Source of the DNA: Mytilus trossulus
Lineage: Eukaryota
Direction of reading: 5' to 3'
DNA: 64,000 nucleotides
Assembly: GCF_036588685.1 (NCBI RefSeq)
Contig: NC_086375.1
Location: 23,560,001 to 23,624,000 of the forward strand
In this document: positions 1 to 64,000 of the stretch, piece by piece
How the letters are laid out: every line of letters starts with the position of its first letter
How positions within the stretch are numbered: position 1 is the first letter of the stretch
The notes under the pieces: model-generated
Seen by the model: only the letters and a program-made list of their open reading frames with translations
Told to the model about the DNA's origin: nothing
The model's database searches: none
Program-made: the position numbers and the translations under genes

Positions 1-744
1 TAATCCTCCTTTGATTTTTTAACTGGGTTTTTAGATTTAATTGGTAACCAAGAATTTAACCATCCTTACAGTTTTTTGTTTGAGTTTTAATTTAACTTTT
101 TATCTTCTTAGTCTGGTGAGGATTGATTTTATTTGTAAACTAAATATTTAACATAAGCAGAAAAAAATTGTTTAATACATTTAAGGAAGAATTAACAGAA
201 AATATTTGTGGAGCCTTTTTATTACTATTTTTGTTTTGCACCATTGTATTGTCAAAGCATTACTTCTTAAACTTTTCATCTTTAAAATTACAACAAAGAC
301 CATGTAGAAATATTCAGGAAAGTGATGGAACTTCAACTTGAATATGATGGTATTTCCCAAGTTTTACCAGAGCAAGACATGTATTAGGTTCAGTCTTTGT
401 CCGTTTTAAGATCACTCTGGTAAAAGATCTAAATAGAATTGATCACTTTCAAGAATATTTGTGTATGCTAGAAGTCTTGACTGAAATATGACTTATTTTG
501 TCATCAGTATTCTGATTTTGCATGAAGGATGTTAACACTGAAAATTAATGTGGCATGCCTTAGAACCTAACAGCACATGTTAATACAGACACTTTGCATT
601 GGTCGGTACACTGCATGATGTTTTATTGTGTTTTGTTTTTTTTATAAAATTGGAAAACAATGATGTACTGTTTGTATAAACTTATTTATCTTCATTTTGG
701 AATAGAACATTATGAATAATAATTACTCATCTATTTTCTAACAG

Positions 745-3700
745 CTCAAGTCCCAGATGAGCACCATGTACCAGGTGATCGGTCAGCAAGTCCAGAAGGG
801 CGAGCACGTAGTATTTCACCTTTATCTTCCCACAGAGAATCGACAGAAATCAAGGAGGAAGATATGGACAGACTAAATCAAATGTCCCAAGTAGGATCAG
901 AGTCACCACAATTTTCAAAAGAAAGCCCTCGACCTTCACCAAGGAATTCTAAAGAAAGTCCCCGCCCCTCACCACGTCCAAGGAATGTTAGTGGACATAG
1001 TCAAGGATCAGGTAATTTGATTCATTTTAATTTCAAAATAATTTTTGTGCCTTATTTTAAAAGTCAAAGACCAGATTAAATGTAAAGCATGTGACAAATA
1101 ATTTTTATAGTACTTCAATGACCTTATTACATCTAAAAAAAAAAACACAATCATATGTAATTTATTTTTTAATTGAACAAAAAATTACAATATAACTTCA
1201 TTTGTTATTATTGCATTGGACTATGAGTGCGGCTTAAATGGTCACCCAAGTCGTGTAGATTAAATCATATACTGACTTGCTTGGTCAATAACTATAGCAG
1301 AAATTCTTAATATCTCTAATAATGCATTGATTTTGAATTATAGAGGGTGACGACCATGTGACAGCTCTTCCAGAATTAGACAGAGTTAACGGAGATGGTG
1401 AGTTGATATTATACCCTACTGTAGATGCTATATTTTTTAGTGTGGTTTGAAAAAAGGAGATTAAGGTGATATGTTGTTGAAACAGCAATCTGACAGAACA
1501 AAATTTCAAATGACAAAGAGGCTCTTGAGTATTTCTGGTTTAGAACATGCTTTACTATGCCATCAAAGTGTTATCAAGTTTTCATGCAACTAGTAAAGTT
1601 AAATTTGCCTCAATATTTCTATTTAGCTTAATTTGACATTGCATAATGAAAGCTATCCCTATTGCTCAGACTTGTCAAAATAAACAGAAGATGAGTTTAT
1701 ATGAGTTAAGTAAAATTATTTTAAGAAACTGCTGTAACCAGTTTGCTTTTAGAGGTACTTCCATTTAACAGGAATCTTCATTCCAAATTTTTATAAGCAT
1801 TTTTTACATGCTTCAAACCATCAAAAATTTTTTAAAATGATTTTTTTTTCTATTTCAGATCATCCACAAGAAGAAGATTCTGTAAAAGTAAGTTCAATTA
1901 TATATGTTTTTATTAAGTTAAAGTTCAAACAGCACATCATCAGCACGGCTATTGACAACATGCAAATAGATATCAGATCTTTTATTTTTATAATTAATCT
2001 TCATAATGGAGATTAATTTAGACTCTGTTTTAGTATTAGATACTATCCTTTTATTTATGCATGATTTTAAATGTTTAAAGTCAGTGTGACTATTTTTACA
2101 GTGATACTCCATAACTTATAAGAGTGTTGATGAACAGTTTTTTTTTTTGCTGAGTGAATATTTGCAATTTTTGTGACAAAAAAGCAAAATCCATGACAAA
2201 TTCTACATTTACTCAAACTGTACATTTACCAAGAATTCTTAATTATTTACAGGTCATTTAAAGGTCAGATAAGAGTTGAATTCAGTTGATTAATATAGTT
2301 CTTATACGACCGCAAAAATTAAAAAAAAATTTTGGTTGTATATTGGTATCATGTTGGCGTCGTTGTCGTTGTCGTCCGAATACTTTTAGTTTTCGCACTT
2401 TAACTTTAGTAAAAGTGAATAGAAATCTATGAAATTTTAACACAAGGTTTATGACCACAAAAGGAAGGTTGGGATTGATTTTTGGAGTTTTGGTCCCAAC
2501 ATTTTAGGAATAAGGAGCCATAAAGGGCCCAAATTAGCATTCTCTTGGTTTTCGCACTTTAACTTTAGTTTAAGTAAATAGAAATCTATGAAATTTTGAC
2601 ACAAGGTTTATGACCACAAAAGGAAGGTTGGGATTGATTTGGGGAGTTTTGGTTTCAACAGTTTTTGGAATTAGGGGCCAAAAAAGGGCCCAAACAAGCA
2701 TTATTCTTGGTTTTTGCACCATAACTTTAGTATCAGTAAATAGAAATCTATGAAGGTTGGGATTGATTTTTGGAGTTTTGGTCCCAACAGTTTAGGAATT
2801 AGGGGCCCAAAGGGTCCAAAATTAAACTTTGTTTGATTTTAACAAAAGTTGAATACTTGGGATTCTTTGATATGCTGAATCTAAAAATGTACTTAGATTT
2901 TTTATTATTGGCCCAAATTTCAAGTTGGTTCAAATCGGGGTCCAAAATTAAACTTTGTTTGATTTCATCAAAAATTGAATAATTGGGGTTCTTTGATATG
3001 CGAAATCTAACTGTGTATGTAGATTCTTAATTTATGGATCCTTTTTCAAATTGGTCTACATTAAAGTTCAAAGTGTCCAAAATTAAACTTACTTTGATTT
3101 TAACAAAAATTGAATTCTTGGGCTTCTTTGATATGCTGAATCTAAACATGTACTTAGATTTTTGATAATGGGCCCAGTTTTTAAGTTGGTCTAAATCAGG
3201 ATCCAAAATTATTATATTAAGTATTGTGCAATAGCAAGAAATGTTCAATTGCACAGTACTCAGCAATAGCAAGAAATCTTCAATTGCACAGTATTGTGCA
3301 ATAGCAAGAAATTTTCAATTGCACAGTATTTCGCAATAGCAAGAAATCTTCAATTGCACAGTATTGTGCAATAGCAAGTATTTTCAATTGCACAGTATTG
3401 GGCAATAGCAAGAAATATCTAATTGCACAATATTGTGCAATAGAAAGAAATTTCAATTGGAGTTATCTTTCTTTGTCCAGAATAGCAGTTGAATCAATAT
3501 AAATCATTGTTTTATACAATAAACAATATATATTCACTTTTACTACCAACTGATAAATTAAAACAATCCTTACCATTCAGTGATAACATGCACTTTTTTT
3601 ACATTTTAATATTGTATGATGTATTTAAATGAGTAGTTATTGTTGCAAACTCCATTAGAAATTTGAATTGAGATCGGTTTTGAAATAAAGGAAAGGGAGA

Positions 3701-5433
3701 TGTGAAGAAAAAAAATTAGGGGGGGGGGTCAATTTTTTTTCATTACAGATTTCATAAATAGAAAGAAAATTTCTTCAAACATTTTTTTTGAGAGGATTAA
3801 TATTCAACAGCATAGTGAATTGCTCAAAGGCAAAATAAAAATTTTAAGTTCATTAGACCACATTCATTCTGTGTCAGAAACATATGCTGTGTCAACTATT
3901 TTATCACAATCCAAATTTAGAGCTGAATCCAGCTTGAATGTTGTGTCCATACTTGCCCCAACCATTCAGGGTTCAACCTCTGCGGTCGTATAAAGCTGAG
4001 CCCTGCGGAGCATCTGGTTGTTTCTGATCTGACTTAAGAGTGAAGTTTTCTATTAAAAAAATGTTTCTTAACATGAATCTTACCAAAATTGTTCTACTCA
4101 TAAGCTTAAAATTAATGTAACAAAAAATTTTATCAGTGTGTGGGCTTTGGAAAGTTGATATTGTTTTATCTTTTTTTATGCCAGATTTATGAGCATTATG
4201 TTTTCTGGTCTGTGCGTACATTTATTCATCTGTCCCACTTCAGGTTTAAAATTTTGGTCAAGTTCTTAATAAAGTTGAATTCCAATCAACTTGAAATCAA
4301 CACATGTTCCCTAAGGTATGATCTTTTAAATTTTAATGCCAAATCAGAGATTTTTTCCCCATTTCCACGGTCCACTGAACATAGAAAATGATAGTGCGAA
4401 TGGGGCATCATGTACTAGGGACACATTCTTGTTTAATTCACATAGAATGAAAAAGATCTGTTTAAAATTAGATTAAAGTTTATTAAAATAAACAGAATGA
4501 TTTATCAATAAAAAGCAGATATTTTGACATGGATTTCTAAAATAAAGGGAAATTATAAATAATTAAATATTATTGTAGTGGTCAAAACTTCTACTTTTGG
4601 TAAGTGAAACAAAGGTGAAGGATTCCAAAAATACTCTTAAATCCAAAGCTATTTTATTTAAGATAAAACCATTAAACCATTTTAAGACTATTTTATTTCA
4701 GATTAAACCATTAAACCATGTTTTAAGAAATTAAAGGGTTACAAAAAGATTCAAATATTGTATGCATTTATAACAATCCTATTTATTTTGAAACCTAACC
4801 AATTTGTCCTTCTGTGGAAATGCATGCTGCTTTTTGTACTTATTGTATCGAATATATCATATCAAATTTCATCAGCTTACAATTCTTTTAAAAGATCCTG
4901 TAACAACTTAGAAAATAATTGGCCCCTCAAAAAAGTAGCGTTGTAGAAAAAAAATTAAAACAAGCTATCTCTTTGATTTTTAATTTGATATGTCTTGGAA
5001 AACTTGACCTGGATCTTATTAATTTAAAAACCTTATTTTAGGTTTTCTTATTTGTTGGTTTGAACCATGATTTCTTTGTAAGATTACGTTTTTTTTTACA
5101 GCTTATAATGTGAATATGATAGCTTGTAAACATATGTAAATTTGATTTCTTGCACCATGGATATGGTAAATAAGAAGGTTTAATTTAATGATTTCAATAT
5201 AATTTTAGTTTCGACAGAAGTCTTCACCTCGGGCAGAACGACCATTTTCTGAACCAAACATTCATCCTACAGATGATCATGATCATTTGAACGAGAAGGA
5301 AAAGAAACATAGAAGCATGTTTGGCTTTCTGAAAAAGAAGAAAGACAAAGATCACACGGAAGAACACAAGGAACACAAAGAACATAAAAAGGACAAAAAA
5401 CATAAAGACAGAAGACCTGATGCAACATTATAG
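745..5433 (+). CDS. 3' coding exons of an unidentified gene (Ser/Pro/Arg-rich tail, then Lys/His/Glu-rich C-terminus); 5' part lies upstream of the window
   Basis: Exons 745-1011, 1344-1397, 1859-1887, 5209-5433 have AG/GT boundaries with matching phases (1,1,0). They give ...QVPDEHHVPGDRSASPEGR...SPRPSPRNSKESPRPSPRPR...EGDDHVTALPELDRVNGD DHPQEEDSVK FRQKSSPRAERPFSEP...KHRSMFGFLKKKKDKDH...RRPDATL*. No recognisable domain. Confidence 0.8.
2302..4019 (+). mobile_element. Helentron-associated non-autonomous element (HINE-like), family A
   Basis: Subterminal inverted repeats TTATACGACCGCA (2302) / TGCGGTCGTATAA (3981), 5' GTC-type microsatellite, internal degenerate ~130-bp repeats, short 3' hairpin, T-rich flanks, no TSD. 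Confidence 0.75.
3220..3458 (+). repeat. ~35-bp tandem repeat (~7 copies) inside HINE family A
   Basis: Unit approximately AGTATTGTGCAATAGCAAGAAATTTTCAATTGCAC. Confidence 0.9.
4173..4433 (+). mobile_element. Short HINE-like element, family B
   Basis: TTTTATGCC...GCATTATGTTTTCTGGTCTGTGCGT...GGGGCATC...GACACATTCTTGTT. Related copies at ~17624-17876, ~20579-20800, ~26708-27690, 28001-28272 (-) and ~34044-34507. Confidence 0.7.
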
Positions 5434-7620
5434 AAAAACATTATAGCAACAATTGTCTTCCATAAATTCATTTAGAAAAAATGTAGTGGCTTCAGATGCA
5501 TTATGGGTATTTGAATGGCTTGAAATTCACAAAGGCTATTAAATGGCTAACAATACTTGTTAGATGTTAAAATGGCTTAGAATTCACAGTGGCTGTTTAA
5601 ATGGTTAAGAAAACCCTTTGGTTATTTTTGTAAATGACTTAAAATACAGATTGACCATTACGGTTACATTACTCTTCAAAATATTTATAGTATGTGGTTG
5701 TTTTCATCATTCACAGGGTTGAACTTTTTATGGTTAAAAATAACTTCCAGGATTTATAAAAAAGCCTCTCATTTATAGATATACTTAAATAAAAAAATGT
5801 GTTTATTTCATTTTTGAAGGGTAAAAGTTCGGGCTTTTAGACAAGTGTTTCATTCCATACATTTTTCGTAAACTTTCATATAAAAAGATTTCTTACATCT
5901 GGTCAGTAAAATATCATTTATTTCATTCATTCATGTATGAACATAATTTTGTTTAAATGAGAACCATTTTTATATAGGTTAAAACTTAGAATATTTTTTG
6001 TGTCACAAAAAGTCACAAAAAATATTATTGTTAATAATTTTCAAATTCTACAAACATGATATGATCTCAATTACAATTCAGGGCAAAACAGTTACAAGTT
6101 GTTCTTCAAATTTCTAAAATTTGTTAAAAATTCTGTTAGTTGTTTATGTATGAAACAGTTATATTGTTAAATATATGATTCAAGTTTGAGTCTGTAAATA
6201 AAGAAGTTTCTTTCCAATATGCACAAAAATGTTGACAACAACAAATGTGATAGCTGTTGTACTATATTAAGACACAATTTATAATTGTTATTATTGTTTG
6301 TTTTGTCTCACTGTCAGAATTCCATGACTGTATGCATAGTTGTGAACTGGCCAATCATATTGCACCATTTATTGAGAAGGTGATGTCATGAATATTCAGT
6401 AATCTTTCAACAAGAAAGAAATATTCATTTCTGTTGAGGATATGGTCTGAGAAATCTTCATAGCTATGTCTCCATTAAAATTTAAAATAACCAGATTTGT
6501 AATTTGAGTATAGGATGATATCATAATGTTCTGGAATATTTCTTATTAATATGGATCAATTCCAAATTTGTGCCCAATAAATGCATATCAATGCATGTAT
6601 ACAAGGTTTCATTTAACGCTAGTTAGTTCATGTAAATGTATGTATGAATTATGATAGTATATATATAGAAGTGCTCTGAAATATGCATATATATGTGTGT
6701 GTAAACGTATGTGTAACTTATGGACCAAGTGCTATAGCTAGCAAAGTAATAAAATTGTTGTTTTATGCAATATTAACTGTTACTGTATATTTTTTATATT
6801 TCTATTTTGTTTAGATAGTTAATGTTTATATATAGATTTTTTTTATAAACTTTATAAATATATATGCAAACTATGGGACCAGTTCAGTTTCGATTGTATT
6901 TTGTACAAGGGACCAGCTTTGTTTATTTTTAGTGTGAAAAGATCTGATGTTCAAATAAATACTCCTTTCTTGAAAGCTATTTGTGTAAAAATTCCAACAG
7001 AATCTTGATTGAAAAAAAATTATTATCAAAGAATCTTAAAAATAAAAGCAGATCTTAAATGCTTCTACAGTGGGACCAAACAAGGATAATTTCTGAGGTT
7101 TAGAGTGGCATTTATATCAATTTTAATTTAACCTTTAGATTTTCTTTAGTTTTGGATTTATTACTATTGAAATCTTCTATATTTATTCTAAAGTGACGAA
7201 TCCTTCAAATTGTTTTGAAATTCCACAATATTGCAATACTCATGTATTTATAAACGTATAGGTATTTTGACATTATATAGGAATTCCAACTATTGTTAGG
7301 TGGTAGCACAAAGTGGGTATTCTTTCAATTTATTGTCTTGTTGACTTAGTCATCTGAAATCTGCTGTCATAGTCGCAGAAAACCAGGTGGCATCTTTACC
7401 TATTTTTGCACCCGCTTGGCAAAAGTAATTTCTTTATATTATACACAGAGAAAGGTTGTGATTAGGCTATTTATAGATGTGTACAAAATATATGCTTATT
7501 TAACAGATGCCAAATACATTGTACAAGGTTTAACATATCATCAGTATTTGTTCATATATATATATATGCTGGTAAATATAATTTTTTCATGAGGAAAAAA
7601 ATAAAATAAATAAATTGATA
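5434..7620 (+). other. Probable long 3' UTR of the upstream gene
   Basis: Repeat-free AT-rich sequence after the stop at 5433, ending near clustered AATAAA hexamers at ~7600-7615. The end point is inferred. Confidence 0.5.
6722..7080 (+). promoter_or_regulatory. Cluster of candidate miR-133 target sites
   Basis: GGACCAA 6722-6728, GGGACCA 6875-6881 and 6909-6915, GGGACCAAA 7072-7080; all complementary to the 5' end of miR-133, (U)UUGGUCCC. Confidence 0.55.
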
Positions 7621-8296
7621 TAAAAATAGTCATGTGTTTTAAGTTCTTTAGTCAAATACATGAGTCATTGTATTTGACTGGTAGATTTTTATTAAGTGAA
7701 TGAGTAAGCATTGGGTTGTTGACAGTTTTCTGCTCTTTGGTTGGGTTGTTGTTGAAACATTTTCACTGATTTAACCTTGGTTGCTGTCTTCTTAAGATTT
7801 TTGCATTCTGTTACCAAAGGCAAGATGTTAGTGTATGAATTGTTTTGTCTTCTGTCAAGACTTTTAGGTATACATGATAGTCTGATAATAGTCATTTTTA
7901 GTTCGTCACTTATTTTCAAGAAAGAAATTCTATGCAAATAAGATATATATTGTTGTGTCCACACTTGTTTTTACAGCATTGCAGGGATGAAAAAACCATA
8001 AGTCCTTTATTAATAAAAAAAAACAGTTTGAATTTCAAAGTTTGATATTTCATTATTTTTTTTATTTTATAAATGCTGACAGAAATATGGTTGATATTTT
8101 ATAGTGTCAACTGAAAATAGTACCTCTAACATGATTTATAAGTTGAAGCAAAGTCTGGGTAGGGATGCATATTCCTTGTTGGCTTTCATTTAAAATCCCT
8201 CTTAGCATGTCAGGCTTTTACATAGCAGGATATCTCCATCCTTCATTGATTTGTTATTGTCCTGAATATGCATGTAATAATGGTTGCTGGACTTAA

Positions 8297-8375
8297 ATCA
8301 TTCTATGAGACATGCTAAAAAAATCATTCTATGAGACATGCTAAAAAAATCATTCTATGAGACATGCTAAAAATC
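8297..8375. repeat. Short tandem triplication downstream of the asparaginase stop
   Basis: AATCATTCTATGAGACATGCTAAAAA(A) three times. Confidence 0.85.
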
Positions 8376-8605
8376 ACACAAAAAAGCATGTTCAAAAGGT
8401 CAACATATGGTGTTCAACATTACTGTTTGGTTATTCTGGTGGTCCTGCATATGTATTGCAGAGCAAGCCAATGCAAGTAGAGAGGACATTTCTAATGGTT
8501 ATAAAGTCCAAGCCCTTTTGCTTTTTTTTTTGCATTGTTCTTGCAACTAAACATTTTAAACTTTAGATATAAAAACAAAGAAACTCAAAGACTTGATTAA
8601 GACTA

Positions 8606-11600
8606 TTATTTATTGGTAAAAAGAAAGGTTTCTTCATTTCTAGTTATTTTATTCCATTCATTAATCTCGCCATTCATAACTATAAAAACTCCATGTTTAT
8701 CCAAAACCTGTAATGCTCCAATAGCAAAGCCCACATTAAAATCAGCATCACTGTCTTTAAAGGCCTCGGGTAGAAAAGCTCCAGTCAGAACCACAGTTTT
8801 ATCTAGCTGATGTTCTGCCAAGAATGCTCCTGTTTCTATCATTGTGTCTGTTCCATGGGTGATCAAAATTTTCTTGTGTATTGACTGTTTACAAGCATTC
8901 AGTATTTTCTGCCTGAAATAGTGACAATGATTAAATTTAGACATATTTAAGGCTTTCAAATTTGCAAACAATTCACACATTGTTATAAAAGTTAATATGC
9001 AAATGATATGCATGACTTATTTTATACCCCGGCTTTAAAAAAGGGGGGGGTATACTGTTTTACCTCTGTCCGTCCGTCAGTCCGTACGTCCGTCCGTCAG
9101 TCAGTCCGTCCCATGAATATTTTTTGTTGCATTTTTCTCAGGAACTACAATACAAGGATTTCTGAAATTTGGTTTCAGGGTTTATCTAAGTGAGCTATAC
9201 CGTGTGATGCATTTTCAGATTGATCACACTTGACAACTTCCTGTTTACCGAACACTTGTATGATTTTACACATGATAGCCAAGTTGAAAATTTTCGTCAC
9301 ATTTTTCTCAGGTACTACAATACAAGGATTTCTGAAATTTGGTTTCAGGATTTATATAAGTCAGCTTTACCATGTGATGCGTTTTCAGATTCATCACTCG
9401 ACAACTTCCTGTTTATGGAACACTTGTATGATTTTACACATGATAGCCAAGTTGAAAATTTTCATCACATTTTTCTCAGGAACTACAATACAAGGATTTC
9501 TGAAATTTGGTTTCAGGATTTATATAAATCAGCAATACCGTGCGATGCGTTTTCAGATTCATCACTCGACAACTTCCTGTTTACGGAACACTTGCATATT
9601 TTTACACTATTAATATTATCCACTTGCGGCGGGAGTATCATCAGTGAGCAGTAGCTCGCAGTTTCACTTGTTTCATATGTACCTATCATACATTAACCTT
9701 GATAATAAGGAAGTATTTGCCACTGGACATTCAGGCAACACTATACCCTACATTGACCTAGGTCTTTAGAAAGTATTTGCAACTGGACATTCAGGAAACA
9801 ATAAATCAATATACCCTACATTGACCTGAAAATAAACATGAAGAATTTGGCAATGAACATTAAAAAAATACTGACCAATTTACCTGAAAATGCATGAATT
9901 ATTTGCCACCTGACAATAAGGGGTCAATAAATCAATTACCTCACACTAACTTGAAGTATACATAAAGTATCTGACACCAAACTTTCGGGAAACAATGAAC
10001 AATCTACCCCTGTTGATTATAATATGCATGAAGTATTGGTCACTGGATATCAGGGAAATAATCAATCAATTTACCCACATCGATTCAAATATGTATGAAT
10101 AGTTTGCCACTGGACATTAGGGAAACAATAAACGGATAATACACATCAATTCAAATATGCATGAAGTATTTGTCATTGGACATTTGGGAAGCAATAAACC
10201 AATCTACCACCACTGACTTAAATATGCATGAAGTATTTGCAACTAGACATTAGGGTGACTATAAATGTATATATCTACCCTACAACTACTTGAGTATGGT
10301 AATGCATGAAGTATTTTCCACTGGACTGGAAGTAAAACTAGAGGCTCTAAAGAGCCTGTGTCGCTCACCTTGGTCTATGTGAATATTAAACAAAGGAAGC
10401 AGATGGATTCATGACAAAATTGTGTTTTGGTGATGGTGATATGTTTGTACATCTTACTTTACTGAACATTCTTGCTGCTTACAATTATCACTATCTATAA
10501 TGAACTTGGCCCAGCCGTTTCTGTGGAAAATGTTACCGGTAGTAAAAATTTACAAATTTTATGAAAATTGTTTAAAATTGACTATAAAGGACAATAACTC
10601 CTTAGGGGGTCAATTGACCATTTTGGTCATGTTGACTTATTTGTAAATCTTACTTTGCTGAACATTATTGCTGTTTACAGTTTATCTCTATCTATAATAA
10701 TATTCAAGATAATAACCAAAAACAGCAAAATTTCCTTAAAATTACCAATTCAGGAACAGCAACCCAACAACGGGTTCTCTGATTCATCTGAAAATTTCCG
10801 TGTCAGATTTGCTCTAAATGCTTTGGTTTTTGAGTTATAAGCCAAAAACTGTGTTTAACCTCTATGTTCTATTTTTAGCCATGGCGGCCATCTTGGTTGG
10901 TCTGGGGGGTCACGCCACACATTTTTTAAACAAGATACCCCAAAGATGATTGTAGCCAAGTTTGGATTAATTTGGCCCAGCAGTTTCAGAGAAGAAGAAT
11001 TTTGTAAAAGATATATAAAATTTATGAAAAATGGTTAAAAATTGACTTAAAAGGGCAATAACTCCTAAAGGGGTCAACTGACCATTTTAGTCGTGTTGAC
11101 TTATTTGTAAATCTAACTTTGCTGAACATAATTGCTGTTTACAGTTTATCTCTATCTATAATAATATTCAAGATAATAACCAAAAACAGCAAAATTTCCT
11201 TAAAATTACCAATTCAGGAACAGCAACCCAACAACGGGTTGTCCGATTCATCTGAAAATTTCAGGGCAGATAGATCTTGACCTTACAACCAATTTTACTT
11301 CACGTCAGATTTGCTCTGAATGCTTTGGTTTTTGAATTATAAGTAAAAAACTGCGTTTTACCCTTATGTTCTATTTTTAGCCATGGCGGCCATCTTGGTT
11401 TGTTTGGCGGGTCACGCCACACATTTTATAAACTAAATACCCCAATGATGATTGTGGCCAAGTTTGGTTTAATTTGGCCCAGCAGTTTCAGAGGAGAAGA
11501 TTTTTGTTAAAGATATATAAAATTCACGAAAAATGGTTAAAAATTGACTTAAAAGGGCAATAACTCCTAAAGGGGTCAACTGACCATTTTGGTCATGTTG

Positions 11601-13483
11601 ACTTATTTGTAGATCTTACTTTGCTTAACATTATTGCTGTTTACAGTTTATCTCTATCTATAATAGTATTCAAGATAATAACCAAAAACAGTAAAATTTC
11701 CCTAAAATTACCAATTCAGTGGCAGCAACCCAACAACGGGTTGTCCGATTCATCTGAAAATTTCAGGGCAGATAGATCTTGACCTGATAAACAAGTTTAA
11801 ACCTGTCAGATTTGCTCTAAATGCTTTGGTTTTTGAGTGATCAGCCAAAAACTGCATTTTACCCCTATGTTCTATTTTTAGCCATGGCGGCCATCTTGGT
11901 TTGTTTGGCGGGTCACGCCACACATTTTTTAAACTAGATACCCCAATGATGATTGTGGCCAAGTTTGGTTTAATTTGGCCCAGTAGTTTCAGAGGAGAAG
12001 ATTTTTGTAAAAGTTAACGACGACGGACGACGACGACGACGGACGACGGACGCCAAGTGATGAGAAAAGCTCACTTGGCCCTTCGGGCCAGGTGAGCTAA
12101 AAAATAGGACACAATAAATAAATCTACCCCACAGCAGTATTTGCTAATTGCCATCTAGAAAACAATACATTAAGCAAACCAACTCTTATCTATACATGCT
12201 TGAAGTATTTGAAACATGACATTAGGAAAACAATAAATGAATTTTCAACAATACAGAACAATAAAACAAAACAATACTGACGAATTGTGTTCAATAATTG
12301 ACCCAAAATCACAACGTACATAATCCATTTACCTTTCCTCTTGGTTTATATCTTGACTGTCTTTCCTGCAAGCTGTTATAAATTGCACAGAATATGGAAC
12401 TTTTGCTCTGGAAATGATTTTCTGAGCTGCTGGTTCTTCTATTTCAAAGGCATATCCTAAATGTGTTCTAGGATACCTTTTATCAATGGTACCTGAAACA
12501 GATTGGGATCAATTACAACTTATGATATCTATAATTTAGTGTGTATAAAGAATACTGAGGAAACACCGGCTTGTTTGTAATATCTTATGGAACATTGTCA
12601 TAAAAAGCCACTGGCCATTGAAATTATAAAACAAATAACTAAATAGATATAGGAAGATGTGGTGTGTGTGCCACTGAGACAACTCGCCATCCAAATAACA
12701 ATTTAAAAAACGTAAAACATTATAGGTCAGTGTACGGCCTTCAACACGGAGCATTGGCTCACACCGAACAACAAGCTTTAAAGGGCCCCAAAACTACTAG
12801 TGTAAAACCATTCAAACGGGAAACCAATCTATATAATCTATATAAAAAAACGAGGAACGAGAAAGCTTGCTACACACGTTCATTTCTCTATTTGCAATGG
12901 CTAATAAATAGTCCAGGCTTGTGTTTATACAATCATTGTGCTATTTTCTATACTCTTTGGTCGGGTAGTAGAACCTTTGACACATTCCCTTTTCCATTCT
13001 TACATGAGAACTTGTGGTGCGATATCCAAGGAGACCACTCCGGTCCAGTTCTTCGTATTCAGTATTGTAAACTTGGCCATATTGAGGTAACTTGGTTGTA
13101 CTAATAAAAAAAATGTTTTTAATAAAAAAAAATAGCCACTCCTGACCCATTTGTTGACAAATAACTGCTTAATTATCTCTAACCAGTGACAAATCACATA
13201 CGCTCGTTCAGTAAATGCTTTCGGATCAAAGGGTACAAAAAGAGAACAGCTGAGTTCATGCAGCACGTCTGAACAGGCATGTCTTGTGCAGAACCCCGTT
13301 AAAAATAAGAGACAGGAAAGGGGAAATAATACGGAAGACAAAAACTCTAGTAAAAACGTAGATTACGTATAATACAAGTCGGTTGCTATTCCAAACTCAA
13401 AGCAACGGAGCTACACTTAAAATAGCTGTTTACTTACCTCCTGTTTGTATAATAAGAATTCCGTTTCTGTTCTCGCACATCAT
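8606..13483 (-). CDS. Short-chain (single-domain, 170 aa) L-asparaginase-family protein
   Basis: complement(join(8606-8912,12333-12492,13438-13483)) = 513 nt, GT-AG introns, phases consistent. MMCENRNGILIIQTGGTIDKRYPRTHLGYAFEIEEPAAQKII...CRKDSQDINQEERQKIL...ILITHGTDTMIETG...KTVVLTGAFLPEAFKDSDADFNVGFAIG...GVFIVMNG... Carries both class 1 asparaginase signatures (TGGTI, HGTDT). Confidence 0.92.
9022..9672 (+). mobile_element. HINE-like element, family C, with 168-bp core repeats
   Basis: TTATACCCC..GCTTT..GGGGGGTATAC 5' hairpin, (GTCC)n microsatellite, ~3 cores of 168 bp, 3' end GCGGCGGG.GTATCATCAGTGAGCAGTAGCTCGCAGTTTCACTTGTT. Other copies at 55915-56343, 58686-59082 and 59787-60759. Confidence 0.8.
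9690..10326 (+). repeat. Degenerate ~60-bp tandem array
   Basis: About 10 copies of TGCATGAAGTATTTGCCACTGGACATTAGGGAAACAATAAATCAATCTACCC-like units. The array resumes at ~12105-12240 beyond an inserted element; a single related copy is at ~44475-44512. Confidence 0.75.
10336..12102 (-). mobile_element. HINE-like element, family D, with ~500-bp core repeats
   Basis: Ends AACTAGAGGCTCTAAAGAGCCTGTGTCGCTCACC and GAAAAGCTCACTTGGCCCTTCGGGCCAGGTGAGCTAAAA, (GAC)n microsatellite, ~3 cores of ~500 bp. Same family as 50776-53052 in the opposite orientation. Confidence 0.85.
12645..12865 (+). repeat. Dispersed repeat beginning AGAAGATGTGGTATGATTGCCAATGAGACAACT
   Basis: Related copies at ~23540, ~30928, ~41403, ~45170 and, inverted, ~57125-57310. 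Origin not determined. Confidence 0.65.
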
Positions 13484-15321
13484 GTCAGATTATCAGGTAT
13501 AAAAACTGAAACAAAAAAAGTATTCAAAGTTCTTATATCATATATGATAGTTCTTTACAAAACTGTGCGATATTTCGGATTCAGTCAGCCTGATTTTGAT
13601 AAAATTTATAACTGCATCTGGATATTGGAAAACTATATACGTAGCATTTTTAATTCCAGAAATACATTCATGTTAAATCTTGTAACTGAAAGGGTCTATA
13701 GATCTGAATGTATAGAATCAGGGACTTTCTATTGTAAATATACTAGTATAGAATGTCCCTGATAGAATGTTCAGGAATAGTGCCGAAAATATGCATTGTT
13801 TCATTTTGCCGTTATAATAAGCATTAAAATCAAATACTTTAACTCAAGGATCACTTCTGCTGCAATTAAGGTCTTGCTGACTTTTACTGGCATCAAACTC
13901 AGTATCAATTCTTTATTTGAAAGTATCTCCCAATTTAATTGTATTTATTAGTCTCACAGTTGATTAGGGTATTATACTGTACATCATCTAGTATAGATAC
14001 CGTATCGGCGACAAGACTTTGACGGCGAGTTATGCTATATATAGCAATTATTTCACAATTTATCCCGTAAAAGCTGGTGGTCAAATAGAAATGTATAATT
14101 GAGTGAATTGTCACGATAACAAACTTGAAAAAAATAAGAGACGAAAAACGCCCCAAAAAACACAATTTGATGTTCATTTTCTACCAACCGAAACTTGCAT
14201 ATTATTTTTCAACATAACATTTAATGTTTTTGTTAGCAATTTTTGTTGCTGGCTATTTTTTTTCAAAGTTTGGTCTATCTTGTCTCTGTGTGTTTTTCTT
14301 GTTTTGTTCCTATCACTTTACTGTCCGTTTTTTTGTATGTCCGTACTGCGTCCTTTCCCCTTAAAGAGAAACAACAAATTGAAAGTTCCAACTAAAAATG
14401 CTTCATGTACTCACAAAACTATGTGTGCCTTTTGACGTGTTCCTAACTCAGGATCTGGTTAATTTGGTTAATTTGTAGCATTTGGTTCATTTGGAATTTT
14501 ATAGTCATGATTGAATGCTGTCGTTTCAGTTAAACATGTTAAACAATACTCCTGTCTAGCAACGTAATTGTACTAGTTGAATGAACCTATTTGTGTGGCT
14601 AAAAAAGTATTTTTTATGGGTTTCTGTCTCTCGGATGCCTCAGTCATCCCTATTGTCGGAAGTTCATTGTGTGAAAGATGATCAAATGCTTAGTGGGTCA
14701 TTTTCAAAAAATGTGGATATTTCAGTTGTGAAATAACTATACAAAAAAATATTCAATTTTCAACTTTAATAAATGAAATTGAATAGTTTAACAACAATAC
14801 AACCTGAAATAAAAATATGCAATCTTAAATGCTACTACAAACATATTTAAAAAAAAAATAGAAACAAGTATGGGACAAATGTCAACTACATAACGGATTA
14901 AGTTTCGGTCGCTAATTTTTTTTTAATTATATTTACCGTTTGCTTGATATATATTTCTATAAAAACCACCAAAAACTAAAATGTGTATCTAAAAATTGGA
15001 TAAAAATATTTACACTTTTTTAGAAATATTGATTGTACAAGAAAACCCACATTTTTAAAAAAAGGCCCTAGTAATGAAAAGTGATTTTGGGAAAACAATT
15101 TTGTTTTCATATATATAACTGTAAAGTTTATATGACAATAAAATATTTGATTTGATTTGATTATAATATTTACGGTAAACATTCCGTAAACTGCGTAACC
15201 GGGTTTGGTTTTAGTATTATTTATTGCAACTGGTACTTATTGTTTCATGTTAAACTCATCTTGCTCTATATCGAAGAATGAAGTGACAGTTAACAGTCGA
15301 AGAAAACAAAAACAAACGAAG

Positions 15322-18300
15322 ATGGTTTGCGAAAAATGTAAGTTATGAATTTCCATTAACGACAGTTATCATTGGGGCATTTTTCTATTTATCCAGAATC
15401 TCAACAGTTTGATCTCTTAAGATTTCGTATCCACACGTAAACAAGTAAATAGTTGTAATGGTATGACACACACATTGATAGAAATCACAGGAAATAATCT
15501 CTGTGATCTGTCTTCTCAAACATAATATAATTGTTAATTTCCATGAGATATCGATGAAGTATGAAAACTTATGTACCACAGTTCAATTATGTGAATACAC
15601 ACATTTGTGAGATTAAATAATTGAACAGACCTGTTGTCAAAATTCATAATTGTACACAAACAAAATACCTGACCTTTTCTAAAATGTGTTAAAAAGATAA
15701 AGAACATACTAAATTAATGAACTTTTATGATAAATTAAGTTATGTCATAACATATTGTGCCGTCAACTTGGAAGAAAAAAGTGATGTGACAAGAAGATTT
15801 CTCATGCTTTTTATATTGAATCAGATAGTTTATATATTTAATTGTTTTCAAACATTTGTCTTTAACTATAGGTGAGAAGAAACTTGGAAAAGTAATAACA
15901 CCAGACCCATGGAAAACAGGAGCCAGAAATATAACTGGTTAGTTTCATAGTAATAAAATATGTTCAATTATGAAATAACTTTTATATCAATAGTCATGCT
16001 AGTACATATAATATATTAAATCATTCAAAGTAAACTAAAAACTTATTTACTTTATTTGCTGACTTCAAAATATTTGATATATTGTGAATTTCTGCCAAGA
16101 TCAGCTTTTTCAGTTTGATTGAAAAGTTTAGAAGACAAACTGAAAATAAATTTAAGTCTTTCTCACCAAAGTATTAATTACATGTACATATAATTCAATT
16201 GTAATACAGAACTGATGTTTGTTTCTTATAAATTTGTATTCAATGTTTTCAGAGGGTGGAGGAAGAAAGATTGGTGAAAACAAAGCTCTAACAGCAAAGA
16301 AAAACAGGTATATGATTGATATGTATATATATTTATATATAGTTAAATTGTCAGCTGTTTATTTTTTTTGGTTTTATTCTTATACTATTGTTAATCTGTT
16401 TAATATATTCTCATATTTTCTCCTGGTATAACTAATGTTCCATGGTAAAATACTTGTTATATTAATTCTAACAATATACCACTAATGTTTTTTGTTCTTA
16501 TACATGTATGTCAGAGTTGTAACAATGGTGTTTAGTTGTCCAAAGTAAAAGGTATATGAGTTATTATTTGCACATTTTACCAAATTGTAAAAGAATCCAA
16601 TCATAAAGGGATTAAACTGATAATGCTCCAAACCAATTCATTGTTGAAAATTTATATTATGCTGAGTTCACACGTAATTTGAATTGGATTCGCATTAACT
16701 AATTGGAATTAGTTTAATTCACATTCAAAACGTTTTACGTCCTAAAGTCAATTCTAATTTGAATAACATTGCCTGTCAAATTCGCTTTACTGTCCACACG
16801 ACGTTAACTTTTCATTCGTATTCACAAAGGTGTATTTCTAATGCGTAGTAATAAAAGCAACAGATCTCACGACTTGTAACAGAAAAGTTGCATAATTTGG
16901 TTAAAAGATAAGTTGTTTCAAATCTATATAACAAATATTGTTCAGACAGACCTATTCTTGTTTGATATATAAAGTATGAAGTTCCGAGTTTTTTTGTTGT
17001 TTTTTTAGATTTGCTCCATATGAAGGATTTGCTAAGTGTAAAATATGTAGATCATCAGTTCATCAGAAAGGATCTCATTATTGCCAAGGTGAGTCAACAT
17101 TTCACTCTTCAGTGTTTTATAAGTAATGGAACCTTGTTCAGAGAAATAGATAACTTACATGTATCAAGAAAGAATCTACATTGAAGGCATAGTAATCAAT
17201 ATCTTAATAGAAGTGAATCAGCCAAATTTATATGTCCTTTAAAATAGCTTAGAATTAAGTGATTCCACCTAAACAATTGTAGCTTAAAAAATCAATACTT
17301 CACTTTTTTGGTGAATTGTAACACAACTGGTATAAACTGAAATAGAATAAATCACCACTAAAAATATTGGAAACAGAAAGACATTAAATATCTAACAGAT
17401 GAATAATAAGTTGTGTTTAGACTGACACAAATAACTGCAACAAGGGTTTAGTTCATGAAATTTCCATTTCCTTGTTTGATATATATTATCAATTAAGATA
17501 ATTCCACAAGTCAAACTTTTATAGAATAGGATTTAGTTAACCAAAACTTGTATGATAGAATACTAGTATATAAACAAATTTTATTAATGCGCAACATCTG
17601 ATTGGAATTTTATAAGGATTTTTTTTATGCCCTACCTACAATATTGGAGGGGCATTATGTTTTCTGGTCTGGTCCTTTTGTCTGTCCTGCTCCAGGTCAA
17701 AAATTTTGATGAACGTAGTTTTTAATGAACTTGAAACTTAGTACACATGTTCCCTATGATATGATCTTTCTAATTTTAATGCCAAATTAGAGATTTTATC
17801 CCATTTTCACAGTCTACAGAACATAGGAAATAATAATGCGGATGGGGCATCCATGTACTATGGACACAAACTTGTTTATTGTATATATGTATTCAGTGCA
17901 GGTGCTTAATTATCTTTTAAATGATTGCTTTACATTTTTTCATTGAATCATTTTAATTTTTTATGATCTTTTATTTTCAGGATGTGCCTACAAAAAAGGT
18001 AAGTTTCTGCATTATTTTGTAAAACTTAGTCATTAATGAATAATTGTATCCAAGTAGAAATTATTTTTATCCATTGCCTAGTCTAGTATATTGGCCTGTC
18101 TGTGTCACCTTGTATAAGGGAGTATTATGTTTTCTGGTCTGTCTTCTGTTGTGTACCCCCCATCTGTTTTTGGTTAAGGTAGTTCATAATTAAGTTGTGA
18201 TCACATCAACTTCTAAGTATGTACACATGTTTTTAGCTCACCTGGCCCCTTCTGTTGCCATTTTTGTATGAATTTTTCAAACTTCAATCGTATCAAAACT

Positions 18301-19078
18301 ACAGATATAACGAATAATAGAGATAGGCCATTTTGTACATACACCAAGGGGAAACTTGATGCAAAACATTATTATTTACTGTTTCATTTCATTTTATAGA
18401 AAATCCACAGCCTTTAGTACAGAGATTTGTGTTATAAAATTTGAAACATAGATTACTCACTTGCTTTACTTTGATGTGCTAGTGTTTATTTTTTACAAAA
18501 AATTCTAATCAACCTGTAAATTCCTAAATACCTTGTGCTGAGTTACTGAAGTGGAGTGCACCTTAAAAGGTGTACTTGATTTGTTCCATATTTTTATTTG
18601 TTTTAACCAATAACTACATTAATAAACTTGTTTTAAGGAAATCAATTCTAGCACTGCATGCAATAATCCTCTATCTATCAGTCATCAAATTGCCAAATAT
18701 GAGAGTACAAGGATAAAGGTTGTGGATTTTCTATAAAATGTCCATATGTTTAATATCATTGAATCAACACAAGGGTACATAATCCTTAAATGAGGGACTG
18801 TCCCTCAGAACCCATGTTGGTTTTCTATTGTAGAAAAATAAAAAAAGAATAAGTTTGCCCTTTTAACTAAAATAGGGAAGATTCAATATATTTGAATCAA
18901 CTTTTCTAAAAAAAAAAGGGGGCTACTGATTTTTTTTTTTTTTTTAAAGATTGTAGTCCATGGATATTCCAAAATTCACTGATTGAGTGATTTAATAAAT
19001 ATGTTTTTTTCAGGTATTTGTGCAATGTGTGGAAAAAAAATAATAGAGACAAAGAACTACAGACAAACATCAGTATGA
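15322..19078 (+). CDS. CRIPT: Cysteine-rich PDZ-binding protein (99 aa)
   Basis: join(15322-15337,15872-15937,16253-16307,17009-17088,17981-17998,19014-19078) = 300 nt. MVCEKCEKKLGKVITPDPWKTGARNITEGGGRKIGENKALTAKKNRFAPYEGFAKCKICRSSVHQKGSHYCQGCAYKKGICAMCGKKIIETKNYRQTSV*; four CxxC pairs and the C-terminal QTSV PDZ ligand. Confidence 0.97.
18390..18740. mobile_element. MITE-like element with ~27-bp inverted ends
   Basis: CATTTTATAGAAAATCCACAGCCTTTA ... TAAAGGTTGTGGATTTTCTATAAAATG; no clear TSD. Confidence 0.55.
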
Positions 19079-19081
19079 TAT

Positions 19082-19234
19082 TGGTGATAATGACAATGTT
19101 TAGTGATAATTACAATGATAGATGATAATTACCTGTATGGTGATGATTACCAGGTGTAGTTATAATTACAATGTGTAGTTATAACTACAATGTGTGGTGA
19201 AAATTACATTGTGTAATAATGATTACAATTTGTA
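19082..19234 (+). repeat. 19-bp minisatellite at the start of the CRIPT 3' UTR
   Basis: About 8 degenerate copies of GTGATAATTACAATGTGTA starting a few bases after the stop. Confidence 0.8.
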
Positions 19235-19631
19235 TTTTGATCTTTTACATTTTCTGAGCTTGAAAGCAAAAAGAAATGACAAACATGTGTACCACATATA
19301 TGTATTAATAGTTTAATATGGTTAAAAATCATTTTGTGATCTGGATAGTATCTTAGTTTATTAAGGTCAGGGACCTTTTTCATGACAAACTTTAAGGACA
19401 CTCAATGATTTGGACATCAAGTCAAACAAATCTTCCAAAGCATTTGTTTCATTTAAATGATAAGGATAATTCAGAATAATTTAATTTTGGATGTAACACG
19501 TTGTCTGATTTGCTGATGTTATTTTGATATCAGCCCATGGACATATTTTAGACGTGTGACCATGATGTCATCAACGATTTTTCATGGTTTTCTACGGTTT
19601 AAAATGGAAATTAGAATTATATCATAAGATA

Positions 19632-19775
19632 TGACTGTAATATTTTTTCTGTCTATTCGAAATAGCATAAAGAGTGTGGTGCACACTGTTAAATAACCCG
19701 CTACACGCATTATTCAGTGTGCACCAAAATTTTTATGTTATTTCTTCATAGACAGAAAAAAATATTATAGTTATT
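19632..19775. repeat. Imperfect palindrome, probably a non-autonomous DNA-transposon part
   Basis: ACTGTAATATTTTTTCTGTCTAT...GGTGCACACTG / CAGTGTGCACC...ATAGACAGAAAAAAATATTATAGT. Similarly built palindromes with CG-rich centres at 38844-39004 and 58135-58220. Confidence 0.6.
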
Positions 19776-21221
19776 CCTTAAATAAACGACTTTTTCAGAC
19801 TTTTGCTAAAATGATTACCTCCCGTTTGTGTAAAGAAAGAAAACAGATGGGGAATTTGAAATGTTTATTACTATTAAAATTAGAAACATTTTTACCTTAA
19901 AGAATGAAAAAGAGAAGAATTCAAATAACATCCAGCTTTAATTTATGTTCGTAATTTTTATATAGGATTTTTTGTCACCATTGAATTGTATTTATAATTT
20001 CAAGACATGATTTTACATTGTTGAAAAGAGGAGAAAAATATACATTTCATTATCATGTACTTATTTAGAGGAAGAGATATTGTTTGTGTGTCTTTGCATA
20101 CAAGATGATAATTATTTAATATGTGAAAGTGAAAGTGTGCATTTGTATCATTTATATTTAAAAAGTTGTTTGTTGATAATGTGTCAGTGTGAGTGCTTTT
20201 GTTTATCAAGTTAGAAGGACCCTGTTTTTTTTTTCAAAGATGTTTATTTTCAAGGAATTTAATTATAAGTGGAAAGAATTGTACTTAAAGGACACTACTC
20301 AAACAAATTACTCTGATTTTTTTTTTATTGAAAACTGGGGATACTGACAATGATCTTGCTTTCTCAACTTTTCAAAAAATAATGCAAAATCAGGTAGATT
20401 TGCAACTACATTGATTCATTCAGTTTAATTAAATTTTTTTCAAATTTTTCCCTTGAATTGACAAACATACTACAGATTGTTAATCTTTAACTCGGGACTG
20501 TATTGCCAATATATGTCTTTGAGATTTAGAAATGTGAGAGATAATGTAATCTGTAATCTGTTTTTTTTTATGTTTTTTTTTTGCCCAATGTTGAGGCATT
20601 ATGTTTTTCGGTCTGTTGGTTCATTCATCAGTTTGTCCAGTCAAGGTAGTTTTTGATGAAGTTGAAGTTCAATCAACTTGAAACTTGAATACATATGCTC
20701 CTTAAGGTATGATATTTTTTATAAAAAAAATCATGGGCCTCTAAATATATTAAGTAATATTGCAAGTGGGGCATCCATGTACTATGAACACATTATTGTT
20801 TTCTTATTTTTTAACCTAAAAATATGTGATCATGACTAATTAAAAATGTTCATTATAAGTATTGAATTCAAAATTCTTTGAAAAAAGTTAGAAATTAAAA
20901 GTTGTATAAGTTTAACTAATAAAGAAAAAGGTATCAACTCATTTACTGTCACATATATTTTTATTTTGGATATATTTCAATATCATTAGGAATTTTTGTT
21001 TAAAAATATCATGCTGTTTTAAACACATGTACAAAATGTATGTCGACTATGTTATATTTAAAAAAATGTTTATAAAAAAATAAGCAATTAATGTTTTAGT
21101 TTTATTTTTGTTGAAGAAAATTTTATTATAAAAAATTGAAAAGATATTGGGTGTAGGTCAATGTATCTATAGTTGTAAAAACTAATAATAGAAACAACGA
21201 TGTCTATATAACTATAACATA

Positions 21222-21640
21222 CACAGCTACTTTTGCATAGGTACTATTTTTGTACTAAAATATGTAGTACTAGAAATCTACTTTTAAAATTTAGTACTAT
21301 CTCATTACTTTAAAATTATTGTAATATTTAGGTACTTGTATTTTACAGTACCTGATTTGAACTAAATATTTTGGTACAGAAACTATACAATATTCCATGC
21401 TTGAAAATCATAATTTTAAGAGATTCGAAATAGAAAAACTTTCAAAATGTTGAAAATGTAATGGTAGTAACCAAACAAATGTAGTATCTAAATTTCAAGT
21501 ACAAATTAAGTACTGTAAAATACAGGTACCTAAATATTACAATAATTTTAATGTAACAAAATAGTACTGAATATTAAAAGTAGATTTCCAGTTCTACAGA
21601 TTTTTAGTACATAAATAGTACCTATGCAAAAGTAGCTGTG
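21222..21640. mobile_element. Fold-back MITE with CACAG...CTGTG ends, flanked by TA (CMC/EnSpm-like)
   Basis: ~130-bp TIRs CACAGCTACTTTTGCATAGGTACTATTT / AAATAGTACCTATGCAAAAGTAGCTGTG. Confidence 0.8.
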
Positions 21641-24483
21641 TATATAACATAGCTAAACTCATTCTGTATCAATTTTTTCCAAAGTGCATGGCCACTAGAT
21701 AAAAAGGTAGAAAAAGTAATTCCCTTTCAACATAAAGATGTGGATGGCACTTTACATCAAAGCTCCTAAGTAACTTGTACAGGTTAAGTCATGGTACTAA
21801 AATTAAAAGTGTAAACTTTCAAAGCCAGCAGTCTAAATGTTCACCGTCTGTGCCATATGATTGCATCTAGAATGTTAGAAATTATTAAGTATGTACTATT
21901 TCAGGTTATTGTTGAGCCTGCTACTTTGTCGCAGATACTCAACATAGTGATATTGATTCTGCAGTGTCTTGGCGGTGTTAACTACCTTCTTAAAAGCTTT
22001 ATACCTTAGAATGTGGAAGAAATGGATGCTTCATACTTTGTATTTCGATGCCTTATTTTACAAAGTTTCCTTCTGTCACATGTTCATTGTCCTTGACCTT
22101 TTTTTCATTGTTCAGTGGCTACTAGAAAAGAGATTTTTTGTAATGTTATTTTCTCTCTTATTATGATTTAGTATGTTTGGTGTATGAAAAGGTTGTAAGG
22201 TGCACATTTCCAACTGGAAGGTGTTATCTGACCTTGACCTCATTTTCATTGTTCAATTGTTTAAGGTAAGATTTTATGTTTTGGTCTGTTTTTCTTAAAC
22301 TGTATGCTATAGGTCTTCTATATTTGGTGTATGGAATGATTGCAAGGTATCGTCTCACCTTGACCTCATTTTGGTGGTTTATTGGTCAATGTTCATTGTT
22401 TGTTTCTTATATACTATTATAAGCAACAGGTTAAGAATATTGAAATAAAGTTAATGCATATGTTGTGTACAAGTTATCATTTTGTACAAATTATAATTTG
22501 TATTTTGACTTAGTACAAATTGTTATCTGTACAAAATCTTCCTGTACACATCATAATTTGTACAAAATCAGGCTAAATTTCACTTATAACTTGTACAATA
22601 TTTTACATGATATAATCTTTCAAATAAAATGATAAAAAATATCAATTACGAATCATTATGAAACACACTGATAACTGTATATACAAAACTATAACAACAA
22701 TACTTCTATTTGTTGGAGCAGGTGGGCAAACATTGACCTCAAATTACACAATAAATACTGCATTTTTCATTTGGACTTCGAGTTTTTAAAAAAGAAAAGA
22801 TAAAGTTGTTAATCAGGAATTTGTGTAACAGACATAGAAGAGTCATCAATAGATTCTAGTTGGTTTCTGCTTAAAAAAGGGGGGGCGATAGATACCAAAG
22901 GATCAGTCAAACTCATAGATCGATAACACTCCTGATAAATTACCAACTGTTGTCACTCCCCATCTGATAGCCAAGACTTCCTTCTTGTCCTGGCACTGTA
23001 TAAGCCAAGCAATATGTGGAATTTTAACGTGAAGTTTAATAAAACTATATTATACTCTAACTAACTGACCAAAAATGTCTGTCCTTCTATTGAGCTCAAA
23101 CTAGCCAACGTATGGCATGTGGCTGTTGTCTGCTCTACGGTCGGGTGGTTGTCGCTTTGACATATTCACCATTTCCTTTCTCAATTTTATTTTAGGGTTT
23201 ATGATATGTATATAATCTGTTGGAAATTACTATATTATACATTTGCAGACATAATCAGAGAATATGCACAACAGACTGGTTGCTGTTAACAGTACACAAT
23301 CATTTTAAATTAACATATTTTGCCAAAAAAGCATAATGTCAAATTAGCCCGGGAAATAAAGATTTGTCAAAAATAGACCCGGGATTTCAGGATTGTACCG
23401 ATCCCATATCTATCTTGTCTATTCTTTGAAAAAAAGAACCTATCATGCACTTTTTATTATGGTTTGATCTAGTTCTCAGATATTATAAACAATAGGTCAA
23501 TTATTATATTTAGTGTATGGAACAAACAATGTTGTACATATAAAAAAGAAGATGTGGTATGATTGCCAATGCCGGAGACAACTGCATACAAGAGACAAGA
23601 CAACAAAACTTTAGGTCACCGTACGGCCTTCAACAATGACCCATGTCCGCCTGACTGTTTTTATATTACTTTGGCCTTAATTTCATGGCTCATTGGTCAA
23701 TGTTGATTTTGTGGTCGGATCTGACCTTGATAATGTTAAGTTAATGTATTAAAAACTTCACAATAAAGACGTTCACTGCATTTGTTTGTACCTGTTGTTC
23801 AGGGGTTGTTGTTTGTTGTGGTTCACTAGTGTTTATCCTTTCTTGTTTTTTTGTGTGTATGGATTAGTTTTGGTTTTTCTGTTTAAATTGTTTTACACTA
23901 GTCATTATGAGGCCCTTTATAGCTTGCTGTTCAGTGTTAGCCAATGATTTGTGTCGAGGCTGAACTTTGACTATTTCACTTTGGCCTATAATTGTTTACT
24001 TTTCATACATTGTGACTTGGATGGAGAGTTGTCTTGTTGGCATACCACTTCTACTTCTTTCTCTTTCAACATAAATTCAATCAGAAGTGAATTAGGCGAG
24101 ACATTTCAGAGTGTGCACTGTCTTGACAGAAAGGTTAGCATAGTAAAGTTTAGTTTCAGTATCGAGTTTACTTACACCACAACTAGTTTAGCTTAAAAGG
24201 AACATAGTCTTAGACATTTAAATTATTTGATTTGCATAAAGGTAACAACTGAAAGTCCTTCTGATGCATACTATTACTGTTTTCCTTTTTTGAATGATAT
24301 GTTATGTGTTCGGAAATATAGGATAAAAATGTCTTTATTAAATATATATGAAAAAGTGAATAAATATGTATTTTAATAATTAAGGATTCATATGCCTTCA
24401 TGAGGAAAATGAAATGTCCTTGAAATGATTAGACACTATGTCTAGGTACAATTCTATTCAAAATAATAAAATAAAAGAGCATT

Positions 24484-26190
24484 TCAAACTTTATAAACAA
24501 AACATGTCTGATATGATTTCTCATTTTTCTCACCACTTATATGACTTGACACTATCATCACTCCAGTTTCTCTGTTGATGTCTATAGCATAAGATTGTTT
24601 GATTCCATCAGCATCTGATAGTATTGTCTTACAGTTCTTACCATCGGGTGATACTACCACGATACTGTTGTTTCCATAAGATGCTATATAAACAAACCCA
24701 TACTTGTCTAATGTAAGTCCTTTTGGTTTGTCAATGTATTGATGCTGAAATGTCCATAGAGGTTCACCAGTGGCTTTGTAGCAGCAGACTGCATTTTCTC
24801 TGAAATTGGTACCATAGATATTTCCTTGGAATAATGCAACACGAAGAAGTCCTTCCATTCCTTCTAAGATTGTATGAGACATGTCACTCAGATTCACTGT
24901 AGTACACTGTCCGCCACTACTAATGACTAATATTTTACCATCACTTGCTACTCCAAGACATGCATGAGAAAGTTTAATTGATTGAATAATTTTACTTCTA
25001 TTTACATCCACCAGGACTGTCTGGTTTGCTGGTCCTAATGAGACAGCCACTGTATTATTCATGACAAGGCAACCATCACATGGAAACTCTGTGAATGTTA
25101 CTACTTTTCTGATAAAAATGCCATCATTACTGAACAACAGTAGTTGGTTACTGTTGTTATCAAGTACTATAAAATTCCCATCAGGTAATATAAGACAGGC
25201 AGATATATATAAAGACTTTATATCTTTTGAAATTGTCAGTCTTGTCAACAAGGATGGTTTTATTTGTTCCACTCCAGGACCTTTTGGAATCAAGTGCTGT
25301 GCTTGATCTTTTCTTCCAGCCTTTATTTTTAGAGTTGAAGTGGTGGTATTGATATTGATAATTCCAAATAAATTGACATCTTGTAAAAATGATTGAAGAG
25401 CAGATGAAAGGTTGACCTCTAAATTTTTTTCAATGAAATGGTCTCCACTTTCTAAATCTTCTATATATTTTGTGGTTTGTGATGTAATTTTCTCGATCTC
25501 TCTTAGAGCAATAAACCTTTGTAGCTCTGTAGTATATCGTGTCGTTTCAGAAAACTGGCTCTGTATTTGGTTTATCTGACTGGCTCGCTGTTCCATTTGT
25601 TGCACGAGATTGGCCATGTTTGATTTAAGCTTGGAGTATTTAGACTCTAAATCATTAAGTAAGTCTTGCTCTAATTTGTCTAAGTTATCATCAATCGATT
25701 TCCTCATATACCGTATTTTCTCGATGGCTTTTGTGTTCTGAGTATTGGAGGTAGTGATCCTGGTTTGCAGATACTTTATGGCTGTATCTATGTTTTCCTT
25801 CACAATCTTTAAATCTTTTTCAAAAAGTTGCACTGAGGCAGATGATTTGACTTGCTGAAGGATATCTGACAAAGGTTTCATTTCTTGACACATATTGTGT
25901 TTATCAGTGACACACTGGACACAGCATGGACAGGCATGGAAAGAACAGTAAAGTTCAAACTTCTTCTTGTGGTCTCGGCACTGGCTACTTATTTTCTGCA
26001 TGAATGTAGGTAACTTTTGGTAATCATCAGCTGACATGGTTTTATGGTTCTTAGACAGATGTGACTTGCTGTGAGGTTTTTCACAGTCTCCACAAAATAA
26101 AACCTCACATTCTGTGCACCAAGTGACTGCTGAATTGGAGATTCCATTGTCATTGCAAATTGTACAAAGTTGTTTGACTGATGAGGCCAT
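24484..26190 (-). CDS. RING-less TRIM-like protein A: two B-boxes, coiled coil, C-terminal NHL-like beta-propeller (568 aa)
   Basis: Single coding exon. B-box1 CTIC...WCTECEVLFCGDCEKPH...H; B-box2 CRDH...LYCSFHACPCCVQCVTDKH; helical middle; NHL-like blades (PKGLTLDKYGFVYIASYGNNSIVVVSPDG). Acceptor just before 26208; inferred upstream 5' exon ending at 28529. Confidence 0.92.
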   Translation of the reverse strand: MASSVKQLCTICNDNGISNSAVTWCTECEVLFCGDCEKPHSKSHLSKNHKTMSADDYQKLPTFMQKISSQCRDHKKKFELYCSFHACPCCVQCVTDKHNMCQEMKPLSDILQQVKSSASVQLFEKDLKIVKENIDTAIKYLQTRITTSNTQNTKAIEKIRYMRKSIDDNLDKLEQDLLNDLESKYSKLKSNMANLVQQMEQRASQINQIQSQFSETTRYTTELQRFIALREIEKITSQTTKYIEDLESGDHFIEKNLEVNLSSALQSFLQDVNLFGIININTTTSTLKIKAGRKDQAQHLIPKGPGVEQIKPSLLTRLTISKDIKSLYISACLILPDGNFIVLDNNSNQLLLFSNDGIFIRKVVTFTEFPCDGCLVMNNTVAVSLGPANQTVLVDVNRSKIIQSIKLSHACLGVASDGKILVISSGGQCTTVNLSDMSHTILEGMEGLLRVALFQGNIYGTNFRENAVCCYKATGEPLWTFQHQYIDKPKGLTLDKYGFVYIASYGNNSIVVVSPDGKNCKTILSDADGIKQSYAIDINRETGVMIVSSHISGEKNEKSYQTCFVYKV

Positions 26191-26833
26191 TACTTTTTCT
26201 CTCTACATCTGAAATATATGGGGGAAAGCTCTCTATAAATATGAATGAGTAATATAACAAATAATTTGCCGAAAAATATTACTGTAGTAAGTAATCAGTA
26301 TTATGAATAGATTCTACAAGTCCCAATATCTCATGACAAAACATATGCTAAAGCTATATGTATTAGGAAACTGTAAAAAGAAAAAGAAAAGAAAAACAGG
26401 GATCAGCAAGACAAGATCTTCAAAAGTGCAGCTTTCCAAAATTATCAGTTGACTCCTTGAAGGAACTTAAATGACGACTTTTATCATTTTTGTTTTGTTT
26501 TTACGTACTATCTTGAAAACTATAATGAAAAGATAGATTTCTAAACTGCAAAGTTTTACATATCTACAAATAGATCAAATAGAAGAAATTGTTAATCCGC
26601 TCTCTGTAAGAATTAGTGAGAACTTTAGATTGGCAGAAAGACAAAATCTATTTGATTGAAGAGGTATGTCAACTTCTAATATGAGTTATTGTCCTTTAAG
26701 ATGGATTTTTATGACCCATCCCCATCTAGGGGGCATTATTTTTGTCGGTCTGTGCGTCCGTTTGTTTGTTCAGTCGTTCTTTTGTCTGACTGTCTGTCTG
26801 TCCCACTACATATTTAAGGTTTAGGTCAAGTTA

Positions 26834-27277
26834 GAATGAAATTCAAAACAGTGTGGCTGTGGCCATTTATTGACACATTAAATTCATCCATTGACTAGGA
26901 CAATTTAGGTTAACGTTTGTATGTAACGACCACTGCTCACTTTGCACTTTTAATAGACTCATAAACTATGGGGTCACCAAAGGTTCTCATTACCTAAATA
27001 AAGTAATTCAAAAAAATAATCAGAAATAACACGATGTTTTGATTGATATCAATTATATTAAATCAAAACTTAAAGATTATTCCTGATTAATTTTTCGAAT
27101 TATTTTATAATTAAAGGCGTTTAGAAGCCTTTGGTGACCCCACAGTTTAAATGTCTAATGTAGGTACGTCTTGAACAGTGGTCGTTACAGACAAAGGTTC
27201 ACGTAAATTGTCTCAGTCAATGGATGAATCTAATCTGTCAATCAATAGCCACAGCCACACTGTTTTGAATTTCATTC
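26834..27277. mobile_element. Fold-back MITE with TA target duplication, specific to copy 1
   Basis: TIR GAATGAAATTCAAAACAGTGTGGCTGTGGC, palindromic over nearly its whole length. The empty site GTCAAGTTAGTTTTTG in copy 2 (~34141) confirms the TA TSD. Confidence 0.88.
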
Positions 27278-28000
27278 TAGTTTTTGATGCAGTTTAAGTT
27301 CAATTAATTTGAAACTTAGTGCACACGCATATGCTATAACCTTTTGTATGCTTATGTTAAATTAGAGTTTTTATCCCAGTTTCACAGTCCGCTAAACATA
27401 GCAAATGAACGTGCTAGTGGGTGTTAAAGTGTTTTTTTGGGTTTTTTTTGGTCAGGGTAGTTTTTTAGTTTTTTATGAAATTGAAATCCAATCAACTTGA
27501 AACTTAGCACATTGTAGTTTTTTATGAAATTGAAATCCAATCAACTTGAAACTAAGCACATATGGTCATTATGATATGATCTTCACAATTTAAATGCCAT
27601 TTTAGAGTTTTGACCTCAATTTCACGGTCCACTAAGCATAGAGAATGGTAATGGGAGTTGGTCCTCTATGTACTATAAACACATTCTTGTTCCTTTTTAG
27701 TTTTGTTTTGGGAACCAAAAGGTATGCTTGCCTAAGAAAACTTCAAATAGCTTAACTAGATCTACAAATAGGTCATATCTGAAATTAATAGTTAACTTAA
27801 ATGATATTTTATTTATTTTTGCAAATTAAAAGCAGAGAGACCATGAACAACAAAAAATAATCAGTCAAACATCAACTTTATAGTCCACCAAGGTATTTAT
27901 AAGTTGCACCGAATGATCAAGTTGAGAAAAATTATAAGACTCTTAATTTCGAACCTTAAGTTCATTCTCGGAGTGACAAGAGAAATTAAAATATATACAA

Positions 28001-28272
28001 AACAAGAATGTGTCCTCAGTACACGAATGCCCCACTCACACTATCATTTTCCATGTTCAGTGGACCGTGAAATTGGGGTAAAAACTCTAATTTGGCATTA
28101 CAATTAGAAATATCATATCAAAGGGAACATGTGTACTAAGATTGAAGTCGATTGGACTTCAACTTCATCAAAAACTACCTTGACCAAAACATTAACCTGA
28201 AGCGGGGCAGACGGACAAACGGACGAACGAACGAACGGACGCACAGACCAGAAAACATAATGCCCCTCTACT
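28001..28272 (-). mobile_element. Intact HINE-like family B copy, specific to copy 1
   Basis: AACAAGAATGTGTCC...CCCCTCTACTATCGTAGGTGGGGTATAAAA; absent from the equivalent A-run of copy 2 (~34841). Confidence 0.85.
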
Positions 28273-31200
28273 ATCGTAGGTGGGGTATAAAAAGAGTGTA
28301 CTATCTCCTTGAAATTTAGGGACTGTGTCAGAATAATATATCATATAAACATGATAAAGTAAATTTTCCCTTTCTTGTGTTGGACATTTATTATGATTTT
28401 ACTTTCTGTTTTAAACATTCAAGGATTTCTTGCTTTATGTACTGATATACTATTGCCAGAGTTTAATGAAATTTTTATTTTAGTTAATTAAATAACTGTG
28501 CTATTGAACTATTTGAATCGATTCTTACCATGAACATTTTGGCGGAAAGAAATTTGAACAGGGAAGTAAAATGTCTAATATCTGGGACACTTCCGTATAT
28601 TATTGATTCAAATAGAACTTCTTATCCCAACAGTTAAATGTCTGTGTTTGATTATAAATTTGATACACTAATATTTTTTTTTTTATTTAAATGCGTGTGC
28701 TTTCATACTTACTTAAAAACACTCAACAATTTTTAAAGAATCTCCAATGTGTGTAATCACACAAATCTGATAAATATTGTTTTTGACATTCAATTAAAAC
28801 AACTTTCATATTTTAATTATTCATCAAACATCTTTAAAAAAATATCAATTTTGAATAAGTTTTAGTATAACGTAGTCAATAGTTATAAAAGATATCAGTA
28901 TTATAACTACGTACGCCAGACGCGTGTTTCTACCTTTTTAATGACAATACATGTAACCCATTAAGGCAGATGAAGAACTGCATGATTTAAATTATAGAAA
29001 CAAAACATTATTTGAATCTGGAATAATTTTGAATTCTGGAAATTGATAAGAAATTTATGATGAAAATAAACCAAATTAATGAGACACAGAGGGGAGGGGT
29101 AGTTAGTTTATACAGAAATAAAGCAAAGGAAATTTGAACCTAAGTCGTGCAAGAAGGGCTAAACCCCTAAAGATGGTTAGTTTTCATCATACATTTCTTT
29201 TTATTTTAACATAGATTAGAATTATTCCAAAATCAAATATTTGCTTTTTTAAAAGATCATATACTTCTTAAAAAAGAAACATGTTTGTACAAGATATTCC
29301 ATACAGAAATACTTGTAATAATTTTATTAAGACAAAAATATATTTTTTGGCACCTCCCCTAAAAATTAATAAAGCTTTGACCGCTTAAATAAACACTATT
29401 TGTATTTTTAGTCAACTTAGGTCAAAATATTTCACAATCTTCGTGTGTTTTTGGCATATTTAACCTTGGCCGCCATCCACTATCCAAATAAAGGCAACAG
29501 TAGTATAACGCTGTTCAAAACTCATAAATCCATGGACAAAAAACAAAATCGGGGTAACAAACTAAAACCGAGGGAAACGCATTAAATACAAGAGGAGAAC
29601 AACGACACAACACCGAAACAGACCAAGCATCACAGTTTTGATATTGACGAATTCTATATCGAAATTGGAATCTTTTGGTTACAATCATTTCGGATCATAG
29701 ATGGCGGCCAAAGTTATCTTAACGCTTTTAAGTCTGAAAATTGCAAAAAATCGACATATTTTGACAAAATGTCTAAAATGGGCTTCGTTTTCGTGGTTCA
29801 TTGGTCATTGTTCATAGTTTGTTTCTTATATACTATTATAAGCATCTGGTCAAGTATATTGAAATAAAATTAATGCATATGTTGTGTACAGGTTATTATT
29901 TTGTACAAATTATAATGTGTACAAAACAACTGTACAAATTATAATTTGCATTTTGACTTTGTACACATTGTAATCCAAAATATTCCTGTACACATTATAA
30001 TTTGTAAAAAATCAGGCTAAATTTCACTTATAACTTGTACAATATTTTACATGGTATAATCTTAAAAATCAAATGATAAAAAAAAACTACGAATCAATAT
30101 GAAAGACACTGATAACTGTATATACAAAACTATAATAACAATACTTGTATTTGTTGGAGCAGGTGAGCAAACATTGACCTCGAATTACACAATACATACT
30201 GCATTTTGCGTTTCAACCGCCTTTACATTTCTAAGAAAGAAAGAGAAAGTTGTTAATACGGAATTTGTGTAACAGACATAGAAGAGTCAAAATAGATTCT
30301 AGTTGGTTTCTGCTTAAAAAGGAGAGATGAAAGATACCAAAGGAACAGTCAAACTCATAGATCGATAACACTCCTGATAAATTACCAACTATTGTCACTC
30401 CACATCTGATAGCTTTCCTACTTGTCCTTGCACTAGTACTGTATAAGCCAATCAATATGTGGAATTTTAACGTGAAGTATAATAAAACTATATTATACTC
30501 CAAGTAACTGACAAAAAATGTCTGTCCTTCTATTGAGCTCAAACTAGCCAACGTATGACCAGTCTTTTAGGGATGATATATAATCTGTTTGAAATTACTA
30601 GATTATACATTTGTAGTAATAAATCAGAGAATATACACAACAGACTGACTGACTGGTTGCTAGCTTTTTAACAGTACACAATCATTTTAAATTAACATAT
30701 TTTGCCAAAAAGGCATACTGTCTTATAATGCCCGGGAAATAAAGATTTGTCAAAACTAGAACCGGGATTTCAGGATTGTACCGATCCCATATCTATCGTG
30801 TCTATTCTTTGAAAAAAAGAAGAACCTATCATGCACTTTTTGATTTGGTTTGATCTAGATCTCAGATATTATAAACAATAGGTCAATTATTGTATTTAGT
30901 GTATAGAACAAACAAAGTTGTACAAATAAAAAAGAAGATGTGGTATGATTGCCTATGCCGGAGACTTCTGTGTACAAGAGACCAAAATGACACAGAACTT
31001 AACAACCGTACGGCCTTCAACAATGAGCCATGTCTGCCTGGCTGTGATTATATTACATTGGCCTCAATTTCATGGCTCATTGCTCAATGTTGATTTTGTG
31101 GTTGGATGTCAGGCACTGCAAGCAACAGGACCACTATATTTGGGGAATATAATGATTATAGGGTGTAATGTCTGTCTGGCTTGGTTTATTTTACTCACTC

Positions 31201-31974
31201 GGCTCTGAACTTGATAATGTGAAAGTTTAAGTACTAGTAGTAAAACCTTCACATTAAAGACTTTCATCTGCATTTGTTTTCACCTGTTGTTCAGGAGTTG
31301 TCGGTTGTTGTGGTTCACAAGTGCTTATCCTTTCTTGTTTTTTGTGTATGGATTAGTCTTGGTTTTTCTGTTTGCATTGTTTTACACTAGTCTTTCTATG
31401 GCCCTTTAAAGCTTGCTGTTCAGTGTTAGCCAATGCTTTGTGTCGAGGCTGTACTCTGACTATTGTACTTTGACCTATAATTGTTTACTTTTCATACATT
31501 GTGACTTGGATGGAGATTTGTCTAATTTGCATACCACTTCTACTTATTTCTATTTCAACATAAATTCAGGCATAAGAAAATTAGGCGAGACATTTCAGAG
31601 TGAGCACTGTCTTGACAGGAAGGTTAACATAGTAAAGTTTAGTTTCAGTATCGAAAATATTTACACCACAACCAGTTTAGCTTAATACGAACATAGTCTC
31701 AGGCATTTAAATTATTTGATTTGCATTAAGGTAAAAACTGAAAGTCTTTTTGATGCATACTATTACTGTTTCCTTTTTTGAATAATATGTTATGTGTTCG
31801 GAAAAATAGGATAAAAATGTTTATAAATATAAAAATATATATGATAGTGAACAAATATGTATTTTAATAATTTAGGATTTATATGCCTTAATAAGGAAAA
31901 TGAAATGTCCTTGAAATGATTAAACACTATGTCTAGATACAATTCTATTCAAAATAATAAAATAAAAGAGCATT

Positions 31975-33684
31975 TCAAACTTTATAAACAAAACATGTCT
32001 GATATGATTTCTCATTTTTCTCACCACTTATATGACTTGACACTATCATCACTCCAGTTTCTCTGTTGATGTCTATAGCATAAGGTTGTTTGATTCCATC
32101 AGCCTCTGATAGTATTGTCTTACAGATCTTACCATCTGGTGATACTACTACGATACTGTTGTTTCCAGAAGAAGCTATATAAACAAAACCATTTTTGTCT
32201 AATGCAAGTCCTCGTGGGCTGGCAATGTCTTGATGCTGAAATGTCCACAGAGGTTCTCCTGTAACTTTGTAGCAGCAGACTTCATTTCCACTGACATTGG
32301 TACCATAGATATTTCCTTGGAATAATGAAATACGAAACACTCCTCTCATTCCTACTAAGATTGTATGAGACATGTCACTCAGATTCACTGTAGTACACCG
32401 GCTGCCACTATCACTGATTACCAAAGTTTTACCATCACTTGCTACTCCATAACAGTTGTGAGAAAGTTTAATTGATTGGATAATTTTATTTCTATTTACA
32501 TCTACCAGTACTGTCTGTTTCTCTCGTCCTAATGTAACAGCCACTGTATTATTCTTGACAAGGCAACCATCATATGGACTCTCTGAGAATGTTACTACTT
32601 TTCTGATAAAAATGCCATCATTACTGAACAACAGTAGTTGGCAATTGTTCCTATCAATTATCATAAATTTACCATCAGGTAATATAAGACAGGCAATCAT
32701 ATTTAAAGACTTTATATCTTTTGGAATTGTCAGTCTTGTCAACAAAGATAGTTTTATTTGTTCCACTCCAGGAACTTTTGGAACCAAGTGCTGGGCTTGA
32801 TCTTTTCTTCCAGCCTTTATTTTAAGAGTAGAGAGGGTGGTATTGATATTGATATTTCCAAATGAATTGACATCTTGTAAAATTGATTGTAGAGCAGATG
32901 AAAGGTTGACCTCTAGATTCTTTTCTATGAAATGGTCTCCACTTTCTAAATCTTCTATGTATTTTGTCGTTTGTGATGTAATTTTCTCAATCTCTCTTAG
33001 ACCAATAAACCTTTGTAGCTCTGTAGTATATTGTGTCGTTTCGGAAAACTGGCTCTGCATTTGGTTTATCTGACTGGCTCGCTGTTCCATTTGTTGTATG
33101 ATACTGGCCATGTTTGATTTAAGCTGTGAATGTTTAGACTCTAAATCATTAAGTAAGTCTTGCTCTAATTTGTCTAAGTAATCATCAATCGATTTCCTCA
33201 TATACCGTATTTTCTCAATGGCTTTGGTGTTCTGAGTATCGGTGGTGGTGATCCTGGTTTGCAGATACTTTATGGCTGTATCTATGTTTTCCTTCACAAT
33301 CTTTAAATCTTTTTCAAAAAGTTGCACTGAGGCAGATGATTTGACTTGCTGAAGTATATCTGACAAAGGTTTCATTTCTTGACACATCTTGTGTTTATCA
33401 GTGACACACTGAACACAGCATGGACAGGCATGGAAAGAACAGTAAAGTTCAATCTTCTTCTTGTGGTCTTGACACTGGCTACTTATTTCTTGCATGAATT
33501 TAGGTAACTTTTGGTAATCATCAGCTGACATGGTTTTGTGGTTTTTAGACAGATGTGACTTGCTGTGAGGTTTTTCACAGTCTGCACAAAATAAAACCTC
33601 GCATTCTGTGCACCAGATGACTGCTGAATTGGAGATTCCATCGTCATGGCAAATTGTACAAAGTTGTTTGACTGATGAGGCCAT
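31975..33684 (-). CDS. RING-less TRIM-like protein B, paralog of A (569 aa)
   Basis: Same architecture, about 87% identical to A by hand count. Acceptor just before 33703; inferred 5' exon ending at 35073. Confidence 0.92.
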   Translation of the reverse strand: MASSVKQLCTICHDDGISNSAVIWCTECEVLFCADCEKPHSKSHLSKNHKTMSADDYQKLPKFMQEISSQCQDHKKKIELYCSFHACPCCVQCVTDKHKMCQEMKPLSDILQQVKSSASVQLFEKDLKIVKENIDTAIKYLQTRITTTDTQNTKAIEKIRYMRKSIDDYLDKLEQDLLNDLESKHSQLKSNMASIIQQMEQRASQINQMQSQFSETTQYTTELQRFIGLREIEKITSQTTKYIEDLESGDHFIEKNLEVNLSSALQSILQDVNSFGNININTTLSTLKIKAGRKDQAQHLVPKVPGVEQIKLSLLTRLTIPKDIKSLNMIACLILPDGKFMIIDRNNCQLLLFSNDGIFIRKVVTFSESPYDGCLVKNNTVAVTLGREKQTVLVDVNRNKIIQSIKLSHNCYGVASDGKTLVISDSGSRCTTVNLSDMSHTILVGMRGVFRISLFQGNIYGTNVSGNEVCCYKVTGEPLWTFQHQDIASPRGLALDKNGFVYIASSGNNSIVVVSPDGKICKTILSEADGIKQPYAIDINRETGVMIVSSHISGEKNEKSYQTCFVYKV

Positions 33685-35804
33685 TACTTCTTTCTCTTTA
33701 CATCTAAAATATATGGATAAAAGCTCTCTAATATGAATATGCTGGGAGTGAATCGGTTATATAACAAATAGTTTGCCGAAAATTATTACTGTATTAAGAA
33801 ATCAGTATTATGAATAGATTCTTCATGTCCCAAAACCTATGCTATGGCTATATATTATAAGGAAACTGTAAAAAGAGAAAAAGAAAAAAAGGAATCAGCA
33901 AGACAAGATCTTCAAAAGTGCAGCTATCCAAAATTATCAGTTGACTCCTTAAAGGAATCCGTAATATCTATAAAACTATAATGAAAAGATAGATTTCTAA
34001 AATGCAAAATTGATCAATAAGTACTACATATCTAAAAATAGAAGAGGGCATTATTTTTGGTCGGTCTTTGTGTCCGTTCGTTTGTTCAGTCGCTCTTTCG
34101 TCTGGCTGTCTGTCTGTCCCACTGCAGATTTAAGTTTTTGGTCAAGTTAGTTTTTGATGTACTTAGTTTTTTTGAAGTCCAATTGATTTGAAACTTAGTT
34201 CACACATTGCTATAACCTTTCTTATGCTTATGTTAAATTAGAGTTTTGATCCCAGTTTCACGGTCCACTAAACATAGCAAATGAAAGTGCTAGTAGAGGC
34301 CACCAAAGTGTAAAGTTTTTGGTCAGGGTAGTTTTTCAATTTTTGATAAAATTGAAATCCAATCAATTTGAAACTTTGTACATATGGTCCCTATGATATG
34401 ATCTTCCCAATTTAAACGCAAGTTTCGAGTTTTGACCTTAATTTCACGGTCCACTGAACATAGATAATGGTAATGGGTCATCTATGTACTATGGACACAT
34501 TCTTGTTCCTTTTTAGTTTTGTTTTGGGAACAAAAGGTATGTTTGCATAAGAAAACTTCAAACAGCAAAAATTATCAGCTTTACCAGATCTACAAATAGG
34601 TCATATCTGAAATGATGGTTAACTTAAATGATATTTTATCCATTTTTGAAAATCAAAAGCATAGAGACCACGAACAACAAAAAATTATCAGTCACACATC
34701 TACTCTATGTATAATCTTGGAGAGTCCACCCAGGTATTAATGAAGTTGCACCGAATGATCAAGTTAAGAGACATTATAAGACTCTTAATTTCTAACCTGA
34801 AGTTCATTCTCGGAGTGACACTGAGAAATTAAAATATCTAGAAAAAAAGAGTGTAGTATCTTCTTTAAATTTTTGGACTGTGTCAGAATAATATATCAAA
34901 TAAAGTAAATTTTCCCTTTCTTGTGTTGAACATTTATTATGTTTTTACTTTCTGTTTTAAACATTCAAGGATTTCTTGTTTTATGTATTGATATACTACT
35001 GCCAGAGTTTAATAAAATTTTGATTTTGGTTAATTAAATAAATGTGCAATTGAATTATTTGAACATTCTTACCATGAACATGCTGACAGAAAGAAATTTG
35101 AACAGGGAAGTAAAATGTCCAATATCTGGGACGCTTACGTATATTATTGATTCAAATATGAATTCTTATCTCAACAGTTAAATGTCCTTGCATGAATATA
35201 GATTTTTACTTGTCATACTTACTTAAAAGCACACAACAATTTTTAAAAAGCACTCAACAATTTTTAAACATGTAAAGAATCTCCAATGTGTGTATTACAC
35301 AAATCTAATCAAAATACTGAAGTACTGAACATCGGATGACCGCAAGGTCTTGCGGATGGCCAAAACATAGCACTTGTCACAGAAAATAATTACACCTCTA
35401 TACCTGAAACTGAGGTTAATTTACAGAAAAATTTCATTTTTTTTTAAGAGACAAGTTCGTGCGTGAATGATAAATAATGACAGGAAATTCAACTTCGTAG
35501 TAATAACTATTGCATTGTAGTGATACAAATCAGTATACACTGGTTTGTTGTTATATATTATATTCATATAACAGTTAATGTATCTATAATTTTCATCCAT
35601 TTGTATATCATTATTTTCTACTTATGTAATAATAGTACAGTACAAGTGCATGGTGGAGAATAGTGAAGTACAAGTGCATGTATACTAATAATATCTTTAT
35701 TTAGAGAGAGCAGAGACATATATACATATATATGTCTCTGGAGAGAGTAACTCATTTGGATTACACCAATTTTCAATAAGGCTCTCTAAATAAGGCTCTG
35801 TATA

Positions 35805-36092
35805 GTGGCCGGTTAATTTCATTTCGCATTTTCGGATCGCCCTTCTTATTCTATAGGGCGAAAACGCGGAAGTCGAAAAAGAAAAAAACGCGAAGACGAA
35901 AACGCAAAAACGCGAAATATTTTTTTCTTTCCGATTTCGGTTTTTCGACTTCGCGTGTTCGCCTTTTCGCGTTTTCGACTTCGTGTTTTCGCCCTATAGA
36001 ATATGAAGGGTGGAAACGCGAAAACGCGAAATGGACAACGTTGCGAAAACGCGAAGTATTTTTTCTTTCCGATTTTGTGTGTTCGCGTTTTC
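35805..36092. repeat. CpG-rich fold-back fragment built of GCGAAAAC/GTTTTCGC motifs
   Basis: Arms CCCTTCTTATTCTATAGGGCGAAAAC / GTTTTCGCCCTATAGAATATGAAGGG. Lies in a ~1.1-kb stretch (~35320-36430) absent from copy 1. Confidence 0.65.
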
Positions 36093-36881
36093 AATGATTA
36101 TAAATATTATCAATGATTTTTTTACTTATATCTAATGACAACATTTTCATATTAATAATTTATGTTATAAACAAAAATATCTTTATCGGTATTCGTTGAA
36201 GAGATGTATTTATAACAATAAGGAATGCCATTTTGCACTCGTTAATATCCGCGTAGTTATCATTAATATAGATCGATTAAAAACCTAAAACGAATATTAC
36301 TTAATGGAAATCGAGGCGATAGCAAAACACCGAAATGTCCTCTCGGTCATCCGCTGTAAAATAAAAAAAACGAATATTACGTATTGGAAATCTAGGCGAT
36401 ACCGGAACGCTCACACGGTCATCCGTTTTTAAAATTATGTTTTTACTTTCATAACTTTTTTTTTATTAAACATCTTAAAAAAAAAAGGGAATTAGTTTTA
36501 GTATATTAACTTAGTAAACTTCCATGACAATACATGTAACTACTTGCATGATTTCAAAAATTAGAATCAGAAAAATATTTCAATCTGGAATAATTTTGAA
36601 TTCTGGGAAATCGCTAAGAAATGTATGATGACAACTAACTTTTTTATTTACTGTTTAAATTAACCATCCCCCCCTCTCATTAATTTTAATGAGAGGGGGG
36701 GTTAATTTAAACAGTAAATAAAAGCAAAAGTAACTTGAACCTAAATCGTGTAAGAAGGACTAAACCCATAAAGTTGGTTAGTTTTCGTCATATGTTTCTT
36801 TTCAGTTTAACATAGTTTAGAATTATTCCAGAATCAAAAATTAGCTTTTTTAAAAGTTCAATTACTTCTTTAAAAGGAAAC

Positions 36882-37009
36882 AAGAGGCGGATTTAGGGGG
36901 GGGGGGGGGGGTTGCTTATATAGGGAATCACTGAAGCGTGACTGGAGCGGGCCCCCTCTTATGTCAGTCAGTGGGCCCCCACTTATGAAAATTTCTGGAT
37001 CCGCCACTG
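36882..37009. mobile_element. Small hAT-like MITE, specific to copy 2
   Basis: Ends (A)AGAGGCGGAT ... ATCCGCCACTG; GAAAC repeated on both sides; empty site AAGAAACATGTTTG in copy 1 (~29275). Confidence 0.8.
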
Positions 37010-38144
37010 GAAACATGTTTGGACAAGATATATTGAAGAAGAGAAAACTTTGAAAATTTAACTTAAAATGGATACCAAAAATAAGGATTCCATGTAGTAC
37101 TACGTTTCAAGGATATGTCAGCGTACAAACTAAATGTATCCGTACGTCAAAGATAAAACTCAAAATATCCTCCGACATTTGATTGTATAGCAGTGTATAA
37201 ACTGGAAGGTCTCTGGGGAAATAGAAAAGAAAACTAGATGCATGGGACATATAACTTTCCAAAACATTACTCATAATCCATCGTTATTAAAAATATGGCT
37301 ACTATAATATTCTTTAATATCAATATATGCACTGTAAATCAAAAAAGGGTAAGAAAATATCAAAGTCAAACGAACAATTGCTAGGATGAAACCAAAACTA
37401 ACAAAGTAGCTTTATTAAAAAACCCTAAAAAAAACCACAGCTTATAGTTAGACTAAGGGATAACATCAATGTGTTCAGAGTACAAAGTCCTTCAGAAATG
37501 TAATAAAGCTCAGTTGAATCAAGTTTTAGATTACAAAATCAAGTACCATCTTTTTATGATGGACACACGGACGGACAGATGAAAGGACGGCCAGGCAGAC
37601 GGAGTGATTGACTCATAAAAAAAAACACGTCCGATGAAGGACCCCACCGGCTGAAGTCCAATTTTTCAGACATGAATAGGCCTATTTGAAACATTGAAAC
37701 ATTTTTGAAACATTTTATTTCACTAAAGGCCTCACATGAGGCATGATAGTACAACACTATAACAAACATATTTACAAATGCATGAATAAATGGGAAGGTA
37801 AATATCATTTATAAATTGACATTACAATTTTACAGAATTTGGCTAAGCCAACAAGAATAAATTTATCTTTGCTGTTCATTAAATTAGAGAAGCTCATAGT
37901 ATTTTTCATTTTACAAATATCTGCAGGCAAAAATTTCAGCCTTTCAGCATTAAAGAAAGTACAATCATATATATAATGAACATTTACGGTAATTGCAGGT
38001 GCTCGATTATTATCTCCCCTTACAAAATCTTCATTTTTGGAGGTGATTCATTGACAACAGATTTGTTGAAAAATGGAGTCGTAATTTTAAAATTTAAGTT
38101 GAATAGTTTAAATCACTGTCCTTAATTGCATTTAAAATATCATC

Positions 38145-41100
38145 ATGTCTGCAAAGCATTTGATGCCAGAAGTCAATGCTGCTGTAGAGAGACTTCTGGA
38201 GCTAGGTAAAGTCCGTCAATGAACTGCAGATGGGTACACGACAACTCGTACTTTCGGCAAGTCGCGTACTCAACCAACTCGGTACCCTACTTTTACCAAC
38301 TCGTAACCATTTTTTATTTGATATAATTTATCAAGTTTATATGCATAGTTATTGTAACTTTCTTTCGTATATCATTATATAGCAAAATACAAATAAAAAA
38401 ACAACTTTCATTGTTAATAAAATTCAATCATAATTGTTTTAAATAAGCTTATAAAATGCTAATCGTTTATTATGAGTACACAATATGTAACGGGGTGTTA
38501 TGTGGCTAACAAAACCAATCCAGTAAAAGTTGATAATTTTATTATTGGCACCAGACGTATTCAATATAATGAAATAAACGCCCTACAAAACTTAATAAAT
38601 ACAATTATCGGTCGTCCCACTGTCTGTATGACTCTGTTCAGATCTTAATATTATTCCGTATCATGTCTTTGTGACGTCAAATACGTTGACCCGGCGTTAA
38701 TAACTTTGACCCGGACATATCAGCGACGTCATAATGTTTGAACGGACGTTAATAACTTTGACCCGAAATTATCAAGTCATCTTTTGTGTGCTGGTGAAAC
38801 AAAGAAAACACTTCTGAAACACGCAAATATAGCCTGATAAATCGATAATCAGATTATCTGCATATTGATAATGTAAAATATCAACTGCTTGACAAAATAT
38901 GAAGGCTTTTTGATCTCGTTCACTACGCTCACTCGACAAAAAGCTTCATATTATGTCTCGCAGCTGATATTTTATGATATCAACATGCAGATAACCTGAT
39001 AATCGGTACTTATAATTATCTGCCAATATCTGTATTAAAATCATAAATATAACATTCAACATATATAAACGCATTTACATAACACAATGCACAATAAAAC
39101 AAAGTATTTATACATTTTTAATTCTCATATTTTCTTAATCTGTCTGAATTATCAAAAGAAAATAACTTTAACTTTACGAAAATGTTCTCGGAACTTTATC
39201 ATTAAAAATACACCAGGTCGAATACTCCCGTGAATATGATCAATAAGTACATACGATCGATATTACTGTTATCACGCAATACACATGAAAACTATTATAT
39301 ATAACTCAAAAATATACCTCCTCGTGCAATTATGATTTGCACACATGTATTAAACTAAGTAAAATATAATTATCTTAGTATTCTCGACAAAAAGGTGTCG
39401 GCAATCACTGTATGTAAACAATGAATTATTTCTTCACGCTCATGTTAAACTGTATGTATTTATTTATCGTAAAACGGTCCAAATGACAATTCTTCTTAAT
39501 TTGGAAATACTTTTCAATGTAATAGAATAAAAATAGAACATAGAAAACATTTACACATTAACATGCACATTTCACCAGAAATATGGAAAACATACGCTCA
39601 CGCTAAAATATTATGTTTTTAAAAAACATTAATATACACATACCAAAATTATGGATTTTAGGCTCACTGACCACTCATACTTGTGCGTCAAGGATGTGCA
39701 TTCACTGTAAAAATAAGAAACATGCATGCAATAAAGTGTTAGTTTAACAATAATAGCGAATCTCGCATTACTAGAACTAATTTGACAAATGCGCGCTAAA
39801 TGAACTATATCAAACCGAAAAATACAGAAACCCGACAATAGAAATTATCCTACACATACCTGATATTTTCAACTATAACAACCACATGACTTTGGACAAA
39901 TCTTCAATACAAAAGAACATCCAACCCCGTCAACTTTCAGCAGCGAACTAACTGGATAAATATCTACCCGTAAAACGAAAACAATAACCAAGCGTGCATG
40001 ACTAGCGGGAAATCTATACCCGGACTAAACTCATTTGCATAACAATGTAAAGATAATTCACATTATATAAAGAGACCAGTTTCTATACAATAAATTCTAA
40101 CACTTTAATTAAATGATTAAAACAATTTATTAAAAGATTTAACTGCTATCTTTTTATTATTTATTTTCTGACTTTTATTATTTTTATAGCAATGGTTTCA
40201 CAATAAATTATTTAGATTTTTTTAGTAACTTTTATTTCATAAAATAAAACACATATATAAAATTATATTCACAAACATCACAAGACCACTAAAAATGTCA
40301 CTATTACAAATATGCTAATCAGTGGTCATTAGTGGATAACATGTACCTACAAAAATAGAATGGATTGGTTAAAAGTAGTTTAAACAGAGAGAAGTAAATG
40401 AAAACAAAAAATTGGTATAAGTGCGGCACTATGAACATCAAAGGCCGTTGATTTATACTTAAACAATCACCATCCTCACCGAAAAGAAAATGCTGGCTGA
40501 CCCGTGTTAAGAGAGAGCCATATCTCTTGCACGTTAAAGACACCCTTGTAGATTTCGAAAAAGAGTAGGCTAATGCCGCTACAAGGCAGCACTCGCACCC
40601 GCAAAGTGGAAAGGGATTAAAATAAGTTGCAAAACTTGTTTCCCAATCCACTATAAATAAATATGTTTAAACTAAAAGAAAATGCATGGCTTAAATGTTG
40701 TAAAAACCAAGCTTAGAGAAAAAATATATAAACTATGGTGAAATGTATGATCATCTTCAATTGCAATCATGGTTCGTCCACGTTGTAATGTATGCAAGAA
40801 GACTGTTACGATTCGACAAGATGCTTTTCAATGTGACACATGTGACAACTGGCAGCATCGTCTATGTGAAACTGGTAAGTTGATTTATGTTTTATTTGTT
40901 TGTAGAAATTAAGCCCACTTACCTTAAACATTCTTTAACCATCGTAATTGTGCCGTGTATTTGCAAATAAACAAGGGCCCTTTCCTAAATGTTATCATAT
41001 CTTTTATCTTTTTAAAATTGAAGTATAATTGTAATTTTATATATATCCTTTTACATTGTATGTAGTCAAATATATAACAGAAAAAAAGTATTATGTTGTA

Positions 41101-44100
41101 TTCCACATGTTCCATGCAGACTTTCGATATATAAATTGTGTAGTTCTATTCAAGATGACACCTTACCAGATCAACTTACAGATGCTATTGATCAGCCAAC
41201 ATACTCAGTTGTAGATGGTGCTTCTCAGCGAGGAAAGCGTAAGCTGGTTGATGTAGATGGATATACTTACACAGTAAAGGTAGGTTTTATAGTAAATATT
41301 CTCTTGACCATTCTATATTGTGTAGATAATTATCTGATTTTTGATAAGCTACAAAAATATTGAGTATGTTTTAATTGTACTGATTAGTTGAAGATGATAA
41401 TATAAAAAAGAAGATATGGTATTATTGCCAATGAGACAACTATCCATAAAAGACCAAAATGACATAAACATTAACAACTATAGGTAACCGTACGGCCTTC
41501 AACAATGAGCAAAGCCCATACCACATAGTCAGCATGCCCCGATAAGACAATGTAAAACAATTCAAACTAGATAAGCATGTATATATATATATATACAGGG
41601 GCGTAGCTAGAAAGAAACGACGTGGAAGCAAGTTCTGATGTCAATTTCATCATGGAACACTTTCTCTACAATGAGGGGTTCATTAAGGTTCATCATAACA
41701 AACGGACAAATATGGCTGTATTTACATGCCAAAAATTACTCTGAGTACAGACTTACCTGTAAAGTTGGAAAAGTTTTAATGCCTAGCATCCACTAGATAT
41801 AAAAAAGTTAAATCCATTTTGTGTTTCAGAAAGATAAGATCTCTTTTGGATTTTGATGGGCATTTTTTTTCCTTCATGCAAAAGGTGTGAAAATTGACTA
41901 AGTTGTGGAACAACTATGAGATGCTCCCTCAGGTAAAAAACCGGTTTGTATTGTTTTCATTGTCCTTAATTGACCTGGACACCAGGTATCTTCACAACTA
42001 TAGGTGAGTTAAAGAGTTTATCTGAGTCAGTGAGTGGACAGTATCAAAGTAATGCAGGTGTTTGTTTATTTTTGCACCTTCTGAAGAAAGGAAAAAAAAT
42101 GCCCAGCAAAAACCAAGAAAGATTTTATCTTTCTTAAACACAAAATGCATTTAACTTTTATATATCTAGTGGATGCTAGGCATTAAAACTTTTCAAACAG
42201 CACAGGTAAGTCTGTACACAGAGTAGTTCTTGAGGTAAAAATACGGCCATATTTGTCCATTTGTTATGATGAACCTTAAGGGATGCAAATAAGCTTGATA
42301 TTTATGTTACGATTTAAAAAAACATCAATATACTAATTTAAGTTGCAGTATAAAAACAATATTTAGTCAATATCACAAAAATAAAAACTTGTTTGTAACC
42401 AACGAAGTTCGTATAATATTGTATTAAAATGGAATTCTGAGGTTTTCTATTCTATTGTCTTTGATTCAGGGAGTCAACATGGCAGCTCCTTCATTACGAA
42501 ATGTCAATTTTGGATTTGACGGTAGCTTACGAGAAAACATGTAAATTAAAAATCGGAAATATTGGGTTTGAGAATTAAACATATTTTTTCTAGCGGTTAT
42601 TAACGAAATAATTAATGCAAGTTAAAGATGTACGAGAATATTTGAGCTTGATCTAACAAGGAGTAAAAAAGAACAGCTCCACACACGGCATACCAACCCT
42701 CGCTTCAGTATTTAAATTAACTTATTTGTCCTAAGCTAACGCTCAGGATAAAATTCGAATATCACGGCCCAGGCCATGTGTAAATTTCCAACAAATCTAT
42801 GGCTTCCATGAATTATTTCTTCAATAAATCTTCTGAATAGAATAACAAATAAACAACTCATATTTTTGATAAGAATTTACTCAAAATTGTCCAAAATCTG
42901 CTCTTTGGGTCTTGGAAGAAAGAAACTTCTCTATTACTTTGTCAATATTCACACTGAAATCCCGATGAATATGCAGTAATGCTATGTAACTGTCGTTGTT
43001 CATTGTTGATCGTACATTTGTTTTCAATTACATATGTAGTACCGTGACTGAAAGATCTCCATCATGGTATGGTAGCACTCGAGAGATGTTATAAACCAGC
43101 GTACGCGTATGATGGAGATCTTTCAGTCACGGTACTACATATGTAATTGAAAACAAATCTCAATATTGTCTGAGACATACGAAACTGACCTGTCATGGCA
43201 TCGAGCGACCTTCCAAATTGAATTCGTCAAAATTACATGACAGGTCAGTTTCGTATGTCTCAGACAATATTGAGATTTGTGATATTTCCTACATTATGAT
43301 GAAGCAGATACAGCCCAAAGAAGATAATACTTGAAGTGACTCCACTTTCCTGTTCCCTTATCATATGGTCTAAAAACGCTAAAAATAATAAGACTGATTT
43401 CCAATAATGGTTTGGCCATGGTTGCAGGGGGATTGACTCCGGTAGTTTGTCGACCACTTCGCCTCTGCATATTTAAACGATATCGAAGGGATCTAATAAT
43501 TCTAATGCCGATTGGTACATCTCATTTCAAACTGATGAACTGTACACTGTGAAATATTCTCCAAAACTACATGTCTTAGACTGAATATAAATTCAAATCT
43601 TGTAAAAGTTACCTCCTGATCTTGTAATTTTTTTTTATTTTGAAACCAAATGTCGTTATTTAATGATATATTTTATTAATTAAAAAGTTGACAACATAGT
43701 TGTTTCCTTTAACATTCAATTTATAAATTTGGATTTTGCCATTTCTTTTTTGCATGCCGAATCAATGTACACGCAACTGCGTGTAAGTGTATATGGAGCC
43801 ACGATCTTTTCTGCATGACTCGAACAGCTTCATCAACACTTGTAACTATAGGTTGTCAAACTAATATCCAGGACACCAACAGTCTCCGACATTAAACAAA
43901 TATTATAATCATAATAGTCTAAGATAATACATGCATCATCACGCGTCGCTGTCCGATTCCAATTGACAACTCATTTCTCTCTCTCTCTCTCTCTTCATTT
44001 CTTTTTTTTTTTTTTTTTTTTGTGAAAATGACGTGGATGCACGTACTGTCGTGCTTCCGGGTAGCTACGCCCCTGATATATATTTGTCCTGTATGATCAG

Positions 44101-47100
44101 ATATTTGTAATGCTATTTTTACCCATCAGATAATTGTTGATGAGATTTTTATTTTTTACATATGTATGAAAATGACAATAACTAATTTTTATATATTTAA
44201 TAAAGCATTCATTATTAATTTCAAAAACAGAAAGGTGATTCAACAACCTGGTGGTGTTCAGTTCGCAACAAGACAACCAGTTGTTTTGCTACTGTCTTAC
44301 AGAAAGGTGACAACTTTACTGCTGGTCGTAAATCCCACTGTCATACTGCAAACCCTAGTACTGTTACAGCAGTCAAGATTACAGCTCAGGTATTTCTATT
44401 TTACTTTCCTTCAATCATACACAATGCTAATACAATAAATAGAATCAGATTATGAATGAGACAGTTGTCCTGAACATGAATGAAATATTTGCCACTGGAC
44501 GTTAAGCAACCACCACTCAGACTCAGACAAGACAGCTATTCTTTAGATCAACCAAAAATATGTTGATGTTCGCAAGACAAGTGTCAAAATGTATACATTT
44601 TTCATTAAAAACAGATTATAATTAACTTTCGTTTTTTTTTTACCTATTCTATTATTTTCATTAATTAGTACTTGTGTATATCATTTTTACATTATTTCTT
44701 CATATTTCAGGCTAATAAATCAGGCTCGCCAAGATGTCTTCAGGTCTGCAGGTGCTATTGTAGAGACAGCTATCCTCCAACATTCAGACCCATCCCAACC
44801 AGCAGGTAGCAGTATAGAGACGGGGATTTAACCGCAAGTCAACTTATCCGAATGTGTGGTTTGTTGAACGGTCGGTCTGCGGATTAAAAGACATTTCGTT
44901 TTCTGAATGAAAACCGCTCAATGGTTAATTATGTGATTGAACAGTATTGAACATTTATTGAACATGTAAACTTTTTGAGATGAACAGTTATATGAAATGA
45001 ATTTGATTCAGATAAATCAAATTATTTAATGTATTGTTATTCTTATCTGTTATTGATTATAGTATCTAATAAAAAATATATAAATCTTTTGCAATTTGCT
45101 TTATACATGCATATGCTTTCTGGTTTCAAAACTATTAGAAATGCATTCAATATACGAAATAAGACATATAAAAAAGAAGATCTCGTATCATTGCTTATGA
45201 GACAACTCTTCACAAGAGACCAAAATGACACAGAAATGAACAACTATAGGTAATCGTACAGTCTTCAACCATGAGCAAAACCCACCCATACCTCATAGTC
45301 AGTAAAACAATTCAAACCGAAAACGAACTGACTGCCATACTTATATAAAAAAAGAACAAAAAACAAAGTGTTAACACATCAACAAACAACGTGTTTATGG
45401 CAATATTCAGTAAAAAATCTCTCCAAATATTCTAAGGATCGAGCACACTTTGACACTTGAGGATTTTTTTTTAGATATAAATCCTATCAGTAGATAAATC
45501 AGTAGGTAAATAATAAAATATGAAGCATTATAATGTTAAAAATATTTTCTACTAACACGAAAAAACTAAGACATGTTCAACGCAATGTTCAGTAAAAAAT
45601 ATCCTTTTCATATTCTATGGATCTACCTCAGGGTAAACTGGGATACTTCAAGGAGTTAAAATATCCATATCTATGGATATAAACGTAGAAAACTTATATT
45701 ATAATGCTAAAAAAATATTGGGTACGACTGAGTAGAAGTACGAGTTGGTAGAAGTATGAGTTGGCTGAGTACGAGTTGCCGAAAGTACGAGTTGACATGT
45801 ATCCACTGCAGAACAGTGTGAAAAATATTTTAAAATCATATACAATGTATATATACATGTAAGACTGTCAAATTGATAAATCGGTCCTTTCTGAAGTTTC
45901 TGGTATGTAATAAAATGTGTGCAGTCACACATGTACAGGAAAGTGAAAGTTGTCTTCACTGGATTATTTAGCTAAAATAAGGAATGTGTAACTTGAAAAA
46001 TGTTATAACATGTACTATGTCTGATGAATACAAACAAAAACATAGCAAGAAACCCCAAATTATAAAACATAAAATAGTATGGAAATATTGAAAAGGGCAC
46101 AAGATTTTAACACATTTTGTTGGTAATATACAAATAACAGCAATGAACAGGAATGCATAGAATTACTTATATATGATAATTAAATTACTTTGCTTGACAA
46201 GAACTTTTGCAAGTTGATTTAATTGTAGACCTGAAAAATGTAATTATATTAAAACAAAACATGAAAAGTTGATAACTGATTAATTAGAAACAAATTAAAA
46301 TTCATGACTTTTTTCTCAGATGGTATGTCTGTATGTTTAAGAAAATGATGTTTAAAAAAATGACAGTATATGACTATTTGCTTTGTGTTAGATTTCTTAG
46401 CTTGTTATATTCTGTAATTTGTTGACATTAATCTTCATTAATATTTTGAATGATTTTTCTTGCAGCTGATCGCATGAAGTATGAAGAATTTGGATTTCTG
46501 GATAAAGATGTTGTCAATATAGACAAAGTGATTGATTCCATGCATGAGCTGGTATGTACATGTAAATATCATGCCATGTAAAATAATACATATTTACTAT
46601 ACCATACTAGATATACCAAACATACTCAACATGTTGACTGACCAGTATACCAAATACAAATTAGACACTTCAAAACTACTGTGAAAGTACTTTTATTTGT
46701 GGGGAACCAATTTTCGTGGCTTTTGCGGATGACAACATCCACGAATTTAAGTGTCCAACGAAATAAAACAACCATTATCCAAATAAAAGACATGGAAAGA
46801 TCCCCATGTAGGTTTGACTACTGATATGATCTAGGGAATATTTTTGAAATCTGAGATACTATAATAGTAGTTACCTGGCAACTATAAGCATAATTTTACA
46901 ATTCAAGATACTTTTACAGCATTTGTTTACATGTATGTTACTGTTTTCTGTAGATGAGATGTTTATGGCCTAATAATGGTCTGTAATCCGTTGATCACTC
47001 TATCTGGGCAAGGAATTGTTTAGATATACAATTCCTTGATCTGGGTTAATTAGTTTGTTCACAACGATTTACACAGGTCAATAAGATTGAGATTGGAAAT

Positions 47101-50100
47101 GGGGAATGTATCAAAGAGACAACAACCCGACAATAGTATAAACAACAGCAGAAGGTCACCAACAGGTCTTCAATGTAACGAGAAATTCCCGCACCAGAGG
47201 CGTCCTTCAGCTGGCCCCATAACAAATATATAATTGTTCAGTGATAATGAACCCCATACTTATTTCCAAATTGTATACAAGAAACTAAAATTAAAATAAT
47301 ACAAGACTAACAAAGACCAGAGGCTCCTGACTTGAGACGGGCGCAAAAATGTGTCAAGGTTAAACATGTTTATGAGATCTCAACCCTCCCCTATACCTCT
47401 AGCCAATGTAGAAAAGTAAACGCATAACAATAAGTACATTTAAAATTCAATTCAAGAGAAGTCCAAGTCTGATGTCAGAAAATGTAACCAAAGAAAATAA
47501 ACAAAATTTCAATTATACAAAAATAACAACAGACTACTAGCAGTTAACTGACATGCCAGCTCCAGACTTCAATTAAACTGATTGAAAGATTATGATTTCA
47601 TCATATGAATATCAGGCACAATCCTTCCCGTTAGGGGTTTAGTATCATACCATCATAACATATATGATTATATGGTATGCAATGTTTACTTTGCAATTTC
47701 CTTCAATCCAGGCAATTTGTAACCTTCATTTCTTATGGTTAACTTTTTCAATTTTAATTTTAAGAAAACTAAAATCCACAAATTTAAAAACCCATGAACA
47801 TGCAAATGTTGCTCAAACCAAGAAAATTGATACCCATGAATTAAAGTATTTCACAGTATATAAATCTAGAAAATAACACAACAAATATGTTTTGCATTTG
47901 CTGTTCCGATGAATTGTAGAATAAACCAAACCAAACCAGTCACGTGACATCACTTAGTCTTGATGAACCCTGCAATACATTATTTTTCTACTATACTACG
48001 AAACGCAGAAAAATATACTTGTAAATACTGTAGCAACATTAACATGATTAATTAAATCATCTATAAGAATTCAAAACAGTCATGAATAAGCACAAATTTA
48101 TATTTTATATTTTTTGGCTCATTGAAGCAAATTATTCAAAATTGTTTGTTCAAACCAAGGTTAGAAATACAGGTCAGTTTGCAGAATTAAGGGGAAAATA
48201 GGTAATTTGTTGTTTGTTTGCAGTAGATTGTTGAAAAGGATATTTTAAAATATGTTTTTTTTTTTATATATTTGTAGGAAAAGGAAAGAAGAGGGGCTCA
48301 TGATTTACTAGAAACAGAAACAATACACGCCAGTATTCTCAGACATAAATTACAGTTTCTACCACCATCAATTAAATCTGAGATAAAAGGTAAAATAGAC
48401 ATTGAAGATGAATTTCATGTCCAAATATACTATAGAATACTAAGAATATTGATTTAGTTCAAATTTTTGCTTTTTAAATGTAAAGAATATTTTTTTAAAG
48501 TTTCAATTTATTGCAGAAACAATAAAATAATGAAAATAAGAAGAATTCACGTTCTACAAATAAGACAATTTTTTTTAACAATTTCATGATTATTTTAGAA
48601 GGATTATGTCTAATTATTGGATTATCAAAGATATGATAGCACTAAAAGTAAGATCTTTTTTATGATTGTAGAAGCTGTGTATTCAGCCAGACAGGACAAT
48701 GCTGAGGCTTTAGACAATTTGAAAAAGAAGTTAGAATCTATAAATAACAATATAAAATATCTAGAGGAGAGACAACATGACTTAGAGGGTGATTATAGTA
48801 CCTTACTGTAAGTTTGACTTACTGGACTTATTACATAAACCATTAATGTGTTTACCAGCTTTTATTGCAAATGGTTAACTCCATTTAATTTCCATAGAGC
48901 TAGTTTAAAGTCACAAATTTTAGGATCCTTTAATCCAGACTTAACTAATCGATCAGATCGGTAATCGAACAATAATCGATCATATTTGATCAGTAATCGA
49001 TTGATGACAAGAAGTCATCGATCAGTAATCGATTAAAACTCTCTCGGGAGTGTGATTGATTAGATTACTGATCGATTTAAGATTGATTACTGATGGATTA
49101 GTGATTGATTAAAGACAGATTAGTGATTTTATTATTATTGGGAAAACAGTGCTATTCCAGAAATAAGCCACCCCCTTATGGAAGACATCAGTTGTGAAAC
49201 AAAAATTCCATGAAAATATTTTCACCATTGCCAAAAATTTCTGGAATTCCAGAATTTACTCAGTAATACATGTTTAAACAATATGCAGTTGTAACCAAGA
49301 GAAGGGTATCTAAAAGCTTAGTCCTAACATATTACTGATTAAAAACTACATTTTTGTAGGTTTACCCGTTTAATTAGTACAATAACTATGAGGTCTTGAA
49401 AGGCTATTGTATTTTTTCTTTTATGCCTTTCATTTACGGATTGCATCAAAGCAAAATTTAAAATAGCCATCCAAGATGTCATAATTATTGATATAAAAAC
49501 CTAATTATTATATGTGTGCATGTAACAAATTTGGTTGTAGAGGGGTCTAAATACAGCACAACTACATTTTCCAAAAGACCAAAAGAGTGAAAAAATAGAT
49601 TTAAACAATAACATTTGACTTGAATATAGTAGTATATATATGCTTCCATGGTTTGATAAATATTTGATGTCTTTTAAGGCAGCAACCATTTGATTTTCTA
49701 GGGGGGGGGGGCTATGGGTTTTTTTCTACAATAACTGAAAACAAACTTTTTTTTCCAAAAATAAAAAAAATGACCAACAGAAGGGGTGGTCTCTGCTGAA
49801 AGTTTCTCTATAATCAACATATCCCCCCCCCCCCCATATCCCCCCCCCCCGAAAATCAAATGGTTGCTGCCTAAGTAAATGACCTTTGTTAACACATGAA
49901 AATTAATTTTGACATATAATATCAGCTTCAGACACTTGTGATGTTAAAGATGAAAATTTAAACCAAGTTAATATATATTTAAATCTGTATTTTTCATAAA
50001 TAAGGATTAATCAACACAAATAAATTGTGCAATTTGAAACTTTAGATGAGATTTAGGTTTTGTCCAAAAACATTATTTACAAATGCCAGATTTTAGGTCA

Positions 50101-53100
50101 CAACTAAATAGCCAGAAAATTTACCAATTAACAGAAAATTGATACATCATTTATTCAAACACACTTGTTTGTCTTCACAGCAGGATATTGTAGAAGACTG
50201 ACCAGAAATGACCAGCTGTGGACTATTACTCTACTATGGATTGCAAAATACTGATAAAAATAAATAGATTGTTATCAGAGTCAGGAGTCAGTGGAAAACT
50301 GTCTATTGACTTTTGAATTTACATACAGAAGATCCCCCCTTTTTTCTTAAATTTCAAAATAGTCTTAATACAAGGCAAAAGTGGAGTATTTGTAGTTAGT
50401 GTTTTATTTTCACATGAAAGCATATATAACTAAAGATATAAAGTAAAATGATTATAAATAAGAAATTAAAAATGTTTTTAAAAAGAATTGAGTATGTGCC
50501 TGCTGTGTGTGTCTGTCACAAGTCAGGAGCCTGTAATTCAGTGAATGTCGTTTGTGTATGTGTTACATATTTGTTTTTTTATATAAGTAAGGCTGTTATA
50601 TTCACCTTTGATATGTAGTTGCATAGTGCAACTACAAATCATTGTTCCGGCCTTTCATTGATATTGTGTAGCAAGCTTAGAGTTTTTTCTGAAAATATGT
50701 TGATTAAAGAGAAACTTTCAGCAGAGACCACCCCTTCTGTTTATCATTTTTTTTATTACTGTTTTAGTTCATTGATTTTTAGCTCACCAGGCCCGAAGGG
50801 CCAAGTGAGCTTTTCTCATCACTTGGCGTCCGTCGTCCGGCGTTAACTTTTACAAAAATCTTCTCCTCTGAAACTACTGGGCCAAATTAAACCAAACTTG
50901 GCCACAATCATCATTGATGTATATAGTTTAAAAGTTGTGTTTTGTTACCTGGCCAACCAATCAAGATGGCCACCATGGCTAAAAATAGAACATAGGGGTA
51001 AAATGCAGTTTTTGGCTTATAACTCAAAAACCAAAGCATTTAAAGCAAATCTGACATGGAGTAAAATTGTTTATCTGGTCTAGATCTATCTGCCCTGAAA
51101 TTTTTAGATGAATCAGACAACCCGTTGTTGGGTTGCTGCCCCTAAATTGGTAATTTTAAGGATATTTTATTGTTTTTGGTTATTATCTTGAATATTATTA
51201 TAGATGGAAATAAACTGTAAACAGCAATAATGTTCAGCAAAGTAAGATTTACAAATAAGTCAACATGACCAAAATGGTCAGTTGACTCCTTTAGGAGTTA
51301 TTGCCCTTTATAGTCAATTTTTAACCTTTTTTCGTAATTCTCCATGATCTTTTGCAAAAATCTTCTCCTCTGAAACTACCGGGCCAAATTAATCCAAACT
51401 TGGCCACAATCATCAATGATGTATCATGTTTAAAACTTGTGTTTTGTTACCCGGCCAACCAACCAAGATGGCCTCCATGGCTAAAAATAGAACATAGGGG
51501 TAAAATGCAGTTTTTGGCTTATAACTCAAAAACCAAAGGATTTAGAGCAAATCTGACACGATGTATAATTGTTTATCTGGTCTAGATGTATCTGCCCTGA
51601 AATTTTTAGATGAATCAGACAACTCATTGTTGGATTGCTGCCCCTAAATTGGTAATTTTAAGGATATTTTAGTTTTTGGTTATTATCTTGAATATTATTA
51701 TAGATGAAAATAAACTGTAAACAGCAATAATGTTCAGCAAAGTAAGATTTACAAATAAGTCAACATGACCAAAATGGTCAGTTGACTCCTTTAGGAGTTA
51801 TTGCCCTTTATAGTCAATTTTTAACCTTTTTTCGTAATTCTCCATGATCTTTTGCAAAAATCTTCTCCTCTGAAACTATTGGGCCAAATTAATCCAAACT
51901 TGGCCACAATCATCAATGATGTATCATGTTTAAAACTTGTGTTTTGTTACCCGGCCAACCAACCAAGATGGCCTCCATGGCTAAAAATAGAACATAGGGG
52001 TAAAATGCAGTTTTTGGCTTATAACTCAAAAACCAAAGCATTTAGAGCAAATCTGACACGATGTATAATTGTTTATCTGGTCTTGATGTATCTGCCCTGA
52101 AATTTTTAGATGAATCAGACAACTCATTGTTGGATTGCTGCCCCTAAATTGGTAATTTTAAGGAAATTTGACTGTTTTTGGTTATTATCTTGAATATTAT
52201 TATAGATGGAGATAAACTGTAAACAGCAATAATGTTCAGCAAAGTAAGATTTACAAATAAGTCAACATGACCAAAATGGTCAGTTGGTCCCTTTAGGAGT
52301 TATTGCCCTTTATAGTCAATTTTTAACCTTTTTTCGTAAATCTCCATGATCTTTTACAAAAATCTTCTCCTCTGAAACTACCAGGCCAAATTAATCCAAA
52401 CTTGACCACAATCATCATTGATGTATCTAGTTTTAAAATTGTGTTTTTTTACCCGACCAACCAACCAAGATGGCCGCCACGGCTAAAAATAGAACATGGA
52501 GGTTAAAAGCAGTTTTTGGTTATTACTCAAAAACCAAAGCATTTAGAGCAAATCTGACATTGGTAAAATTGTTTATCTTGTCAAGATATATCTGCTCTGA
52601 AATTTTTAGATGAATCGGACAATTCGTTGTTATGTTGCTGCCCCTAAATTGGTAATTTTAAGGAAATTTTGCTGTTTTGGGTTATTATCTTGAATATTAT
52701 TATAGATAGAGATAAACTGTAAACAGCAATAATGTACAGCAATTTAAGACTCAAAAATAAGTCAAATGACCAAAATGGTCAATTGACCCCCTAAGAAGTT
52801 ATTGTCCTTCATAATCAATTTTTAACAATTTTCATAAAATTTGTAAATTTTTACTAACATTTTCCACTGAAACTACACAGACAAGTTCATTATAGATAGA
52901 GATAATTGTAAGCAGCATGAATATTCAGTAAAGTAAGATGTACAAACACATCACAATCACCTCAACACAATTTTGTCATGAACTGTCTGCTTCCTTTGTT
53001 TAATTCACATATACCAAGGTGAGCGACACAAGCTCTTTAGAGCCTCTAGTTTTTATAATTTTGAAAAATTTGTTAATTTGAATTTAGATTTTGTGTTTTT

Positions 53101-56100
53101 TTTATTTTCTAACTATTTCAACTTATTTTAATAAATGTTGAATTAAGTGTTTCCTGGTAGAATTTTGTCTTATAAGAATATCAGTTTATATGTGAGGTTT
53201 ACTTGATGATGGTCATTAATTAGTTCTGCACAGTGAAATGTTTTGAAGGAATTGTGACATTCATACAAACTATTTTATAGGTCATTTCATTAATTCACCA
53301 ATGTTCTATTTCTTTTGAATCCTATGGATAGGTTTTAATGGGATATATATGATACACAATGTAGCACCTATTGAATAATCTGTTTTAATAAGATGCCAGT
53401 ATTTCCTGAATACTTTTTGAAGTTATTCTGCTTGAAGATGATAATATGTAATAAATGATACATAACATCTATTTTAAAGTTTTTCCTTTTTCTTAATTTT
53501 ATCTTTTCTGTCATGGAATTTGATAGAATTTGTTTTACCAATTTCAGTTAATAAAATAATCTTTCAATAAAGAGTCAGGTTTGTGTTTTTATGTAAATGA
53601 ATACCTTTGCCTGTAATATAGGATTTAAAGTTCCAAATGGGTTGGTTTTGGATTTTATGGAGATGTTGGAATTTTTCCGTAACACCAGTATTTTCATGTG
53701 TTTGTCTTTGAGTATTTCAAGGTCTAGAAATTTTATGGAATGATTATTGCATTTCTGAGTAAACTTTAGCAGGTAGTGTTGTTGAATAAATTGAGTGGTA
53801 GGGATGAGCTGGTCACCATGGTCACTATTTTGAGCTCTATTACATATTTCATGAAAAAATCTTGAAATTTAGATGGAGGTGAAGTTTTCAACTTGCCTGT
53901 TTATTTCACAAGTGTCTGAAATTAATTAGATGTCAGAATCTTATGATGTTTGTTAATGTTTCCATCAGTGTGGTCAAATCAATTATCTCTAAATCAATGT
54001 TCCCATGCAATCTTACTATTTATTTGCTGTTTGTGCTTTTGATCCTATTATTTTGACATTTTAACCTATTTAACATTAACAATATATAATAATGAAACAT
54101 TACATTACTACAAATGTATCCTGAAAAGAAATTCTGATGTGTTTAGAAGAAATGGCAATGTATCTTTCATTTGTTAAATACATGTATTATACTTTAAGTT
54201 TATCTTATTTTCATAAAAAAACCCACATTTATATACTTTCATGACAGATTTACATTTTTGATAAGTAAAAATGTGATATGGGAACGGTTGGGTACATGCT
54301 GGATCCAAATTCTCATAGAAATAATGTTGTACATCATATATAATTAGTCCAAATAATTATTACATCTTGGAAGGCTATTTTAGATTTTGCTTTAAACCTT
54401 CCGTCATTGAAAGGCGTACAAGAAAAAATACAAAAGCCTTTCAAGATCTCATAGTTATTGTACTAATGTGGCGTAATCAATTCCATCTAAGATTTGATGG
54501 TCAGTTCTTAATCAGTTTAATGATCTTTCATCTTGTTTAATGTGACACTTTATACGACACTTTAGTTGCACAGTTGAACTGCAATAGTTTATCCAAATAA
54601 TCTAAGACATTAATCAATGCCTTACATAAATTAAGAACATGTTTATAGTACGACCTTGTGAGAAACTTTATAGATTTGGTCAGTTATATTAGCTTGAAGT
54701 AACACGTTGTTTTTAGAGTGGAATTTAGTAACGTTTTATATTGGAAGTTTTATATGTGAACCATCAAATATATATTATATATACATGTACTTTTTTTAAA
54801 TACGATTAAACATGTGAACATCAACTCTGTGACTTTGCGGTGATATATATATACTACATGTATAGCTAGTTCCCTATATTAATGGACAAGATGCTGTTCT
54901 CGTTCCCGGATAATGACAAGTAGTGCCAACACACAAAAACACACAAGAGAAAGCCCCGTTGTTATATCAATATACACGGGTAAACCTACAAAAATGTAGT
55001 TTTTAATCTGTAATATGCTAGGACTAAGCTTTTAGATACCCTTCTCTTGGTTACAACTGCATATTGTATAAACATGTATAACTGAGTAAATCCTGGAATT
55101 CCAGAAATTTTTGGCAATGGTGAAAATATTTCCATGGAATTTTTATTTCACAACTGATGTCTTCCGTAAGGGGGTGGCTTATTTCTGGAATAGCATTGTT
55201 TTCCCAATAATAATTAAATCACTAATCTGTCATTAATCATGCAATTTCTAATCCATCAGTAATCGGTCTTAAATCGATCAGTAATCTAATCGATCACTAA
55301 TCCATCGGTAATCGGTCTTAAATCGATCAGTAATCTAATCGATGACTTCATGTTATCAATCGATTACTGATCAAATATGATCGATTAGTGTTCAATTACC
55401 GATCTGATCAATTAGTTAAGTCTGGTTTAATTAACGCAAAATTATGTCTAGAAAGTTTTCGCCAATAAAAAAACTAGCATTTTAAATTTTGATTATCGTC
55501 TCCTCGGAGACCATATTAAGAATTGAACAATGGACAGTCAGTGCGTGAATGCTTCTTACTACCTGATTGGAAGATATTACTAGACGTGAATAATCAAAAG
55601 TTTATTGATTGGTTAGGACAATTCAAACCTAGTAAATGTCCTTCAATCCCGTAGAGTATTGGATTTGTCCTCACTATTTTAGCAATTAGAATTTGCCTGG
55701 TCATTAATCATGCATATTCATGATATTGTTACACAGGTAACTTTTATCTATAAATAGCCGAATCTTGTGGAGTTTGGTAGCATGTGTGGTATAATTTTTT
55801 GATTGATGCATATGGCTATTCTAAATGAATTAATCTACAAAGCAAGAACACTTTCCATTTTCTTCAGCTAAGAGACGGCTAGCCTTTTTTGAAAGGGTAA
55901 TACTTGTAGCATTATTATACCCTCGCTTTAAAAAAGGGGGGTATACTGTTTTACCTCTGTCTGTCCTTCAGTCAGTCTGTCCGTCCCATGAATATTTTTC
56001 ATAACATTTTTCCCAGGAACTACAATACAAGTCAGCTATACCGTGTGATGCGTTTTCAGATTGATCACTTTACAACTTCCTGTTTACCGAACACTTGTAT

Positions 56101-59100
56101 GATTTTACACATGATAGCCAAGTTGAAAATTTTCATAACATTTTTCTCAGGAACTGCAATACAAGGATTTCTGAAATTTGGTTTCAGGATTTATATAAGT
56201 CAGCTATACAGTGTGATGCGCTTTCAGATTCATCACTCAACAACTTCCTGTTTACCGAAGACTTGCATATTTTTACATTATTAATATCATCCACTTGCAG
56301 CAGGGGTATCATCAGTGAGCAGTAGCTCGCAGTTTCACTTGTTTAATTCAACATTTCCCTAGGATGGGAGGTCACAGAAACAATGTCTTTTTTTAATATA
56401 AATTTGCTGCTTCTTCTTTGCAAGCAGCATTATGGAGTAAAAGTAAAAACTGGTCAGCTCGAAGTCAGAATAATGTGGGAATTAGCATGTTCATAATGTG
56501 GCTCAGCATGTAGGTCTTGTACCAGCAGGGTTGATATTCCCATTATATTTTTAAAGATGTAAGATTGTGTATAAAACATTCCCCAATAATCTTTTTCTTT
56601 CAGGCCAGAAAGAATTTCAGCATCAAAGGAACATGAAGATATCATTCAAGAACTTAATGAGAAAATGGCAGAGAAAGCTGGGTTTGTTTTAAAAAGAATT
56701 TGATGTATTTCAGTTGTGTTGTATAATTTGTTGATACCAGTTATGTTATTTGAGATGAGATGAACTAGTGTGATTGGTTAAACAGTTTGTGTGTTCAATC
56801 TTTCAACAAACAAAATTTGACTTATCTTAATACTGGTAAAGTGTTATAGAATTATGAAAATACTGCAAATTTCCACACAGATTGAAATTACCAGAGTTTC
56901 ATTAGAAATTTTCTAACTATCACAAAATGTTTTTTACCTGAAATTTCAAGGTGAGAAGGGGTGTGTAACTATAACTATCAAAAAACAAAGGGTACAAATT
57001 ATTGTTTTTTTGTAATTGGTACACATTAATGTGTAGTTGTTGTGGATACAACTTGTGTATTTTCATGGCTATATGTTTCTGTGTTATTGTTGTGGTAAAC
57101 AACTTGTGTAATTTGAATGGATACAAGTTGGGTTTCTTGTTTGAATTGTTTTACATTGTCTTATCGGGGCCTTTTATAGCTGACTATGCGGTATGGGCTT
57201 TGCTCATTGTTGAAGGCCGTACAGTGACCTATAGTTGTTAATGTTTGTGTCATTTTGGTCTTTTGTGGATAGTTGTCTCATTGGCAATCATACCACATCT
57301 TCTTTTTTATAGTATTTTGGTACAGTTTTGTGGGATTATTGGTGTTGGTACCAGTTATGTAAATTAAGTTCAAAGAATAAGGACAATGTCTAAAAACCCA
57401 AAGCCACGGCAGCTGGATTTTTGTTTCCAAAATATGATTCTTATACTTAAATAGGAAAAAGTTATTATTTAAGATATAGTTAAATTGTTTTAAAACCCAT
57501 TCAAATAGTATAATATCATGTCATGATCTTATTTTAGACTTCAGATTGTTCTTAATGAAACAAGAGACCAAGTGAGACAGACAAACCAGAATGTAAGTTT
57601 CATGTTTCGATCATTATTATTTATTTGCTATTATGTAAGTTTTTAGTCTATTTTATTCAATCTTTCAACCTCAAATTATTAGGGACATATATTGAAAAAT
57701 TTTGAAATAATGAGACTTTACAGTAGAAGAGTCTTAGACCATGTATTGGTTACATGGCATAAAGTTATCTCCACTTGGATACATACATGAATGTTTTGTT
57801 ATGCATTACTACACACATAAGTATACTTATAGACAGACAAACTTTCCTGATCTATAAGTTATTTCCTTTCAGGAGAGATGTTGACCTGTATCATGAAATC
57901 CTCCATTGTATAAAATTAAAATTAAACCTCAGAACAGGCATTCAAAGGAGTTAAAATTCCATTTAGCACTGTGTTTGTGGCGCATATAAACTAAGTCAAA
58001 ACCATAGTATATGACATTGAAAATTACATATGATTCGTTATAGTAGTGCTTTTGTGCTTACAATCTCAGGGAGATTTTGAGAAGTTTGCAGGATTATTTA
58101 AGAATTGAATGCTTCTTTTTGTAACTTCATTGGGGTGTTAAAGCGTTGACTGAAGTACATTTTGTATAAAGCGCCGCAGCGCTTCATTCTAAAAATGTGC
58201 GCACGGTCAACGCTTTTACATTTTTTAGCTTTGATCATGAAAACACGAATTTTATAATTGTTTTATTTAATTTAAGTGTGCACTTTATTGTGGGACCACG
58301 TGTTATCATGAATGAAAAGTTTTATTGAGTAATGTAATTGCTTACCCAAAAAAACACGAGATGTGCAGTTAACCATCAGAATAAAAAATTATAATGAAAC
58401 ATACATCTAATGTAATTATATGTGTTTAATTGTAGTTTTTGTTTGTTTTCAGATTGTAGATTTAGAAGATGGTATTTTACAATTGAAAGAAGATTTAATT
58501 CATGAAAGAACAGAGGCTAGACATGAGAAAAAGAAACTTAAACAACTTGTTGTAAGTGTCTCAACCACAAAGTTAACAATATCTTTCCACCAAAAGGACA
58601 AAAATGTAAACAACATTTGTAAACCAACTTATTTTCAAGAATAATTTATTTCACATTTAGTCCTTATTATTCACAGGGATTTAATTATACCCCCGCTTTG
58701 AAAAAAGGGGGGTATACTGTTTTACCTCTGTCCGTCAGTCCGTCCGTCTGTCCGTCAGTCAATCCGTCCCATGAAACTTTCGTCACATTTTTCTCAGGAA
58801 TTACAATGCAGGGATTTCTGAAATTTGGTTTCAGGGTTTATCTAAGTCAGCTATACCGTGTGATGCATTTTCAGATTGATCACTTGACAACTTCCTGTTT
58901 ACCAAACACTTGTATGATTTTACACATGATAGCCAAATTGAAAATTTTCGTGTGATGCATTTTCAGATTCATCACTCGACAACTTCCTGTTTACCAAACA
59001 CTTGCATATTTTTACACTTTTAATATTATCCACTTGCGGCGGGGGTATCATCAGTGAGCAGTAGCTCGCAGTTTCACTTGTTTTGTATTTTTCAAATTTG

Positions 59101-62100
59101 CACGATGTTGTTTTAAATATTAATGATGATTAATTTTTCATCATTTTTCTGAAAAAAAGTAGGCAAAGGTTTGACTCATTAAATGGGAACTAAATGCACA
59201 AAAAGACAAAGAACTAATCTAAGAGCACTCAAAGTAATACATGTAAAGTATAAAATGTCATTTTTTGTTAATTTACATTGTTTTAATTTCATATTGATTT
59301 TATATTTTTTCTTATTTCAGTCAGACACAAATTCAAAAACAAAAATGCAGAAAGAAGAAAATGTTGTTATGAAAAAGTAAGTTGTTGTTTAGAACTTGTT
59401 ATCTTAACATATGACAAAAAAATAATAAACAATTAAATACAAACACCTATTCCACGTCTAAAATAGATTTTTAATGGTGTGCAGATGCATTTTGTTGTAT
59501 TTTGTCGGATTTTTTCACATATTCTACACAATAGAATTGAGAATGGAAATGGGGAATATGTCAAAGAGATGACAACCTGTCCATAGAACAGGTAACAGCA
59601 GAAGGTCACCAAAAGGTCTTCAATGTCGGGAGGTGTCCTTCAGCTGGCCCCTAAACAAATATATTACTACTTCAGTGATAATGGATGTCATACCAAACTC
59701 CAAATTATACACAAGAAACTAAAAATAAAAAAATGCTTCATGTACACATCTGATTTCAATGAATGTTGCAATAAATGCACAGTTTATTATACCCCCGCTT
59801 TGAAAAAGGGAGGTATACTGTTTTACCTCTGTCTGTCAGTCAGTCCGTCCGTCAGTTAGTCCATTCCATGAAACTTTCGTCACATTTTTCTCAGGAACTA
59901 CACATCCACCCTTTCTGTAATTTGGTATCAACATTTATATATGTCGGCCATACTATGTGATGCGTTTTCAGATTCATCACTTGACAACTTCCTGTTAACA
60001 GAACACTTGTATGATTTTACACATGATAGCCAAGTTTAAAATTTTCGTCACATTTTTCTCAGGAACTACAATACAAGGATTTCTGAAATTTGATTTCAGG
60101 ATTTATATAAGTCAGCTATAAGGTGTGATGCATTTTCAGATTCATCACTCAACAACTTTCTGTTTACCGAACACTTGTATGATTTTACACATGATAGCCA
60201 AGTTGAAAATTTTCGTCACATTTTTCTCAGGAACTACAATACAAGGATTTCTGAAATTTAGTTTCAGGATTTAAATAAGTCAGCTATACCGTGTGATGCG
60301 TTTTCAGATTCATCACTCCACAACTTCCTGTTTACCGAACACTTGTATGATTTTACACATGATAGCCAAGTTGAAAATTTTCGTCACATTTTTCTCAGGA
60401 ACTACAATACAAGGATTTCTGAAATTTGGTTTCAGGATTTATATAAGTCAGCTATACCGTGTGATGCGTTTTCAGATTCATTACTCAGCAACTTCCTGTT
60501 TATCGAACACTTGTATGATTTTACACATGATAGCCAAGTTGAAAATTTTCATCACATTTTTCTCAGGAACTACAATACAAGGATTTCTGAAATTTGGTTT
60601 CAAGATTTATATAAGTCAGCTATACCGTGTGATGTGTTTTCAGATTCATCACTCGACAACTTCCTGTTTACCGAACACTTGCATATTTTTACACTATTAA
60701 TATTATCCACTTGCGGCGGGGGTATCATCAGTGAGCAGTAGCTCGCAGTTTCACTTGTTTACATCTAAATATTAACAGCCACAGATATGTCTGTATGAAT
60801 CTATTCAGCTGGCCCCTAAACAAATATATATATTACTTCAGTGATAATGGATGTCATACTAAACTCCAAATTATACACAAGAAACTAAAAATAAAAAAAT
60901 GCTTTATGTACACATCTGATTTCAATGATTGTTGCAATAGATGCATAGTTTATTTACATCTAAATATTAACAGCCACAGATATGTCTGTATGAATGTATA
61001 TATTTATTCATATCTAGTGCAGCTATGAAAATTAAGATTTATTGTTGAATTTGTTTTACAATTGCATAATTTTTTTTCTAGGGAATTAGATCTTATTCAT
61101 GAAAAACTGGTAGACAATGAAGGCCAACTAGATGCTGTGAGAAAGGTAAGGTGTTTACTGTATAGCTTCTAAATTCCATTTAACTAATAAAAAGCAAAAT
61201 AGAGAGAAAAGTAGTATAATATTAATGAACACATAATTCAACTTTGTTTTGATAAATCTGTAAACATATTCGATTCAGTGATATGTATGGAAAATTTAAG
61301 CACCATATAGTTTTTTATGATTTTGATGGAAGATAACAAGGGCGACAACTCATAAATTTATTATCTGTTGATTTATTCTTCGTTGTCTTCTCATTGTCAC
61401 ATTGGGGTTGGAAAAAACATGTTTCCATGGTAGTTTCAAGCAATTTGATTTTATTACATTGTTATTTTTTGTTTATTTATACAGAGTTTACAAACATATG
61501 AAGATTCAAAGGCAAAGTTAGAAGCAGAAGAAAGACAATTAAGTGACCAGTTAGCAAATAAACTCAGACAAAATGAAGCATTGAGGAAAAAGGGGTATAC
61601 TATTAACTTATGATAAAAATACTGTTGGACTTGCACTCAAAATACATTCATCCTACCCTCAAAACACATACAGACCCACTCAGAATCAGAAAACAAACAA
61701 TCAAAATGCATGATTTTGTGTTTCTAGTACACATTTTGTACTCCCAATATTGAGTAAAGTTTTATCATTTTTGAATAATATGCATTTTTTCGCCAAATTT
61801 TTGAAAAAATTTCAAATTTGGTTGATATGCAACCTTCACTAAAATGAAGCTTAAACCAAGATCTATCATTGTTACATATGAAAATTAATGAAAAATGCAT
61901 GATTCTAATCTTTTCAGGCTCTGAAATGTGGTGATTTAGCTGATTTTTGAAAGATTTTACCACGCTTAACAACCAAAAAATTGTTTCTCCGTTACCATGG
62001 CAACCACTCATATTTTGCCACTCAAAATTATTTTTTGAGCGGTATTCATTTATTGCTCCTTCTAGGCCAATTATAGAACAAATCTGAAACCTTCATGTAT

Positions 62101-63569
62101 CGCACTCTGCCTGGTTCTTACAAAGAGCTGTACTTAAGTGCTAGAATTTTTCCTGTTATGATACAGAGACCATTACATTAATAAATTTACATTTATACAG
62201 TTAACCAGTGAACAAACATGTGCAATTTTGGCATGATGTCCTACTGATACTTATTCCAGATCTTGTTTTTACTTTTATAAAATTATATTGGTGTTGTATT
62301 TTTCAGTGTTGCAATAATTAATGAAGATATGAAGTTACAAAAACAATATGAAGACACAGAAAGACTTTTACTGAAAAAGTTCAAAAAGGTATTAAATGAT
62401 ATTGTATTTAAAAAAGAGGGGGGAAAGATACCAGACGGAATTCAAGCTCATAGATAAAAAAATAAACTGACAGCGCCATGGCAACATACGAAAAAGACAA
62501 ACAATAGACATACAAAAATCATAACATAGAAAAATAAAACTAAGCAACACGAACCTCACCAAAATCTAGGTGTGATCTCAGGTGCTCCAGAATGCTAAGC
62601 AGATCCTGCGCCACATGTGGCACCCATAGTGTTGCTCACGTTACTACAAATAGTTTATTTCAGAAGTCACATTCCTGAGAAGGGAACGGGAAGGTGGTAG
62701 TTACGACATTAAGAGCATGGTTTAATCCAGAACCTGTTTTTCCATATCTATTACCCTTTTCAAAATGTCAAATCAATTTAATCCCAATTTAAAAAACAGA
62801 ATCAGAATAATCTTCAGTCCTAAAATTGTCAAAACTAAAGAGGGCCAAGTTTATAATTTGGTTATAAGTTTATATACCAGAATTTTTTTTATTTGTTTGA
62901 TTTTGTACTCATTGTTCAGTAGTAAGTCATGTAACGTATATCAAACCAATTGATAAAATATTGTTTCATGATTGCATAATTTTTTATATATTCAAATATG
63001 ACATTGTCATTTTAGCTTGAAACAGAAACACAAAGAGAAGATGATAGAAATTATGAGCTTGAAGGACAAAAGCTGGAATTGCATAGTGGCAAGTTTTATA
63101 TGTTTATTTATATAATTGCCAAAAATTGATATATAAATAAAGCTTTCACAATGATTTCTTTTTAATCGAATACAGAAAAACTTTGTTAACAACACACCTA
63201 AGAACATTGTCGAAACCTAGTTCATTTTCTGTTAGGCTAATATATACCAAACCTTATTTGCATATAAATCAGATTTGATATTTTTGATATCTCATTACAT
63301 AAATTTTCTGTTAAATGAAGATCAGGTTCAAAAACAGAAATGATATGAAAAAGTAAAAGCTCTAAGACAGAAATCAAGAAATTTAATCTCTGCAAAAAAA
63401 ACCTTTTGCAGCATCAGATGACTCAAATGACATAAACATTGCAAAATTTTCTGAATTTACAGTAAGTAACAATTTTATCAGTGTTTTTTTCTCCTCTGTT
63501 TTAAGACCTTGAAGAAAAAATGTTACAAAGACAGGAAGATTATGAGGAAGTCAAAGCTTTAGATGGAGC
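38145..63569 (+). CDS. CCDC175-like long coiled-coil protein, first 13 coding exons (continues beyond the window)
   Basis: Exons 38145-38205, 46466-46551, 48278-48389, 48672-48807, 56604-56681, 57538-57592, 58453-58551, 59321-59376, 61082-61145, 61485-61594, 62307-62388, 63016-63088, 63506-63569 splice in frame without stops: MSAKHLMPEVNAAVERLLELADRMK...LEKERRGAHDLLETETIHASILRHKLQFLPPSIKSEIKEAVYSARQDN...LNEKMAEKAGLQIVLNETR... Similarity to vertebrate CCDC175 is from recall, not a search. Confidence 0.8.
41596..44075 (-). mobile_element. Degenerate hAT-superfamily transposon nested in the MULE
   Basis: TIR CAGGGGCGTAGCTA / TAGCTACGCCCCTG, inserted in (TA)n. Minus-strand remnants at ~42880-43530: RRSGRQT..NPPA, YWK...FLAFLDHMI, RSFS..LKTNVRSTM..IALLHIHRDFSVNIDKVIEKF (hAT C-terminal dimerisation domain), with stops and frameshifts. 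Confidence 0.8.
41687..42275. mobile_element. TTAA-targeting MITE with ~190-bp TIRs (Kolobok-like), nested in the hAT
   Basis: TTAA|GGTTCATCATAACAAA ... TTTGTTATGATGAACC|TTAA. Confidence 0.8.
46679..47856. mobile_element. TA-flanked Tc1/mariner-type MITE carrying an inserted dispersed repeat
   Basis: TA|CTGTGAAAGTACTTTTATTTGTGGG ... CCCATGAATTAAAGTATTTCACAG|TA. The repeat at ~47081-47662 is related to ~59535-59725 and, inverted, ~23130-23190. Confidence 0.7.
49678..49871. mobile_element. PIF/Harbinger-type (Tourist-like) MITE
   Basis: TAA|GGCAGCAACCATTTGATTTTC ... GAAAATCAAATGGTTGCTGCC|TAA, with poly-G/poly-C subterminal runs. Confidence 0.85.
50776..53052 (+). mobile_element. HINE-like element, family D, with four ~500-bp cores
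   Basis: TTTTTAGCTCACC.GGCCCGAAGGGCCAAGTGAGC ... GGTGAGCGACACAAGCTCTTTAGAGCCTCTAGTT; cores start near 50860, 51360, 51860 and 52360. Confidence 0.85.
55915..56343 (+). mobile_element. HINE-like family C copy (~2 cores)
   Basis: Same termini and 168-bp core as 9022-9672. Confidence 0.8.
58686..59082 (+). mobile_element. HINE-like family C copy (~1.5 cores)
   Basis: Same termini and core as 9022-9672. Confidence 0.8.
59787..60759 (+). mobile_element. HINE-like family C copy (~5 cores)
   Basis: Same termini; cores at a 168-bp period (for example 60061 and 60229). Confidence 0.85.
62410..62715. repeat. Dispersed repeat fragment, possibly retrotransposon-derived
   Basis: AAGATACCA...TCAA.CTCATAGAT start shared with ~22890 and ~30330, followed by GTGATCTCAGGTGCTCC...AAGCAGATCCTGC. 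Class not established. Confidence 0.45.
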
Positions 63570-64000
63570 GTAAGTATTTTTAGTTTTATTTGAATTTATC
63601 ATAATTCAAGTGATGATAAATACAAACTGCTCCAGATCCTTTTGAATAACATGAAAATGAGACAATATACCAAATTTATAGAGTAATTCAGGACAGTCAT
63701 CCTGAGCTCACTAAATATTTTATAATGAAGAACTGAAAATGACACCATAATGAGAGCGTGAGATTTTCTCTAAAATCTGAGTGCAATAGAATGTGAAAAC
63801 AAAGATTAAAATCTCTCTGATTCCTTGATCACAAAACAGTTTTGATTTGATTTGATTGAGACACCAGAATGAAGTTGGTAGATCAGCTCTACAATATGTC
63901 TGCCTTTTTCAGATCCTGAAAGTGAGTTGACACACACACCACATTTCCCTTTTCCAGTTATTGACAGTTGATTGACACACACACCCTGTCTGCCATTTTC

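Follow-up and report, generated by a model that had tools for sequence, protein, structure and literature searches.

Tandem RING-less B-box/propeller genes of Mytilus trossulus and the concentration of paralog divergence on one predicted propeller face

Introduction

What does a mussel gain from neighboring copies of a gene that share one part of their protein almost unchanged and differ radically in another? The question is raised by two tandem genes (A and B) of Mytilus trossulus, contained in the 64-kb stretch of contig NC_086375.1 that was analyzed as a whole (hereafter, the window). A sequence-only reading of this DNA had proposed a constant scaffold carrying a diversifying ligand-binding face, analogous to the variable loops of TRIM5. 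Farmed bivalves have no adaptive immunity. The nearest known systems are the TRIM-NHL proteins (class C-VII, Marin subfamily C: Brat, Wech, Mei-P26, Thin/Abba, and TRIM2/3/71; Brat and Wech are classed as TRIM-like within this subfamily), which share with the mussel genes two B-boxes, a coiled coil, and a six-bladed NHL-type propeller. For mussels, an expansion of B-box genes has already been published, as has presence/absence variation; 1,133 B-box and 1,410 six-bladed-propeller entries, enriched among dispensable genes, are tabulated for M. galloprovincialis (PMC7653742, Table S52), and the family described here very likely belongs to them. The accessible parts of PMC7653742 and PMC8382680 give domain counts only, containing no architecture-level family and no analysis of top-face variability or selection, and a search of the bivalve/Mytilus B-box and NHL literature, judged by title or abstract start, found no paper on a variable face.

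Results

Locus and gene models

Both open reading frames were found on the minus strand where tandem RING-less paralogs had been proposed. They are 87% identical, are the only family copies detected by tblastn of the window, and lie in a sequence with zero Rfam matches. The features are as follows.

24484–26190, minus strand: gene A coding sequence, an uninterrupted ORF of 568 aa with B-box1, B-box2, coiled coil, and NHL-type propeller, without RING
24487–25254, minus strand: gene A propeller (aa 313–568), placed by alignment to the structure model of B
25450–26166, minus strand: gene A B-box1 (aa 9–49), B-box2 (aa 71–101), and coiled coil (aa 107–247)
31975–33684, minus strand: gene B coding sequence, an uninterrupted ORF of 569 aa with the domain order of gene A
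31978–32748, minus strand: gene B six-bladed propeller (aa 313–569) with hypervariable DA and BC (top) loops, from the structure model
32944–33660, minus strand: gene B B-box1, B-box2, and coiled coil (aa 9–247)
24447–24593, no strand: 147-bp run identical in A and B, covering the last 35 codons, the stop, and the proximal 3' UTR
26209–28528, minus strand: predicted 5' UTR intron of gene A (GTAAG donor, CAG acceptor), with the upstream exon ending at 28529
33704–35072, minus strand: predicted 5' UTR intron of gene B, with the upstream exon ending at 35073
22366–36882, no strand: genes A and B duplicated in tandem, head to tail, along with flanks and upstream exon, at a period of ~7.4–7.5 kb (self-BLAST)

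The two exon ends flanking the predicted 5' UTR intron of gene A are connected by the loose end of a paralog contig. Pfam detects no RING finger in A or B; among 96 aligned family members, Met1 is almost invariant and B-box1 begins at residue 9. An in-frame stop lies between the intron acceptor and the ATG of gene A, and the acceptor-to-ATG spacer is 18 nt long there and 19 nt long in gene B; no upstream coding exon could therefore be joined at that acceptor. Both B-box stretches score over the Pfam zf-B_box cut-off, with Cys/His ligands invariant or nearly so across the aligned members, and are followed in the structure model by a long helix (residues 107–247) predicted to form the coiled coil; profile comparison matches these regions to the B-box/coiled-coil regions of TRIM3 and TIF1-beta. 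The genes thus have the B-boxes and coiled coil of TRIM (RBCC) E3 ligases but lack their N-terminal RING.

Predicted fold of the C-terminal domain

The C-terminal domain of gene B is modeled as six blades of four strands, with pLDDT >90 in most 10-residue blocks; it is a propeller, and a B30.2/PRYSPRY domain is absent. Among solved structures it comes closest in fold to the NHL domains of Lin41/TRIM71, Thin, TRIM2/3, and Brat (Z ~28–30, rmsd 2.3–3.0 Å); the best NHL matches (Z ~30, rmsd 2.2–2.8 Å over ~250 residues) are tied with the NHL-derived design Pizza6. Pfam NHL exceeds its cut-off in B but not in A, and the mussel propeller is only 13–21% identical to solved NHL domains, its likeness to them being one of HMM and fold. 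The mussel genes differ further from TRIM-NHL proteins in the missing RING, in leaving no room for a filamin domain, and in their uninterrupted coding sequence. For the analyses below, the top loops were set solely from the model strands and the published definition (PMC4015489).

Divergence between genes A and B

The first 326 residues contain 28 differences, and the last 243 alignment columns contain 45 substitutions and one indel (Fisher p = 0.0006), in good agreement with the earlier hand counts of ~28 in the first ~326 and ~47 in the last ~243 residues; the ten propeller patches quoted there are all present in the alignment. The last ~35 residues and the proximal 3' UTR had been described as almost unchanged, and indeed A and B do not differ in the DNA of the last 35 codons and differ at 3 of 83 proximal 3' UTR bases, the 147-bp identical run being likely a recent gene-conversion tract. 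The same description of the strand cores holds for strands C and D (1/71 positions differ) but less so for A and B (13/66).

Nonsynonymous difference separates the propeller from the N-terminal part (p = 3e-5), whereas synonymous difference does not (p = 1.0), and dS is flat (0.143 vs 0.149), with no rise in the propeller. By structural class, differing positions amount to 27/74 in the top loops, 5/45 in the bottom loops, 14/137 in the strands, and 27/312 in the scaffold, the variable residues thus falling mainly on one face and not on all. BLOSUM-negative changes make up 16 of the 27 in the top loops as against 8 of the 27 in the scaffold, and the indel, together with several length variants, also sits in the top loops. 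Top-loop dN is 0.234, the local dS at the same codons is 0.088, the gene-wide dS 0.146, and the divergence of the downstream flank 0.114. The flat and locally low dS rules out gene conversion as the sole cause of the top-face excess.

Codon maximum likelihood for this pair gave ω of 0.27 for the scaffold, 0.34 for strands, 0.29–0.31 for bottom loops, and 1.61–1.65 for top loops, so that ω at the top loops is not well below 1. The top-loop excess over 1 is modest and rests on a single DNA pair (one-sided LRT p 0.021–0.026; bootstrap interval 0.98–2.6). The lower bound of this interval, like the indel and length variants, would suit drift (ω ~1) of exposed loops in copies that are young and redundant, with gene conversion from older paralogs widening the spread and no selection for new specificities. 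However, the equally exposed bottom loops stay at ω 0.3, and, since local top dS is not raised, conversion from distant donors cannot explain the difference between A and B.

Variability across the family

Among 98 family members, 26 of the 33 most variable sites are in top loops, in one register through all six blades, and aromatic residues occupy 19% of top-loop positions vs 2% of bottom-loop positions. When 13 close members are compared, heterozygosity reaches at least 0.7 at 14 of 75 top sites; 500 neutral simulations yielded a mean of 1.6 such sites (maximum 6) at dS 0.145 and 4.0 (maximum 11) at dS 0.2, although the mean top-face heterozygosity, 0.343, is within the neutral range if dS is 0.2. 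Recombination among paralogs is detected (PHI p = 0.008), giving mosaic paralogs. This recombination would also be in keeping with relaxed constraint, but a subset of sites lies beyond every neutral simulation. Gene conversion is present, yet it is not the cause of the A/B top-face excess because the local dS is not raised.

The residues found at variable sites include Y, F, W, R, N, and H, which would suit a repertoire of sequence-specific RNA binders (with host mRNAs or the RNA of viruses or transposons as targets), in which every paralog would gain and then keep a base-reading face as KRAB zinc-finger proteins do with their DNA-reading face. The nearest folds are themselves RNA-binding NHL domains, Brat and Mei-P26 read differing RNA motifs through non-conserved top residues (PMC9070667), and the diversify-then-hold pattern described below is compatible with such a role. 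In contrast to the electropositive tops of known RNA-binding TRIM-NHL proteins, the top loops here carry, by a crude count uncalibrated on Brat/TRIM71, a mean net charge of −2.9 (range −15 to +4); the charge is above zero in 22 of 98 members and is −2 in A and +2 in B, and no conserved basic ring was seen. We consider RNA reading unlikely.

In a distant family from clams, the top-face excess recurs: paralog divergence is 0.35 in top vs 0.15 in bottom loops in Ruditapes (n = 20), and 0.33 vs 0.13 in Mercenaria (n = 18). The excess is weaker than in the mussel, and across all 78 clam sequences the scaffold (0.44) nearly equals the top (0.46). A metagenome scan returned, from 290 pattern matches, one distant locus (L001, 19% identity), of use solely in bridging to the clam family. 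The A/B pair, the wider family, and the clams therefore agree with the proposed constant scaffold and diversifying top face.

Paralogs and presumed orthologs

Ten same-chromosome paralog pairs show a top divergence of 0.291 vs 0.096 elsewhere, about 3-fold, whereas 14 cross-species presumed ortholog pairs show 0.056 vs 0.051 (contrast in top-face excess, p = 0.001). Orthology was presumed from 90% clusters, not from synteny, and the pooled 14 pairs, from 37 listed, leave out P0037, P0120/P0165, and other partial or same-species pairs. That the ortholog result is an artefact of 90% clustering was rejected, as 9 of the 14 pairs have non-top divergence ≤0.06, where truncation is impossible, and give 18/648 differences in the top vs 148/4,293. 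The opposite clustering bias may inflate ratios among cluster representatives, leaving A vs B unaffected. One same-chromosome pair (P0011/P0124) is an exception, with 0/75 top differences. The 21 cross-species sister pairs between clusters (4 ratios <1, 13 ratios >2) mix orthologs and paralogs without synteny and were not used as a test.

The conserved bottom loops and the presumed ortholog pairs rule out that loops in general vary. It looks as if the face of a newly duplicated copy diversifies and is reshuffled through recombination before being held constant. Because presumed orthologs hold their top loops as tightly as the scaffold, drift under relaxed constraint appears improbable, the least probable reading here. 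The analogy with TRIM5, which predicts divergence of the face among orthologs, fails in this respect: the 14 presumed ortholog pairs show no excess there, which argues against a running arms race, and an excess in paralogs but not in presumed orthologs fits a specificity library better than a TRIM5-style single-gene arms race.

A face kept across species is also what stable host ligands would predict, were the copies neofunctionalized adaptors for host proteins (in stress, shell, byssus, or development) with no pathogen link. In line with this, four public runs that were not chosen for infection and were guessed to be RNA each yield 93–339 assembled contigs aligning to gene B; the contigs, which gave 1,127 variant rows, indicate many related sequences but not expression levels. 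However, the enrichment among dispensable genes, the fast birth and loss of copies, the species-specific sub-clades, and the mosaicism would be unusual for housekeeping adaptors, and this explanation seems distinctly unlikely to us.

Discussion

We favor, with a probability of roughly 0.55, the reading that genes A and B are members of a large, fast-duplicating family of RING-less B-box/coiled-coil/propeller proteins constituting a library of intracellular binders, each copy likely with a different, probably foreign, target. Other TRIMs dimerize through the coiled coil and cluster on repetitive targets with the help of B-boxes. By analogy, the coiled coil of the mussel proteins would dimerize, the B-boxes would let the protein cluster on a repetitive target, and ligand binding would fall to the top face, as it does in Brat and Mei-P26. 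Once a gene has been duplicated, selection together with gene conversion may provide the fresh copy with a face of its own, and purifying selection would then hold that face. A protein without RING might act by sequestering its target or via a RING-bearing partner, and the targets would most likely be proteins of intracellular pathogens. An innate or antiviral role, suggested earlier, is possible on the basis of analogy and of oyster transcriptome papers on TRIMs in general.

A comparable division of labor was, as Thomas is said to have described in 2006, found in nematode and plant F-box and MATH-BTB adaptors, which reportedly combine a constant adaptor part with a diversifying substrate-binding part in birth-and-death clusters, foreign proteins being the proposed targets. 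The mussel family is built from other domains, with no Cullin-binding module or ligase partner identified. With fish finTRIMs and primate TRIM5alpha (PMC2657112), it has in common a clustered, expanding TRIM family, a conserved N-terminal part, C-terminal-domain loops under positive selection, and recombination; the selection on top loops is indicated by ω ~1.6 vs ~0.3 elsewhere in one pair (p ~0.02–0.03) and by a protein-level excess over neutral simulation. However, the ligand domain is a predicted NHL propeller instead of B30.2/PRYSPRY, RING is absent, and the face is kept in presumed orthologs. From TRIM-NHL proteins, the family is also set apart by its many paralogs per genome and its hypervariable top face, which by the crude charge count would be mostly non-electropositive.

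More speculatively, and in our judgment doubtful though worth stating, bivalves may possess a germline-encoded, recombining repertoire of hundreds of antibody-like intracellular NHL-propeller sensors, in which the twelve top loops would act as paratope, blades would be shuffled by gene conversion, and copies would vary between individuals, and which would underlie the recurring "TRIM2/3/71-like" resistance signal in oyster and mussel. Transcripts named TRIM turn up repeatedly in studies of how farmed bivalves resist Perkinsus or mortality driven by herpesvirus, which offer no mechanism; TRIMs recur among oyster disease-resistance transcripts, identified by annotation name only.

Among the largest domain expansions of the mussel genome is one annotated as TRIM2/TRIM71-like E3 ligases, yet the family is RING-less, and the concentration of its variation on one predicted binding face turns a vague annotation into a testable receptor library with ~30 named specificity positions. 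If the favored reading, a library of intracellular binders, is true, the NHL propeller, otherwise known for conserved RNA reading in development, would have found a second use as a diversifying recognition scaffold.

Gene structure and surroundings of the tandem copies

Two long, uninterrupted reading frames (A and B), the only two copies in the AT-rich animal DNA of the window, encode proteins 87% identical to each other, and lie within a head-to-tail duplication that, by self-comparison of the window, has a period of ~7.4–7.5 kb and includes the flanks.

24484–26190, minus strand: coding sequence of gene A, 568 aa
31975–33684, minus strand: coding sequence of gene B, 569 aa
28524–28528, minus strand: conserved GTAAG donor, gene A
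35068–35072, minus strand: conserved GTAAG donor, gene B
28529–28537 joined to 26203–26208, minus strand: predicted uORF, gene A, stop TAG
35073–35081 joined to 33698–33703, minus strand: predicted uORF, gene B, stop TAA

In the Pfam search, two B-boxes are detected together with an NHL repeat that is weak and above cut-off in B only; neither protein has a RING match. A single 5' UTR intron per gene is predicted because both the donor and an acceptor, which precedes the ATG by 18 nt in A and by 19 nt in B, are conserved; the predicted exon ends are joined in the loose end of a paralog's contig. Across this junction both genes keep a predicted uORF (Met-Phe-Met-Met-stop) ending 12–13 nt before the main ATG, with a possible role in translational control. 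Among 7,997 scored candidates 222 are homologs, and 119 of the 120 listed matches are named Mytilus proteins, which identifies the source as a Mytilus mussel.

Elsewhere in the window are an exon of an asparaginase-like gene (8609–9016, minus strand; PF00710, E 1e-16), an inverted pair of ~86% alike copies with ~500-bp tandem units (10334–12103 and 50776–53053), probably a mobile element or satellite, and a dispersed element of 168-bp tandem units (9022–9676, 55912–56347, 58681–58951, 59783–60761), which starts beside GTCC microsatellites and yields spurious ORFs. A Ser/Pro/Arg-rich open frame (723–1079, plus strand), without a Pfam match, is probably exonic, from a neighbouring gene.

Divergence concentrated on one propeller face

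The AlphaFold2 model of B, built from an alignment of both window proteins with 94 of the 120 listed hits (partial forms and isoforms left out), consists of a long helix (107–247) and a six-bladed propeller (313–569; pLDDT >90 in most blocks), with B-box1 and the linker poorly modelled. Its best fold matches are the NHL domains of Thin, TRIM2/3, Lin41/TRIM71 and Brat, and the NHL-derived Pizza6 (Z 28–30, rmsd 2.2–3.0 Å, 13–21% identity). The top of NHL propellers, made by loops b–c and d–a, is the ligand-binding face (PMC4015489).

The sequence-only reading had proposed a constant scaffold carrying a diversifying propeller face, and the comparison of A with B bears this out. The N-terminal part differs at 28 of 326 residues and the last 243 at 45 plus one indel, with dN rising from 0.039 to 0.104 at level dS (0.143 vs 0.149), so that synonymous divergence is not raised in the propeller; the downstream flank diverges by 0.114. 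With residues classed solely from the strands of the predicted model, changes cluster on the top loops (27/74, against 5/45 in the bottom loops, p=0.003; strands 14/137, scaffold 27/312) rather than on all faces. In a codon model with a common synonymous rate, omega for this pair is 0.27 in the scaffold, 0.34 in the strands, 0.29–0.31 in the bottom loops and 1.61–1.65 in the top loops, the last exceeding 1 at one-sided p 0.021–0.026 under three frequency models. Direct counting gives a top-loop dN of 0.234 (local dS 0.088, gene-wide 0.146) and a ratio of 1.6 (bootstrap 0.98–2.6). The difference between top and bottom faces is strong; the excess above neutrality is real but modest, since a single pair underlies the figure. 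An identical 147-bp run at the 3' end suggests recent conversion.

Variation among paralogs, presumed orthologs and clams

Ten same-chromosome pairs differ at 211/724 top and 474/4,935 other residues; the ratio is 2.2–6.1 in nine, and one very recent duplicate has zero top differences. Fourteen cross-species pairs, drawn inside 90% clusters with orthology assumed rather than based on synteny, differ at 56/1,003 and 344/6,758, respectively (p=0.001), including six californianus/coruscus pairs (23/430 and 167/2,949); a partial M. edulis record near-identical to A (P0044) has 0/33 top differences. The lack of a top-face excess in presumed orthologs indicates that the top loops are not intrinsically loose; the top face appears to change after duplication and then to be held.

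In 13 close members (85–90% identical to B), diversity per site averages 0.34 in top loops, 0.10 in bottom loops and 0.09 in the scaffold. Heterozygosity is at least 0.7 at 14/75 top sites, vs maxima of 6 (dS 0.145) and 11 (dS 0.2) in 500 neutral simulations that ignore recombination and take dS over from the A/B pair; mean top diversity falls inside their neutral range at dS 0.2. Relaxed drift is, to us, the least probable explanation considered. Across 98 members, heterozygosity is 0.8 or more at 33 sites, of which 26 lie in top loops, 5 at adjoining strand ends and 2 in the scaffold, in one common register across all six blades. The PHI permutation test indicates recombination without (p=0.008) and with (p=0.0004) the top sites, and a member's nearest neighbour switches between blades. 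Aromatic residues make up 19% of variable top sites vs 2% of bottom loops, and by net charge the top face is mostly non-basic.

A family from venerid clams that shares this architecture (124 matches, 120 listed, 78 aligned) was reached via a distant metagenome locus and is homologous to the mussel family over the full length (20% identity, probability 99.7). With classes taken from a separate predicted clam model, top loops exceed bottom loops in 20 Ruditapes (0.35 vs 0.15, p ~3e-6) and 18 Mercenaria paralogs (0.33 vs 0.13, p ~2e-6); relative to the scaffold, the top-loop excess is below the mussel level and almost gone over all 78. The metagenome contig (L001) carries two divergently oriented, uninterrupted B-box/coiled-coil/propeller-like frames (1–1557, minus; 2938–4623, plus), whose closest named relatives are Ruditapes proteins (25% identity). 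Some clam members (P0287, P0288, P0291; 744–769 aa) have PF18738 as an additional domain. Two further records (P0143, P0292; 1,141 and 1,080 aa) resemble tandem copies that have been fused. A profile search gives 727 clusters at 50% identity (E up to 1e-30); Atlas look-alikes are chiefly B-box/NHL clusters from molluscs, and clusters from molluscs and echinoderms that carry a RING rank lower.

Discussion

The feature is real and is a variant of known TRIM themes, similar to TRIM-NHL proteins in build and to finTRIMs, the closest working model (PMC2657112), in evolution; it falls outside canonical TRIM E3 ligases because the RING present there is absent (TRIM classification, PMC3503706; NHL specificity, PMC9070667). 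Bivalves show expansion of a B-box orthogroup (PMC8382680), whereas the TRIM count in Aplysia is 22 (PMC9334734). Oysters that resist mortality syndrome or tolerate Perkinsus show prominent TRIMs, for which the studies leave open how they act (PMC6971885, PMC9892467). Our search, with most subscription journals outside it, found no literature on how the top face of B-box/NHL proteins diversifies in bivalves; Additional file 1 of PMC7653742 may cover the topic, and the passages of PMC13093298 searched hold nothing relevant.

Most likely, with a probability of roughly 0.55, each paralog would form in the cell a dimer with a private propeller top face, clustering on its matching target through the B-boxes. 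The dimer, expected from TRIM family knowledge, would display two propellers; without a RING, the target would be sequestered or a RING-bearing partner used. F-box and KRAB zinc-finger families offer analogies. That the paralogs instead read RNA seems unlikely, and that they are adaptors for host proteins is slightly less likely still. Domain entries for the B-box (1,133) and the six-bladed propeller (1,410) are over-represented among dispensable genes of M. galloprovincialis (PMC7653742, Table S52), and because of this enrichment, the turnover, the aromatic-rich variable sites and the mostly non-basic face, our best guess is that the targets of such dimers are foreign proteins. Duplication, selection and conversion would generate new faces in the family, of which the useful ones would be retained.
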